A DNA stretch of 64,000 bases. It comes from Deltaproteobacteria bacterium. Lineage in GTDB: Bacteria; Bdellovibrionota; UBA1018; UBA923. The position numbers and the translations under genes were made by a program. The stretch covers positions 3,456-67,455 of the forward strand of contig JACPKS010000044.1 of assembly GCA_016186905.1 (NCBI GenBank), given 5' to 3'. This document shows positions 1 through 64,000 of the stretch, in pieces. The first letter of the stretch is position 1; each line of letters begins with the position of its first letter. The notes beneath the pieces are model-generated. The model was given only the letters and a program-made list of their open reading frames with translations, searched no databases and was not told the DNA's origin.

Positions 1-479
1 CGGCTCCCTTCTGCTTTTTCATGGGTGTTACGCCGTCGCCGCCGACGATCGCGTTCAGCGTGCTCAGGCGCGGCGACCAGAAAAAAGACACTCTTCGCAA
101 CCTCGAGAGCACGCGCGACTTCGTCGTCAACATCGTCGACGAAGCGCTTGCGCAGGCGATGAACATCGCGAGCGGAAGCTACCCGCCCGACATGAGCGAG
201 TTCGACGTCGCGGGCCTCACCCCCACTCCGAGCGAAATCGTCACGGCTCCGCGCATCGCCGAAAGCCCGGTACACCTGGAGTGCAAAGTGCGGACGATTC
301 TTGAATTGGGCGATCTGCCGGCCGCGATCGTCGTGGGCGAGATCCTTTGCTTCCACGTGCATGAAGAATTCGTCAAAGACGGCATCATCGACGTGCGCAA
401 ACTCAAACCGCTCGGACGCGCCGGCGAGAACCTCTACGCGCGTTTTTCCGATATTTTTGAAATGGACATGCCGGCCTAG
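1..479 (+). CDS. Flavin reductase-like domain protein, 5' truncated by window edge
   Basis: ORF 21..479 is open to position 1. The motif PPTIAFSV...HLECKV is typical of the mid-domain of HpaC-like flavin reductases, so about 45 aa are missing upstream. Confidence 0.6.
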   Translation, partial: APFCFFMGVTPSPPTIAFSVLRRGDQKKDTLRNLESTRDFVVNIVDEALAQAMNIASGSYPPDMSEFDVAGLTPTPSEIVTAPRIAESPVHLECKVRTILELGDLPAAIVVGEILCFHVHEEFVKDGIIDVRKLKPLGRAGENLYARFSDIFEMDMPA

Positions 480-540
480 GAGGGTTGAAGCCGCTGAAGC
501 CTGTTGAAAAAACGGCGTTTTTTCAGTATCTTATCAAATC

Positions 541-783
541 ATGACCCATCCCTACGAACCCGACGGCTACGATTACGCGCAACTGCGCGAAAAGTTTCTT
601 ACGATCGCCCGAAAGCAGGGCATGCACGCCGCCATCTCAGCTCTTCACAACGAAATCGGCGTCCTGGAGGCGAGGATTTACGAAGGCGGCTTCGACAAAG
701 AACGGCTCGCCGTGGTTCAGAGGCTTCGCGAGCTCTCGCGCGACATCTGGAGCACGCAGTTCATCGAGAACGGCGAAAAATGA
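541..783 (+). CDS. Small hypothetical protein (80 aa), translationally coupled to pntAA
   Basis: Balanced, helix-like composition. Its stop overlaps the pntAA ATG (ATGA). A possible TTGAAA-N16-TATCTT promoter lies directly upstream. Confidence 0.4.
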   Translation: MTHPYEPDGYDYAQLREKFLTIARKQGMHAAISALHNEIGVLEARIYEGGFDKERLAVVQRLRELSRDIWSTQFIENGEK

Positions 784-1922
784 ACTTCGCGGTCCTCAAG
801 GAAACGGAACCCGGCGAGTCGCGCGTAGCCCTCGTTCCCGAAGCCGCCAAACAGCTCCTCGCCAAAGGACACAAGGTTTCAGTCGAAGCGGGGGCAGGCC
901 GTTCGGCTTTCATCCCCGATTCGGCGTACGAGCAGGCGGGATGCGTGCTGCGCGCGAATGCTGACGCCGCGATGAGCGCCACCGACTGCGTCTTGAAAGT
1001 GCGCGCGCCCTCGATCAGCGAAGCGGAACGGCTGCCGGGCGGCACCGCGCTGGTCTCTTATCTCTGGGCCGCGCGAAACCCGCAGCTCGTCCTGAAACTC
1101 AAGGATCGCAAGGTCGCGTCGTTTGCCATGGACGCGATCCCGCGCATCTCGCGCGCGCAGAGCATGGACGCGCTCTCGTCGATGGCCACGATCGCGGGAT
1201 ACAAGGCCGTGCTGCTCGCGGCGGCGAAACTCGGAAAATTCATGCCGATGCTCACGACCGCCGCGGGAACGATCCGGCCCGCGCGAGGCTTCATCATCGG
1301 CGCCGGAGTCGCGGGTCTGCAAGCCATCGCGACCGCGCGAAGGCTCGGAGCCGTCGTCGAGGCATTCGACACGCGCCCGGCGGTGAAAGAACAGGTCGAG
1401 AGCCTGGGGGCCAAGTTCGCGGCGTTCGTTCACGAAGAGGCTCACGCGGAATCCGAAGACAAAGGCGGCTACGCGAAAGAAAAGTCCGCGAGCTTTCTCG
1501 CGAAGGAAACGCAGTTTCTGGCCGAAAAAATCAAGGCCGCGGATTTCGTGGTCACGACCGCGCAAATTCCCGGAAAAAAAGCGCCGGTGCTCATCACGCG
1601 CGCGATGGTTCAGGCGATGGCGCCCGGTTCGGTGATCATCGATCTCGCCGCGGAGTCGGGCGGAAACTGCGAGTGCACGCGCGCCGACGAAACCGCCGTC
1701 GAAAACGACGTGACGATCATGGGCCCCACGAATCTTCCCTCCTCGCTTCCGCTCGACGCGAGCCGCATGTACGCGCGCAACGTGCTCTCGTTTCTTTTGC
1801 AGATCGTGAAGGACCCGTCCAAGGGAAGCGACGGCTTGACACTCGACTGGGACGACGAGATCTTCCGCGAGACCTGCATCACGATGGGCGGCGAGATCAA
1901 ACACCCGAAATTGAGGCAATAA
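780..1922 (+). CDS. pntAA: NAD(P) transhydrogenase alpha subunit part 1 (dI, NAD(H)-binding)
   Basis: Strong similarity to Rhodospirillum-type PntAA (MDAIPRISRAQSMDALSS..., GVAGLQAIATA Rossmann). The Arg-rich in-frame extension 504-779 is judged spurious. Confidence 0.85.
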   Translation: MNFAVLKETEPGESRVALVPEAAKQLLAKGHKVSVEAGAGRSAFIPDSAYEQAGCVLRANADAAMSATDCVLKVRAPSISEAERLPGGTALVSYLWAARNPQLVLKLKDRKVASFAMDAIPRISRAQSMDALSSMATIAGYKAVLLAAAKLGKFMPMLTTAAGTIRPARGFIIGAGVAGLQAIATARRLGAVVEAFDTRPAVKEQVESLGAKFAAFVHEEAHAESEDKGGYAKEKSASFLAKETQFLAEKIKAADFVVTTAQIPGKKAPVLITRAMVQAMAPGSVIIDLAAESGGNCECTRADETAVENDVTIMGPTNLPSSLPLDASRMYARNVLSFLLQIVKDPSKGSDGLTLDWDDEIFRETCITMGGEIKHPKLRQ

Positions 1923-1923
1923 G

Positions 1924-2226
1924 ATGGAAATGTCCACGCTCGCCATGACATACATTTTCATCCTCGCGATCTTGGCGGGGATCGAAGTGATCGGCCGGGT
2001 TCCGACGGTTCTGCACACTCCGCTGATGTCGGGCGCGAACGCCATCCACGGCATCGTGCTCGTCGGAGGAATCTACATCCTCGGCACCGCGGGCGGCGAC
2101 GTAACGCTCAAGATCATCGGCTTCGCGGCCGTCGTGCTCGGCACGCTCAACGTCGTGGGCGGTTTCGTCGTCACCGACCGCATGCTCGAGATGTTCAAAG
2201 CCAAAAAGAAGGCGGATACAAAATGA
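1924..2226 (+). CDS. pntAB: NAD(P) transhydrogenase alpha subunit part 2 (membrane)
   Basis: 100-aa hydrophobic protein between pntAA and pntB, matching the split-alpha architecture. Confidence 0.8.
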   Translation: MEMSTLAMTYIFILAILAGIEVIGRVPTVLHTPLMSGANAIHGIVLVGGIYILGTAGGDVTLKIIGFAAVVLGTLNVVGGFVVTDRMLEMFKAKKKADTK

Positions 2227-3623
2227 CGGAGCTGCTGAAGAGTTTTCCGCAGCTCTGCTATCTCGCGGCCTCCGTGCTTTTCGTGTTGGGGCTGAAGCGC
2301 TTGAGCTCGCCGAAAACCGCGCGCTCGGGCAACGGTCTTGCCGCGCTCGGCATGGCGCTCGCGGTGGGCGGAACGATGTTTCTTCCCGGCATCGAAAACT
2401 TCGCGTGGATCGCGGCTGCGGTCGCGATCGGCACGATTCCGGGCTGGAAAGCGGCGCGCTCGGTGCCGATGACCGCGATGCCGCAGATGGTTTCGATTTT
2501 CAACGGGATGGGGGGGGCCTGCGCGCTCTTCATCTCGGTGGCCGAGTTCTTAAAGCACGGCGCGGAGTCGTCGGATGCCGCGCTCTTCGGAATTCTTCTG
2601 GGAACCGCCTTTGGCGCCGTAAGCTTCACCGGAAGCATCATCGCGTACGGAAAACTTCAAGGGATCGTCAGCGAAAAGCAGGTGCGCATCCCATTTCAGA
2701 GCCTCGTCGGCGCGCTTCTCGCGGGCACGCTGCTCTTCTGCTCGGCTTACGTGCTCGCCTCCGGCGATCCGCAGGCCGCGAGCCCGGCGTTCTACGCGGT
2801 CGCCGCGATCGCGCTCGTACTCGGCGTGCTGCAGGTTCTTCCGATCGGGGGCGCCGACATGCCGGTCGTGATCTCGGTGCTGAACTCGTGCACCGGAATG
2901 GCCGCCGCCGTGACGGGCTTTTCGATGCGCAATATGTCGATGATCATCGCGGGAACGCTCGTGGGTGCTGCGGGATCTTTTCTGACGCTTCTCATGTGCA
3001 AGGCGATGAACCGCTCGCTCGCCAACGTTTTGTTCGGAAGTTTCGGCTCTAAAAATATCGGGGCCTCTGGCCCCGTGGGCGCCGGCGGCGGAATCCAGCG
3101 CGAGATCAACGCCTCCGAAACCGCGGTGCTCATGGCGTACTCCAGGCGCGTGATCATCATTCCGGGCTACGGGCTGGCGGTGGCGCAAGGCCAGCACCTC
3201 GTTCACGAGCTCGATCAGCTTCTCGAAAAGAAAGGCGTCGATGTGAAGTACGCGATTCATCCCGTGGCGGGCCGCATGCCCGGCCATATGAACGTGCTGC
3301 TCGCCGAGTCCAACGTCCCCTATCCGAAGCTCATCGACTTGGACGAGATCAACCCCGAATTCAAGCAAGCCGACGTCGCGCTCGTCATCGGCGCCAACGA
3401 CGTCGTCAATCCCGCGGCGCGCACCGACCGCGCGAGCCCGATCTTCGGGATGCCGATTCTCGACGCCGACCATGCCCAGCACATCATCGTCATGAAGCGC
3501 GGCCGCGGCGTGGGCTTCGCCGGCATCGATAACGGGCTTTTCTACGACGCGAAAACCCGCATGCTTTTCGGCGACGCGAAGGCCACGCTCAAGGAACTCG
3601 TGAGCGAGCTCAAGGCGCTGTAA
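2223..3623 (+). CDS. pntB: NAD(P) transhydrogenase beta subunit
   Basis: Multi-TM N-terminus and the conserved dIII NADP(H)-binding C-terminus (GYGLAVAQ..., PVAGRMPGHMNVLLAE). Confidence 0.9.
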   Translation: MTELLKSFPQLCYLAASVLFVLGLKRLSSPKTARSGNGLAALGMALAVGGTMFLPGIENFAWIAAAVAIGTIPGWKAARSVPMTAMPQMVSIFNGMGGACALFISVAEFLKHGAESSDAALFGILLGTAFGAVSFTGSIIAYGKLQGIVSEKQVRIPFQSLVGALLAGTLLFCSAYVLASGDPQAASPAFYAVAAIALVLGVLQVLPIGGADMPVVISVLNSCTGMAAAVTGFSMRNMSMIIAGTLVGAAGSFLTLLMCKAMNRSLANVLFGSFGSKNIGASGPVGAGGGIQREINASETAVLMAYSRRVIIIPGYGLAVAQGQHLVHELDQLLEKKGVDVKYAIHPVAGRMPGHMNVLLAESNVPYPKLIDLDEINPEFKQADVALVIGANDVVNPAARTDRASPIFGMPILDADHAQHIIVMKRGRGVGFAGIDNGLFYDAKTRMLFGDAKATLKELVSELKAL

Positions 3624-3633
3624 GCTTTCTTTC

Positions 3634-5013
3634 GTGCGTCTTTTCCCCGCCATCCTTTTTTTCGCGGTTTCGCTCTTCGCCGCAGGCGACCCCGCTTACG
3701 TCGCGCGCGGAAAAGAAGTCGAGGGCTACTACCGCCAATACACCGCGCGGTTCGGAAAGGTGTTCGACGATCTCAAAAGCGCGCTCAAACAGCACGCGCC
3801 CGAGCTTGCCGGCCGCCTCAAAGTGCTGCCGCCGGCGCCCGTGAAACAGGGCTATCAGGTTCTTCCGAAAATCACCGAGGATCCCGCGCTGACCGTCAGC
3901 CTCGTGCCCGAAACACCCAAGCCACCCTCGTCGGTGCCTTACAGCTGGAAGCGCTCGCGCATGTTCATCGACAAGGAAATCCCGCGCATCGAGGAACAAG
4001 AAGAGAAGCTGCACGTCCTTTCAAGGCTCGGACCGCGGGAACGCAAGAACGTGCTCGAACGGATGGTCGAGGAATATCCGATTCTTGAAGACAACCAGCG
4101 CCTGATCGACCACCACATCCAGTACAATCGGTTCTGGCAGAAATCGATCCACGACGACCGCGCGCGCTTTGACCGGCTGACCCTGCTTCACGACGCGGTC
4201 GTCGAGCGCGAGGAGCTTCTGGCCCGCGAAAAACTAAACGGCTCCAATCCCGTGACGAGCGGACGCATCCGCGAGCTCAGCGCGCAGATCCGGGCCGAAG
4301 GCATCGAAAAACTCAAACTCCCGGGCTTCGCGCGCATGCGCCATCCGAAAAAGAATCTCTGGATTCTCGAGATCCCGGTTTTCACCGACATCCGCGACGA
4401 CGCGTTCATCCGGCGATTCAAAACTGAAGTCGAGCGCATCTGGCATTACCGCGAGAAGGGAGGCATCGCGCGACACGCGATGCAAAGCGCGGCGCCGAAT
4501 CCGCCCGAATTCCAGATACGACTCGAAATCAAAAAAATAGACGCGCGACGGCTCTATCCCAAGACGAAACCCGCCCCGAAGCCGGGCGACGAGATCGACG
4601 TCGAGTTTCACGCCGGGCTCTTTCCGAAAAACGGAGCGCTGCTCACGACGGGTGCTAACTCAACGTATGCGATCCCGAACCGCTACGTGGCGCTCGGACC
4701 GCAAGATCTTTCCTCGCGCACGGCCGCGCACGAATTCGGGCACGTGATCGGATTCATCGACGGGTATTTCCGCGGTTATCGCGACCGCGGCGACGAGGGT
4801 TACGAGGTGCTCGAGATCGTGCCCGACGCGACCGACATCATGAACAACCCCGTCACGGGAACGGTGAAGCTCGAGCACTTCGAGAAAATTCTGGAATCGC
4901 GAAGCAGGCGTTCGGCCGGTGTCTCGAGTTTTTTGGAGGCGTTGCAAGCTCGGCAGGCCGGCACGACGTTTCCGCGCGTGCTCGTGCCCCCGCGCGCGAC
5001 GGGCACAATGTGA
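3634..5013 (+). CDS. Secreted HExxH zinc-metalloprotease-like protein
   Basis: N-terminal signal peptide and an AAHEFGHVIGFIDGY zincin-like motif. Its C-terminal ~70 codons overlap a convergent HNH gene. Confidence 0.55.
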   Translation: MRLFPAILFFAVSLFAAGDPAYVARGKEVEGYYRQYTARFGKVFDDLKSALKQHAPELAGRLKVLPPAPVKQGYQVLPKITEDPALTVSLVPETPKPPSSVPYSWKRSRMFIDKEIPRIEEQEEKLHVLSRLGPRERKNVLERMVEEYPILEDNQRLIDHHIQYNRFWQKSIHDDRARFDRLTLLHDAVVEREELLAREKLNGSNPVTSGRIRELSAQIRAEGIEKLKLPGFARMRHPKKNLWILEIPVFTDIRDDAFIRRFKTEVERIWHYREKGGIARHAMQSAAPNPPEFQIRLEIKKIDARRLYPKTKPAPKPGDEIDVEFHAGLFPKNGALLTTGANSTYAIPNRYVALGPQDLSSRTAAHEFGHVIGFIDGYFRGYRDRGDEGYEVLEIVPDATDIMNNPVTGTVKLEHFEKILESRSRRSAGVSSFLEALQARQAGTTFPRVLVPPRATGTM

Positions 5014-5177
5014 TCCATTGTCAGCTCCGCCGCTTTGAATGCTTTCTGGCAGTAATGGCAGACCCCCGCGGCGAGTCTTGCCTGCCACCAGCCGGACTTG
5101 CGCAGCTTGCGCGCGCGCTCGCGCTCTCGCGCGACGCGCTTGGGATCGGCTTCGAGGTGATACCACTGCCGCGGCAT
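4800..5177 (-). CDS. Small HNH endonuclease
   Basis: CHYCQK...MDHIVPVARGG...NVVPACRACNASK matches the HNH/Zn-finger nuclease motif. The conserved core lies about 4901-5177. Confidence 0.5.
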   Translation of the reverse strand: MPRQWYHLEADPKRVARERERARKLRKSGWWQARLAAGVCHYCQKAFKAAELTMDHIVPVARGGTSTRGNVVPACRACNASKKLETPAERLLRDSRIFSKCSSFTVPVTGLFMMSVASGTISSTS

Positions 5178-5248
5178 AGGGGCGCACTTTACTCAATAAT
5201 AACCCACGTGGCAATTTGCCCGCTCGCACTTCGCGGGGTCTTGCTGTT

Positions 5249-5420
5249 ACTTTACAGGTGTACAGTATTTAGACGCAGTGCTGTGTATAATTTTTACATC
5301 TGGACAGGCGACATTCACCCTGACAAGTCCCTATCTTATTGGTTTTACATAATTTTTACTATAAATCCCGCCGCTTGCGCGGCGTGTTTCGCTTCGCGTG
5401 TGCTGGCACCGGCATTGCAA
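5249..5420 (+). promoter_or_regulatory. Conserved ~170-bp leader element, copy 1, ending in a sigma-54 promoter (TGGCAC-N5-TTGCA)
   Basis: About 80% identical to 19788-19958. Contains an AT-rich block, a GCCGC-TTGC-GCGGC hairpin, and TGGCACCGGCATTGCA at about 5404-5419, roughly 85 nt upstream of the lipoprotein ATG. Confidence 0.55.
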
Positions 5421-5504
5421 CTCCCCTAGTCATAGCCTGGATGGCATTTGAAGAGAGAACCCCGGGCCTGAGAAACCCGGATAAAGGGAAAAAGGAGAGA
5501 GAGT

Positions 5505-6190
5505 ATGAAATTCAATTCGAAACACACGGCCATGATCATGGTCCTTCCGGTGGCGGTCCTTTTGGCAAGCTGCGGGAAGAAAACAGCGGCACCGGAAACA
5601 CCGGCACGAGCAACAGCTGCAACCACCCGATCGTGTCGTACACGACGCCGTTCACCTACAGCCTTTCCGGCAACGGCAGCACGGGGAAGTCCACTCCGAG
5701 CGGCGTCATCCACGCCGACCAGGACCTTCGCGTGCAGGTCGTTCCCGGCTCGGCGATCGTGAACTCGACCGGCAGCGGCACCAAGCAGTACACCAAGATG
5801 GGCGTGACGGTGACCCTCCTGAAGAACGGCTCGGAAGTTCCGGGCGCTTCAGTGACGATCCCCGGCGGAACGAGTGCCACGGGCTATCGCAACGGGCTTG
5901 CGGTCGGTGCGAAGTCGCAAATCGTGGACTTCAGCACGTATCTCAGCTCGGGCAACAACACGTATTCGGTCAAGGTCTCGAACATCATGAGCGACTACAC
6001 CTGCAAGACGTACTGCACCGAGAACAACCCGCAGTACTGGCTCTGGAACGGGTACTACTACTACCCGGACTGGCAGATGATCAACGCGTGCAAAGCTCTT
6101 CAGTGCGACGTCGGCTCGGTCGACAACGTCGCGGGCTGGTCGATGACCGTGCAAGTCGAAACCGACAACACGCCCTGCCTCACTCAGTGA
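5505..6190 (+). CDS. Gly/Ser/Thr-rich secreted lipoprotein with an apparent +1/-1 frameshift near 5575-5625
   Basis: The lipoprotein signal peptide with lipobox LLASC is in the 5505 frame. The plausible mature protein continues in the 5339 frame to 6190. The 5505 frame turns into Arg-rich junk and stops at 5762. Confidence 0.45.
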
Positions 6191-7328
6191 GAAAACGATC
6201 CAACAAAATTTGAGGAGAGAGAGATCTCTCCTCAACCCTGGACCGAAGATGGTCCAGCTTCCCTGAAAACCTCTTCAAAATCAGAAGGGAGCCCGCAAGG
6301 CTCCCTTCTGTGTTTACGGAGTCGTCCAAAGATCCGCCCGCCTTGCGATACAGCTTCTCGAAAAGATCCTGATGATCCTCATACGTCAGATGCGCGAGCA
6401 GCGCGGCGTTGTTCATAAATTCCGCCGCGAACTTTCCCGCGATCCATTTCTTCCATCCCGAACTCTTCCACTCGGTACGCCTGGGATCGGCCATCTCCTC
6501 ACGGAACGCGGCGAATGCCGCAGCCTTGCGCTCCCGCCTGCCCTCTTCGGGCTCGGACGCCGTATCGGCGTAAAGTTTTTTCAGACGATCCGCGAACGCG
6601 CGAAGACGCGCGCCAAAAAGTCTCCGATCGGCGTGCTCGTCGTTCCAGTTTTCGAGCTCGGGACACGGTGAAGACGCGCACATTTTCTTGCGAATCCAAA
6701 GCCGCTCGCCGTAGTCGCCGATAAAGCTCGCGATCTGCTCGTTGAACGCGCCTTCCCCTTTGATGTAGACCTGCGAGTGCGTCGTCTCGTGAAAGAGAAG
6801 ATTCACGAGATCGGTTTTTTTGGATGTGAGCATCGTCGAAAGCAGCGGGTCGCGAAGGTAGCCGATCGTGGAGTATGCCGTAACACCGCGCACGTGCGTG
6901 TCGCGACCGAGTAAGCGCTCGCGCGCTTCCCAATCGCGCGCCGTGTTTTCTTTGAAAAATCCCAGATACGGAAACGAACCGACGATGGGGAACGACCATT
7001 CTTTCAGTTTCAGTTCGTACGGCTCGGCACTCGTGAGCGACCACACGACGAAGGGGCGTTTGAGGTCAACGTACGTCGTGTAGTTCGACGTCGACTTCAC
7101 GCCGAGCTCGCGTTCGACGAATGCGCGGATTTCGGGAATCCACGCGAGCCGCTGGCGCGTGACGGAAGAGACATGAGGATCGGAGACGACTTCCGCGACC
7201 GCACGCTCGTGATTGTAGATCGCCCATTGCCCCATCCCGGCTTGATAGAGATAAGCGACGTGCGAGCAGCCGCTAAGAAATGAGGCGAGAAACGGAAGCG
7301 CCATGGGCGGGGGCCGGCGTTTCGTCAT
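6180..7328 (-). CDS. Predicted zinc aminopeptidase-like lipoprotein (DUF2265-like)
   Basis: Lipobox FLSGC and an LLFHETTHSQ (HExxH) motif. Confidence 0.5.
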   Translation of the reverse strand: MTKRRPPPMALPFLASFLSGCSHVAYLYQAGMGQWAIYNHERAVAEVVSDPHVSSVTRQRLAWIPEIRAFVERELGVKSTSNYTTYVDLKRPFVVWSLTSAEPYELKLKEWSFPIVGSFPYLGFFKENTARDWEARERLLGRDTHVRGVTAYSTIGYLRDPLLSTMLTSKKTDLVNLLFHETTHSQVYIKGEGAFNEQIASFIGDYGERLWIRKKMCASSPCPELENWNDEHADRRLFGARLRAFADRLKKLYADTASEPEEGRRERKAAAFAAFREEMADPRRTEWKSSGWKKWIAGKFAAEFMNNAALLAHLTYEDHQDLFEKLYRKAGGSLDDSVNTEGSLAGSLLILKRFSGKLDHLRSRVEERSLSPQILLDRFLTE

Positions 7329-7329
7329 C

Positions 7330-7887
7330 TCAAAAGTGCCACGAAAGCCCGCCCTCGAACGCGATGTTGTTCTTGCCCTCCGGCCACTTGAGGTCGGGGA
7401 AGTACGTGATGAACTCGGCGTTGAACGAAAAGTTCCTCATGAAGAACACGCGGGCACCTGCCCCCAGAACAAAGCTCGGGCTCTTGGTGTAAACTTCGCG
7501 CGTGGGAATGCCGTTGACGCTGCCGTTTTGGCGGCGGTTGTACTGCGCGGCCCCTCCCTTGACGTAGGGCTGGAAGTACCAATCCGGCGGCACGAGCGTT
7601 TGCACGAGCGAAGCGCTGAGCGTCTGCTCTTCGACCGTCACGCTTTGCACGTCGGCCTGCCTGAAGTATCGGTTCACTGTCGTATAGGCGACCTCGACCT
7701 GCGTGAGAAGCGTGAGGTTATAGCCAAGTGAGGCGGTGTAACGCTTGGAGGTCGCGTAAGAGTCAGCCCCATACGTCGTCTTGGAGTAACTGCCAAGAAG
7801 CGACATTTCGCCCAGGTGGCTTTGCGCCTGCGCCGCAAGCGGCACAAGCATCGCGACCAGCGCCACAAAAGGTGGCAGCCTACTCAT
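7330..7887 (-). CDS. Outer-membrane beta-barrel protein (OmpA-like N-terminal/OMP_b-brl)
   Basis: Signal peptide MSRLPPFVALVAMLVPLAAQA, alternating amphipathic beta-strands and a terminal aromatic residue (SWHF). Confidence 0.55.
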   Translation of the reverse strand: MSRLPPFVALVAMLVPLAAQAQSHLGEMSLLGSYSKTTYGADSYATSKRYTASLGYNLTLLTQVEVAYTTVNRYFRQADVQSVTVEEQTLSASLVQTLVPPDWYFQPYVKGGAAQYNRRQNGSVNGIPTREVYTKSPSFVLGAGARVFFMRNFSFNAEFITYFPDLKWPEGKNNIAFEGGLSWHF

Positions 7888-7978
7888 TACGAAACGATGC
7901 GTTGTTTTTAATTCTTCAGTACGTTTCGAGTCCATTCTTCACGTCCTATTAAACCGCGCGGCTCGAAGTCGAGCGCGC

Positions 7979-8959
7979 TCACTGCCCGTGCTTTTGCGGA
8001 ACGAGCTTCCTTAAGAGCTCCGCCTCCTCAACACCCATCTTTCCCTTCTTCATCACCAGAATCGAGGGCCGGCCCCTTGAACCTCCCGAAGCGGTCTCTC
8101 GTCCGATCTCCATGCCGTCGAACTCTTCCGGATCCATTCCCGAAATGCGCGCTTTCAGATGCTCAAGCACCGCTTCGTCACGAGGCTCCACCAGGCGCGC
8201 CGGCACCCGCTCTTTTTTCTCAGGCGATTTTTCTTTCGGAACGGATGCGATCGCGCGCTCGGCTCGTTTGACGCCGGTCCAGGGTACGGCGCCTTCCCCG
8301 AACGCCGCGAGCAGCTCCTTTGCGTGAGCTTCCTCGACGGCCTGCGGATTGCGGGGCTGCAGAAACGAAAACGTCGGCGAGCTCTCGGTGAACCATCCCG
8401 CCTCGACCGTCACGACGTCGCGCTCAAGCCGCGGATGCCACGCGCGCACGGCGCCTTCGACCGCCAGCACCTGCACGAGTTTATCCGATACCCAAAACGC
8501 CGCGACGCCATTGCCCGCGATCTCGCCTGCCATGTAATCGGTTTCGAAATGAAAGGGAGCGCCGGAAGAGCGCAGGCTCACCGTGCCGTTTCTCACGCGC
8601 ACGATTCCGCGCGAAGGAAATTCCACGACCGCCGGCCCCGCGAGCCGAATAACCGCGCCTTCGGCGCTCGTGACCTCCAGGCGCGAGCCGGTCTCGACCC
8701 AAATGAGTTGGCCCATCGTGATTCCTTCCGCGAGCTTGAGCGCGGAAGATTCTTTTTTATCGGAGGATTTCGAAAATGCGGCGCCCTGAAGATGAGTGAC
8801 GATGCCGACGGTGACAGGTCCGTCGGATCGGCTCGCGCGTCGCGCTTCGCCTTTCCCAACGGTGCTGTACCCAGCCGCCGCCGGCATCGCACCCAGGATA
8901 CCGCTTGCCAAACCGATCCCTGCCATCATCCGCGCCGCAGCCTTACCGAAAATTTTCAT
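7979..8959 (-). CDS. Hypothetical secreted protein (FecR-like?)
   Basis: Signal peptide. No clear motif beyond that. Confidence 0.4.
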   Translation of the reverse strand: MKIFGKAAARMMAGIGLASGILGAMPAAAGYSTVGKGEARRASRSDGPVTVGIVTHLQGAAFSKSSDKKESSALKLAEGITMGQLIWVETGSRLEVTSAEGAVIRLAGPAVVEFPSRGIVRVRNGTVSLRSSGAPFHFETDYMAGEIAGNGVAAFWVSDKLVQVLAVEGAVRAWHPRLERDVVTVEAGWFTESSPTFSFLQPRNPQAVEEAHAKELLAAFGEGAVPWTGVKRAERAIASVPKEKSPEKKERVPARLVEPRDEAVLEHLKARISGMDPEEFDGMEIGRETASGGSRGRPSILVMKKGKMGVEEAELLRKLVPQKHGQ

Positions 8960-9800
8960 TTCGGTTCAACCTCCGCGCCTCTCTTGACTTGGGATACTTC
9001 TGGATCAGCTCGTGAACGGCCTGTCTCGCACCCGCCTGATCCCCCACCCGGGCCAGACAGAGCGCGCGCCACGCCATTCCTCGCGGTACATAGCCCAAAT
9101 GCGAGACCTCGCCGCTTCCGGCGGGTGCCCGCGCTTGAGCTAACTTCATCGACTTTTCAAAGAACCTTTCAGCGCTCTTGTAATTACCGACGTAATACAA
9201 ACTGACAGCCGCCAGGTAATTCACCTGGGCGGTGTTGAACGCGTCATTTTCTTCGTTATCGGCCAGCTGCACAAAAGCTTTTGCCGAGGTCTCGTAATCA
9301 CCGGCATGAAATGCCTTGAGCGCGCCGTCGAAGACCGCTTTCGGGGGCTTGGAAAGAAGCCCGGGCTCGAAAACCTCGAGCGAAGAGATCGTGCGCGCGT
9401 GCTCAACGCCGCCCTCGGCTTTGGCTTCGCTTTTGATGCGTTCGGCGCGATGCTCTTCGGCGCGCGAGGCGGCTATTTTTTTAAGTTCCGCGTTTTCGAC
9501 CGCGAGATCGGCGACCTTCTTCTTGAGCATCGACGTGTTTTCGTCGAGTTCCTGAAGCTCGTGGAGCTTGGCGAGGAACGGGCCAAATACGCGGCCAGCC
9601 ATCGTCGCGAACCATCCGGGCTTTTGAGCTTTGGGAACAACCGCCTCGGCCGCCTGATGTGATTCGTGCGCTGCTTTTTGCGCGCCTTCGTGCGCAACTT
9701 CGTTGGCAAGCGTGCACACCGAGCGCGCCGCAAGCGTGAGCGCGACGGCGGTGAGCAACGCCACGAAAGCCATATGAAAGATGCGCGCACGAGTGGACAC
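8943..9800 (-). CDS. CpoB/YbgF-like periplasmic protein (signal peptide, coiled coil, C-terminal TPR)
   Basis: Signal peptide MAFVALLTAVALTLAA (probable start about 9773), a coiled-coil segment (LQELDENTSMLKKKVADLAVENAELKK) and TPR-like C-terminal repeats. Confidence 0.5.
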   Translation of the reverse strand: MSTRARIFHMAFVALLTAVALTLAARSVCTLANEVAHEGAQKAAHESHQAAEAVVPKAQKPGWFATMAGRVFGPFLAKLHELQELDENTSMLKKKVADLAVENAELKKIAASRAEEHRAERIKSEAKAEGGVEHARTISSLEVFEPGLLSKPPKAVFDGALKAFHAGDYETSAKAFVQLADNEENDAFNTAQVNYLAAVSLYYVGNYKSAERFFEKSMKLAQARAPAGSGEVSHLGYVPRGMAWRALCLARVGDQAGARQAVHELIQKYPKSREARRLNRNENFR

Positions 9801-9916
9801 TCCACCCTCCTCTATAAGGCGGTTCGTCTTTGCCTGGCCTAAGCTGAATGGGTATTTTTTGTCCGCACGACAATGTCGCGATTATCGGCGCTGCGGCTCG
9901 GCAGTTTTTGCCCGAC

Positions 9917-10195
9917 TCAAAGCTTCAAATACGGCTGCATCTTATCGGCGCCGAACTCTTCAATCGCCGCGAGTGTGTTGTGTGCCTTGCAATAGTGGCG
10001 AAGATTTTCAAACCTGCCCGCGCCTCCTTTCGAAAAAGGCATGATGTGATCGAATTGCAGGCCCGATCTGCTCTCACACCGTCGTTTCGTCGCTGGATCA
10101 ACAAATTCACAACGACCTTCAGACCGGATTTTCACGTTTGTGCGATCTTTTACCGGAATGTATCTCGACTCCGAATTCCGCTCAGCCGGTGTCAA
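9917..10195 (-). CDS. Small HNH endonuclease
   Basis: CEF...C...QFDHIMPFSKGG...NLRHYCKAHN HNH motif. Confidence 0.6.
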   Translation of the reverse strand: MTPAERNSESRYIPVKDRTNVKIRSEGRCEFVDPATKRRCESRSGLQFDHIMPFSKGGAGRFENLRHYCKAHNTLAAIEEFGADKMQPYLKL

Positions 10196-10324
10196 AGTGA
10201 CTTCGGGCGCCCGAAGTGCAGTGCGTGATTTTTTAATTCTGATCGGCGTCCGTCCGCTTGTTCTCGTTTAGAGGAGTACTTCCGAGCATTTGCCCACCCG
10301 CTCAATTCTTGCTACTAAGGATCC

Positions 10325-12124
10325 ATGCTTTTCGACCTAATCCAAAACAAGATCTCCGACGCAATTGGCGAGGAATTAAACATTCGCCTCAACAAGAATT
10401 TTTCATCGGAATACTCCAACCCTCAATTGAGTGAGTTTTTTAATATAGAGCTACCACCGGGATTTGACTTGGGAGACTTCGCAATTCCCGCGTTTCGGGC
10501 CGCGAAGCCATATAAAAAAGCACCTCCACTCATCGCACAAGAACTCGCCAAGTATTTTCAGGAAGGTGAGGTCTCTAAGTATTGTGATGTTTCGACCGCC
10601 GGCCCGTACGTAAATTTCAAAGTTAAACGTGAGATATTAATCGGCCCCGTCCTCGAATCGCTGCTGCTCTCCGGCGACGCGCTCGCCGAGAAAAATCCCA
10701 AACACCGCCCCAACGTCGTGCTCGAGTTCTCGTCGCCGAACGTCGCCAAGGCGTTCAACATCTATCACCTGCGCTCGACGATGATCGGCAACTCGCTCTA
10801 CCGCATCTTCAGAGCGCGCGGATTCAATCCCGTCGCGATCAATCACCTGGGCGACTGGGGCACGCAGTACGGCACTCTGGCTTTGGCGTTCGAAAAATAC
10901 GGCGACCACTTCGAGCTCGAAAAACGCGGAATCCCCTATCTCGTCGAGCTCTACGTCCGTATCAACAAGGAGATCGAAGCCGATCCGTCCTTGGGCGACA
11001 AGGCGCGCGCCTATTTCGCGCGCCTCGAAAAGGGCGACGCCGAAATCAGGAAGCTTTGGGAAAAATTCGTTTCGCTTTCGATCAAGGAGTTCGAGCGAAC
11101 CTACGAGCGTCTCGGCGTGCATTTCGACCATTACTGGGGCGAATCGTTCTACGTTCCGCGGATTCCGGCGCTTGAAAAAGCACTCGCCGAGAAAAAGCTT
11201 CTCGTCGAGTCGGAAGGCGCGCAGGTCGTGATGCTGGACCGATTCAACATGCCGCCGTGTCTCATCCGCAAGCAGGATGGCAGCACGATCTACGCCACGC
11301 GCGATCTCGCGGCCGCGATTTACCGGCATGCGAAATTCGCCTTTGAGCGAATGATCTACGTCGTGGGCGCCGAACAAAAACTGCACTTCGCGCAGGTTTT
11401 CAAGACACTCGAGCTCATGGGATACGACTGGGCCAAGCGCTGCGCGCACGTCGATTTCGGCCTCTACAAGTTCGCCGGCGACGAAGGCGCGGCCCAGAAA
11501 ATGAGCACGCGCAAAGGGCGATTCGTGACTCTCGAAGCCGTGCTCGACGAGGCCGTCGCGCGCGTTCTGCGGATCATGCGCGCGAGAACCGCGGATAAAA
11601 CCGCGGGAATGTCCGACGTGGAGCTCGGCGAAGCCGCCGAGATCATCGGAACGGGCGCCATCGTCTTCAACGATCTCCGCACCGACCGCAACGGCGACGT
11701 GCATTTCGATCTTGAGCGGGTGTGTGATTTCGAAGGCGAAACCGGACCCTATATTCAGTACGCGCACACGCGATGTCTCGGCATCGTTCGGAACGCGCCG
11801 GCGGCACTCGCCGCCACGGACGCCGCGGCACTCTGGAAGGCTGCGCAGTCACGCCTGACCGAGCCGGAAGAGCTCGATCTCATCCGCACGCTCGCGCGCC
11901 TGCCGCTGATTCTCGATCACGTTTTGGAAACGTATCGCCCAAGCGCGCTCGCGGGTTTCTTGATCGACATCACGAAGACTTTCAACGCGTTCTACCGCGC
12001 GCATAAAGTATTGGTTGAAGACGCCGAGCTCGCGCGCGCGCGGCTGGCTCTGGTTCTTGCGACACAGCGAACGCTTCAAAAGGGCCTCACGCTTCTTGGG
12101 ATGAAGACGCCGGAGAGAATGTAG
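10325..12124 (+). CDS. argS: Arginine--tRNA ligase
   Basis: Full-length class I aaRS: N-terminal Arg anticodon-binding-like domain, HIGH-region SSPNVAKAFNIYHLRS, and a DALR C-terminus. Confidence 0.95.
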   Translation: MLFDLIQNKISDAIGEELNIRLNKNFSSEYSNPQLSEFFNIELPPGFDLGDFAIPAFRAAKPYKKAPPLIAQELAKYFQEGEVSKYCDVSTAGPYVNFKVKREILIGPVLESLLLSGDALAEKNPKHRPNVVLEFSSPNVAKAFNIYHLRSTMIGNSLYRIFRARGFNPVAINHLGDWGTQYGTLALAFEKYGDHFELEKRGIPYLVELYVRINKEIEADPSLGDKARAYFARLEKGDAEIRKLWEKFVSLSIKEFERTYERLGVHFDHYWGESFYVPRIPALEKALAEKKLLVESEGAQVVMLDRFNMPPCLIRKQDGSTIYATRDLAAAIYRHAKFAFERMIYVVGAEQKLHFAQVFKTLELMGYDWAKRCAHVDFGLYKFAGDEGAAQKMSTRKGRFVTLEAVLDEAVARVLRIMRARTADKTAGMSDVELGEAAEIIGTGAIVFNDLRTDRNGDVHFDLERVCDFEGETGPYIQYAHTRCLGIVRNAPAALAATDAAALWKAAQSRLTEPEELDLIRTLARLPLILDHVLETYRPSALAGFLIDITKTFNAFYRAHKVLVEDAELARARLALVLATQRTLQKGLTLLGMKTPERM

Positions 12125-12257
12125 GAAAAGCTCGGGCTCTCAACAGCGGCGACTCGGTAACAGCAATCCAGCAAGCTAAATCCTGGCGCTCCTCCTTGCT
12201 CGTTAAAATGTTTGCTACGCACAGGATCGGACTCGCAGCCACAATGCGGAATCGGAA

Positions 12258-13208
12258 TTAAGACTTCGCCACGTCTTCCGTCTTCGGTGCCGCAACCGGC
12301 GTTACGTTTGGTTTTACGTTCGGCGTAACATTCGGCTTCACTGCCGGCTGCGGTGGAACCGCTGGCTTCGGAGAAACCGCTGGCTTCAAAGAAACCGCCG
12401 GGTTCGGAGTCACGGAGGGCTTTACGCTGATCGCGGGCTTCGGATTCGCGCCGGCCTGAATCGCGGGGCGATCGCCACCTTCCCTGCGTGGGCCACGTCC
12501 CGGTCTTCCGCCTGGACGGCCGCCGCCGCCACCTTCACGTCCGCCTCCACCGCCTTCTCTGCCGCCGCCTGGCCCGCCGCGCCCGCGGTCGCGATCACGG
12601 TCGCGCCCACCGCGGCCCTTGCCGCCGCCGCGTCCTTTGCCCCCTTTTCCAAAACGTTTGCCCTCGCGCCGATCATCGCGCCTCGGCTGCGGAACGAAAA
12701 AGTGCTCGAGCAGGTAATATTTCCCGTCTTTTTCGGCAACACCCTCGGGAGCTTTCTCCCCTTCGTTCAGCGTGTATACGACCACGCGCTTGAGGTGCTG
12801 GGGACGGCGCTTCGCGATGTCGATGGCGTTCATGAACATCGCAAGCTTGTCACCCTCGAGTTTGAACGCTTCGCCGATGGCCGCCGCGAGATCGAACGCG
12901 GGAGCCGTGGGCGCTGTCGCCTCAGACGGAATCGGCTCCGTTGCTGCTTCGGCAGCTGGTGGCTCGGCCGTTGGAGTCACAGCCTCAGTCGTTACAGTTT
13001 CGGTCGCCGGAGTTTCGACGGCTGGCGTTTCAACGCTTGTCGGAGGTTTCTGGCCCTTAGGCCCTTTCGGATGCCTGGCGGCCGACTTTTCCGCCTTTTG
13101 GAGCCGCGTGTCGCGCGGCTCGACTTTCACGGGTTTGGGCGTCAATTCCGCCACCTTCTTAAGCGCATCGGCCAATACAAACCCTGAAAATTCCGTGATT
13201 GTTTTCAT
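12258..13208 (-). CDS. Intrinsically disordered protein with an RG/RGG-rich tract and KP(A/N)V(S/T)P hexapeptide repeats
   Basis: A folded-looking N-terminal region, then GKGGKGRGGGKGRGGRDRDRDRGRGGPGGG, then six or more KPxVxP repeats (18-bp tandem units about 12290-12420). Confidence 0.5.
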   Translation of the reverse strand: MKTITEFSGFVLADALKKVAELTPKPVKVEPRDTRLQKAEKSAARHPKGPKGQKPPTSVETPAVETPATETVTTEAVTPTAEPPAAEAATEPIPSEATAPTAPAFDLAAAIGEAFKLEGDKLAMFMNAIDIAKRRPQHLKRVVVYTLNEGEKAPEGVAEKDGKYYLLEHFFVPQPRRDDRREGKRFGKGGKGRGGGKGRGGRDRDRDRGRGGPGGGREGGGGGREGGGGGRPGGRPGRGPRREGGDRPAIQAGANPKPAISVKPSVTPNPAVSLKPAVSPKPAVPPQPAVKPNVTPNVKPNVTPVAAPKTEDVAKS

Positions 13209-13304
13209 GGAAGTATTTATGCTTTATCCGGCGCGAAAAATCAATTCGGCCGGGCTTAAAATTGGGCTAAAGACCCCAAGCCACGTTTCCGATCCCATAT
13301 ATGT

Positions 13305-13757
13305 ATGTTCCGCAGGATGAAGACCAAGGCCTACTTCGTTGCCGGCATTTTGCATGTCGGCATCGGGATGCTCGTATACGGGCTTTCTCAACTCGCCGGT
13401 GATCCCCATGTTCCCCAGGACGCCGTACGCCTTCTGGCGCTCGGCACTTTGGCGACCTACGGAAGCGTTGTGATCGCCGTGGCTTTCGTTTACGTGCCGC
13501 TTGCCCCTTGGATTCGCCGGGCAAGTGCCGTCGCGAACTGGCGCCGCATCCTCTGGAAGGAATTGCCGACCATCCTGGCGCTCGTCCCCATCGTCATGGG
13601 CCTCTACAAAATCCTGAAAAAAGCCTGGACTGAGATCAAGGCCGGTCACACCAACGGCCATCTCGATCTTGAAAAAGTGTCGGCCGTCGTCACGCAGGTC
13701 GCGGCCGATACGGAATCGCTTCTCAAAGAACGGCCCGTGAACCAAAAGGCGGCCTAG
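13305..13757 (+). CDS. Hypothetical membrane protein
   Basis: Three to four predicted TM helices. Confidence 0.4.
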   Translation: MFRRMKTKAYFVAGILHVGIGMLVYGLSQLAGDPHVPQDAVRLLALGTLATYGSVVIAVAFVYVPLAPWIRRASAVANWRRILWKELPTILALVPIVMGLYKILKKAWTEIKAGHTNGHLDLEKVSAVVTQVAADTESLLKERPVNQKAA

Positions 13758-14574
13758 AGAATTGCTCGAACTCGGTCGGATCGTGCGCGCAGAACAGCCG
13801 CACCTCGCTGCCGTGGCTCGACAGCAGCTCGCGCAACCGCTCCGCGCTCTCGATACGCGCCTCGTGATCGCAACACGCCACGCGCTGATGCAACTCGAGA
13901 CCCGCGGTGCAACGAGGACGTTTAAGATCCATCTCCGCCCAGTAAAAGAACGCATCGCCCGCGTGAAGAAGCCAGCCCTTGCCGTCTCGCACTGCAACGC
14001 CGGCGTGGCCCGCGGAATGACCCTTGAGCGACACGAGCACGACGCCGTCCGACAAGCCCTCGAGCGCGCCCGCGCAATCCAGTCCAAACCACTTGCCCGC
14101 CGGCTCGTATAATTTCCAGCTCACTTCCAGTCTTCGAAGACGGTGCCCGTACCGCAGCCGATCTTTAGCGGTCGCAAGAGCCACGGCAGCGCGGTGCTCG
14201 TCAGCGAAGACATGAACCGCCGCGCGCGGAAAATCAGCGATGCCGCCGGCGTGATCGACATCGAGATGCGTGAGCGCGATGTGCCGCACGTCCGCGGGAT
14301 TGAATCCAAGACGATTCACTTGAGCCAACGCGGTCTCCGCGGGATCCAACACGGGGCGCGTGAGCTTGCGGAACGCCGCGGGCAAACGAGTGGCATCCTC
14401 GATGTCACGCGCTCCCAGCCCGGTATCGACGAGAACGAGTCCGGCGTTTGTCTCCAATAGCAGGCAGTGGCACACCATGCGCGCCGGAGGACCGTTGATC
14501 AGCAGCCCTCCGACGGGGCAAAGGGTCGCGCAATTGAGGTGATGGATCTTGCGGATTACTTGGTTCTGAACCAT
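13723..14574 (-). CDS. MBL-fold metallo-hydrolase
   Basis: HxHxDH motif (ALTHLDVDHAGG) plus downstream His/Asp ligands. Probable start at MVQNQ. Confidence 0.7.
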   Translation of the reverse strand: MVQNQVIRKIHHLNCATLCPVGGLLINGPPARMVCHCLLLETNAGLVLVDTGLGARDIEDATRLPAAFRKLTRPVLDPAETALAQVNRLGFNPADVRHIALTHLDVDHAGGIADFPRAAVHVFADEHRAAVALATAKDRLRYGHRLRRLEVSWKLYEPAGKWFGLDCAGALEGLSDGVVLVSLKGHSAGHAGVAVRDGKGWLLHAGDAFFYWAEMDLKRPRCTAGLELHQRVACCDHEARIESAERLRELLSSHGSEVRLFCAHDPTEFEQFSRPPFGSRAVL

Positions 14575-14588
14575 GATTTGAAATTCGT

Positions 14589-15179
14589 ATGGATGCAAGA
14601 CTGGCAACCGCGCTGTCTCACGTCGCGCACGACATCCTCTCGTCCAACAGCACCATTAAAAGCCTCGCCGCGCAACTCAAAGGCATCGAGGCATCCGACG
14701 TCATTCTTGACGCCTCCTCTAAAATCCATCGCCTCGCCGGCCGGCTTCAACGGCTTGCGACCGCGCACAAGCTGCTTGAACCTCCTTCTTCCGTCTCAAT
14801 CACTGATCTTGCGGCGATCGCGTCGCATCGTTTCGGAATCACGTGCCACTTCGATAGGCGTTGCGCGCCGGTGGACTGCGCCGTAATCCATCCACTCAAG
14901 CTTCAACAGGTCCTTGAGCTCCTCCGCGAATTATTGGAATCCGCCCGCATGCGCGTCAAAAAACTCGAACTCCGCGGGAACGGCGGAGGCGCGAAGGAAG
15001 AAAACGACGCCGGTGGCGGCGCGCGAGGATTCATCCTCGTTCTGGAATTCGAAAGCGGCGACATGCTCGAGGACTCTCTCTCGCTGCTTCTTTGCGAAGC
15101 ACTGACGGCGTCAATGCGCGGCAAACTTCTGCTCGGCACAGGACAAATTGAGCTTTTCATGCCCGGAAACGCCCGTTAG
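14589..15179 (+). CDS. Hypothetical protein
   Basis: ORF only, codon usage consistent with the neighbours. There is weak resemblance to a histidine-kinase H-box (SHVAHDI). Confidence 0.3.
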   Translation: MDARLATALSHVAHDILSSNSTIKSLAAQLKGIEASDVILDASSKIHRLAGRLQRLATAHKLLEPPSSVSITDLAAIASHRFGITCHFDRRCAPVDCAVIHPLKLQQVLELLRELLESARMRVKKLELRGNGGGAKEENDAGGGARGFILVLEFESGDMLEDSLSLLLCEALTASMRGKLLLGTGQIELFMPGNAR

Positions 15180-15188
15180 ACTTCGGGC

Positions 15189-16253
15189 ATGAAACGAAAT
15201 CTCCTTGTTCTGCTGGCCGGGGTTGTACTCGCATCGTCTCAAGCAAATGCCGCGCTCGCTTCCTTTGCGAGCGTATCGCTCGACGCGCCGTATCCGCCCT
15301 TCAGCGACGACACCGACCTCACGGGCCGCCCTTACGTGCACAAACGCGACGTTCCGCTCGATCTCGTGCCCGATCGCATCGATGTTCTCGACTCTCCGGG
15401 CGCGGAAATCCGCGTCGCGCGCGAAGACCACGGTAAAGTCTTCGACATCGACGGCCTGCGCTTTACCGTCGCGCAAAAAGGCGACCATTGCATCGGAACC
15501 GCGCCGCTCGCCAACCGCTTCTTCGCGGTCGGAAACGGCTCCGAAGCGTATCGTCTGCGCTTTGAGGCGCCTTGCGGAAAATCGCTCGTGCTCTTTTTTC
15601 GTCAAGAAACGGATGGCGGGCAAGCGCTCGGCATCTGGCGCATCGGCTTTCTCGCACAGAAAAAACTTGAAGCCGCGGTCGGACTCGACTTCTGGAAAAG
15701 CCAGATCCGTTTTGTGTGGCCGGCCGAAGGCGATTACTACCAATGGAACACCGTGCACATCACCGGCGGCCACAAATGGGACGTCGTCGGCCACGAGCTC
15801 GGCCATGCGATTTATGATCAAGCCGACATCGGCGTCTTCGGCGGCGGACAGCACTACATCGACCGCTGCTATTCCGGCGCGCTCGCGCTTTCCGAAGGCT
15901 GGGCCTCGTTTTTCTCGGCCTGGCTCTCGGTGGATCTCGCCGACCCGGACGCGAAATTCGAATACATGGTTCCTAGGCGCGCGCCGATCCGCTTCGAGAA
16001 CGTACCCGCCGACGTTTGCATGGGGCCGACGAGCGAGTGGCGCGTGACTGCTTATTTCTGGGATCTGATCGACCTCAACCGCGACGGCGAAGCGCTCACG
16101 GAGCCGTTCGCGCGCCTCTGGGCGGCGTCACGCAACGCACGCTTCCGCGACATGGGTGAAGTCGCGCGCGCGTACGAGCGGGCGGGTCTTGATCCCGTGC
16201 TGCTTAAAACCGTGTGGAATCTGAACTTCGCGGGCGGATTTCGGCGCAGATAG
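15189..16253 (+). CDS. Secreted HExxH zinc-metalloprotease-like protein
   Basis: Signal peptide and VVGHELGHAIYDQ. Confidence 0.55.
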   Translation: MKRNLLVLLAGVVLASSQANAALASFASVSLDAPYPPFSDDTDLTGRPYVHKRDVPLDLVPDRIDVLDSPGAEIRVAREDHGKVFDIDGLRFTVAQKGDHCIGTAPLANRFFAVGNGSEAYRLRFEAPCGKSLVLFFRQETDGGQALGIWRIGFLAQKKLEAAVGLDFWKSQIRFVWPAEGDYYQWNTVHITGGHKWDVVGHELGHAIYDQADIGVFGGGQHYIDRCYSGALALSEGWASFFSAWLSVDLADPDAKFEYMVPRRAPIRFENVPADVCMGPTSEWRVTAYFWDLIDLNRDGEALTEPFARLWAASRNARFRDMGEVARAYERAGLDPVLLKTVWNLNFAGGFRRR

Positions 16254-16320
16254 CCGTTACCTTGAACGATCGGCCGGCTTGACCGACCGCGCCGAACTCG
16301 ATACATAAACGCACAGCAAC

Positions 16321-18867
16321 ATGGCAAACACCGACACACCGCTGATGCGGCAGTACCTTGAAGTCAAATCCCGCATTCCCGACGCCCTGCTCTTTTTTCG
16401 CCTCGGCGACTTCTACGAACTTTTTTTCGAGGATGCGCGCACGGCCGCGCGCGAACTCGAGATCACGCTCACCTCGCGCAACAAGAACGATCCCGACCCC
16501 ACCCCGATGTGCGGAGTGCCGTTTCACTCGGCGGCAGGTTACATCAATCGCCTCGTCGCAAGCGGCCACAAGGTCGCCATCTGCGAACAGCTTGAAAATC
16601 CAGCCGAAAAAAATGGGCCAGAAAAAGGGGCAGAGACCAAGAGCCTCGTCAAGCGCGACATCGTGCGGGTCGTTTCCCCCGGTACGCAGCTCGACCCCGA
16701 TGCGCTCAACGCCAAAGCGCCGAACTGCACGCATGCGGCATGTTCATCCGCGGGCGGAAAGATTCTCTGGGCCACCTGCGATTTCACGACCGGAAAATTC
16801 CGGTTCGGGTCGGCGGCGGATCTTGAGAGCTGGCTTGCCACGCTGCAATCGCAGGGCATCGCGGAGCTTCTCTTTCCGGAAAACGACGCCGGCTCAAAGC
16901 TTTTGGATGAAATCCGCGCGCGCGCCCCGCGTGCGTTCGCGCAGACCGTCCCCGAGTTTTACTTCGACTCCGAATACGCGGCCAGCCGCATGCGCGAGCA
17001 GTTCGCCGCGCAGTCGCTTGCCGCCGTTCATCCCGAGCTCTCCGAATGCGTGCGCCCCGCCGGCGCGCTCGTGAAATATTTCCAGGAATCGCAGCGCGCG
17101 CCGCGAATTCCATCCGTGAATCGAATCGAAGCATGGGGCTGTAATGGCCGCATGGAGCTCGACCCGGCCACCGTGCGCGCACTCGAGCTTCTGCCCCGGC
17201 GCGAGCCAGGCGCAGGCGCGGCCGCGCGCGACGCAAGCCTTCTGACGTGGATCGACCGCACGAAAACCGCGATGGGCGGACGCCTGCTTCGCGACTGGAT
17301 TCTTCGCCCTCTCACTGACGTCGAGAAAATCGACGCGCGGCTCGGCGAGGTCGCCTCAATACTGGAGGCCGGTACGGAGGCTTCCGGCAAAAACCTTCTC
17401 GCTCGGCTCACGCAGCCGCTTTCGGAAATTTACGATCTCGAACGGCTATCCTCGCGAATCTCGCTTGGGATGGCGGGCGCGCGCGACCTCAGAGCCACTG
17501 CTGGTTCGATTCTCATGGCGCGCGAGCTCTGCGAGCGCCTCGGCTCGCTTGAGCTCGGATCGCTCTTAAAGGGCGCGCTTGATTCCAAGCTCGTGGCGCT
17601 CTCGGAAGAAACCCTGCGGGCCACCGTCGAAAATCCGCCGCTTGCCGTGCGCGAGGGCGGGATGTTCGCGCGCGGGTTTCACGCCGATCTCGACGAGCTC
17701 ATCGGCCTCACCACGAACGGCGAAGCGTGGCTTGCCGAATACGAAGCGGCCGAGCGCAAAAGCACCGCGATCAACTCGCTCAAGGTGCGCTTTAACCGCG
17801 TGTTCGGTTATTACATCGAGATCACGAAGGCCAACCTCGCGTCGGTTCCCGCGCACTACGTCCGCAAACAAACCACCGTCGGCGGCGAACGCTTCATCAC
17901 CGAGGAGCTCAAGCGTTTCGAGGAAAAGATCCTCACCGCCGAGAAAAAGCGCAACGACCTCGAGTACGCGCTTTTCCGCGAGTTCTGTGCCCGCTTCACG
18001 GCGAAAGCCGCGGCGGTTTCCGAGCTCGCGCGCCAGGTCGCGCACGTCGACATCATCGCGGGGTTCGCTGCCCTTGCCTCTCGCGAGGGCTACGTAAGGC
18101 CCGCGATCGACGATGGAACGCTGCTCGAAATCGCCCACGGACGCCATCCCACCGTGGCGGCGTTCATGGAAGGCTTCGTTCCCAATTCGATCGCGCTCGG
18201 CGGAAGCGCGGGTTTTTTTCTCATCACCGGCCCCAACATGGGCGGTAAGAGCACCGTCATGCGCCAGACCGCACTCATCACGCTCCTCGCGCAGATCGGC
18301 TGCTTCGTGCCGGCCAGGTCCGCGCGCATCGGGGTGGTCGACCGGATTTTCACGCGCATCGGCGCAAGCGACAACATCGCCGAGGGCTCCTCGACGTTCA
18401 TGGTGGAAATGAGCGAGATGAGCTTCATCCTGCGCAACGCGACGGCTAGGAGCCTCATCCTGCTCGATGAAATCGGCCGCGGCACCAGCACGTTCGACGG
18501 AATGAGCCTGGCAATGGCGCTGGCCTCCGACATCGCCGGGCGCATCGGGGCGCGCACGCTCTTCGCCACGCACTACCACGAGCTCACCGCGCTCGCCGAT
18601 CGTTATCCCCGCGTGTCCAACCACCGCATGGCGGTTTCAGTCGGCGAGGACCGCGCGGGACACGCCATCGTCCGCTTTCTCTATCGCCTCGAACCAGGAG
18701 CCGCCGAGCGGTCGTACGGAATCCTCGTCGCACGCCTTGCCGGCTTGCCGGAGCATGTGCTCAAACACGCGCAGCAGATACTCGAGACGATCGAACACAC
18801 CGCCCGCGACCGAAACGGCAGCGCCCACCGCGAAACACCTCAACTCGATCTCTTCGGCAATGCATAA
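16321..18867 (+). CDS. mutS: DNA mismatch repair protein MutS
   Basis: Mismatch-binding N-terminus (FFRLGDFYELF), Walker A GPNMGGKST, and an HTH C-terminus. Confidence 0.95.
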   Translation: MANTDTPLMRQYLEVKSRIPDALLFFRLGDFYELFFEDARTAARELEITLTSRNKNDPDPTPMCGVPFHSAAGYINRLVASGHKVAICEQLENPAEKNGPEKGAETKSLVKRDIVRVVSPGTQLDPDALNAKAPNCTHAACSSAGGKILWATCDFTTGKFRFGSAADLESWLATLQSQGIAELLFPENDAGSKLLDEIRARAPRAFAQTVPEFYFDSEYAASRMREQFAAQSLAAVHPELSECVRPAGALVKYFQESQRAPRIPSVNRIEAWGCNGRMELDPATVRALELLPRREPGAGAAARDASLLTWIDRTKTAMGGRLLRDWILRPLTDVEKIDARLGEVASILEAGTEASGKNLLARLTQPLSEIYDLERLSSRISLGMAGARDLRATAGSILMARELCERLGSLELGSLLKGALDSKLVALSEETLRATVENPPLAVREGGMFARGFHADLDELIGLTTNGEAWLAEYEAAERKSTAINSLKVRFNRVFGYYIEITKANLASVPAHYVRKQTTVGGERFITEELKRFEEKILTAEKKRNDLEYALFREFCARFTAKAAAVSELARQVAHVDIIAGFAALASREGYVRPAIDDGTLLEIAHGRHPTVAAFMEGFVPNSIALGGSAGFFLITGPNMGGKSTVMRQTALITLLAQIGCFVPARSARIGVVDRIFTRIGASDNIAEGSSTFMVEMSEMSFILRNATARSLILLDEIGRGTSTFDGMSLAMALASDIAGRIGARTLFATHYHELTALADRYPRVSNHRMAVSVGEDRAGHAIVRFLYRLEPGAAERSYGILVARLAGLPEHVLKHAQQILETIEHTARDRNGSAHRETPQLDLFGNA

Positions 18868-19741
18868 CAAAAAGGTGCCGACCTACTTTTCGTGGTGTGG
18901 CGCTTCACGAAAAGTAGGTCGGCACCTTTTCGTATTCTGCGCATATTTTCTTCTTTTCGCACACGTTACGCGCGCGAGCCCTCTTGTCGTTCTCGACCCC
19001 GGCCACGGCGGAAGCGACACGGGCGCGATCCATCGGCTGGGCGCCCAAACGGTCGCGGAAAAAGACATCACGCTGGCCCTGGCGCGCAAAGCGGCCACAG
19101 CGCTCAGAGCGCGCGGCATCCAGGCGGTTTTGACTCGCGACCATGATTTCGTCGTCGCGCTCGATCATCGCGCGGCGATCGCGAACTCGGCCGCACGCCA
19201 TGCCGACGCGGTTCTTCTTTCGATCCACGTCAACTCGGCGCGCGACCCGTACAGCAGCGGCATCGAAACCTATGTTTTCAATGCCACGAACAACGAAGCC
19301 TCGCGCCGCCTCTCCGAAATTGAAAACGGCAGCCACCGCGTCGAACCCAAAGGCATCGTAAACCTCATCCTCTCGGATCTTTCGGCCACGGCGAACTACG
19401 CCGAATCCGTCTCGATGGCATGCGGCGTACACTCCCAGCTCGTTTCGGGGATGAGTACTGCCGGAAACACGATCAGAGACCGAGGCGTGCGCCCCGGGCT
19501 TTTCTACGTGCTCATGGGCGCGCGCGTTCCCGCCGTATTGATCGAGGCCGGATTCGCGAGTAACCCGCGCGAGCTCGCCAACCTTGTCAATCCCGTTTAC
19601 CAGGAACGCTTCGCCCGTGCGCTTGCCGAAGGCATCGCAAACTGGCGTTGGATCAGGGGCAGACCCTTAGCCCTTTCCGGCATTCGAAAAAAAGGGCCTA
19701 AACTCGCGCGGGCCCGAGACGCCGCGTCGCTTTGCCGCTGA
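18860..19741 (+). CDS. N-acetylmuramoyl-L-alanine amidase (AmiC-like)
   Basis: Amidase_3 signature VVLDPGHGGSDTGA...SIHVNS...E. The ATG overlaps the mutS stop, and the predicted signal peptide is encoded across the REP-like hairpin. Confidence 0.7.
   Translation: MHNKKVPTYFSWCGASRKVGRHLFVFCAYFLLFAHVTRASPLVVLDPGHGGSDTGAIHRLGAQTVAEKDITLALARKAATALRARGIQAVLTRDHDFVVALDHRAAIANSAARHADAVLLSIHVNSARDPYSSGIETYVFNATNNEASRRLSEIENGSHRVEPKGIVNLILSDLSATANYAESVSMACGVHSQLVSGMSTAGNTIRDRGVRPGLFYVLMGARVPAVLIEAGFASNPRELANLVNPVYQERFARALAEGIANWRWIRGRPLALSGIRKKGPKLARARDAASLCR
18870..18930. terminator. REP-like long hairpin (23-bp perfect stem, 15-nt loop, T-tract), copy 1
   Basis: AAAAGGTGCCGACCTACTTTTCG ... CGAAAAGTAGGTCGGCACCTTTT immediately after the mutS stop. 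Same family as 29196-29254. Confidence 0.6.
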
Positions 19742-19787
19742 CCGAAATCCCAAGGCTTTAACTTTACCCCAAAGCTATTGGGAACAG

Positions 19788-19958
19788 CTTTACAGGCGTA
19801 CAGTATTTAGACAATTCGCTGTATATAATCTTTACAGTCGGATAGGCGGCATTCACCCTGACAAGTTCCTATCTTATTGGTTTTATATAATTTTTTCTAT
19901 AAATCCCGCCGCTTACGCGGCGTGTGCTGCGATGCGCGTGCTGGCACCGCCATTGCAC
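19788..19958 (+). promoter_or_regulatory. Conserved ~170-bp leader element, copy 2, ending in a sigma-54 promoter (TGGCAC-N5-TTGCA)
   Basis: About 80% identical to 5249-5420. TGGCACCGCCATTGCA at about 19942-19957, roughly 45 nt upstream of the lipoprotein ATG at 20001, with RBS GAGGAGAGAG. Confidence 0.55.
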
Positions 19959-20000
19959 TACTATCTTGCAAGTACAACTCTATTGAGGAGAGAGATCACT

Positions 20001-20633
20001 ATGAAACGGTTCAAACACTCTGCACTTATGGCGACGCTAATCGGCATCATGGTCGTGGCCAGCGGCTGCGGAAGCAAAAGTTCAAACCCGGCTCCCGGCG
20101 CTCCGGGCGCGCCAGGCTACTACGGCGGAACGGTGACCCCACTGCCCGGCGGAGCGGTCGCAATCGCGTTCAGCGGCTCAAACGTTTACAACAGCGGTCA
20201 GCGCATCACCGGCGGGCAAGTCACCGGAAGCGGCCAGTGCTACACGCAAGGCTGCTACTGCGGATACTTCTCGGCGAGCGGCAACGTCTGCTGGCAGTTT
20301 GCCAACCCCTACACGCAGGGAACTGGCTCCATCGCGGTCGGCGGCAACAGCATGCCGGTCGGACAGCCCGGAACGATCCAGGCGGTTTCGAAGTATGAGC
20401 CGAACTCGGGCCTCACACTCGTCGTGACCCCGGGCAGCGATGCTCTGCACTCGAACGTCTCCGGCCTGATCACGCTCTCGCCGCAGTACATGCAGATGAA
20501 CTTCCCCGGCGGATTGCCCGGAATCGTCGGTGTCGCCTTCGACATCGTCTACTCGGGCGGCCAAGGCTTCGGCGGCGTGCTCTTCTACACGTCGACCGGA
20601 ACCCCCCCGCACGGCGGGTTCTTGAGAATCTGA
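20001..20633 (+). CDS. Gly-rich, Cys-containing secreted lipoprotein
   Basis: Signal peptide MKRFKHSALMATLIGIMVVASGC with a lipobox, then a G/S/T/Y-rich mature part. The long ORF from 19932 and the ORF 19877..20398 are artefacts of the conserved leader. Confidence 0.6.
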   Translation: MKRFKHSALMATLIGIMVVASGCGSKSSNPAPGAPGAPGYYGGTVTPLPGGAVAIAFSGSNVYNSGQRITGGQVTGSGQCYTQGCYCGYFSASGNVCWQFANPYTQGTGSIAVGGNSMPVGQPGTIQAVSKYEPNSGLTLVVTPGSDALHSNVSGLITLSPQYMQMNFPGGLPGIVGVAFDIVYSGGQGFGGVLFYTSTGTPPHGGFLRI

Positions 20634-20730
20634 AGAACTGAACCCTCGGGAAAGATGGTGATTGAGTTCAGAGGGGCGCCGTGTCCGGCGCCCCTTTCTT
20701 TTTGCGCTCGAAGATCTAGAATCATGGCGT

Positions 20731-21651
20731 ATGCAACCCATTCGCATCCTCGATAAATTCGCGCTCCACCTGAGACTCGACCTGGGGTTGAGCCCCAAAA
20801 GCGTTGAAGCTTACGTCTCGGACCTGCGCCAGTTTCTCGTCCAACCCCGACATCAGACTGAAGCGGCGACCATCGCCCCGAGTTCGGTGTCCCGCGGCGA
20901 CATCCAAAAACATCTCGACCGCTTAAAACGCGCGGGAACGGTCAACCGCACGCTCGCGCGCAAAATCTCGGCGCTCCGGCGCTTCTTCCGTTTTTGCGCG
21001 GACGAAGGGCTTACGGACCGCGATCCCACCGAAAAACTCGAAACTCCGAAAATCGGCCGCTCTCTTCCCAAAACGCTTTCGCTGGGCGAAGTCGAAACGC
21101 TTCTGGCTTCGCCCGAAACCGAAAACGATCGCACGATGATTCGCACGCTCTACGCCACCGGCCTGAGGGTTTCGGAACTTCTGACACTTCCGCCGGAAGG
21201 GATTGACCTCGAAGCGGGCTTGGTTCGCGTTCAGGGAAAGGGCGGGAAGATCCGCCTCGTTCCGCTGGATCAGCAAACCGTGCAGATGCTCAAAGAGTAC
21301 CTGACATCCGTACGACCGCGCCTGTCGAGCCGTCAGGCTCGCAAACGGTTGAAGAATTCTTCCGCGCCAACGCTATTCTTGTCGAGCCACGGACGCCCCT
21401 TCACGCGCCAGGGGTTCTGGAAAATGATCCGCCGCGCAGCACTCAAAGCCGGCATCACCTCTAAAGTTTCGCCCCATGTTCTGCGCCACGCCTTTGCCAC
21501 GCATCTTCTCGAGCGCGGGATGAACCTGCGCTCGCTTCAGATGGTCTTAGGTCACAGCGACATCGCGACGACCGAAATCTACAGCCACGTGACCACCACT
21601 CACCTTCACGAAACCGTAAAAAAATACCATCCGCGTTCAAAGGGCGGCTAA
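20731..21651 (+). CDS. Tyrosine recombinase, XerC/XerD family
   Basis: Conserved R...HxxR...Y catalytic residues (RHAFATHLLERG, LGHSDIATTEIYSHV). The start is taken at MQPIRIL. Confidence 0.8.
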   Translation: MQPIRILDKFALHLRLDLGLSPKSVEAYVSDLRQFLVQPRHQTEAATIAPSSVSRGDIQKHLDRLKRAGTVNRTLARKISALRRFFRFCADEGLTDRDPTEKLETPKIGRSLPKTLSLGEVETLLASPETENDRTMIRTLYATGLRVSELLTLPPEGIDLEAGLVRVQGKGGKIRLVPLDQQTVQMLKEYLTSVRPRLSSRQARKRLKNSSAPTLFLSSHGRPFTRQGFWKMIRRAALKAGITSKVSPHVLRHAFATHLLERGMNLRSLQMVLGHSDIATTEIYSHVTTTHLHETVKKYHPRSKGG

Positions 21652-21661
21652 AGCCTGCCAG

Positions 21662-23743
21662 CTATTTCAGGTTTTCCTGAATCCAGCCCAGATCGATGTT
21701 GTCGCGTCCTACGATCGCTTGGAACGGCTTCTCGAAGATCTCCATCCCGCTACGCGTTTTGCTGTAGTCGTAATAAAAGAAGTCGTGATCTTTTTCGTCC
21801 TTCGCCCATTCAAGCCCGCCAAGATTGGATCGCATCGCATCGGGAAGGTCCGCCAGCCGCACTTGCGAATCAATGCTTCCGCTCAAGAATCCAAAGGGGC
21901 CCGCCTGATCCGGCATAACCGGAACGACCATGCCGAAAGCCCCGTCCGCGGCATCCAGGAACTTGTAGACGAGCTCGATCCTTCGCGGAACAAGGCTCAG
22001 GAAATCAGCCATCTCGCGGCCGCTAAGCTCAGACCTCGCCTTCAGGCCACCGATGAATCTCGCGCCATTGAGCGACATCGATGTTTTGGTGATGCCCGAT
22101 CCCAGCGCCGCGCATTCTTGCAACGCCTGGGCGATCGTTTTTTGCCCGCGCGCCGCGTGGTCGAACCGATCCAGGATCGCCAGGAGGTCCTGCAGTGCGG
22201 GGCGCTCTCCCGTTGCCTGCACGGCCGCCGCGGCCGAAAGCTCGCTTTCCAGCGTTTCAATCTCCGAAGGACAGAATGTTCTCAGCACCCCATCTTCGGC
22301 GCGTACCACGGAATCCTCATACCTTGTCCGGGTCTGAACGGAAGCCGGGCTCACGTCATTGGGAACCGCGATGAGATGGTAGCCCTTCGCATCGAGTGTC
22401 GCGACGGGCCTGGCGGCTGCACGACGAAAGACCCCGCTATCCTCTCCCACGGCGTGGTCGTTGCGGATGTAGGCCGTGAGCCAATCGCTGGAGCCCACTC
22501 CCAGGGAAAAATCCACATACGAGACGGGCTTTCCGTCAAGCCCCGTTTCGTCTGATTTCACGAGACTTTGTCTGGCCAGAAGGAATCCTGTTTCCGATTC
22601 CACCGAGAGCGTTGCGGGAATCAGCCCGCTGAACTCGGACCATTTTTGGTTGAGTTTGATGCGGTTTTTAAGAACCTTGAGGCTTGGCTCATAGACCTCG
22701 CCTTTGTTGGCCCTGAACGCGCGCTCAATCGCAGTCAATCGAGCCTCGCGCTCTTCTTTCATCGCGGAATCGAGCGCCCTGATCGAGGCCTTGACCTGAT
22801 CGAGGGCAACAATTGAATAGTGCACCGTCAAATCAGCGTCACGCACTTTAGAAAGGGAAAGCCCTTTTTGGGGGGCATTGATGACGCATTGAAACTTCTC
22901 GCCGGCCTTGAGCAGAAAGCCCTGGCTTGAGGGCCGGGCTGACGAGGACACGACGCGATCACCCGCCTTGCACAGCACGGCGTATGGCCGCTCCTTCAGG
23001 TCGGGCCAACGCTTTCGGATGGGAAGAAACGGGATCAGCGCGCGTTTTTCCTTTTCTCCAGCCAGCCCGCTTGCGTCCACTTTCTTCCCGAACAGACCCA
23101 CGAGGCTTGAACCGGATACCTCATCGATCCGAATCACATGGTCGACAAGAAACGAAGTATCGCCCGTTCCTCCACGCCCAGAAGAAATGGCGCTTCTTTG
23201 CAGCACTCCCAAGTGCTCGGCGGCGAGAAAAAACGAGCGATCGTAAATCCCGTCGTTAAGCCGTTGCCGGATCTGCAGGTGATCAACGAGCTTGCGGCGC
23301 GCGGCGAGTTCCTCCTCGCTCAAACTGAAGGGAGCCAGCTCGAAGGTGACCGTGAAGGTTTTGGGCGCATCCAGAAGCGCGGTGGGCGAGCAGAAAAGGC
23401 TGTCCACATAACCGCCCGTGCCGAAGCGGTCCACCCTGTCTTGCCAGTTCTCCCTCCACCCGCACCGGACGGCGGAATCACCGACTGAAAACTTTGGTTC
23501 GGACGGCCACCAATTGGAGCCGAATGCCAAATCGGTGGTCTTGGGGCCAGACACTTTCGTCAGCGAGAACACCTCAATGGAAATTCCGCTCCCCATCCCT
23601 TTCGGGAGCGTGTATTCCATGGTCACCGTCTGCTTTTCATTCGGCGAGGGTTCCGTCGCGATCTTGCGGGAGCCCGTCGGATGCGCGCAGCCCAGGATCA
23701 GCGATCCCGTGATTACGCCCGTGATTACGAAAGTATTCTTCAT
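21662..23743 (-). CDS. Large hypothetical lipoprotein (~694 aa)
   Basis: Start at MKNTFVITGVITGSLILGC (lipobox) with RBS GGAGAC. No recognisable catalytic motif. Confidence 0.5.
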   Translation of the reverse strand: MKNTFVITGVITGSLILGCAHPTGSRKIATEPSPNEKQTVTMEYTLPKGMGSGISIEVFSLTKVSGPKTTDLAFGSNWWPSEPKFSVGDSAVRCGWRENWQDRVDRFGTGGYVDSLFCSPTALLDAPKTFTVTFELAPFSLSEEELAARRKLVDHLQIRQRLNDGIYDRSFFLAAEHLGVLQRSAISSGRGGTGDTSFLVDHVIRIDEVSGSSLVGLFGKKVDASGLAGEKEKRALIPFLPIRKRWPDLKERPYAVLCKAGDRVVSSSARPSSQGFLLKAGEKFQCVINAPQKGLSLSKVRDADLTVHYSIVALDQVKASIRALDSAMKEEREARLTAIERAFRANKGEVYEPSLKVLKNRIKLNQKWSEFSGLIPATLSVESETGFLLARQSLVKSDETGLDGKPVSYVDFSLGVGSSDWLTAYIRNDHAVGEDSGVFRRAAARPVATLDAKGYHLIAVPNDVSPASVQTRTRYEDSVVRAEDGVLRTFCPSEIETLESELSAAAAVQATGERPALQDLLAILDRFDHAARGQKTIAQALQECAALGSGITKTSMSLNGARFIGGLKARSELSGREMADFLSLVPRRIELVYKFLDAADGAFGMVVPVMPDQAGPFGFLSGSIDSQVRLADLPDAMRSNLGGLEWAKDEKDHDFFYYDYSKTRSGMEIFEKPFQAIVGRDNIDLGWIQENLK

Positions 23744-23906
23744 GGAGGTCTCCTGTTTTTTGCGACTTGCAGCACTGCAGCCAAATAAAATTTTACAGTT
23801 CATCTGAGCCCGCTGCAAGCTGGCTTACCTCCCTGAGCATTCGGCAAGATATGCCTTCGAGCACTGACACAAGCCCCGTGGGGCTGTCCCCGTGAGCTGC
23901 TTCCTC

Positions 23907-23960
23907 AATGTGCAAATGTCACTTTTGTTCGATTTCGAACAATTTTGACATTTGCACATT
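23907..23960. promoter_or_regulatory. 54-bp near-perfect palindrome in a divergent promoter region
   Basis: 15-bp perfect arms AATGTGCAAATGTCA / TGACATTTGCACATT flank an inner TTGTTCGA-TT-TCGAACAA palindrome. It lies between divergent genes. Confidence 0.5.
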
Positions 23961-24096
23961 GGCCGGAAGAGTTCCGGCAGTGCATACCGTGCGATTACTA
24001 CGAAAAATTCCGCGTTAATACCGCTGTTTTCCATCTGAATACACTTTGTTTTCCACTTTCTTGACGCAAAGCGCATAACGCGTTATAAACCGCGCC

Positions 24097-24939
24097 ATGA
24101 AACAAGACCCCGTTCGGAGCGAAGCGATCTTCGCCCACACGAACTACCGCGGCTTTCTAAAGTCGGTTCTCGCCGATCGCGCGGCCAAGAATAAGGCCTA
24201 CTCGCTGCGCGCGTTTTCAAAGGCGCTCTCGATTTCGCCGGGCGTGCTTTCGATGATCCTCAAAGGCGGGAAAAATCTTTCGCTCGAGCGCGCGCTCACG
24301 GTCGCGCGCAAAATCGGATTGAAAGAAAAAGAGACGGAATATTTTCTTCTGCTCGTCCAGCTCGATCGCATCGCGGATCCCGAGCTTCGCGGCACCTTCT
24401 TTGACCGCGCGGCCGCGATCCGCCCGTCGGGCAAAGTCTTCGATCTCTCTGTCGATCTTTTTAAGGTCATCGCGGATTGGCATCACCTCGCCATTCTTGA
24501 ATCGCTCGACGTCGATGGTTTGGAATGGAGCCCGAAATCGATCGCGAAGTTTCTGGGCATCTCTCCGATCGAGGTCGAAGCCGCGATCGAACGTCTCGCG
24601 CGACTGGAATTGATCGAGCTTCTCGAAGGCCGAAAACCCACCCGCACGGTGAGCCGGCTTCTTGTCGATTCCAAGATTCCAAGCGAAAGCATCCGCAAAT
24701 ATTATCGCCAGGTTCTGCAAAAGGCCGTCGAAAGCATCGAGACGCAAACGCCAAAGGAAAAAGTCTTCGCCACCGAGGTCTTCGCGTTCGACGCCACGGC
24801 GCTTGAGGAAGCCAAGTCCATCACCGACCGCTACCTCGAAGACCTGTTGAAACTCTCGCGCAAATCCAAGAACAGGCGCGACCTCTATCAGGCCGCGGTG
24901 CAATTTTTTCGTATAAACATAAACAAAGGGAGAGAATGA
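24097..24939 (+). CDS. TIGR02147-like HTH-domain regulator (Fibrobacter/Bdellovibrio paralogous family)
   Basis: N-terminal HTH-like segment YSLRAFSKALSISPGVLSMILKGGKNLSLERALTVARKIGL. Preceded by TTGACG-N17-TATAAA, with an ATAACGCGTTAT palindrome overlapping the -10 element. Confidence 0.45.
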   Translation: MKQDPVRSEAIFAHTNYRGFLKSVLADRAAKNKAYSLRAFSKALSISPGVLSMILKGGKNLSLERALTVARKIGLKEKETEYFLLLVQLDRIADPELRGTFFDRAAAIRPSGKVFDLSVDLFKVIADWHHLAILESLDVDGLEWSPKSIAKFLGISPIEVEAAIERLARLELIELLEGRKPTRTVSRLLVDSKIPSESIRKYYRQVLQKAVESIETQTPKEKVFATEVFAFDATALEEAKSITDRYLEDLLKLSRKSKNRRDLYQAAVQFFRININKGRE

Positions 24940-26745
24940 ATGCGACTTCATAAATCCGTGATCCTCGGAGTGGCGATGCTCAGCGCGCTAGCGCAAGCCG
25001 GCGAAAAAACCAACGGCTCGGGCGTGCGCGGCGGAGGCCAGACGATCGACATCGAAGCGCGCCCGCGGCTTCGCGATCTCGTTGATCACACGACGTGCCG
25101 ATGGGTGAACTCAAAGGACTTCATCGAACGGCTAAGAGGCACGGCGCCCGTACTGAAAGCGCTCGGCGAGACGCACTGGTATCTCGCGCACGCGATCACG
25201 CGCGAGGCGAAGAGCTTGAAACTCTGTCTTACCGGCACGCTGAAAACAATTCCGGTCGACGACGAAGACGGCCTGACCGTCGTGCGCCCGTCGAAGAACC
25301 GCCAGGCGGCCATTCGGCTCAATGACCTGATCTTCCTCGATGAGGCACTTTTTAAGGAACTCCCGGCGCACGACCGTGCGATGCTTTTGTTGCACGAAGT
25401 CTTGCACAGCTTCATTCCGCTTGAAACCTCGCGGCGCAACGACAAGCTTCGAAGCATCGTGAACGCGATCTCTGACAACACCTCGAAGCGGATGAGCGAG
25501 GAGGAGTTCGCGCTTCAGATGACGATGAACGATCTCATGCTCGCGAGCACGACGGCGGAGCTCGATCCGATTCGCGCGCGGCTTGAGACTCTCGTCGATC
25601 CTGCCGCCGCGAAAACCGCGCGCATCGCGGCTCTGCAAAAAATCGGGATGGCCGCCCTCTACGACTCGGGTCTCTGGCATCGCGATGTGCGCGATATCGA
25701 GGAATTCGCGGCGCCGATCTTCCAAGCAGCGAGGGCGGCGATGGAAAACGCCGACTACGCGGCACTTGCCGGCGCGCTTAAAGACGGCATCGAAGTGGAT
25801 TTTCCGTTCTTCGCGATCGACGAGAAATCCGGCCTTCGCTTGAGCCTGCTTGATCTGAGCGCCAGCGCCGGCGACGAAAACATGGTTCGCTTCCTCGTCG
25901 ACCACGCGGCAAACGGCGGGGGCTCGACCCTCGATCGCCTGCTCAAGCGCGTGATCGTGGGCGAGCTTAAGACGCTTGAGGTTCCGCGGCTTCTCGCCGC
26001 GGGCGCGAATCCCAATTCCAGGAGCGAATTCGGCGCAGCCGGACGCATGACGCTTACGACGGCTGCGCTCGCGTACAATCGGCCCGAGATTTTTCAAGCT
26101 CTCGTTCAAAATCCGGCTACGACCATCGACACGCTGCTTGAATCGCTCGGTTACGCGATCTCAACCGCGCCGGTGAATGCGTCGCTTGCGTTCGCGAAGA
26201 TGCTTTTCGCGACCGGAAAACTTTCGGCGGATATCGCGTTGCTTGACGGCCGCGCCGCCGTTCTCGCGGCGCTTACGAGTTCCCGGCTCGACGTGTTCCG
26301 ATACTTGCTCTCGATTGGAGCCGACCCCAATCGCGCGCGGGACGCAAACTCGAACGGCTTGCTCGCGATCGCCGTTTCGACGTCTCCTTCCGCGTTCGTG
26401 GAAGCGCTGCTTAAGGATTCGCGAACCGATCTCAACGCTAAAAACGTCGACGGCTTGACGGCTTTTGATCTTGCCATGGACGCGAACAACGCAAACGCCA
26501 TCGCGCTACTCATCGCGGATTCGCGCTTTCAGATGCCGGACTTCGGATCGCCGCGGTACGCCGCCGCCGAAAAACTTCCGTGGTTATTGAACCACCTGGC
26601 GCTGCAGGATTGCGTCGCGGGAATTCAGGCGGTGCTTAAGGCGCATCGCTTCGAGTGGAACGAGCTCTACTTCGCCGCCGAACTCGCGCGGCAGGCTGGA
26701 AAAGACAGCGCCTACGCGACGATTCACGCCGCGATGGGCCAGTGA
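24940..26745 (+). CDS. Secreted protein with C-terminal ankyrin repeats
   Basis: Signal peptide, and ANK-like units (DVDGLTAFDLAMDANNANAIALLI, NSNGLLAIAV...). Start is coupled to the upstream regulator's stop (TGAATG). Confidence 0.55.
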   Translation: MRLHKSVILGVAMLSALAQAGEKTNGSGVRGGGQTIDIEARPRLRDLVDHTTCRWVNSKDFIERLRGTAPVLKALGETHWYLAHAITREAKSLKLCLTGTLKTIPVDDEDGLTVVRPSKNRQAAIRLNDLIFLDEALFKELPAHDRAMLLLHEVLHSFIPLETSRRNDKLRSIVNAISDNTSKRMSEEEFALQMTMNDLMLASTTAELDPIRARLETLVDPAAAKTARIAALQKIGMAALYDSGLWHRDVRDIEEFAAPIFQAARAAMENADYAALAGALKDGIEVDFPFFAIDEKSGLRLSLLDLSASAGDENMVRFLVDHAANGGGSTLDRLLKRVIVGELKTLEVPRLLAAGANPNSRSEFGAAGRMTLTTAALAYNRPEIFQALVQNPATTIDTLLESLGYAISTAPVNASLAFAKMLFATGKLSADIALLDGRAAVLAALTSSRLDVFRYLLSIGADPNRARDANSNGLLAIAVSTSPSAFVEALLKDSRTDLNAKNVDGLTAFDLAMDANNANAIALLIADSRFQMPDFGSPRYAAAEKLPWLLNHLALQDCVAGIQAVLKAHRFEWNELYFAAELARQAGKDSAYATIHAAMGQ

Positions 26746-26761
26746 AAGGGGGACGACGAGG

Positions 26762-27385
26762 ATGAAAACGCGGATTAAAACGAGCATTCAAAATTTTGAA
26801 TACCGGGGCAAGGCGTGGATGGCCACGGCGGTGACTTCAGGTATTGTCGCGGTAGTCGCGTCTCTCCCCCTTAGCGCCCACGCGAATACGGGATGGAAAT
26901 GCGAAGCCCAGTGCGTGGCCGTGGATGTCGCGAAACAGACCGTGCAGCATCTTGGCTCCGTCGTAAGCTCTACGGCCCCCGATCGCTTCGAGGCATGGAC
27001 AAGCCTTGACCGCCGCTGCCGCAAGGTCGCAAAGAAAAACGGCTTCGACGAGACAGCCACACCGCTGTTGCTTTCCGGCGTACAAATTGAAACGGATGCC
27101 AAAGACACTCAGACCCAGACCGGCTCGCACAGCTCGTCAAGCTCGGTTTCGCAGGCCGGAGCGGCCTCGAAGTTCCAGCGCGGCAGGCGCGTTCGTTACG
27201 CTTCGGCGGCAGGCGCGCAATCGGCGTCGTCAAGTGCAAGCGGAGCGTATTTTCATACGTTCACCACCGAAGACCATTTTCGGATCGAGCTTCGGTATGC
27301 GAATCCCAGCGAGGCTTGCGGAAGTGTGGAGATCGACCCAAATGCAGTTCCACAATACGAAGGCGATGAGCCGGTTCTTGGATAA
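26762..27385 (+). CDS. Secreted Ser-rich hypothetical protein
   Basis: Signal peptide (...VVASLPLSAHA) and low-complexity Ser/Ala tracts. Confidence 0.4.
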   Translation: MKTRIKTSIQNFEYRGKAWMATAVTSGIVAVVASLPLSAHANTGWKCEAQCVAVDVAKQTVQHLGSVVSSTAPDRFEAWTSLDRRCRKVAKKNGFDETATPLLLSGVQIETDAKDTQTQTGSHSSSSSVSQAGAASKFQRGRRVRYASAAGAQSASSSASGAYFHTFTTEDHFRIELRYANPSEACGSVEIDPNAVPQYEGDEPVLG

Positions 27386-27403
27386 ATGTTTAGTCAAGGA
27401 GTA

Positions 27404-36605: not shown

Positions 36606-37967
36606 ATTCTCAGGCAAGAATTCGACCGAATATGCAGGCACCTGCACCAGATCGAATCTGAGCCTGGTTCCGGGATCAATCTTATAAGCAACTCTGTTTA
36701 TGTCGTGCTCTTGAAAGTTGCTGAGATTAAAATTCACCGCGAGATCGGTCTTATGCGTGCGCACGAACTGGTAGAGTGATTTAAGCGACCCGATTTTTTT
36801 AGATTTTACCTCGATCGGCATGATTTCCCCTTTGTGCTGGATCACGAAATCAATCTCGGCTGCGCCCCGCTTCTTGTTGTTCAACCAGAAGTACAGCTCA
36901 GGTTCCATGTCCGGGCCTTGAAAATAGGCCAAATGTTGCGCGATGAACTGCTCGCTGACCTTTCCCTTAAACGACTCCATGCGATCGTTCAAAATATCGT
37001 CGAAGTCGATTCCGGAAAGGCATGTCATGAGGCCCACATCCAGGAAATAAAGTTTGAAAACGCTTTCGTCCCTTTGAGCCTTGATCGGAAGCTCCGTGGC
37101 ATTCGTATGATTCGCGCGATGCACGACTCTTGCCTGGCATAAAAGCTCGATCGCTTTTTTTACGTCATTCGTCTTGTCGTCCCTGGAAATCTCGGAATAT
37201 TTGGCGAGGTTTCCGGCGCACATCGCGGCATATTCCATGACTTTCGGAAGACGCGCGGTTTGCGCCCTGGTCGCGTATTTTGAAAAATCGGCCTTGTACG
37301 TGTCGATGATTCCCCGCTGGATCCTTCTCGTCTCCCGCAAGTCACTTGTTTCAAGGTAAGTTTTGATCGCGGCCGGCATCCCGCCGACGAAAAGATACGT
37401 TTTATAATATTGCACAGCTTTCGCGTGCAAGGCTTCTGAAGGATTTTTTTTGTGCCCGACCTCGATCCACTCGATGAGTTTTTCCTCTTTGACGGCTTGC
37501 AGGTATTCAACAAAAGTCATGGGTCCCAGATGATGGAATTCGACTCTTCCGACCGGCATCGAGAATTCCTGATCGTTCAGGGTGAACTCCAGAAGCGATC
37601 CCGCTGCGATCACCGCGATATCGTGATGCTTCTCGTAGAAATACCTAAGGCAGCTCACGGCCTTCGGCTGCTCTTGAATTTCATCGATAAAAAGAAGCGT
37701 GTTCGGTTTACCGAGGGAAATTCCGGACAGCGCCTCGATTTCCTTGATGGCTAGACCGATGTCGAAAAAATTTGTCCCAAACTTTTCAAACTGACCGATT
37801 TTCGTCAGTTCAAGATTCAGCTCGCAAAGCTCAAGGCCATTGGCCGCGCAAAAATTTCTGACCAGAGTCGATTTTCCAACCTGTCTTGCCCCCCTTAGAA
37901 TGAGTGGCTTTCTATTATTTTTTGTCCGAAACCATTTGAGAAGGTCTTCCTCAGCAGCTCGCCTCAT
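36591..37967 (-). CDS. AAA+ ATPase, COG1373/DUF4143 family
   Basis: Walker A GARQVGKST, Walker B LLFIDEIQ, and a C-terminal DUF4143-like region. GC is lower than the surroundings. Confidence 0.75.
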   Translation of the reverse strand: MRRAAEEDLLKWFRTKNNRKPLILRGARQVGKSTLVRNFCAANGLELCELNLELTKIGQFEKFGTNFFDIGLAIKEIEALSGISLGKPNTLLFIDEIQEQPKAVSCLRYFYEKHHDIAVIAAGSLLEFTLNDQEFSMPVGRVEFHHLGPMTFVEYLQAVKEEKLIEWIEVGHKKNPSEALHAKAVQYYKTYLFVGGMPAAIKTYLETSDLRETRRIQRGIIDTYKADFSKYATRAQTARLPKVMEYAAMCAGNLAKYSEISRDDKTNDVKKAIELLCQARVVHRANHTNATELPIKAQRDESVFKLYFLDVGLMTCLSGIDFDDILNDRMESFKGKVSEQFIAQHLAYFQGPDMEPELYFWLNNKKRGAAEIDFVIQHKGEIMPIEVKSKKIGSLKSLYQFVRTHKTDLAVNFNLSNFQEHDINRVAYKIDPGTRLRFDLVQVPAYSVEFLPENSLQP

Positions 37968-38136
37968 ATCAAGATCTTAGCATAAATCGTATAAATAAGG
38001 GTATCTGTTTTAGACTATTATATTACTAATAAGGATGGCTGTTAAGCACCATTCGCGAGGAATCAGAGTTCAAATTTATCTTAAGGCATTGATATTACTT
38101 ATTTTATCAATCCAGCGACCGCGCAGAATTTCTAGG

Positions 38137-38400
38137 TCATTTCTGATAACGCAAGGCGCTCAGCCGCTTGGCTTTCGCGACGAGTTTCTTGAGCGGAAGT
38201 GGGGGCTCGTTTTTCAAATGCGCCATGAGCTGAACGAGAAGCTCCTTTTGAAATTTCAAGATTTCCGCGTGAACGACTCTCGCGCTTTTGCCGGCGTCGG
38301 TGGAAAAATCACAGGCCGATACCGACGGGCTCGTGCCGGCAATACTCAGCATGAGCGTCTACGCGGTGATGACCGTGGCGCGGGAATCAAGGGGATCCGG
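38137..38400 (-). pseudogene. Decayed duplicate of the abiEii 3' end
   Basis: About 85-90% nucleotide identity to 31930-32170, beginning exactly at the abiEii stop. Only a 71-aa ORF remains. Confidence 0.6.
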
Positions 38401-38442
38401 CATGAGCATGAGCTGCGGGTTCCGCCAGAGCTCCGTCCGCCC

Positions 38443-41400
38443 TTAATTGGCTCTCTTCTTCCGCAACATCTTCGCGCAACCGGCGTATTTCGTCTGCAGC
38501 AGCCGGGCGAACTCGTCCACGCCGTCGATGTAGCCGTTCAGATTCTCGGTCCATTTTACAAAATCGCGTATCAACGGGACCCCCGCCTTCGCGCGAAGAA
38601 GCCGCAATTCATCGGCGCTGAAATGATCCGCTCCTCCCATGTTGAGGAGCTCGACATATGCGCGCGCAAGAACCGGCGTGAGGCGGGCCGTCTTGCCGCG
38701 ATCCATGTCGAGCAGAAGACGGTGCAGCGATTTTTCAAGAATCTCCGGGCTGTCAACCTGAGGTTTACGCGCAAGCTTGACGAGTTTCAAAATCCCCTCT
38801 TCGAGCTCCTCGGCGCTCCACTCAGCGCTTATGAGCTCGTCGATGTATTCTTGGCCGTCCCATTTGTTATGTTTCTTGTCGTGAATGACCAGCCAGTCGA
38901 ACACGACCTTTTTCTCTTCGGGACTCAATCTGGTGGCGAGTCGAGTGATATCAGTTTCGTAGCTGTCGAACACTTGAGAAGCGTTTTGGCCAAACTCTTC
39001 AAGCGCCTTGCGCAAAAGCGCGAATTGGGCGGCTTCGTAATCGTGTAATATCGCGCGGAGGATTCTTCCGCGATCGGTGTCCGAGCCGACCTTCGCCGCG
39101 GCTTCGATGAGCTTGTCCAGGACGATTGATGCAATGGGACTTGCCGCGATCGCTTCTCGCTTTTGCTGGACGAAACTCGTGAAGGCCTCACGTTTCCCGC
39201 TCCTGGCAAGCTCGTCAATAAAAAGAATCAGCCGGGTGGAGTCGTTTAGATCAACGAGCGGCAAATCGTGCTTCATGAACACCCACCTGCTCATGCGCAG
39301 GAGCTTCGCGCGCGTTTCCCCGCCGACTTCATCGACGAGCTCGAGGATGGCGCGGTCAATGCTCGTAAGCGCATCCTGATGGCTGCTGAAGTCGAGAAGG
39401 CGCGACACAAACGAAGACCGGCTTCCGCGAAGATCCTCGCGAATCCTTGTCTTGAGCTCATCCTTAAGAGCCGCAGACGCTTCATCTCTGAAAAACAAAT
39501 CATCCGGTTTGATCGGGCCGAGCTGGCCCTTTTGCGCGAGCTGATATGCTTGACGCACATGATTAAACTCCGCGAGCCCGCGGGAAAACTGGTCCGTCGA
39601 GACATCTCCGTACTTAAGATAAAGCTCGGCGGTTTTAGGGTTGATGACAAGCATCTTCGCGACGAGATGCTCAGCGCCATGCGGACTCAACTTTCCCGCC
39701 TGGATTTTTTTCTCGAGCTCAGGCGCGAACTCGTCGGCGAACGGGAGAGCGATCCAGAACATGAAGCAGTCATCCGCATTGGCCGTTCCGAGCATTCCGC
39801 TGAAAATCAATTCCTTAAGTTTCGCCTTGGGTACGAATCGCGCATAAAAAGGGGCAAACGAGTCGATCGGGCTATAAGGGTGGTGCGCGTATTTCGAGAG
39901 CGGGTTTTTCGAGAGCAAGAAACTAGTTGAAACGGTTTCTGAAAGCCACGTGACGAATTTTTCGTCCCAGAACACGGCTCCGAGCTCCGTGCGGAATAAT
40001 GCATCCAGCTCATGCGGGTTGATCCATTTTCCCCGCTCCATCGCGTCGATGAGCCGCGCGCGAAGCCGGGCCTTTTCTTTATCGCTTGCCGCGAGGATCT
40101 TCGCGATCGCGGTCTTGCGAAATTCCGGATAAATAGCCCCTCCACCGTGAAACTCGATTCCACCCAGGAAAAGCAGGTCGAACCATTGCACGGCGTTCAT
40201 GCGCTCCTGAATGAATGGGAACTCAAGAAGCACGCTGACCATCCCATCGGCCGGCACGCCTTTGCTCATGTGCGTGAGTTTGTCGATGAACGCGTCGGCA
40301 AACTCGGCCTGATTCTCGGGATTCACGGCCTTTTTCGAAAACCGCTTGAGCAGTTCGTGTGCGAGTTTGTTTTCTTCATCGGAGCTGGACTTCGTGAAGA
40401 CGATCGCCCTGATTTTTTCGGCGGTGCTGAGCTCAAGGTGTTTGAGTGGATGAGGAAGCGCCAGCCATTCCTCGAGCAGGAATTGCGAGGGCTTGCGCTT
40501 GTGAAGCTCCTTTCGCACGATCTCGGAGATCGCGCGATCCTCGTCGTCGGAGAGGTGCGCGACCCTGCTCGTGATGCGCCGCTTGAGTTTCTCGAGAATC
40601 CCCCGGTCGCCGTCGTCGAGAAGCCTGCCGCCCTGAAGGAGCGCGAAGAACTCGGCAGGACCGATGTTCAGGCTCTCGGGGATGACTTCAAGAGCGTTGC
40701 GATTGAGAAAAATCAGAAAGTCCGTGCCTGCCACAATGAAATCCGCGCCCTCAAGCGCATCGGGTGCGACCTTGTAGCGGATGGTGAGGCCCGTGCCGGC
40801 GGCGCCTTGTCTGCCGATCCTCGTGTAATGGCCGTCGCCGAAACTCGCGGCCTCGCCCGCGTAGCCGTCGCGCGAGATCAGCACGTTGGGCCTTCCCGTC
40901 GTGTCGCGCGTGATCGATTCGTAGGCGATGAAGTCGGAAGTCTCGTGCGCGACGGCGAACTCATCCCACGGAATGTCCATTTTTTTTGCGACGTCGCGGG
41001 CCGTTCTCGCTTTTACGCCTTTCGGAAGTTTCGAACGATCGCCGACACGAAACGAGCGCAGCGGCTCTTTTCCCATCCACCAGGCCACCGATCCTTCGTC
41101 GGTGATGTCGCCGATCTTGGCGAGCTTCCGGCGCAGGCCAAGCGTGTCGAGCGTGTCCATCGCGTACTCGATGTTCACGGCGTGTTTGACGAGCTTGGCT
41201 GCATTGCCGCGGTCGGCGAGCCAGCCGCGCGCCCAGCCGCTCCAGGAAGGCGGATCGCGAACGGGATCGAAAGCGCCGATGATTCCGCGGATGGGGACGA
41301 GGTCTTCGTCGCGCGTCTTGAGCTCGTATTGAAAAGCCTTCGTGAGGTAGCGGATCACCGAGAAAATCGGCGGATTATCGCCCGCCTTGAAGCGCGACGT

Positions 41401-42132
41401 CGTTTCGTGGCGTTTTGAGAAGTAATAATGCAATTTCCCTTCGGCGGCGTCGCGCAGGAAGAACGGGTCCTTCTGGTTTTTCCAATCCCGCAGATCCCGC
41501 ACGATCGCTTCGCCGCGCGGAGAATCGGTTAGCTCGATCATTCCGGTCGAGTTCGAATCGGTGTGCTGATCCAAAAAATCCGGATTATTGAGCAGCGCCT
41601 GCTTTACTCCCCGGTCCTGCCTGAGCAGGCGCACTTCCCATTCCGACTTCGAACCTTGCAAATGCGCGAGTTTGGATTTGATCAGAGTTTCCAGCTGCTC
41701 GGCTTGCTCCGGCGTGCCGTCGACGACAAGATCGGCGTCCTGGGTTGAGCGGTAGATATTCGTGAAGTCGTAATCAAAGCGCGACTCGATGAAGCGCTTG
41801 TCGCCGCCTTTGCGCAGCAGATCCCATTTCACGTAGTGCGCGTATCCGGCGGCCGTGCCGCCGAAGAGCCAGACGCGCAGACCGAGCTCGCGCGCGGCTT
41901 CGCGGATGATCTTGAATTCGAACACGCGGTCGCGGTTTTTCGCGATTTCGGCCGCGAGCCGCCCGGTCTCGACGGGCGCGTAGCCGGTCTGGGCCGAAGG
42001 ATTTTTCGCATGCTCAGGAGCTTTCGCGTGCGCTGGCGCTTTCGCGTGCGCGGTGGCGATGATCGCGGCGACGAAAAGAGCAAACCCTGCCGCAAACAGC
42101 CTCTTTTTAGCCTGAAAAGAATGGACGATCAT
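38443..42132 (-). CDS. Giant secreted paralog of the 33252-35858 protein, with a divergent or degenerate ART-like core
   Basis: Signal peptide MIVHSFQAKKRLFAAGFALFVAAIIATAHA. It shares the N-terminal GG..A.GY...DAD-type domain and an alpha-helical C-terminus. No intact HG[ST]/E motif was found by eye. Confidence 0.45.
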   Translation of the reverse strand: MIVHSFQAKKRLFAAGFALFVAAIIATAHAKAPAHAKAPEHAKNPSAQTGYAPVETGRLAAEIAKNRDRVFEFKIIREAARELGLRVWLFGGTAAGYAHYVKWDLLRKGGDKRFIESRFDYDFTNIYRSTQDADLVVDGTPEQAEQLETLIKSKLAHLQGSKSEWEVRLLRQDRGVKQALLNNPDFLDQHTDSNSTGMIELTDSPRGEAIVRDLRDWKNQKDPFFLRDAAEGKLHYYFSKRHETTSRFKAGDNPPIFSVIRYLTKAFQYELKTRDEDLVPIRGIIGAFDPVRDPPSWSGWARGWLADRGNAAKLVKHAVNIEYAMDTLDTLGLRRKLAKIGDITDEGSVAWWMGKEPLRSFRVGDRSKLPKGVKARTARDVAKKMDIPWDEFAVAHETSDFIAYESITRDTTGRPNVLISRDGYAGEAASFGDGHYTRIGRQGAAGTGLTIRYKVAPDALEGADFIVAGTDFLIFLNRNALEVIPESLNIGPAEFFALLQGGRLLDDGDRGILEKLKRRITSRVAHLSDDEDRAISEIVRKELHKRKPSQFLLEEWLALPHPLKHLELSTAEKIRAIVFTKSSSDEENKLAHELLKRFSKKAVNPENQAEFADAFIDKLTHMSKGVPADGMVSVLLEFPFIQERMNAVQWFDLLFLGGIEFHGGGAIYPEFRKTAIAKILAASDKEKARLRARLIDAMERGKWINPHELDALFRTELGAVFWDEKFVTWLSETVSTSFLLSKNPLSKYAHHPYSPIDSFAPFYARFVPKAKLKELIFSGMLGTANADDCFMFWIALPFADEFAPELEKKIQAGKLSPHGAEHLVAKMLVINPKTAELYLKYGDVSTDQFSRGLAEFNHVRQAYQLAQKGQLGPIKPDDLFFRDEASAALKDELKTRIREDLRGSRSSFVSRLLDFSSHQDALTSIDRAILELVDEVGGETRAKLLRMSRWVFMKHDLPLVDLNDSTRLILFIDELARSGKREAFTSFVQQKREAIAASPIASIVLDKLIEAAAKVGSDTDRGRILRAILHDYEAAQFALLRKALEEFGQNASQVFDSYETDITRLATRLSPEEKKVVFDWLVIHDKKHNKWDGQEYIDELISAEWSAEELEEGILKLVKLARKPQVDSPEILEKSLHRLLLDMDRGKTARLTPVLARAYVELLNMGGADHFSADELRLLRAKAGVPLIRDFVKWTENLNGYIDGVDEFARLLQTKYAGCAKMLRKKRAN

Positions 42133-42287
42133 GCCTTCTGTATCGTCTTTGCCGGCGCCGATCAGGATGGGCAAAAGATGATCAGCAAGAGTTTCTTTGC
42201 GCGCAAACGGGCGTTGCCCGGTTGAACCAATTCAGGGGTTATCGCGACACCGCGCGACACCGGCGGTCACTCGTTCGGCTGGTAGCT

Positions 42288-43442
42288 TCAGTTCGGAAAA
42301 CTCTTAAGCAGCGCGGGCAGGCCCTCGAGCCCAGTGTAATATAAGTCCCTCATTCTCCTCGCGGTTTTCTTTCGCGCTCCATTTTCATCCGAGGCCACGA
42401 CAATGACCGGTGATTGCGGGTACATATCCCGGAACACCGAAACGGAATTTTCGGAGAATTGACGGGACTTCCATTTGCATTCGATGGCGATGGGCCGCGC
42501 TCCAGCCATGCCCTGAACGACAAAATCCACCTCATGCGCGGCCTTATCCCTCCAAAAATGTATTTTTTCCGGCGGTACGAGCGAAAGCATTTCATTCAAG
42601 ACGAAGTGCTCCCACAGAGGCCCGCAGTCGCTTTCAGTCAGACTCGTGCGGCCATGAAAATAATTGATGAACCCGGTATCGAAAAAATAGACTTTGGGAG
42701 CCGCGACGATTTCACGCGCGGGATTCGAGGAGAACGGACGCAGGATCACCGCGGCATGCGCGATTTCCAGAGCTCCGAGGTAATTCATGACTGTCTGGCG
42801 GGACAGCTCGCATGGAGCGGTCAGCGACTGGGCCTCGAAAAGCCCTCCGCTCTGCAACGCCAGCAGCTCCATGAGCTTCATGAAGCCGTACCTTTTTTCG
42901 ATCTTGAAGACTTCTTGGATGTCTTTGGCCCAAAAGCCATCGATCCAATCACGATAGGCCGCCTCATCGAAAGCGGGCGACAGCAGAAACGGCGGCAAAC
43001 CGCCCTTAAGCAGCCGCTCACGAAGGTTTCCATGCCCGAGCGCCGACAGGTCAGCGGCATTGCATGGCGTAAGTTTTACGACCCGCTTGCGGTCCGTGAG
43101 CGTGTCGCTGAACTTCGCGGTGGCAGCCAGGGTCGATGACCCAGTGGCGACGATTTTCAAGCGCGGGTAGTGATCCGCGGCGATTTTCAGCACTGCCGAC
43201 GGATTCGCGATCTTGTGGACCTCGTCGAGCACGATCAAGCGCCCATGACGGCTGTCAAAAAATTCCTCCGGATCGTCGAGAAGCCGTTGGATGCGCGGGA
43301 GCTCGCAATCAAAGTAGTCCACGTCTCCGAGCTGGCGGCAGAGGGTGGTCTTACCGGATCTGCGCACCCCCGTGAACCAAACGACGTTTTTTCTCAAAAG
43401 CGCCTGATTGATTCTTTCCAGCCAGAAATCTCTTTTAACCAC
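42288..43442 (-). CDS. AAA+ ATPase, COG1373/DUF4143 family (second copy, diverged)
   Basis: Walker A GVRRSGKTT, Walker B LIVLDEVHK and a DUF4143-like C-terminus. It lies 113 bp upstream of the giant paralog on the same strand. Confidence 0.7.
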   Translation of the reverse strand: MVKRDFWLERINQALLRKNVVWFTGVRRSGKTTLCRQLGDVDYFDCELPRIQRLLDDPEEFFDSRHGRLIVLDEVHKIANPSAVLKIAADHYPRLKIVATGSSTLAATAKFSDTLTDRKRVVKLTPCNAADLSALGHGNLRERLLKGGLPPFLLSPAFDEAAYRDWIDGFWAKDIQEVFKIEKRYGFMKLMELLALQSGGLFEAQSLTAPCELSRQTVMNYLGALEIAHAAVILRPFSSNPAREIVAAPKVYFFDTGFINYFHGRTSLTESDCGPLWEHFVLNEMLSLVPPEKIHFWRDKAAHEVDFVVQGMAGARPIAIECKWKSRQFSENSVSVFRDMYPQSPVIVVASDENGARKKTARRMRDLYYTGLEGLPALLKSFPN

Positions 43443-43545
43443 AATTTTAGTTTAGCGTTTAGTCTGACTAAACGCAAGCATGTTTTTAAATGGCTTCTTG
43501 CCGATCGGATCCTTGGGACTCGAAAATCGACCCGCGGTCAGTAGA

Positions 43546-44346
43546 TCAAAGGCTGTTCAGGCCGTTTACGAGTCTGCCCTGAAGGGCGACCAGCGCCTGC
43601 TCATCGCCATCGTATTCCGCGGCGGATGGGCCCGAAACGATCACGCCCGGCTCAGGCCGAAGCGTGGTTTCCTTTCCTCCGGCCAGCGCGTGGCCCGAGA
43701 TCAGCTGACGGATGTTCGCGAACAGCACGAGGCCGCCCGGTGTTTTCATCGAACCGTCCAGATTCAAGCTCGGCCCGAACACGCTTCCGACAACTCCCGG
43801 CTTACCGGCCGAGTCGCGCAGGAAAATCTGAGTGACCCTGAGATACGGCGGGAAATACTTATAGTCCATGAACGTGAAAATCGCGGCAGCACCCAGCCAG
43901 TTGGCGTGGAGCACGTCAACATACGCATAGAGGTCGTATTTCGACGATGCAGGATTAGGATTCTTCACTTCCGCGAGAGCGTAGGGCTTTCCGTCTTTAT
44001 CCCTTGGAAGGCCGATCGGTGTGCCGTTCGGCAAATTCGTCGTCGGAGTCAACCGAACGTAATCCTGGTCATTGAAGACGGCGGTATTGAGATCGAATCC
44101 AAATTCGAAAGGCTGATCCAGGCCGTAAAACGGACTCACAAAAAGAGAACCGTATTGCTTGATGTTGAAGGCCGCGCCGAAATCGGTCTGAATGTCCGGG
44201 CTGAACACCAGCGAAATCCGAATCGTCTTCAGATCATCGGATGGTTTAAACGTCACGTGATCGATGAGCTTGTTTTGAAAGCAGCCCGACGCCGTAACCG
44301 CCATGAGCAACGCGACAACACACAATAACAAACGATTGAACTTCAT
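43546..44346 (-). CDS. Hypothetical lipoprotein
   Basis: Signal peptide with lipobox (VTASGC). Confidence 0.45.
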   Translation of the reverse strand: MKFNRLLLCVVALLMAVTASGCFQNKLIDHVTFKPSDDLKTIRISLVFSPDIQTDFGAAFNIKQYGSLFVSPFYGLDQPFEFGFDLNTAVFNDQDYVRLTPTTNLPNGTPIGLPRDKDGKPYALAEVKNPNPASSKYDLYAYVDVLHANWLGAAAIFTFMDYKYFPPYLRVTQIFLRDSAGKPGVVGSVFGPSLNLDGSMKTPGGLVLFANIRQLISGHALAGGKETTLRPEPGVIVSGPSAAEYDGDEQALVALQGRLVNGLNSL

Positions 44347-44566
44347 TACCGCCCCTCCCAGGTTGGAATTGATACACGCGATTTACATTAGATGGCGCGC
44401 CCGGTCAATCGAACTCTAAAATAAACCGTGCGGGCTAGCGCCCGATTGGTCGCGAGCACTTTATTTCTTTGCCGCACCGCTCCTTGCCGGGAGGCGTCGA
44501 AACCGGATAAAAAAAGAGAGTCACTCCAGCACGATGGGGCGATAGCGCCAAGAGGCATACGAAAAG

Positions 44567-45376
44567 ATGGAACTTCTTAAGATCCGCACCGAGCAATTCG
44601 AAGGCCCTCTCGACCTCCTCCTTTTTCTCATTCAGAAGAACGAGTTCGATATCTCAGCGATCAGCATCCACAAGATCACCGACCAGTACGTCCAATATTG
44701 CGAGCTGATTCGCGAACTTAACTTCGATGACGCGAGCGAGTTTCTCGTCATGGCAGCGACACTCATCCACCTGAAATCCAAGCGCCTGCTGCCGGATGAA
44801 ACGGTGGGTCAGACCGAGCAATCCGCCGACGCAATGCCCACGAGCGAAGAAGAGCTCGTGCGCAGGCTTCTTGAGTACAAACGCTATCAGGAAGCCGGCC
44901 GCAAGGTCGCCGAATTCCCGATGCTGGGCCACGACTTTTTCACGCGCCCGAATGTTCCGCCGCCTGAAAAACAAACAGTGTGGAAGGAGCTCGACCTGAC
45001 GGGTCTGACGCTCGCGTTCCAGGACGCGCTCAAGCGCTCGCGCAAGCGCGGCAAAATCATCATCCGCGAGCCCATCTCGATTCCTGAACGCATCGCGCAG
45101 CTTGGCGCGATTCTTAAAGTCGGCGAGATGACCGAATTCGCCGCGATTCTTTCGGAAGACTGCGACCGCGCCGAAATCACGGTCACCTTCATCGCGCTGC
45201 TTGAGCTTGCCCGCCTCAAGAAATTGAAAATTTATCAGAACGAGGTTTTCGGGACGATTTATCTTACGCTTTCCGAAAGCCTCTCAAAGTTCGATCCGAA
45301 ACTCGCGACAGGTTTTGAATACAAGGTGAAGGATCTCAAGAAAAATATCAGCCAGGAGCCGACAGCAAATGGATAA
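44567..45376 (+). CDS. scpA: Segregation and condensation protein A
   Basis: N-terminus QFEGPLDLLLFLIQKNEFDI is typical of ScpA. Confidence 0.85.
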   Translation: MELLKIRTEQFEGPLDLLLFLIQKNEFDISAISIHKITDQYVQYCELIRELNFDDASEFLVMAATLIHLKSKRLLPDETVGQTEQSADAMPTSEEELVRRLLEYKRYQEAGRKVAEFPMLGHDFFTRPNVPPPEKQTVWKELDLTGLTLAFQDALKRSRKRGKIIIREPISIPERIAQLGAILKVGEMTEFAAILSEDCDRAEITVTFIALLELARLKKLKIYQNEVFGTIYLTLSESLSKFDPKLATGFEYKVKDLKKNISQEPTANG

Positions 45377-46481
45377 GAACACCGAGCTCGAAGCGGAAGA
45401 GGAGGCCCCAAAGGCCGACCAGAGTGCCGAGACCGAGGAAAGCACGGAAGCCTTTGACGAAGAGAAGCTGCTCGAGCTCGCGGCCAAAGAAGGCTTGCTC
45501 GATCTCGGCGAAGAAAATGCCGACGCGGAAAACGACGAAGAGGGAGAGCGGAAATGCCAGCTTTCCGAGGAAGACCGTAATTTCATCACCGCTGGGATGG
45601 AAACGGTTCTTTTCATGTCGGATCGCCCCGTCACGCTCTCCAGGCTTCGCTCGGTGATCAATCGCGAAATCCCGATGTCGGAGTTCCGCAAGGCGATGCT
45701 AAGCCTACGCGAGGAATTCGCGCGCGACCACCGCGGCGTCGAGATCGTCGAGTTCGGCCACGGCTTTCAGCTTCGCACGAAACCTTTGATGGGCGCGGTT
45801 CTGCGCAAGATGATCAAGACCCAGCCGCTCAAACTCACGCCGACCTCGATGGAAACGCTTGCCGTGATCGCCTACAAGCAGCCGCTCACGAAAGACGGGA
45901 TCGATCGCGTCCGCGGCGTGGACAGCGGCTACATGCTGAGAAACCTCATGGAAAAGCGCATGATCCGCATCGCGGGGCGCTCGGAGCTTCCGGGCCGCCC
46001 GATGCTCTACTCCACTTCGCGCGAATTTCTCGAGCTCTTCAACCTGAAGAGTGTCGCGGACATGCCGCCGCTGCACGAGATCGAGTCGATGGTGGCGGAA
46101 AGCGAGATCGGCGACGTGAACGAGGAAGAACAAGCCCTGCGCGATTTCACGACGCTGGTGATTCAGAACGACAAAGTTCTCTTCGAAGAAGGCGGCCTCG
46201 ACACTCAGATCGAGGAGCTCCGCAAGGAGATCGCCGCGATTCCGACGTCGACCGACTTCATCGAACAACAGAAACAGCGAGAGAAGCTCGAGGCGCAGCT
46301 TGCTGCGCTCGCGACGGCGGATGCCGGCGCCAAAGCAGCAGAGCAGATCGCGGCGATGCAGCAGGGGAACCTCGTGGCGTCGAGCAATCAGGATGCGGCA
46401 GTATTATCCTCTGACGCAGCCGAAGAAAGCGCGGCTTCGCGCGCTTGCACTGAGAGCGCGCTTGCGCGCGTGCCCTTGTGA
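45369..46481 (+). CDS. scpB: Segregation and condensation protein B with an acidic N-terminal and a coiled C-terminal extension
   Basis: Winged-helix ScpB core (TLAVIAYKQPLTKDGIDRVRGV) in a 370-aa protein. Confidence 0.8.
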   Translation: MDKNTELEAEEEAPKADQSAETEESTEAFDEEKLLELAAKEGLLDLGEENADAENDEEGERKCQLSEEDRNFITAGMETVLFMSDRPVTLSRLRSVINREIPMSEFRKAMLSLREEFARDHRGVEIVEFGHGFQLRTKPLMGAVLRKMIKTQPLKLTPTSMETLAVIAYKQPLTKDGIDRVRGVDSGYMLRNLMEKRMIRIAGRSELPGRPMLYSTSREFLELFNLKSVADMPPLHEIESMVAESEIGDVNEEEQALRDFTTLVIQNDKVLFEEGGLDTQIEELRKEIAAIPTSTDFIEQQKQREKLEAQLAALATADAGAKAAEQIAAMQQGNLVASSNQDAAVLSSDAAEESAASRACTESALARVPL

Positions 46482-47320
46482 CCGAACCCAAAACCGAACG
46501 CCTTCAAAAAGTGCTCGCGCGCGCGGGTATCGCCTCGCGCCGCAACGCCGAGATCCTGATCTTGGAAGGCGCGGTCACCGTCAACGGCCACACCGTCACC
46601 GAGCTCGGCACGAAGGTCGATCCGGCGAAAGACAAGATCAAAGTCCGCGGCAAGATGATCTACACCGAGATCGAACAGCTTTACGTCGCGTTTTACAAAC
46701 CTCGCGGGGTGATCTCAGCGCTCTCCGACCCCGAAGGCCGCGCGCACATCGGCGAATACCTCAAGGGTATTCCCGCGCGCGTGACGCCGATCGGGCGTCT
46801 TGATTTCAATTCGGAGGGGCTGATTCTTCTCACGAACGACGGCGAGCTTGCCGAGAGGATCTTCAAATCGCGCGACCTGCCCAAAACCTACATGATCAAG
46901 GTCAAAGGGCACCCCTCGCCCGAGGATCTCGGATTCTTAAAGAAGGGCTTCTTCACGCGCGAGGGCGTGCTGCGGTTTCTTTCTTACGGCGTGGACAAAG
47001 CGCTTCGAAGCAAATCATGGCTCAAACTTCAGGTCGCCGAAGGCTCGAAACTCGACATCCGCGAGCTCTTCAACCGCAAGGGCCTCATGGTCGACGGCAT
47101 CATCCGCTCGGGGATCGGCCACATCGGCCTCAAAGACATGGAGCCTGGAGAGTTTCGGTTTCTGACGAAGAAAGACTTCGAGCGGCTGGTTAGCCCGAAG
47201 CCCGCGCCGCAGGTGGCGCGGCGCCGGAATCGCGGAGTCGATGACCTGCGTCGCCCGGAAAAGCGCGCGGAGAAAGTTCCGCCAGTGCAGCCGCGCGCTC
47301 GACCATCCCGCGCAGACTGA
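46478..47320 (+). CDS. rluB: Pseudouridine synthase, RsuA/RluB family
   Basis: S4 domain (LQKVLARAGIASRR) and a PseudoU_synth_2 core. The basic C-terminal tail overlaps the convergent hemY. Confidence 0.75.
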   Translation: MTEPKTERLQKVLARAGIASRRNAEILILEGAVTVNGHTVTELGTKVDPAKDKIKVRGKMIYTEIEQLYVAFYKPRGVISALSDPEGRAHIGEYLKGIPARVTPIGRLDFNSEGLILLTNDGELAERIFKSRDLPKTYMIKVKGHPSPEDLGFLKKGFFTREGVLRFLSYGVDKALRSKSWLKLQVAEGSKLDIRELFNRKGLMVDGIIRSGIGHIGLKDMEPGEFRFLTKKDFERLVSPKPAPQVARRRNRGVDDLRRPEKRAEKVPPVQPRARPSRAD

Positions 47321-48596
47321 CCTCCCCCGTGTAATTTCCGAAGAGCACGCGCCCCGGCTTCAAGCAAAAACCGCGTGCAGCCGATTCCAATGCATGAGCG
47401 AGCCGTGCATCGTAGCGCGGGATCGCGCGTTCCACGCGATGGATGGCGATTTTCAGGTCATCCGCGCCCGGCCCTCCCCGAAAACCCAGCACCAGAGCGA
47501 GATCCGCAGCCACCCGCCGGCGAATCCCGGCGTCGGTTGCGTCGACCGCCCTTGGATCGGTGCTTCCGCCGTACATGAGTGTCAGCGATATCCAGCCCGG
47601 TGCCGCTCGCCCCTCGAAAGCACTCGAATTAAAAAGAATGCCGAGGCAATTTGCCTGTTCGCCGGGTGCTAATAACACGCCAACTCCGCAAGGAGTTGGC
47701 GAAATGTATTCTGAACGAACAAGCGCCGTGACAGAAATGAGGGCCGAGTATTCAATATTTTGAATAGCGGATGCAGTCTTCGGGTCAACCGCCGCCATCA
47801 GCCGCGCGGCCGCGGCGGCCGGCACGCAAAGCACGACGTTCCCTCCTTCAGGCAAACGCTCGAGCGCCTGCGAACACTTGAACGTGACTCGCGTGTTCGC
47901 GCGAAGCGATTTCTCGAGTGCGCGAACAAGCTCCCCCATCCCTCCGGCCGGAGCGGCCATGCGGGCACGGGGCGTCCGCGTGAAAATTCTCTTGAGGATG
48001 AGACTCGGCAGAATAAATCCCAGAAGCGAAAATCCTACGGGCACGCGGAGCCGTGGAAACGCCGCCGCAACGCAGAGGTCACTGGGTTCGGCGCCGTAAA
48101 TCCCGCGCGTAAACGGCGTCAGCAGATAGCGCGTGGCCGCCTTGCCCAGAAAATACGTTCCCCACTCTTCCAAGGTCACGCTTTCGCCGCGATGGCGTGA
48201 CAACGCGGGAAAAAAGGCCGCGTGAAAAAATGCACCAAGCGCTTCGAGCGGACGCAACGGAAAGCGCCGCATTTTTCCGTCGCGGAAAATGTAGCGCGCT
48301 CTTGATTTCGGATTGACGTCGAAAAGCGTGACTCCAAGCTCGGCGCACAATTTTTCGACGGCTGGAGTGGCGAGGAGCGAGTGCGCGGCGGTTTCGGTAA
48401 TACCGATCCACTTTCCATTACTGTCGGTGATTGCGCGGGTTTCTATCAATCCACCGGTTCGATCAGCTTGCTCGATTACGGTTATTTTAAATTCGCGCTC
48501 TTCGAGCGCGTGTATTGCATGCCCTGCAAGCAGTCCCGCGACGCCGGCTCCCACGACGGTCACTTCGCGTTGTGCTGGATCGATCCGTCCGATCAT
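47190..48596 (-). CDS. hemY: Protoporphyrinogen/coproporphyrinogen oxidase, FAD-dependent (HemY-like)
   Basis: GxGxxG dinucleotide-binding motif (VTVVGAGVAGL) and genomic context within the hem cluster. Confidence 0.6.
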   Translation of the reverse strand: MIGRIDPAQREVTVVGAGVAGLLAGHAIHALEEREFKITVIEQADRTGGLIETRAITDSNGKWIGITETAAHSLLATPAVEKLCAELGVTLFDVNPKSRARYIFRDGKMRRFPLRPLEALGAFFHAAFFPALSRHRGESVTLEEWGTYFLGKAATRYLLTPFTRGIYGAEPSDLCVAAAFPRLRVPVGFSLLGFILPSLILKRIFTRTPRARMAAPAGGMGELVRALEKSLRANTRVTFKCSQALERLPEGGNVVLCVPAAAAARLMAAVDPKTASAIQNIEYSALISVTALVRSEYISPTPCGVGVLLAPGEQANCLGILFNSSAFEGRAAPGWISLTLMYGGSTDPRAVDATDAGIRRRVAADLALVLGFRGGPGADDLKIAIHRVERAIPRYDARLAHALESAARGFCLKPGRVLFGNYTGEVSLRGMVERAAALAELSPRAFPGDAGHRLRDSGAAPPAARASG

Positions 48597-48602
48597 TTTC
48601 GC

Positions 48603-50078
48603 CTAGATCGTCTTGCTGAAGAGCTGCGTTTCGGGGGATTTGCGCGTAAGCCTGGCGTCGAAGGCCATGCAGACATTCCTTAAAAAAGCGCGTCCCTCGG
48701 GTCTCACGCGGCAAGAGCGACGCGAGAGCTCCAGCAGCCCGTCCCGCGAGAGTTCGGCCAGCCGCTCGCTCACGGTTTCAAGATAGGGAGTGTACGCCTC
48801 GTGCGCGGACCAATCGGTCTGAAAACGCGTCATGAGATTCAAAATGTGCCGGCGCAGAATGCGGTCTTCGCCGTCGAGAACGTGTCCGCGGCTCACCGGA
48901 AGCGCTCCGCGCTCCACGCGATCGACATAGGTTTCGAGCACTTTTTCGTTTTGCGCGAACGCGCCCCAGGAGTCGCCGATCGACGAAACGCCAAGACCGA
49001 TCAGCGGCGAAACCTGGCGCGAAGTGTAGCCCATGAAGTTCCGGTGGAGCGTGCCGTCGGTCGACGCGCGATGAAGCGAGTCGCTCTCCAGCGCGAAGTG
49101 GTCCATGCCGATCTCGCGATAACCGACTTCCTCGAGCATCGTGCGGCCCAGCTCGTAAAGCGCGCGCTTTTCGTCGCCGACCGGGAGGTCCGCTTCGGTA
49201 AATCTGCGCTGGCCGGGCTTGATCCACGGAACGTGCGCGTAAGCGTAAAACGCGATGCGGTCGGGACGCAGCCTGCGCACCGCATCGACCGTGTCGGAGA
49301 TGCTTTTCGGCGTTTGAAGCGGAAGCCCGTAGATCAGGTCGAAGTTAATGCTCGTAAAACCCTCAGCGCGCGCGGGTTCGATCACGGCCCGAACCTGTTC
49401 CTCGCTTTGCACGCGATGAACGATTTCCTGCACGCGCGGATCGAAGTCTTGAATGCCCAGGCTCAAACGGCGAAAACCCAGCTCCGCGAGCGTTTTCAGC
49501 TGCTCACGCGTCGTCAGACGCGGATCGGCTTCAACCGAAAATTCCGCGCCCGCGCTCACGCCCGCTCTTTCAAGAATTCCGCCGACGAGGCGCCTGAACT
49601 CGTCGGGAGAAAGAAACGTCGGCGAGCCTCCGCCCAGGTGAAGCTCGGTGAGCGTCACCTCTTTGGCGCGCCCGCTTTCCGCCGAAAGGCGATCCAGGTA
49701 AATGCCCCACTCCTTTAAAACGGTTCCGATGTACGGATCGCCGGCCTTGCGATTGCGCGTGATGCGCGTGTTGCAGCCGCAGTAGGTGCAAAGACTTTGG
49801 CAAAAGGGAATGTGAACGTACAAAGCCGCGCCCACGCCGCCGCGCGAGCCCGCGTCGAGCGCCTCGCCGATCGAGCGCACCCAGTCGGTCTCGCCGGGCG
49901 TCACCGCCCAATACGGCACCGTGGGATAGCTCGTGTAGCGCGGTCCCGGAACGTTGTATTTTTTGAGAAGCGCGGTATCCGGTCTCACGTGAACACCTCG
50001 CGCTGCAGCTTTAAGAAAAGCTTTACGTTTTCCTCCGGAGTGCCGGGAAGGACTCCATGACCAAGGCCACAGATCCAC
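48603..50078 (-). CDS. hemN: Oxygen-independent coproporphyrinogen III oxidase (radical SAM)
   Basis: CQSLCTYCGC radical-SAM motif and N-terminal YNVPGPRYTSYPT. The true start may be the GTG near 49987. Confidence 0.85.
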   Translation of the reverse strand: MDLWPWSWSPSRHSGGKRKAFLKAAARGVHVRPDTALLKKYNVPGPRYTSYPTVPYWAVTPGETDWVRSIGEALDAGSRGGVGAALYVHIPFCQSLCTYCGCNTRITRNRKAGDPYIGTVLKEWGIYLDRLSAESGRAKEVTLTELHLGGGSPTFLSPDEFRRLVGGILERAGVSAGAEFSVEADPRLTTREQLKTLAELGFRRLSLGIQDFDPRVQEIVHRVQSEEQVRAVIEPARAEGFTSINFDLIYGLPLQTPKSISDTVDAVRRLRPDRIAFYAYAHVPWIKPGQRRFTEADLPVGDEKRALYELGRTMLEEVGYREIGMDHFALESDSLHRASTDGTLHRNFMGYTSRQVSPLIGLGVSSIGDSWGAFAQNEKVLETYVDRVERGALPVSRGHVLDGEDRILRRHILNLMTRFQTDWSAHEAYTPYLETVSERLAELSRDGLLELSRRSCRVRPEGRAFLRNVCMAFDARLTRKSPETQLFSKTI

Positions 50079-51133
50079 CCTTTGCGCGCCTGCTGCGGTA
50101 GACGTAAAATACCGGTAAAAACATTACGTAGGCGCGTGTGCAGTTCGCGCGCGTCGAGGAAGAGCCACTCCGGATCGACATTGCCTTGAATCGCGAAGCG
50201 GCCTCCGAACTCGGTCAGCACGTCCGCGAGCTTGTGATTCCAATCGATGCCGATCCCTTCGATCGGAAGGTCGGCGAGCATCGACCAATGCGCGGGGCCC
50301 GTCCCCTTCGAGTAATACACCAGCGGCACGCCCGGACAGCGGCTGCGAAACTCCGCAAGCACCGCTTTAAGCGCCGGCAGCGCGTAATCGCGAAACGCTT
50401 CAACGCCAAACTCGCCCGCGCAGGTATCGAGCACCGCTACCGTATCGACACCCGCCTCGGCTTGAAGAGCCATGTTCGCGGCAAGAAGCCCGGTGAGCTT
50501 CGTGCAGAAACCCTTGAAACGCCCGTCGCGAAAACCCGCCCGCGCGGAGGCAAGCTTTCCATGGTGCGAGCCTTCGACGGCGTAGCTGTACAGGGTCAAC
50601 GGTCCGCCGACGAAACCGAGCAAGCCTTTCGACGAATCCAGGCGCTCCCGGATCAGCCGTATCGCCTGGCCCTGAAAATCCAGATCCTTCGCGAGTGCCG
50701 CGCCAAAGCCTAGCTTTTTCAGCGCGCTTGGCGCGTCGAGGTGCCAGTCGAGCTTCGGTCCGGGCTCGTAGCGCAGTCCCATTCCCATTGCCTCGAGAGG
50801 AAAAAGAAGATCCGAAAACAAGATGGCCGCGTCAAACCCGAAATCCTCGACCGGGCCCATCGTCGCCTCGCAAGCGATCTCAGGTCTCTTGCAAAGGTCC
50901 ATGAACGAATGCCGCGCGCGAAGTTTTTGATAGTGAGAATGATAGCGGCCCGCCTGGCGCATGAACCAGACCGGCGGGCGGCCGGCGTTGCGACGCGAAA
51001 GCGCGTCCCGAAAAAGATTCGCTCCGCTAGCGCTCCGCAGGCCGTCCTGGCTCGCTCCGCTAGCGCTCCGCAGGCCGTCCTGGCTCGCTCCGCTGCTCGC
51101 TCCGCTAGCGCTGTTCAGACCGTTCTGGCTCAT
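49985..51133 (-). CDS. hemE: Uroporphyrinogen decarboxylase
   Basis: PVWFMRQAGRY... URO-D signature. The N-terminal extension carries a 33-bp tandem repeat. Confidence 0.85.
   Translation of the reverse strand: MSQNGLNSASGASSGASQDGLRSASGASQDGLRSASGANLFRDALSRRNAGRPPVWFMRQAGRYHSHYQKLRARHSFMDLCKRPEIACEATMGPVEDFGFDAAILFSDLLFPLEAMGMGLRYEPGPKLDWHLDAPSALKKLGFGAALAKDLDFQGQAIRLIRERLDSSKGLLGFVGGPLTLYSYAVEGSHHGKLASARAGFRDGRFKGFCTKLTGLLAANMALQAEAGVDTVAVLDTCAGEFGVEAFRDYALPALKAVLAEFRSRCPGVPLVYYSKGTGPAHWSMLADLPIEGIGIDWNHKLADVLTEFGGRFAIQGNVDPEWLFLDARELHTRLRNVFTGILRLPQQARKGWICGLGHGVLPGTPEENVKLFLKLQREVFT
51021..51120. repeat. 33-bp tandem repeat (two perfect copies plus a partial) at the hemE 5' end
   Basis: gctccgctagcgctccgcaggccgtcctggctc occurs twice, encoding SASGASQDGLR twice in the hemE frame. 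Confidence 0.6.
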
Positions 51134-51858
51134 TTTGCGCCCTCCGCGTCCACCACGAGCTGATAGCCCACGCCACGAATACTGCGGATCACCTGCGGAT
51201 TTTCCACGTCGTACTCGACGATCCGGCGAAGTCTCAGAATGAAATTATCGACCGTGCGCGGGCTCGGAAAATCATCGTCCGACCAGACCTTATCCAGAAT
51301 TTCGTCGCGGCTCACGGCCACGCCCCTTTTCTCATACAGAAGTTTCAGGAGCGCGCATTCTTTGTGGGTCAACGGTTGCATCTCGGTCTTGCCCGCCTGC
51401 CGCACCTCCGCCGCGAAACTCGCGAAGCGCACGGTCGCGCGACCGATCCGCACCGCGCGCTTCGCTGCGGGACCGCTCGAGAGATCTTTCATGCGACGAA
51501 GGATGTTTCGAATCCTCAATAAAAGTTCCTTCACGTGAAAAGGTTTGGTGACATAATCTTCGGCGCCCAGCTCGAGCCCTCGGATGCGGTCTTCGGGGTC
51601 TCCATGGGCGGTGAGAAAAACCGCGGCCGTCGCGGGGCTGCGCTTGCGAAGCACGGCCGCGAGCGCGAACCCCGAACCGTCGGGAAGCCCCACGTCGAGC
51701 AATGCCATGTCGAACGCGCGCGCGGCGATCGCAGCCTCCGCTTCTTTCACCGAGCAAACCCAGGTCACATCGAAGCCCTCTTGTTTGAGACGCTCGTAAA
51801 GCGTTGAGCCGACGTTCCTTTCGTCTTCGACGACGAGGATCGATTCCGCTTCAGACAT
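51130..51858 (-). CDS. OmpR-family response regulator
   Basis: Receiver domain (ILVVEDE...D...K) and a winged-helix C-terminus. Confidence 0.8.
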   Translation of the reverse strand: MSEAESILVVEDERNVGSTLYERLKQEGFDVTWVCSVKEAEAAIAARAFDMALLDVGLPDGSGFALAAVLRKRSPATAAVFLTAHGDPEDRIRGLELGAEDYVTKPFHVKELLLRIRNILRRMKDLSSGPAAKRAVRIGRATVRFASFAAEVRQAGKTEMQPLTHKECALLKLLYEKRGVAVSRDEILDKVWSDDDFPSPRTVDNFILRLRRIVEYDVENPQVIRSIRGVGYQLVVDAEGAK

Positions 51859-52834
51859 GCTCAACGGCCTCCTGCAGTCTGAGCCGCGCTTCAAACCCCG
51901 CAAGCGTCTTGCCGTCGTTTTTCGCATTTCCGAAGCTCACCGCCCCGTTCATGCGCTCCACGAGAACTTTCACCAGGTAAAGCCCGACACCGGCGCCCTG
52001 AGAGGCCGGCCCTTTCGCGAACAGGGTTCCAAGCCTCACGTCGGTTCCGGTAAAGCCGTTTCCGTTATCGCGGAAAAAAAGCTCCACCGAGCCCGGCGCG
52101 CGCCGGGCCGTGATCGTCACCACGAGATTCTCGCGCCCGGAGTGACGGAAGGCGTTTTCGACGAGGTTGCGAAAAACAATCTGAAGCGCCACCGGATCCG
52201 CCTCGATGGCCACGTCTTCAGGCACATCTTCAAGCTGCACGCGAAGCTCGAGGCGGCGCGCATACGTCTCGGCCCAGCTCCTCGCGATGCGCTCGATCCA
52301 CGGCTTCAAACGAAGCGGCTGCGTGAAGACCGGCCCTCCGCCCTCGACGCGCGCGAGCTCGAGCGTCTTGTCGACCTGAGATTCAAGCCGCGAGGTGTCC
52401 TCGAGAAGCCGCGCGATGAGCGGTTTGGGATCGGACGCGCTCTCGGCGATCGATTCGGCCTGCAGGCGGATGCTGGTAAGCGGGGTCCTGAGCTCATGCG
52501 TGAATGCCGCGAAAAAAGAACGCATCGCTCGGGTGCGCTTGAGGTCGCGATAATATACCCACGAAAGAAACGCGGTACTTCCCACAAGCAGCAGCACGTA
52601 TACCGAAAATTCCCAGTACAGCATCCGTTGCGTGCGCAGAAAATGCATCGTGCTCAGCTCGCGCGAAACTCCAAGCGCGCCCTCAAGCTCGGCGATGCGT
52701 TTTCCCTGTCGCAGAAGCAGACTGCCCCACCAGACGCCGAGCACGCACACCAGGAGCTGCCAGAGGGCCAGGATCACCGTAGCCGCCCGCAAGCGGCGCC
52801 TTAGAAATGTGGTGATGGTGCCGTTTCCCGTCAT
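51851..52834 (-). CDS. Sensor histidine kinase
   Basis: Two TM helices, H-box HELRTPLTSI and an HATPase_c region. Confidence 0.75.
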   Translation of the reverse strand: MTGNGTITTFLRRRLRAATVILALWQLLVCVLGVWWGSLLLRQGKRIAELEGALGVSRELSTMHFLRTQRMLYWEFSVYVLLLVGSTAFLSWVYYRDLKRTRAMRSFFAAFTHELRTPLTSIRLQAESIAESASDPKPLIARLLEDTSRLESQVDKTLELARVEGGGPVFTQPLRLKPWIERIARSWAETYARRLELRVQLEDVPEDVAIEADPVALQIVFRNLVENAFRHSGRENLVVTITARRAPGSVELFFRDNGNGFTGTDVRLGTLFAKGPASQGAGVGLYLVKVLVERMNGAVSFGNAKNDGKTLAGFEARLRLQEAVEHV

Positions 52835-54129
52835 GCGCCGAGCGCCCCCTTGAAGGCCGAAAGAAACGCGTCAAGATGCCGGCGCTCGTGCGCGGCCGAA
52901 AGAAACGAAACCTCGTATCCGCTGGGCGCGAGATAAATTCCGTGCCCTAGCATCCGGTGAAACGATTTCGCGTAAACCTCTTTTTGCGTGGAGGGGATTT
53001 CAGAAACCGCGCGCACAACACCGTCATCGGTTTTCACGTCGCCCATCACGGCCCAAAACATCGAGGAGAATCGCTGGACCTTCACGCGCGCGCCCGCGTG
53101 CGCCGCGATTTTTTCCATTTCTGAAGCGAGCCCTTCAGTGGCGTTTTCGAGCGCGTTGTAAAAGTTTCCGTGCTTTAGTTTCTTGAGCATCGCCAGCCCC
53201 GCCGCCATCGCGACCGGATTGGCTGAAAGCGTGCCCGCCTGGTAAACGGGCCCCATCGGCGCGATCCGGTCCATCAAGTCGGCGCGTCCGCCGTAGGCGC
53301 CGACCGGAAATCCGCCGCCGATCACCTTTCCGTAGGTCACGAGATCCGGCGTGATCCCGGCGCGCGCCGCCATCCCGCCGAAGGCCACGCGAAAACCCGT
53401 AATCACCTCGTCGAGGATCAGCAACGCGCCGCTTGCGCGCGCAGCCGAAGCAACGCCTTTCAAAAATTCCTCGGTCTGCGGAAGAAGCCCGTTGTTGGCC
53501 GGAACGGGTTCGACGATGACCGCGGCGATCTCGCGCCCGTGGCGCTCAAAGATCGCTTTGACGGCAGGGAGATCGCGTAAAGGAGCCACGAGCGTGTCGG
53601 CGGCGGTGGACGCGGTAACGCCTGCGCTGTCGGGTACCGGCATCTCGGCAAGGCCCGAGCCCGCGCGCACGAGCATCGAATCGGCGTGCCCGTGATAGCA
53701 GCCTTCGAATTTCAGGATTTTATTCCGTCCCGTCGCCGCGCGCGCGAGCCGAAGCGCCGACATCACGGCCTCCGTGCCTGAATTCACGAAGCGGATTTTT
53801 TCCACCCACGGGATTTCCCGCGTGATCAGCTCGGCGAGCTCCAGCGAATACGGCTCGGCCGTTCCGTAAGACCAGCCGCGCCCGATGGCCGCATGCACGG
53901 CCGCCGCCACGTCTTCGTCTTGATGGCCGAAAAGAAGCGGTCCCCACGACATGCAGAAATCGACGTAACGGTTGCCGTCAACGTCCTCGAGCTCCGCGCC
54001 CTTGGCCGAGCGGATGAAGCGCGGAACGCCGCCCACGCCGCGAAACGCACGCACTGGTGAATGCACTCCGCCAGGACTCACGCGCCGGGCGCGATCGAAA
54101 AGCGTTTCGGATTCGTGCGTCTTAAACAT
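52831..54129 (-). CDS. hemL: Glutamate-1-semialdehyde 2,1-aminomutase
   Basis: Class III aminotransferase with the PLP lysine region; the N-terminus is typical of HemL. Confidence 0.9.
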   Translation of the reverse strand: MFKTHESETLFDRARRVSPGGVHSPVRAFRGVGGVPRFIRSAKGAELEDVDGNRYVDFCMSWGPLLFGHQDEDVAAAVHAAIGRGWSYGTAEPYSLELAELITREIPWVEKIRFVNSGTEAVMSALRLARAATGRNKILKFEGCYHGHADSMLVRAGSGLAEMPVPDSAGVTASTAADTLVAPLRDLPAVKAIFERHGREIAAVIVEPVPANNGLLPQTEEFLKGVASAARASGALLILDEVITGFRVAFGGMAARAGITPDLVTYGKVIGGGFPVGAYGGRADLMDRIAPMGPVYQAGTLSANPVAMAAGLAMLKKLKHGNFYNALENATEGLASEMEKIAAHAGARVKVQRFSSMFWAVMGDVKTDDGVVRAVSEIPSTQKEVYAKSFHRMLGHGIYLAPSGYEVSFLSAAHERRHLDAFLSAFKGALGA

Positions 54130-55141
54130 TTGAGAGCCACTCCCGCGCATACCGCGCTCCGTACGTAATGATCATCGACGCGCCCGCGCGCGCGAACGCC
54201 GTCCAGGCCTCGACGTGCGCGGCCGGGCCGTCCATCAGCCCTTCGCGCGCCATCAGTTCCACCGCCGCGAACTCGCCGCTCACTTCGTAAACGGCCCAGG
54301 GTTTCGCGATCTCGCTCGAAAGCCGCGCGAGAACGTCTAAGTACGGAAGGCCGGGCTTCACCATCAGAATATCAGCGCCCTCTTCGGCGTCGCGGAGCGA
54401 ACTCGCGAGAGCGTCGCGGGCATTTCCCGGATCGATCTGATAGGTCGCGCGATCTTTAAGGCGCGTGCCGCCCTTCGGAGCCGAATCGGCGGCCACGCGA
54501 AACGGGCCGTAAAACTTCGAGTGAAACTTGGCCGAGTAGCTCATGATGAGCGTACGCTCGAGGCCCGCTGCATCCAGACCCTCGCGGATCGCGCCCACGC
54601 GCCCGTCCATCATGTCGCTCGGCGCCACGCAATCGGCGCCCGCCTGAGCGAACAATGTCGCGGCCTTGGCAAGCTCGGCGACCGTCGCGGAGTTTTCGAC
54701 GTGATCGCCCTCCGGATTCATGACGCCGCAGTGGCCGTGCGTCGTGGATGAACACAGACACACGTCGACCGCGACAAAAAGATCTTTTCCGAAATTCTTC
54801 TTCAAGGATGCGATCTGGGCTGACGTAAAGCCGGCGCTGAAATCCCGCTCCCGCTTGGCTGCCGGAACGCCGAAAAGCAGAATCTTGCGAACACCGCCTT
54901 CGAGATCCTTTTCAACCTGACGAACGAGCGTATCGCCGGTCTCGCGATGCACGCCGGTCAGACCCGGAATCGTCTCGCGCCCGCGCAAGCCTTCGACCAC
55001 GAAATGCGGCTGAATCAGCTGCTCGGCCGACACGCGATGTTGTCGCGCGAGATCGCGCACGAGAGGGCTCTGCCTTAAGCGTCTGAGACTCATGCGGTGA
55101 TTCCTTTTGAAACTCATTTGGCCTCCAGCCATGTTCTCCAC
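54122..55141 (-). CDS. hemB: Porphobilinogen synthase (ALA dehydratase)
   Basis: Conserved active-site lysines and metal-binding region. The probable start is MSLRRLRQSP near 55093. Confidence 0.9.
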   Translation of the reverse strand: MENMAGGQMSFKRNHRMSLRRLRQSPLVRDLARQHRVSAEQLIQPHFVVEGLRGRETIPGLTGVHRETGDTLVRQVEKDLEGGVRKILLFGVPAAKRERDFSAGFTSAQIASLKKNFGKDLFVAVDVCLCSSTTHGHCGVMNPEGDHVENSATVAELAKAATLFAQAGADCVAPSDMMDGRVGAIREGLDAAGLERTLIMSYSAKFHSKFYGPFRVAADSAPKGGTRLKDRATYQIDPGNARDALASSLRDAEEGADILMVKPGLPYLDVLARLSSEIAKPWAVYEVSGEFAAVELMAREGLMDGPAAHVEAWTAFARAGASMIITYGARYAREWLSNV

Positions 55142-56706
55142 TCCTTCACCGAAGGAAACGCCTTCACCGCGACTCCGGCGCGGCTTAACGCCTCAAGCGT
55201 CTTCCCCGCGGGGCAGGCTTGGTGGATTTTTTCTCCTGCATGCTTTTTTAGCGCATGATACTGCGATGCGCTCGACCAAAATACATGGGTTGCGGCCTTG
55301 AGTTTTTCGATGTCCTGGGGCGCGTAAAGGGCCTCGTCGGCCGCCGCATAAGTGGCGAGCGCCCGGGTGCCTGCCACCCCCTTCCAGCCCGCCAGCGCGC
55401 ACTCATGGGTAAGAACGAGAATGGGCTTGGGCAGACCCAAAACCGGCTCGGCCAGAAGCGGTTTTAATCCAGCAAATCCGGTCTCTTCGGCGCATCCTTC
55501 GACCCATATCCCGCGCCTTGCCAGGCGCTTCCAGCTTGCGGGGCCGGAGGTCCATACGCGGGAATCGTCTAAGGTTCCCGCGTCATCGGGAAGGGCGCGG
55601 GAGTGGGATAAAAACACAGTGTTTCCGGACAGGTCGGGAAGGCTAGATAATACGTCCCTTCTCGGAATTGTACTATTCGCTCGCTCGCGCTCGCGTGTAC
55701 TTCGCTTACGCTCGCGTACTCCATCCCACCCGCGCACGGCGCCTGCCGGCGGAACCGGCGAATCCCAGCGCACCTCTTCAACGAACAGCCCTTCGGGCCG
55801 GAAACCGCGCACGTAGAGCATGCGCCCGAGCTCGGGATGGTGCGCGGACGCGGCGCCGAAGCGTTGATGGCAGCCGCCGCCCCATTCGCGAAGAACCGCC
55901 CGCTCGCAGTCGACCTGGTCGAATGAAAGCTCGTGATGCAAAGCCTTCAGCGCCGCGCGCGTGCGGAGGTCTTGCGCGCGGCACTCGACGGCAAGCGCGC
56001 CCTGGGCGGGAGCCGCGGGGCTTTCGCGCAGCGGAAAAATCATGAAGCGCGTGCAGCGCAGAAGCGCCGCAAGCTCCTCGCGGGCCGCTTCGTTGGCGTG
56101 AAGACGGATGAGCCCGGCAAGGGCCAGCACAACACCGTCGAGCTGCCGCGCCGACGCCGCGGGCTCGCGCAGACGGGAAAGGCGCGTGTTCACGTTTCCG
56201 CGCATCTCGACAAGCTCGATTTTCGGCTCTCGCTCAGGGTCAGCCGCCGAGCGCGGAAGAGCCTGCAGCAAAAAGTCTTTGGCGTTCACGAGCCGCCGCG
56301 GGGACGACGTGCCGATGCGAACCGTCTCGTCTCTGTTTTTTCCGCCGTTTTTTCCGGCGGGAAGTTTTTCCGCGAAATCCGGCGCCGCGATGAGCACGTC
56401 GCGTGGATCGGCGCGCACCGGAACCGCGGCAAGTGTCAGCCACTCCGGACGATCGAGGCTCAGGTCCTTCATGGAGTGCACGGTAAAGTCGACGCGGCCC
56501 GATTTCAGGGCCTCATCGAGCTCCGCGACGAAGAAATCTTTTCCTTCAACACTTTGAAGCGGAACGTCCTGAATCCGGTCGCCGCGGGTTTCGATGCCGA
56601 CGAGCTCGACCTCAAACCCCGGATTGAGACGCTCAACCTCGCGGGCGACCCACGAGCTCTGCGACCATGCGAGCAACGAACGGCGGGTGCCCAATTTTAA
56701 TTTCAT
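55114..56706 (-). CDS. hemC: Fused hydroxymethylbilane synthase / uroporphyrinogen-III synthase
   Basis: N-terminal HemC (RGDRIQDVPL, VHSMKDL) and a ~250-aa C-terminal HemD-like domain. Confidence 0.75.
   Translation of the reverse strand: MKLKLGTRRSLLAWSQSSWVAREVERLNPGFEVELVGIETRGDRIQDVPLQSVEGKDFFVAELDEALKSGRVDFTVHSMKDLSLDRPEWLTLAAVPVRADPRDVLIAAPDFAEKLPAGKNGGKNRDETVRIGTSSPRRLVNAKDFLLQALPRSAADPEREPKIELVEMRGNVNTRLSRLREPAASARQLDGVVLALAGLIRLHANEAAREELAALLRCTRFMIFPLRESPAAPAQGALAVECRAQDLRTRAALKALHHELSFDQVDCERAVLREWGGGCHQRFGAASAHHPELGRMLYVRGFRPEGLFVEEVRWDSPVPPAGAVRGWDGVRERKRSTRERERANSTIPRRDVLSSLPDLSGNTVFLSHSRALPDDAGTLDDSRVWTSGPASWKRLARRGIWVEGCAEETGFAGLKPLLAEPVLGLPKPILVLTHECALAGWKGVAGTRALATYAAADEALYAPQDIEKLKAATHVFWSSASQYHALKKHAGEKIHQACPAGKTLEALSRAGVAVKAFPSVKEWRTWLEAK

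Positions 56707-64000: not shown

Follow-up and report, generated by a model that had tools for sequence, protein, structure and literature searches.

Two transcription units that share a near-identical upstream region ending at a sigma-54 core are not without precedent. In Rhizobium meliloti, the nifH (P1) and fixA (P2) promoters reportedly have about 160 bp of upstream sequence in common (Better et al. 1983, Cell), and these reiterated promoter regions appear to be the closest precedent known to us for the two lipoprotein genes considered here, LP1 and LP2. In both cases a near-identical region of roughly 160-170 bp ends at the sigma-54 core of two transcription units, an arrangement that implies a common activator. 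The organism and the genes differ, and for LP1 and LP2 a recent copying of the central tract seems to have contributed to the likeness. Within the deltaproteobacteria, the Nla28 network of Myxococcus xanthus is said to be a further regulon of sigma-54 and an enhancer-binding protein (EBP).

The classic enhancer-dependent promoters, namely glnAp2 with NtrC, nifH with NifA, and Pu with XylR and IHF, resemble the LP1 and LP2 promoter regions in having an exact core, blocks 100-180 bp upstream, an AT-rich tract between the two, and a core that is kept in orthologues. They differ in that the blocks described here are only candidates for an upstream activating sequence (UAS), and in that the targets are small lipoproteins without an assigned function, rather than nitrogen, flagellar or stress genes. 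The published sigma-54 consensus has a conserved GG at -24 and TGC at -12, with the form tGGcacg/tTGCt in the Desulfovibrionales (PMC3844500, PMC4641369). Promoters of this class require an activator that is normally bound upstream, typically at enhancers 70-150 bp or more from the start, and a bending protein often aids looping (PMC3844500, PMC4641369). The sigma-54/EBP regulon of Desulfovibrio vulgaris, in whose regulome AT-rich palindromic EBP sites have been described, is similar to the present case in its deltaproteobacterial-type genome and in a core that matches tGGcacg/tTGCt (PMC4641369).

In the window (the whole 64-kb stretch of DNA analysed here), a shared block is present upstream of each of the two lipoprotein genes, which are unlinked, and the features of the two loci are as follows.

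5250-5419, + strand: shared block copy 1, the putative LP1 upstream regulatory region and sigma-54 core, about -180 to -11
5404-5419, + strand: predicted sigma-54 core of copy 1, TGGCACCGGCATTGCA, with the -24 GG at 5405-5406 and the -12 GC at 5417-5418
5430-5504, + strand: predicted LP1 5'UTR, locus-specific, with AAGAGAGAAC at 5451-5460, a hairpin at 5462-5480 and the Shine-Dalgarno sequence GGAGAGAGAG at 5494-5503
5505-6190, + strand: LP1 lipoprotein gene, with the signal peptide MKFNSKHTAMIMVLPVAVLLASCGKK from the ATG at 5505
19788-19957, + strand: shared block copy 2, the equivalent region 5' of LP2
19942-19957, + strand: predicted sigma-54 core of copy 2, TGGCACCGCCATTGCA, with a predicted start at about 19968
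19968-20000, + strand: predicted LP2 5'UTR, with the Shine-Dalgarno sequence GAGGAGAGAGA at 19986-19996
20001-20633, + strand: LP2 lipoprotein gene, intact, 210 aa, beginning MKRFKHSALMATLIGIMVVASGCGSK...

The two copies of the block align over 170 nt with zero gaps and 145 identities (85.3%). The conserved leader of about 170 bp described in the initial annotation is thus real, with coordinates that were off by one base and an identity that had been put at only about 80%. With the block as query, blastn recovered the second copy at E=4.5e-51 and no third copy anywhere in the 64-kb window, the next-best match having an E value of 0.23; nor was a match to the block found in collections of plasmid, phage and viral contigs. 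A contig search with the pattern GCCGCNNNNGCGGCN{15,30}TGGCACNNNNNTTGC, which is generic for GC-rich genomes, returned at least 120 matches to unrelated sequences, and the block was absent from all of the matches listed. Copy 1 has an identical counterpart in L131, L132, L134 and L135, four Logan assemblies from the same population (L133 begins downstream of the block), and copy 2 is identical in the Logan contigs L001 and L003.

The 3' boundary of the block is informative. Similarity between the copies ends directly after the -12 element TTGCA (positions 5419 and 19957), at a distance of 75 nt (copy 1) and 29 nt (copy 2) from the Shine-Dalgarno sequence, and not just before the ribosome binding site as had been supposed. 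Downstream of this point, the predicted 5'UTRs of LP1 and LP2 are unrelated, except for their purine-rich Shine-Dalgarno sequences. Thus, the shared block would correspond to the promoter and its upstream DNA, and would lie outside the transcript.

Both copies finish in 16 nt that form an exact TGGCAC-N5-TTGCA, and it is here that the sigma-54 promoter, predicted earlier but left unlocated, is found. This sequence has only two exact matches on both strands of the 64 kb, and none in 100 dinucleotide-preserving shuffles; when up to two mismatches to the core were allowed, nothing comparable was found at another gene start in the window. Both cores lie on the coding strand, 85 nt (ATG 5505) and 43 nt (ATG 20001) 5' of the start codons, and both predicted elements fit the published sigma-54 consensus, with transcription starts predicted at about 5430 and about 19968. 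The core is also kept in three other organisms. In the case of LP2, the syntenic orthologue in L130 has an exact core (TGGCACTCCCATTGCA) at an unchanged position, and a homologue with 41% identity in L004 has an exact core (TGGCACCACCCTTGCA) 47 nt 5' of the ATG. In the case of LP1, a homologue with 58% identity in the AT-rich organism L005 has an exact core (TGGCACTGGCATTGCA) 65 nt upstream, where 0.10 core matches would be expected at up to one mismatch; the upstream region of a further LP1 homologue, in L006, was searched and has no sigma-54 core.

The 64-kb window contains no rpoN gene and no gene for an enhancer-binding protein (GAFTGA or Sigma54_activat), and because rpoN is absent from the window, the presence of sigma-54 in this organism is an assumption. 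With this assumption, sigma-54 dependence of both promoters in vivo would be expected from the cores, and the LP1/LP2 pair is, to all appearances, a pair of genuine, well-formed sigma-54-dependent promoter regions, that is, a known kind of element. A different reading of the same DNA would place a sigma-70 promoter or UP-like element in the AT-rich part, with the GC hairpin acting as an insulating terminator and the match to sigma-54 being incidental. Hexamers such as TATAAT (5286-5291), TTTACA (5293-5298 and 5344-5349) and TATAAA (5360-5365) are indeed present. However, no pair of them is spaced at 16-18 nt, and a scan of the + strand predicted no sigma-70-like promoter in either block copy. 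In addition, the recurrence of an exact 11-base sigma-54 consensus at five promoters belonging to these gene families cannot be a coincidence, and sigma-70 control of this kind is thus highly improbable.

The 25 mismatches between the block copies (16 transitions and 9 transversions) provide a map of the upstream region. They have no 3-nt periodicity (8/9/8 by codon phase in a hand count), and 14 of them fall in runs of at least three, a degree of clustering that was matched by 0 of 100,000 random placements. Since the mismatches are concentrated in three short spacers, a series of conserved blocks can be delimited, with positions given relative to the predicted start at 5430.

5250-5274 (copy 2: 19788-19812), + strand, -180 to -156: block A, CTTTACAGG(T/C)GTACAGTATTTAGAC, candidate enhancer; 96% between copies (24/25)
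5275-5279: spacer between blocks A and B, 5 nt; 0% between copies
5280-5298 (copy 2: 19818-19836), + strand, -150 to -132: block B, GCTGT(G/A)TATAAT(T/C)TTTACA, second candidate activator site; 89% between copies (17/19)
5299-5301: spacer after block B, 3 nt; 0% between copies
-128 to -43: long block that holds the AT tract and the GC dyad; 93% between copies
5332-5366 (copy 2: 19870-19904), + strand, -98 to -64: AT-rich tract, 14% G+C
5369-5384 (copy 2: 19907-19922, loop TTAC), + strand, -61 to -46: GC dyad, CGCCGC-TTGC-GCGGCG
5388-5399, + strand, -42 to -31: variable spacer between dyad and core, with 7 of 12 positions different; 42% between copies
-30 to -11: core segment; 95% between copies

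All of the landmarks that had been pointed out earlier are present, namely the 5' motif at the start of block A, the AT-rich block, and a GC hairpin whose sole difference between the copies is a loop base, TT(G/A)C. The part of the block between -180 and -100 falls in the usual range of enhancers and is made up of conserved blocks, so that the enhancer sites proposed for it are plausible. Block A, which contains an imperfect dyad (TTTACA-GG-TGTACA), is the best UAS candidate, and block B may be a second activator site, the dyads of both blocks being weak. Block B reads TGT-N11-ACA, and in copy 2 also CTGTA-N9-TACAG. The NifA motif is TGT-N10-ACA, and block B is thus one base longer. No binding motif emerged from a search for upstream words in common with the promoters of L004 and L005, the sharing of such words not being significant (p=0.08-0.98). 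By-eye resemblances to these two promoters (TTTACA[GT]GTG, TTTAGAC, CCCTGAC and TGT-N11-ACA) are accordingly not claimed here.

The AT-rich tract, with a G+C content of 14% against about 60% for the genome, is presumed to be a bend or flexible region for looping. It includes two T-tracts (5343-5346 and 5353-5357) that lie about 10 nt apart. The IHF-like bend that had been suggested is not borne out by a binding site, as the IHF consensus WATCAANNNNTTR is unmatched in the block and the best site, AACCAATAAGATA (- strand, 5332-5344), has 2 mismatches; it is the AT-richness, along with the two phased T-tracts, that prompts such a reading.

The history of the upstream region can be approached through L130 (GCA_964405105.1), where the LP2 orthologue (90% amino acid identity) is found in the same gene order, amidase-LP2-integrase. 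Identities between the window and L130 along this interval are as follows.

amidase 3' end: 90%
first 15 nt of block A: 14/15, with the next ~120 nt unalignable
-165 to -43: 47-50%, against a shuffled null of 46% (p=0.38)
-42 to -11: 84%
LP2 5'UTR: 40/43 (93%)
LP2 coding sequence: 89.7%, with 82% at third codon positions

Orthologous similarity is thus lost in the centre of the region and kept on either side of it. The distance from block A to the core is 146 nt in L130 versus 154 nt in the window (an 8-nt gap), the GC dyad is absent from L130, and the AT-richness at -100 to -60 is kept while the sequence itself is not. The LP2 central tract is therefore unrelated to that of a close orthologue, but it shares about 90% identity with the LP1 promoter of the same genome. 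Because the central tract is like the paralogous promoter and unlike the orthologous one, the segment from -165 to -43 is a probable case of copying between the promoters of LP1 and LP2 in this lineage, on the evidence of one orthologue. In the -42 to -31 spacer, copy 2 resembles L130 (GCGATGCG) and not copy 1, which would mark the right-hand end of the copied tract. The anchors of the tract were probably already common to both promoters, the left one being the block A motif and the right one the core region. We infer the copy event from this pattern, in which either locus may have been the donor; alternatively, an equally drastic replacement may have taken place in the L130 lineage. If copying did occur, the high similarity of the two copies would be largely due to that event and not to long-term conservation. 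Promoter regions that are far more alike between paralogous loci than between orthologous ones represent evidence for the exchange of regulatory DNA between loci, and the probable exchange of most of an upstream region between two unrelated genes is the least ordinary aspect of the pair.

The comparison with L130 also bears on which parts of the block are likely to function. Since neither the central tract nor the GC dyad is present in L130, a large part of the shared block may be unneeded, and the dyad is apparently dispensable in that organism. What does survive there is the start of block A, together with the AT-richness, and these two are the best candidates for function, the former as an activator site and the latter as flexible or bent DNA. 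Taken to its extreme, this line of argument would leave only the -24/-12 core as functional, while the -165 to -43 tract, devoid of any enhancer, bend or site for a regulator, would be a neutral by-product of gene conversion, or of segmental copying, that took place recently between the loci. Such a reading would account for the retention of core, 5'UTR and gene at 84-93% in L130 next to an unalignable tract without the GC dyad, and for the failure to find a significant motif in common with other sigma-54 promoters from the same families. It is difficult to reconcile, however, with the dependence of sigma-54 promoters on an upstream-bound activator (PMC3844500, PMC4641369), with copy mismatches that are strongly clustered and not scattered, and with the retention in L130 of AT-richness at -98 to -64 and of the start of block A. 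A wholly neutral tract is thus considered unlikely.

At the other extreme, the segment from -180 or -165 to -43 (~125-140 nt), which brings together a candidate enhancer, the AT tract and the GC dyad, might act as a movable enhancer cassette that in this lineage is spread by gene conversion onto existing cores. This idea is put forward as a speculation that is doubtful at present. If true, unrelated surface lipoprotein genes would have been recruited into the regulon of one enhancer-binding protein, and more copies would be expected elsewhere in the genome, before other envelope genes.

Two further explanations for a block of this kind can be considered in light of L130. The initial annotation raised the alternative that the element is a cis-acting RNA leader, and a related possibility is a small RNA that ends at the GC hairpin. 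The hairpin has a perfect 6-bp GC stem with a substitution in the loop only, and in copy 1 it is followed by a T-rich tail (TGTTTCGCTT) and was scored as terminator-like. In addition, the substitutions at 5305, 5311 and 5329 fall in a predicted stem in which pairing would still be possible via G-U (assessed partly by inspection), although three compatible transitions would arise by chance about 1 time in 8, by estimate and not by computation. Copy 2, on the other hand, has no T-run and was not scored as terminator-like, and the dyad does not qualify as an intrinsic terminator. A search of Rfam gave nothing at the gathering score, the sole hit being a 26-bit chance match against a 102-bit threshold, and the predicted folds are unremarkable in energy (z = -0.6 to -1.4). 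The predicted sigma-54 start is located 3' of the block, the + strand of both copies is without a sigma-70-like promoter from which such an RNA could be made, and neither the hairpin nor the central tract is kept in L130. A function as RNA is therefore very unlikely.

The sharp boundaries of the block, its two dispersed copies and the lack of similarity between the flanks would also fit a small element of the mobile or repetitive kind (MITE- or REP-like), carrying a promoter and inserted 5' of two genes. Elements of this type are not suggested by the remaining evidence: terminal inverted repeats are lacking, with the internal GC dyad as the sole inverted repeat of copy 1, no target-site duplication was seen when the flanks were inspected by eye, and only two copies are present in 64 kb, with none in the plasmid, phage and viral collections. 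Moreover, the block ends on its right at the edge of a functional promoter, and the corresponding interval of L130 is not an empty site but is filled by different sequence of near-equal length (146 vs 154 nt), which indicates replacement and not insertion. Insertion of a mobile element is thus extremely improbable.

Most likely, the 170-bp element controls a promoter that depends on sigma-54 (RpoN), and each of its two copies would drive a small lipoprotein gene. In the proposed mechanism, sigma-54 RNA polymerase would bind the -24/-12 core, with which the block ends, and wait there as a closed complex. The distal blocks (A being the best candidate, and possibly B) would be bound by an ATP-dependent enhancer-binding protein whose gene lies outside the window; a DNA loop over the 14%-GC tract at -98 to -64 would bring this protein to the polymerase, and it would open the promoter, with transcription beginning about 11 nt 3' of the block at ~5430 and ~19968. 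The -165 to -43 tract would have been exchanged between the two loci by gene conversion or ectopic recombination, between anchors that both already had. Taken jointly, a sigma-54 control region, a distal activator, looping and the copying of the tract are regarded with good confidence as the best explanation. As the two genes have the same upstream region with identical spacing, both should respond to one activator. The dedicated regulon of secreted lipoproteins proposed in the initial annotation would have these two as its visible members. The shared block does not reveal a new type of system; rather, it connects two uncharacterised families of lipoproteins, in a groundwater deltaproteobacterium that is uncultured, by a regulatory link that is concrete and can be tested.

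That the mature parts of the two proteins are not obviously related, as had been proposed earlier, is borne out. Both genes encode a lipoprotein signal peptide, and no homology of the mature parts of LP1 and LP2 was detectable by BLASTP (E=0.38), while hhalign aligned only the signal peptide, with a probability of 17%. Neither protein has a match in Pfam. Structure models were uninformative as to a relationship: the AlphaFold model of LP2 has a pLDDT of 44 and is unusable, and that of LP1 (pLDDT 67) is beta-rich, with weak Foldseek similarity (TM ~0.3) to beta-sandwich and jelly-roll proteins. The possibility that LP1 and LP2 are distant homologues was accordingly set aside.

Only 4 proteins of the LP2 family were found among 5.8 billion clusters, and L128, the single match of a metagenome scan to the LP2 family alignment, proved to be a false positive. 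The LP1 family is small, with 46 clusters among 1.84 billion representative proteins, and each of the eight members examined is a lipoprotein in which a low-complexity linker is combined with a Cys-rich beta domain; most of the eight end in a VETDxTPCLT-like motif. At the LP1 homologue locus of L005, AAGAGAGAAC is found again, followed by a hairpin of different sequence.

In the present assembly, LP1 is split, with the signal peptide and the mature domain (the frame of 5339-6190) in different reading frames. Compared with the Logan assemblies, a 73-nt deletion is found in LP1 at about 5585/5586, between short GCGG repeats, and it is this deletion that shifts the frame. An intact LP1 of 252 aa is present in 5 independent Logan assemblies, from runs with adjacent SRR accessions, and three of the five also carry LP2 (P0053). 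The assembly deletion also explains why the GenBank model MBI2605499.1 (HYW49_05395, 'MAG: Deltaproteobacteria bacterium') begins at a spurious ATG at 5441. In the case of MBI2605512.1, the start of the GenBank model is 9 codons too late, and both gene models are corrected here.

The LP1 lipoprotein gene of the MAG contig (window 5505-6190) is short by 73 nt, with the junction at ~5585/5586, and the deletion is bounded by GCGG repeats and lies within the linker-coding region. Because of this deletion the LP1 reading frame is shifted, and the resulting frameshift accounts for the GenBank model MBI2605499.1 starting at a spurious ATG (5441). LP1 is intact in five Logan assemblies (L131-L135), where it encodes a 252-aa protein. 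The 73-nt deletion in the MAG contig thus either arose by collapse during assembly or reflects genuine variation between strains. The second lipoprotein gene, LP2 (window 20001-20633), is also annotated in GenBank, where MBI2605512.1 (201 aa) takes an internal methionine (MATLIG...) as its start. In the Logan contigs and in the LP2 orthologue, the gene call is a 210-aa form that opens with MKRFKHSAL and has a Shine-Dalgarno sequence lying 5-15 nt before it.

Within the LP1 5'UTR, positions 5451-5480 carry AAGAGAGAAC followed immediately by a hairpin, the counterpart of which is found at 5894-5918 of L005, a contig from an AT-rich organism that encodes a 58%-identical LP1 homologue. The AAGAGAGAAC 10-mer is the same in both, whereas the stem sequences differ (CCGGG/CCCGG in the window versus ACCTTA/TAAGGT in L005). 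This combination may represent a conserved leader feature particular to LP1; fold energies are ordinary. A further difference is seen in L134 (assembly SRR12113420) alone, where an unrelated 49-nt segment (~479-527) is present in place of 15 nt (window ~5435-5449), just 3' of the predicted LP1 start site. Elsewhere in the LP1 5'UTR, and throughout the promoter block, L134 is identical. The replacement reflects either strain variation or a chimeric assembly.

Divergent from LP1 is the following gene:
4800-5177, minus strand, small HNH endonuclease gene
It overlaps the 3' end of ORF 3634-5013, and a sigma-70-like promoter is predicted for it at 5214-5186.

Two paralogous AAA_14/DUF4143 ATPase genes are also present:
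36591-37967, minus strand, ATPase gene
42288-43442, minus strand, ATPase gene
Between them lies a 1243-aa ORF (38443-42174), for which no Pfam match was found.

Repeats elsewhere in the window are as follows:
18865-18930 and 29189-29254, 66-nt element, two copies, 76% identical
31938-32147 and 38160-38369, 210-nt direct repeat, 90% identical
51019-51129, three copies of the 33-nt unit TCGCTCCGCTAGCGCTCCGCAGGCCGTCCTGGC, inside ORF 50741-51163
The 66-nt element, with one copy directly 3' of the MutS stop and the other directly 3' of ORF 27386-29191, folds as a long near-perfect hairpin (AAAAGGTGCCGACCTACTTTTCG...CGAAAAGTAGGTCGGCACCTTTT), and resembles either a bidirectional terminator present as a repeat or a REP-like palindrome. 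As judged by eye, both 210-nt copies appear to code on the minus strand for the first part of a small protein of ~65 aa (MLSIAGTSPSVSAC...). For the 33-nt unit, two tandem copies are identical and the third is 85% identical, with start-to-start spacings of 33 and 45 nt.

Follow-up and report, generated by a model that had tools for sequence, protein, structure and literature searches.

Enhancer-dependent sigma-54 promoters are best known from the canonical cases of Escherichia coli glnAp2, Klebsiella nifH and Pseudomonas putida Pu. A different arrangement, in which near-identical upstream regions stand before lipoprotein genes with differing mature parts, is familiar from Mycoplasma vlp/vsp and Borrelia erp/mlp; there, the promoters are of the sigma-70 type, the genes form multigene families on repeated DNA, and the cassettes often mediate phase variation. 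In enhancer-dependent sigma-54 promoters, UAS elements normally lie at least 100 bp upstream and act through DNA looping (PMC4641369), and sigma-54 control of the cell exterior, lipoproteins included, is a recognised theme (Francke et al. 2011, PMC3162934). In Borrelia burgdorferi, the Rrp2–RpoN–RpoS pathway controls lipoproteins only indirectly, the target of RpoN being the rpoS promoter (cited in PMC3162934), and two former Deltaproteobacteria, Myxococcus xanthus, with its Nla28 network (PMC9765219), and Desulfovibrio vulgaris, with its regulome (PMC4641369), represent lineages that rely heavily on sigma-54. Our literature search found no report of a mapped sigma-54/RpoN regulon in Bdellovibrionota.

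Here, we analyse a 64-kb stretch of DNA from an uncultured member of that phylum (the window, which denotes the whole stretch at its full length), where two lipoprotein genes are each preceded by what is probably a functional sigma-54 promoter. As in glnAp2, nifH and Pu, both sites match TGGCAC-N5-TTGCA exactly (GG at −24, GC at −12), show no −35/−10 pair and follow a conserved region 50–180 bp upstream, from which an A/T-rich tract separates the promoter. Unlike in those promoters, the upstream motifs match no known enhancer-binding protein (EBP) site and no IHF consensus, and the predicted targets, instead of being nitrogen, carbon or flagellar genes, encode orphan lipoproteins. The link of sigma-54 to surface or secreted lipoproteins through an EBP-sensed signal would recall the Borrelia Rrp2–RpoN–RpoS pathway, but the −24/−12 promoter stands here directly before each lipoprotein gene. 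The approach taken here is that by which the M. xanthus and D. vulgaris regulons were defined, from conserved −24/−12 promoters together with upstream sites recognised by comparison of related genes, whereas the present organism is uncultured and falls in Bdellovibrionota; and in contrast to the Mycoplasma and Borrelia cassettes, there are two copies, unrelated proteins and a promoter of the sigma-54 type. The architecture is that of a textbook promoter and changes no general concept, but it offers a well-supported starting point for the study of sigma-54 control in a lineage that is uncultured and akin to predatory Bdellovibrionota, places two orphan lipoprotein families in a regulatory class and provides, in a common 154-nt block, a bait for finding the activator and hence the signal.

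Two exact −24/−12 sites before lipoprotein genes

A preliminary description of this DNA had reported two perfect RpoN matches at the end of a conserved upstream element, and their coordinates, strand and GG/GC spacing all proved exact (Table 1). Both TGGCACCGGCATTGCA (GG at 5405–5406, GC at 5417–5418) and TGGCACCGCCATTGCA (GG at 19943–19944, GC at 19955–19956) match TGGCAC-N5-TTGCW on the coding strand and point at the gene starts. Between TTGCA and the start codon lie 85 nt for gene 1 (ATG at 5505) and 43 nt for gene 2 (ATG at 20001), in agreement with the 45–85 nt given there. Across the window, the pattern TGGCACNNNNNTTGCW matches these two sites and no other, even when one mismatch is allowed. 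The exact TGGCAC-N5-TTGCW occurs twice against 0.01 expected occurrences (0 of 100 shuffles gave two), and a looser motif with up to two mismatches is not enriched in the window (46 observed versus 56.7 expected). The window is of metagenomic origin, and the region of gene 2, promoter 2 included, has an identical sequence on three Logan metagenome contigs.

It was also argued that two independent matches are unlikely by chance, but the sites are the 3′ ends of the copies of one 170-nt repeat and so are not independent, and the chance argument fails as it was stated. What makes the promoters credible, rather than a coincidence within the window, is that the motif is kept before the genes of relatives. 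A scan of the + strand upstream of either gene found no −35/−10 pair that passes as a sigma-70-type promoter. Motif, orientation, distance, this negative scan and the motif of the relatives together sustain the assignment of RpoN promoters to both lipoprotein genes, and we put the probability that both sites are functional sigma-54 promoters at about 0.77.

Table 1 Positions of the promoters, upstream blocks, genes and transcript features in the window
Feature	Position	Strand	Details and basis
Control block copy 1	5250–5403	+	Repeat with copy 2; internal features
Sigma-54 promoter 1 (probable)	5404–5419	+	TGGCACCGGCATTGCA; exact consensus; motif also before the L008 and L011 relatives
Predicted transcription starts	~5430 (gene 1), ~19968 (gene 2)	+	For gene 1 from standard −24/−12 numbering
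Predicted 5′ UTR, gene 1	5430–5504 (~75 nt)	+	GGATGGCATTTGAAGAGAGA at 5439–5458; hairpin at 5461–5481; Shine–Dalgarno AGGAGAGAGAG
Lipoprotein gene 1	5505–6190	+	Translations, intact allele, family alignment, structure model
Control block copy 2	19788–19941	+	Repeat with copy 1; internal features
Sigma-54 promoter 2 (probable)	19942–19957	+	TGGCACCGCCATTGCA; exact consensus; motif also before the L004 relative
Lipoprotein gene 2	20001–20633	+	210 aa; lipobox VASGC; translation
Intrinsic terminator after gene 2	20670–20697 or 20670–20707	+	12-bp stem with 9 GC pairs, then CTTTTTGCGC

A 170-nt block shared by the two upstream regions

The conserved upstream element of the preliminary description corresponds to a direct repeat of 170 nt (5250–5419 and 19788–19957) with 25 mismatches and 85.3% identity. 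The window contains it twice, each copy facing a gene start. Their edges are sharp, as identity just outside drops to 20% on the left and 16% on the right, and the right edge coincides with the final A of TTGCA. The mismatches between the copies are grouped in four short patches (permutation P = 0.0004), so the block reads as a series of constrained segments between free spacers.

Within the block, a short direct repeat with the consensus (C)TTTACAG-N3-G-NA-NAG recurs at a spacing of 42 bp, as TTTACAGGTGTACAG (5251–5265) and TTTACATCTGGACAG (5293–5307) in copy 1 and as CTTTACAGGCGTACAG (19788–19803) and CTTTACAGTCGGATAG (19830–19845) in copy 2. Further downstream, copy 1 has a tract of 70–80% A/T at about 5330–5365, in a genome of roughly 60% GC, and copy 2 has an A/T-rich imperfect palindrome at 19879–19906. 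A GC palindrome, CGCCGC-N4-GCGGCG (5369–5384 in copy 1 and 19907–19922 in copy 2), is the only inverted repeat strictly kept in both. The block occupies about −50 to −180, the usual range of activator sites, and on these features copy 1 is a candidate activator-binding and DNA-bending region. The IHF consensus WATCAANNNNTTR was not found in the block with one mismatch allowed.

Genome, metagenome and plasmid collections did not return the 170-nt block beyond the source organism. With the block centre without the promoter (CACCCTGACAAGTNCCTATC) as query, the genome collection gave no match and the metagenome collection three, all of them chance 20-mers without flanking similarity; the block had no match in the plasmid collection.

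Conservation of the motif in relatives

Three relatives of the two lipoproteins carry a perfect TGGCAC-N5-TTGCA 47–65 nt before their ATGs. Two belong to lipoprotein 1, at 58% identity (L008, contig GC 34%, TGGCACTGGCATTGCA 65 nt before the ATG) and 43% identity (L011, contig GC 46%, TGGCACCGCGGTTGCA 64 nt before the ATG), and one to lipoprotein 2, at 41% identity (L004, contig GC 59%, TGGCACCACCCTTGCA 47 nt before the ATG). The chance of an exact motif is about 1 × 10−4 per upstream region, and in roughly 65 kb of fetched loci it occurs only at these positions and never in unrelated contigs. Two other lipoprotein 1 relatives, L009 (51% identity, contig GC 47%) and L012 (46% identity, contig GC 46%), have no such motif; they form the FQNCGK sub-branch, and L012 keeps TGGCAC without the GC at −12. 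Present in three relatives and missing in these two, the association of motif and lipoprotein gene is thus frequent and old, but not universal.

Upstream of the promoter, similarity between the window and the relatives is at chance level in a shuffle test, and only L008 and L011 resemble each other significantly there. Candidate enhancer motifs that look alike by eye in several loci (TACAGGTGTA, GCTNTATATAATCT and TATAAT at −118/−119) were set aside in view of the chance-level similarity in that test. In L004, the promoter is kept and the sequence upstream of it differs from that of gene 2 in the window.

The neighbourhoods of two relatives add an observation of their own. In L008 (3131–4612, − strand) and L011 (2–613, − strand), a gene with a prepilin-type N terminus (GLTLIEF and GFTLTEF, respectively) stands head-to-head with the lipoprotein 1 relative; the two prepilin-like neighbours resemble each other, and an additional N_methyl gene lies in L008. 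No prepilin-like gene of this kind is present in the window. There are hints here that the lipoprotein 1 family is tied to type IV pilus-like systems.

A common activator as the best reading, and its alternatives

If the sites act as their sequence suggests, RNA polymerase with sigma-54 would bind GG at −24 and GC at −12 to form a closed complex, which would stay inactive until an AAA+ enhancer-binding protein reaches it through a DNA loop and uses ATP to open the promoter. The putative site of that protein would lie somewhere in the conserved block, about 50–180 bp upstream, and the tract of 70–80% A/T between activator region and promoter may aid DNA bending. Each gene would then give one short monocistronic mRNA and, from it, a secreted lipid-anchored protein. 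Since the 154-nt upstream blocks are near-identical, both genes most likely answer one common activator and come on at the same time; it is plausible that the block serves both as an enhancer bound by a single activator, and the two lipoprotein genes are best read as members of one activator-dependent regulon. Along with co-regulation, we infer an rpoN gene in the genome, a block that holds the sites of a single activator and transcription starts near 5430 and 19968.

The alternative that survives best keeps the promoters as real but takes the 170-nt identity as a mere footprint of recent copying, by duplication or gene conversion, such that most of the block is no shared enhancer and the activator need not be common to both genes. 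Sharp edges with 16–20% identity just outside, a block centre that was not found in other organisms, chance-level upstream similarity between window and relatives, and a promoter in L004 behind a different upstream sequence are all as expected from copying. However, the mismatches are clustered (P = 0.0004) and not spread evenly as in a neutrally decaying copy, and a copied block would carry the activator sites along anyway. Since a sigma-54 promoter depends on an upstream activator site in order to fire, some portion even of a copied block must be functional; together with the clustered mismatches, this argues for a function of much of the copied sequence. We regard this footprint explanation as unlikely.

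Going beyond a common activator, the block could be a portable enhancer-plus-promoter cassette, copied between unrelated genes and marking a lineage-specific set of surface lipoproteins under sigma-54/EBP control in Bdellovibrio-like, possibly predatory bacteria. On that view, as the set stands head-to-head with type IV pilin-like genes in two relatives, it may serve a programme of pilus function or prey contact; this extension is speculative, and we hold it to be improbable.

Another explanation places a sigma-70-type start further upstream, for example at the TATAAT at −118, which would turn the block into a long structured 5′ leader or a small RNA. In L008, in L011 and in the two copies of the window, a TATAAT does precede TGGCAC by 118–119 nt, and the GC hairpin of copy 1, followed by TGTTT, was flagged as terminator-like. 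Yet L008 is very AT-rich, with four TATAAT hexamers in 200 nt, the scan accepted no −35/−10 pair in copy 1 or copy 2, and the tail of the copy 2 hairpin is not T-rich. The two copies also have different predicted structures with no common RNA fold (fold z-scores of −0.16 and −2.14), and no Rfam family matches at the gathering score (best permissive hit 26.3 bits, threshold 102.3). Conservation, moreover, ends exactly at the −12 element instead of running into the transcript, and we give a leader or small RNA very little credence.

That the repeat is a selfish or structural element of the MITE or REP kind, with an incidental and inactive sigma-54-like 16-mer, would suit a repeated non-coding block with two copies in 64 kb, but it is highly improbable and largely refuted by relatives in which the block is missing but a perfect motif is retained equally far from the ATG; in addition, the block ends (CTTTACAGG and CATTGCA) lack complementarity, so that there are no terminal inverted repeats, the flanks of neither copy contain a target-site duplication, the sole strictly kept palindrome is internal, both copies face a gene start, and plasmids, genome representatives and metagenome contigs gave no match.

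Search for RpoN and an activator in this lineage

The gene complement of the 64-kb window includes neither an rpoN nor an EBP gene (PF00158); the only Sigma54_activat match, in ClpA, is generic AAA+ similarity. Attempts to extend the contig towards such genes through look-ups with ClpA, MutS and P0005 returned nothing, and PntB led only to a 2.9-kb contig. The sole named relative is an uncultured Bacteriovoracaceae MAG, also of the phylum Bdellovibrionota. Cultured members of that phylum have rpoN, namely Bdellovibrio bacteriovorus HD100, in which RpoN is encoded by bd0843 (PMC3464611), and Bacteriovorax marinus SJ (PMC3526173), so by analogy the source genome likely has it as well. In line with this relative, from which the phylum was inferred here, the window also encodes an HTH protein with a DUF4423 domain (TIGR02147) at 24097–24939, followed by an ankyrin-repeat protein and large domain-free ORFs; this TIGR02147/DUF4423 family is present in Bdellovibrio as Bd3700 (PMC12546842).

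Two unrelated lipoprotein families

Both genes encode lipoproteins, as first proposed, the lipobox being LLASC for gene 1 and VASGC for gene 2, and lipoboxes are present in all relatives of both families, among them P0002–P0004 for lipoprotein 2. A closer relative of gene 2, P0012, is 90% identical to it. Neither protein belongs to a Pfam or NCBIfam family, and a BLASTP comparison of the two (E = 0.38) indicates that they are unrelated.

The signal peptide of gene 1, MKFNSKHTAMIMVLPVAVLLASC (...LLASCGKK), fits the lipobox pattern [LVI][ASTG][GAS]C, and the mature domain lies in another reading frame than the signal peptide, readable from about 5582. An intact allele of 252 aa (P0010), in the same 90% protein cluster and on five Logan contigs, has an identical signal peptide and lipobox together with a 24-residue linker rich in S, T and N that is missing from the window copy. 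The window copy of gene 1 has therefore lost about 73 nt out of frame (near 5577–5590); strain variation (a strain-level pseudogene) and a collapse in the assembly are both possible causes. A programmed frameshift and a leader peptide (MxFEER) had also been considered and are ruled out by this intact allele of the same cluster. The model of lipoprotein 1 is a beta-sandwich (pLDDT 70.5) with no convincing neighbour in the PDB (TM 0.2–0.3), and the family comprises 49 representative clusters among 1.84 billion proteins.

For lipoprotein 2, the model is unusable (pLDDT 45.6). The strong intrinsic terminator 3′ of its gene makes gene 2 a single-gene transcription unit. On the contig of P0004, the gene order MutS–amidase–lipoprotein is the same as in the window.

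Some similarity also extends into the 5′ untranslated regions. The motif GGATGnnnTTTGAAGAGAGA is common to gene 1 (5439–5458) and its 43%-identical relative L011 (about 849–868), L008 has a partial version (AAAGAGAGAAC, about 4915–4926) and then a hairpin, and in gene 2 a similar sequence, TTGAGGAGAGAGA, acts as the predicted ribosome-binding site.

Other features of the window

Divergent from gene 1, a small ORF resembling HNH-type endonucleases (4800–5177, − strand) has its own sigma-70-like promoter (5186–5214, − strand) and overlaps the 3′ end of a + strand ORF (3634–5013), whose secreted product contains the zinc-protease motif HEFGH and matches no Pfam family. A segment of lower GC (0.50–0.56) at about 31300–43500 resembles a mobile or defence island. 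It includes a PemK/MazF-like ORF (31316–31681) and small antitoxin-like and HTH ORFs, judged from their translations by eye, as well as two DUF4143/AAA_14 ATPases (36591–37967 and 42288–43442) and a domain-free ORF of 1,243 aa (38443–42174). A second direct repeat of the window (31938–32147 and 38160–38369; 210 nt, 90% identity) corresponds to the 3′ end of a minus-strand gene (31930–32700), a fragment of which has been duplicated.

A long haem cluster on the minus strand (47190–59653) comprises hemA-like, hemC/D, hemB, hemL, hemE, hemN-like, hemY-like and hemH genes, with an orphan histidine kinase (51851–52834) embedded in it. At the 5′ end of its minus-strand hemE (URO-D) ORF (49985–51133) lies a 33-nt tandem repeat of three copies, two of them identical (51019–51129). 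Between clpS (60141–60488) and clpA (61580–63910), finally, there is a nucleotidyltransferase/HEPN-like toxin–antitoxin pair of the MNT–HepT type (60817–61507).

Follow-up and report, generated by a model that had tools for sequence, protein, structure and literature searches.

A predicted exported enzyme family of Bdellovibrionota joining a nucleotidyltransferase domain to a PARP-like domain with a conserved His-Tyr-Asp set

The window analysed here, a stretch of 64,000 nucleotides from a Deltaproteobacteria bacterium (contig JACPKS010000044.1), encodes a protein of 1,229 residues that, judged from its reading frame and conserved residues, is predicted to be an intact, modular and exported enzyme rather than a decayed copy of its neighbour. 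Downstream of a nucleotidyltransferase domain it carries a PARP-like domain with His-Tyr-Asp, in place of His-Tyr-Glu, at the predicted NAD site. A second protein in the window, of 868 residues, has the same domain order, and the two represent two subfamilies of a single superfamily.

All features described below are on the reverse strand. The gene is real and consists of one unbroken open reading frame at 38443-42174, listed with a TTG start at 42174 and a stop codon at 38443-38445, while the likely coding sequence (38443-42132) starts with the ATG at 42132, the position equivalent to the beginning of the gene call in the ortholog. From this start, residues 1-30 (MIVHSFQAKKRLFAAGFALFVAAIIATAHA; 42043-42132) read as a Sec-type signal peptide with a cleavage-like site between AHA and K, followed by a low-complexity Ala/Pro/Lys linker (residues 31-54; 41971-42042) that lies outside the conserved module. 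The module consists of the nucleotidyltransferase domain (residues 55-375; 41008-41970), the PARP-like domain with a putative ADP-ribosyltransferase fold (residues 376-500; 40633-41007) and a conserved helical segment that closes it (residues 501-575; 40408-40632), and was modelled by AlphaFold with a pLDDT of 94.3 and a pTM of 0.92. The C-terminal half (residues 576-1229; 38446-40407) is fast-evolving and has no recognisable domain. Searches against Pfam and NCBIfam gave nothing significant for the protein, C-terminal half included.

In its predicted fold the first domain matches the head and neck of class II CCA-adding enzymes and bacterial poly(A) polymerase, with the similarity extending over about 290 aligned columns. 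Foldseek searches with the model retrieved 5hc9, 4wbz, 3h39, 1vfg and 6qxn (E from 4e-4, probability 1.0), the top matches in BFVD were phage tRNA nucleotidyltransferases and poly(A) polymerase, and the N-terminal ~290 residues resemble CCA-adding enzymes in both window proteins (Foldseek probability 1.0). As in class II CCA-adding enzymes, a GG motif is followed by DxD and then by a later carboxylate. These are G91-G92 (41857-41862, codons checked), the putative metal-binding D132-A-D134 (41731-41739) and E166 (41635-41637), the likely third carboxylate, as it sits on the following strand in the model. Among 219 aligned family members, G91 is Gly in all and G92 in 217, D132 and D134 are each Asp in 218, and E166 is Glu in 212 and Asp in 5. 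A first-pass annotation had noticed that the two proteins have an N-terminal domain in common, which the shared nucleotidyltransferase fold bears out, but its suggestion of a targeting or NAD-related module does not agree with a class II CCA-adding-enzyme-like fold with an intact GG...DxD...E set.

The similarity to CCA-adding enzymes is remote: sequence identity is 10-15%, and TM-scores are no higher than 0.3-0.4. The Pfam family model PolyA_pol (PF01743) had no match in the 1,229-residue protein, and profile searches of the PDB by sequence found no CCA enzyme. The compact motif A of CCA enzymes, in which GGxVRD is closely followed by DxD, is not present; instead, some 40 residues separate GG from DxD in this family, and some 50 do so in the other two subfamilies. 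Nor were the RRD and EDxxR nucleotide-selection motifs recognised in the protein. The signal peptide is a further difference from class II CCA-adding enzymes, and where these continue after the neck with a tRNA-binding helical body and tail, the model has the beta-rich PARP-like domain.

The PARP-like domain was assigned by profile-profile alignment (hhalign), by profile comparison with the PDB and by the order of its secondary-structure elements. A profile of this region built from the family of the 868-residue paralog and a third subfamily had only PARP catalytic domains among its best 60 matches in the PDB (E from 0.0027), and it aligns on H862 and Y896 of PARP1. Through this sister-subfamily profile, H396 in VAHET (40945-40947) is equivalent to PARP1 H862 and Y436 in GDGHYT (40825-40827) to Y896, while D464 in ADFIVA (40741-40743) is located in the model directly before strand beta5, the place of the catalytic Glu in PARPs. 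As in PARP1/2/10/14/16 and tankyrase, the His ends strand beta1 within an H-x-[ST] motif, strand beta3 carries G-x-G-x-Y, an acidic residue stands right before beta5 and the secondary-structure elements follow one another in the same order. The domain deviates from PARPs in having H-E-T in place of H-G-[ST] and, at D464, Asp in place of the Glu of poly-ADP-ribose polymerases. It differs from the PARP-like clade in two extra invariant residues of the family, N477 after strand beta6 (40702-40704) and E486, and in its fusion downstream of a nucleotidyltransferase, whereas known domains of this kind stand alone or at the C-terminus of toxins. All aligned family members have the His (217/217), the Tyr (216/216), the Asp and N477 (217/217 each), and F465 is also kept in 217 of 217.

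Direct matches to ADP-ribosyltransferases were weak. The 1,229-residue protein had no significant match to PF00644 (PARP), PF15633 (Tox-ART-HYD1), PF18760 (ART-PolyVal) or any other ADP-ribosyltransferase model, the PARP-like regions of 20 family members yielded a single match to Tox-ART-HYD1 (E 0.17), and a PDB profile search with this region of its own family came back empty. Foldseek searches with the whole-module models gave weak matches to a phage PARP domain for the 1,229-residue protein (E 2.6, TM 0.45) and to PARP2 for the paralog (E 0.64). In the paralog family, 11 of 32 members matched Pfam PARP weakly, and one reached the curated cut-off of 26.7 bits.

The 868-residue protein (33252-35858) consists of a signal peptide, a nucleotidyltransferase fold, a PARP-like domain and a helical C-terminus, with the corresponding motifs at G115-G116, D166-x-D168, H409, Y442, D510 and N521. 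Its relation to the 1,229-residue protein is seen by profile and structure methods only: pairwise BLASTP was not significant (E 0.057), and neither was a search of the paralog sequence with an HMM of the larger protein's family. Comparison of deep family alignments of both modules with hhalign gave 85.8% (E 5.4e-6) over 360 collinear columns, and the second domains compared between the two families gave 95.6% (E 1.3e-8), against 0.7% and 3% in cross-domain controls. For the N-terminal domain alone the profile comparison reached 48% (E 1.8e-4), so that the case for nucleotidyltransferase homology of the two window proteins depends chiefly on fold prediction and on the third subfamily (locus L049), which bridges the two families at 91% and 96%. 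The AlphaFold model of the paralog (pLDDT 90.6) has the same architecture as that of the larger protein and matches the same CCA-adding enzymes, and the secondary-structure elements of the PARP-like domain agree in order between the two models.

In these alignments H396 corresponds to H409 of the paralog and to the His in LYHGT of the third subfamily, and Y436, D464 and N477 correspond to Y442, D510 and N521. The paralog family is nearly as uniform at these positions, with the His in 155, the Tyr in 153 and the Asp and Asn each in 156 of 156 members. The collinear profiles, the bridging subfamily and the common architecture uphold the first-pass view of the two large proteins as paralogs, in a broad sense. 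The strings quoted in its support (LFGGTAAGYAHY, DADLVVDG, VAHETS, ADFIVAG and IRYK) all occur in the 1,229-residue protein, but DADLVVDG, which had been paired with DIDATEV, is matched to SDFDVLIKS by the alignments, and the common IRYK is a chance 4-mer that is not conserved in the paralog's family. In the larger protein IRYK lies in strand beta4 and is aligned with LTLE of the paralog, while the IRYK of the paralog lies past the last strand and is aligned with LEVIPES.

The same annotation had suggested that the 1,229-residue protein may be a pseudo-enzyme or a degenerate ADP-ribosyltransferase, as the member of a paralogous effector pair that has been inactivated. It had correctly picked VAHETS and ADFIVAG as the segments matching the PARP His and acidic positions, and its impression that no intact H-Y-E set is present holds in so far as the third catalytic position lacks a Glu; what it had missed is a strictly conserved His-Tyr-Asp set. 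Loss of activity would fit the Asp at this position, the H-E-T motif and the lack of matches to ADP-ribosyltransferase Pfam models, but it is hard to reconcile with His, Tyr and Asp residues that are invariant throughout the family. The supposedly active paralog belongs to a family with the same H-Y-D, and the Glu of its QEY motif (E506), presumably the one that the first-pass annotation had counted, is placed within a helix in the model and is found in only 61 of 156 members. Asp is among the residues known at the third position in ADP-ribosyltransferases of the H-Y-[EDQ] clade, as in Tox-ART-HYD1 and HYD2, and H-Y-D domains form an established class of ADP-ribosyltransferase toxins (PMC3482391). 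By conservation, decay appears largely refuted, and we regard it as highly improbable.

The level of constraint points in the same direction. In a comparison with the ortholog (one pair), dN/dS was lowest in the nucleotidyltransferase (0.09) and higher in the PARP-like domain (0.25), came to 0.12 over the whole catalytic module and reached 0.49 in the C-terminal half. All indels were multiples of three except for a 23-nt gap at a run of N in the locus L078. The catalytic module is under purifying selection. Rapid diversification had been suggested for the catalytic regions, but conservation is highest there and it is the C-terminal half that evolves fast. For this half, candidates were drawn from a collection of 5.8 billion proteins by shared words, and scoring of the best 8,000 gave a single homolog, the ortholog. 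Across the family the C-termini differ and include helical repeats, HEAT, ankyrin and FGE-sulfatase, and the C-terminal region probably sets what the enzyme binds.

The PARP-like domain might serve as an accessory that binds a ligand or substrate without transferring ADP-ribose, in place of the tRNA-binding body and tail of CCA enzymes, which would leave the nucleotidyltransferase as the sole catalytic centre, for example in RNA 3'-tailing or protein nucleotidylylation. The position of the domain after the neck, the prediction of both domains as a single rigid module, the weakness of the direct fold matches to ADP-ribosyltransferases and the dN/dS of the nucleotidyltransferase, the lowest of all regions compared, are all in line with such a role. 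The invariant residues are, however, exactly those at the PARP NAD-site positions and the acidic position, and in one member of the family the nucleotidyltransferase motif has been lost while H-Y-D-N is kept, which suggests that the second domain functions alone. We therefore consider a purely accessory role unlikely, and retain a predicted enzyme with two active sites.

The family of the 1,229-residue protein comprises at least 454 homologs, which share only the region of residues 59-570, at about 50% identity. The sister family contains 526 clusters at E 1e-3, 349 at 1e-10 and 281 at 1e-30. Among 185,579 species genomes, the former was found in 15 assemblies, all of them metagenome-assembled genomes (MAGs), most with labels of Bdellovibrionota lineages and two with broad labels only (Proteobacteria, Deltaproteobacteria). 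The family is limited to the Bdellovibrionota and is uncharacterised and unannotated. It is amplified to about 20 loci per genome, with 18-19 counted in single MAGs, often in tandem arrays of up to four genes that abut without an intervening open reading frame. A hydrophobic N-terminal segment after K/R was present in 92 of 120 family members and in 0 of 120 internal control windows; signal peptides were detected in 77% of this family and 72% of the 868-residue family as compared to 0% of the controls, some of them with lipobox-like sites. No conserved neighbour was found, with no neighbouring gene family recurring in more than 6 of 77 loci, and there is accordingly no obvious immunity partner. 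Linked secretion-system genes were not found near the family loci either.

With these features the family resembles polymorphic and other secreted toxin systems (Zhang et al. 2012, PMC3482391), which are likewise exported multidomain proteins with ADP-ribosyltransferase or nucleotidyltransferase domains, in multiple copies and with variable regions. The polarity is nevertheless the opposite, since the enzyme module is N-terminal and constant here while the C-terminus varies, and RHS, HINT, PAAR or other trafficking modules are absent. The layout of an N-terminal trafficking domain, a variable C-terminal toxin domain and an adjacent immunity gene was not found here. Another possible likeness is to the SidE family of Legionella, in which a mono-ADP-ribosyltransferase of the R-S-E type and a phosphodiesterase are combined in one protein delivered by type IV secretion. 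SidE proteins also form a paralogous effector family in which an ADP-ribosyltransferase-fold domain is joined to another domain that processes nucleotides and to C-terminal regions that are helical. They differ in having neither a Pol-beta nucleotidyltransferase nor a domain of the H-Y-D type, and in their use of type IV secretion rather than a Sec signal, and no sequence or fold match to SidE was found.

On this evidence we think it reasonably probable that the 1,229-residue protein is an exported, modular two-enzyme effector that acts on the molecules of another cell. Its Sec signal peptide is followed by a catalytic module, rigid and about 520 residues long, with two domains, a nucleotidyltransferase of the Pol-beta type that keeps the GG...DxD...E metal-binding set and would use NTP, and a PARP-like domain with His-Tyr-Asp that would use NAD+. 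The C-terminal region of about 650 residues, which changes about four times faster at non-synonymous sites, would choose the nucleic acid or protein to be modified once the secreted protein has reached another cell, such as prey or host. Since the periplasm offers neither NTP nor NAD+, the proposed effector role would require a further export step. Alternatively, the proteins may stay in the periplasm or at the surface and serve the producer, in the envelope, in nucleotide scavenging or in sensing, with the variable C-termini directed at different endogenous partners. Signal peptides, some lipobox-like, that occur without linked secretion-system genes or conserved neighbours would suit such a function. 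The lack of both substrates in the periplasm speaks against it, however, as do the massive lineage-specific amplification, the tandem arrays and the fast C-termini with HEAT and ankyrin repeats, which commonly mark proteins that interact with other organisms, and we judge service to the producer to be distinctly unlikely.

A more far-reaching version of the effector proposal is tentative and on balance rather doubtful. According to this version, the two window genes would belong to a previously undescribed superfamily of exported bifunctional enzymes found only in the Bdellovibrionota and comprising three or more subfamilies and many hundreds of sequence clusters. In it, the CCA-type nucleotidyltransferase and the H-Y-D domain would make up a single rigid catalytic unit and act jointly on one substrate, and hypervariable C-termini would retarget them to prey or host. 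One possibility is ADP-ribosylation of a protein, or of the end of an RNA or tRNA, followed by nucleotidylation of the same molecule. If this were true, the family would represent a major unrecognised effector arsenal of the Bdellovibrionota and a new combination of nucleotide-transfer chemistries.

The gene is a single open reading frame on the minus strand, running from 42174 to 38443. The TTG start listed for it is without support; translation from the ATG at 42132 yields 1,229 aa, with an equivalent called start in the ortholog from a related metagenome-assembled genome (MAG; locus L078), and residues are numbered here from the Met at 42132. The N-terminus is a typical Sec signal peptide (MIVHSFQAKKRLFAAGFALFVAAIIATAHA|K), and the 868-aa paralog (33252-35858, minus strand) likewise opens with a signal peptide. 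By a simple test, signal peptides were predicted in 92 of 120 members of the target family and 23 of 32 members of the paralog family, as compared to none of 120 internal controls. The product is an exported protein in which a module of nucleotidyltransferase and PARP-like (H-Y-D) domains is followed by a C-terminus that evolves fast. No part of it was matched by Pfam or NCBIfam, and self-BLAST identified no internal repeats in the C-terminus.

The L078 ortholog shows 83.7% nucleotide identity to the target across the whole gene. It is annotated as two genes of 558 aa and 643 aa, and the break between these, at about 9930-10000 in L078, is a run of N. We rejected the idea that the target is a fusion of two genes, since the break is a scaffold gap; public protein sets carry the ortholog as two fragments because the run of N splits the annotation. 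Indels between the two genes all come in multiples of three, with the exception of one 23-nt gap where L078 has its run of N. A second member of the target family is located two genes downstream of the ortholog (L078 13172-15505, plus strand) and is without a counterpart there in the window.

Using the Nei-Gojobori method on this one pair, we obtained dN/dS ratios of 0.09 for the nucleotidyltransferase domain, 0.25 for the PARP-like domain, 0.12 for the whole catalytic module and 0.49 for the C-terminal half, with dS values of about 0.36 across all regions. The target gene is intact and constrained; the constraint is strong in the catalytic part, while the C-terminal half is changing about four times faster. 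This is the reverse of the rapidly diversifying catalytic regions that had been suggested by the first-pass annotation.

A search of 5.8 billion proteins, in which up to 8,000 candidates were considered, retrieved at least 454 homologs with E-values down to 1e-221, and every homolog with a named organism was from a Bdellovibrionota-type MAG. The homologs cover only aa 59-570 of the target, corresponding to the N-terminal 40-50% of the protein, at about 50% identity. Their C-termini vary: a repeated L..P.W..HPE helical unit, HEAT and ankyrin repeats occur among them, and some carry an FGE-sulfatase domain (E = 3.6e-33). For the C-terminal 654 residues of the target, the single homolog among 8,000 candidates scored from the 5.8 billion proteins was the L078 ortholog. 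A search of PDB sequences with the target-family profile gave insignificant helical-repeat matches only. All family members named by NCBI are labelled hypothetical. For two homologs, P0003 and P0005, the precomputed annotation gives Pfam PF26098, an accession that was absent when both were scanned against a local copy of Pfam.

Foldseek searches with the models of both proteins matched their first ~290 residues to class II CCA-adding enzymes (5hc9, 4wbz, 3h39, 1vfg, 6qxn and 3wfq; E-values from 4e-4, probability 1.0), with target-normalised TM scores of 0.31-0.41. In a library of viral folds, the best matches were to tRNA nucleotidyltransferases of phages and to a poly(A) polymerase from a giant virus. 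The Pol-beta nucleotidyltransferase signature is kept, with G91-G92, D132-x-D134 and E166 shared by 97% or more of the 223 members. However, the domain is not a standard CCA enzyme: the identity is only 10-15% without a Pfam match, the spacing from GG to DxD is about 40 residues, and the second domain takes the place of the tRNA-binding body and tail. One family member (L075 13589-15937, plus strand) has a degenerate nucleotidyltransferase motif (G-L, P-x-H and Met as the third carboxylate) and an intact H-Y-D-N set, which suggests that the PARP-like domain may be retained alone.

We also examined the relationship between the target and its paralog. The two were not linked by simple tests: pairwise BLASTP yielded an E-value of 0.057, and the target-family HMM was not significant against the paralog sequence. 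Both were set aside as too insensitive. Initial hhalign runs on alignments that included the variable C-termini gave only 20-30%, and trimmed, deeper alignments were needed. With trimmed alignments 187 and 156 sequences deep, the whole modules were collinear over 360 columns (85.8%, E = 5.4e-6); the second domains matched each other over 58 columns (95.6%, E = 1.3e-8) and the first domains over 163 columns (48%, E = 1.8e-4), as compared to 0.7% and 3% (E = 0.076 and 0.015; 8 and 62 columns) for the cross-domain controls. A third subfamily, represented by two tandem genes in locus L049 (12529-15444 and 17097-19802, both on the plus strand), adjoins a target-family member and has a more canonical nucleotidyltransferase motif (YGGTSRD...DADII) followed by LYHGT...GLYAV...DIL...N in the second domain. 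Compared with the target family it gave 91% (E = 1.1e-6) over 211 columns, which begin in the neck of the first domain and extend into the second; for the paralog family the value was 96% (E = 3.5e-9). A local jackhmmer search seeded with this subfamily pulled in both families. The element order was identical in the AlphaFold models of the two modules (pLDDT 94.3 and pTM 0.92 for the target, pLDDT 90.6 and pTM 0.89 for the paralog). Since profile-profile comparison, the bridging subfamily and structure prediction agree, we conclude, despite the negative outcome of the simple tests, that the proteins are distant paralogs, two subfamilies of one superfamily.

The homology of the two giant proteins proposed in the first-pass annotation thus holds, but two of the details given there do not: the alignments pair DADLVVDG with SDFDVLIKS rather than with DIDATEV, and the supposedly shared IRYK stretch is coincidental, lying at positions that do not correspond in the two proteins. 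A representative-library search with the paralog profile informs on family size and not on remote links, since the top 150 matches, down to an E-value of 1e-122, were all close relatives.

The assignment of the second domain as PARP-like proceeds in three links, the first being the 95.6% match of the target region to that of the paralog family. For the second, a profile of this region, based on sequences of the third subfamily as well as the paralog family, was compared with the PDB, and the best 60 of 102 matches were all PARP catalytic domains, namely those of PARP1, 2, 4, 10, 12, 14, 16 and tankyrase-2 (E-values from 0.0027). The alignment placed LYHGT...G.G.Y over LWHGS...GKGIY of PARP1, that is, over H862 and Y896. 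As the third link, the Pfam PARP model matched 11 of 32 paralog-family members weakly, and one reached the curated cut-off. With 20 PARP-like regions from the target family as queries, neither Pfam nor a PDB profile search gave a significant match. Direct fold matches were weak (target to a phage PARP domain, E = 2.6, TM 0.45; paralog to PARP2, E = 0.64), as obtained with whole-module models, for which the Foldseek results were dominated by the nucleotidyltransferase domain.

The putative catalytic residues occupy corresponding positions in the two proteins: His at the end of beta1 (H396 in the target, H409 in the paralog), Tyr in beta3 (Y436, Y442), an acid before beta5 (D464, D510) and Asn after beta6 (N477, N521). 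The Asp directly precedes strand beta5 in both models, as D-FIVA in the target and D-VIVH in the paralog, where PARPs carry E-YIVY. His, Tyr and Asp as well as F465 and N477 are kept in all 217 aligned members of the target family; the corresponding counts among the 156 members of the paralog family are 155 for His, 153 for Tyr and 156 each for Asp and Asn. The Glu of the QEY motif, E506, was ruled out as the catalytic Glu of the paralog, being present in 61 of 156 members and helical in the model. An Asp is also found in the rifampin ADP-ribosyltransferase Arr. Within the clade, Asp at this position is known from Tox-ART-HYD1 and HYD2 (PMC3482391).

It had been suggested that the target may be a degenerate or pseudo-enzymatic ADP-ribosyltransferase that lacks an intact H-Y-E triad. 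Because the residues are conserved in both families, both proteins are of the His-Tyr-Asp type and the pair has no degenerate member; the pseudo-enzyme explanation is highly improbable and essentially excluded by the conservation of the catalytic residues. The absence of Glu from a PARP-like motif is no sign of decay where the family invariably has Asp. In the most likely scenario, which we consider probable as an overall picture, the two domains would each be enzymatically active, and the protein would enter another cell in which NTP and NAD+ are available; the specific role as an effector is held with less confidence. The main alternative is that the PARP-like domain, which stands where CCA enzymes have their tRNA-binding part, serves as a binding module for the nucleotidyltransferase, and this we regard as unlikely.

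The target family is large, amplified and specific to one phylum. A pattern scan of 185,579 species, each represented by one genome, identified 107 relatives at 77 loci in 15 assemblies, all of which are MAGs. The majority bear the labels Bdellovibrionia, Bacteriovoracaceae, Pseudobdellovibrionaceae, Oligoflexia or Bdellovibrionota; two have just the broad labels Proteobacteria and Deltaproteobacteria. Single MAGs contain 18-19 loci, and as many as four genes abut one another in tandem arrays; within the window, the target and paralog families are represented once each. The sister family comprises 526, 349 and 281 clusters at E-value thresholds of 1e-3, 1e-10 and 1e-30 in a library of 1.84 billion proteins. 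A conserved immunity or chaperone partner gene was rejected, since no family of neighbouring genes is seen at more than 6 of the 77 loci.

Compared to L078, the window contains an insertion of about 8.5 kb (29939-38442) immediately downstream of the target, with a GC content of 0.54 versus about 0.60; at the corresponding site in L078, the ortholog is directly adjoined at its 3' end by an M50 peptidase gene. The insertion carries genes for a PD40 beta-propeller protein, a PemK/MazF toxin, an AbiEii nucleotidyltransferase toxin with its HTH partner, the PARP-like paralog, a 206-aa membrane protein and a DUF4143 AAA ATPase. A 210-nt direct repeat of 90% identity (31938-32147 and 38160-38369) duplicates the 3' end of the AbiEii-like gene just downstream of the target stop codon, and may be the scar of an insertion or recombination event. 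Two genes for AAA_14 + DUF4143 ATPases flank the target, one on each side (36591-37967 and 42288-43442, both on the minus strand), the upstream one of which is missing at the syntenic position in L078.

Both the nucleotidyltransferase and the PARP-like folds are well known. The new features are the fusion, the H-Y-D...N signature in such a setting, the presence of an export signal and an amplification restricted to one phylum, none of which is described in Pfam, NCBIfam or the full-text literature searched. The Bdellovibrionota are known for predation. A rigidly conserved catalytic module is here combined with fast-changing C-termini and amplification to about 20 loci per genome, a pattern that is typical of proteins engaging other organisms. 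If the enzymes are active, the family would provide candidates for a new class of effectors in predation or host interaction, and a test case for a possible coupling of ADP-ribosyl and nucleotidyl transfer.
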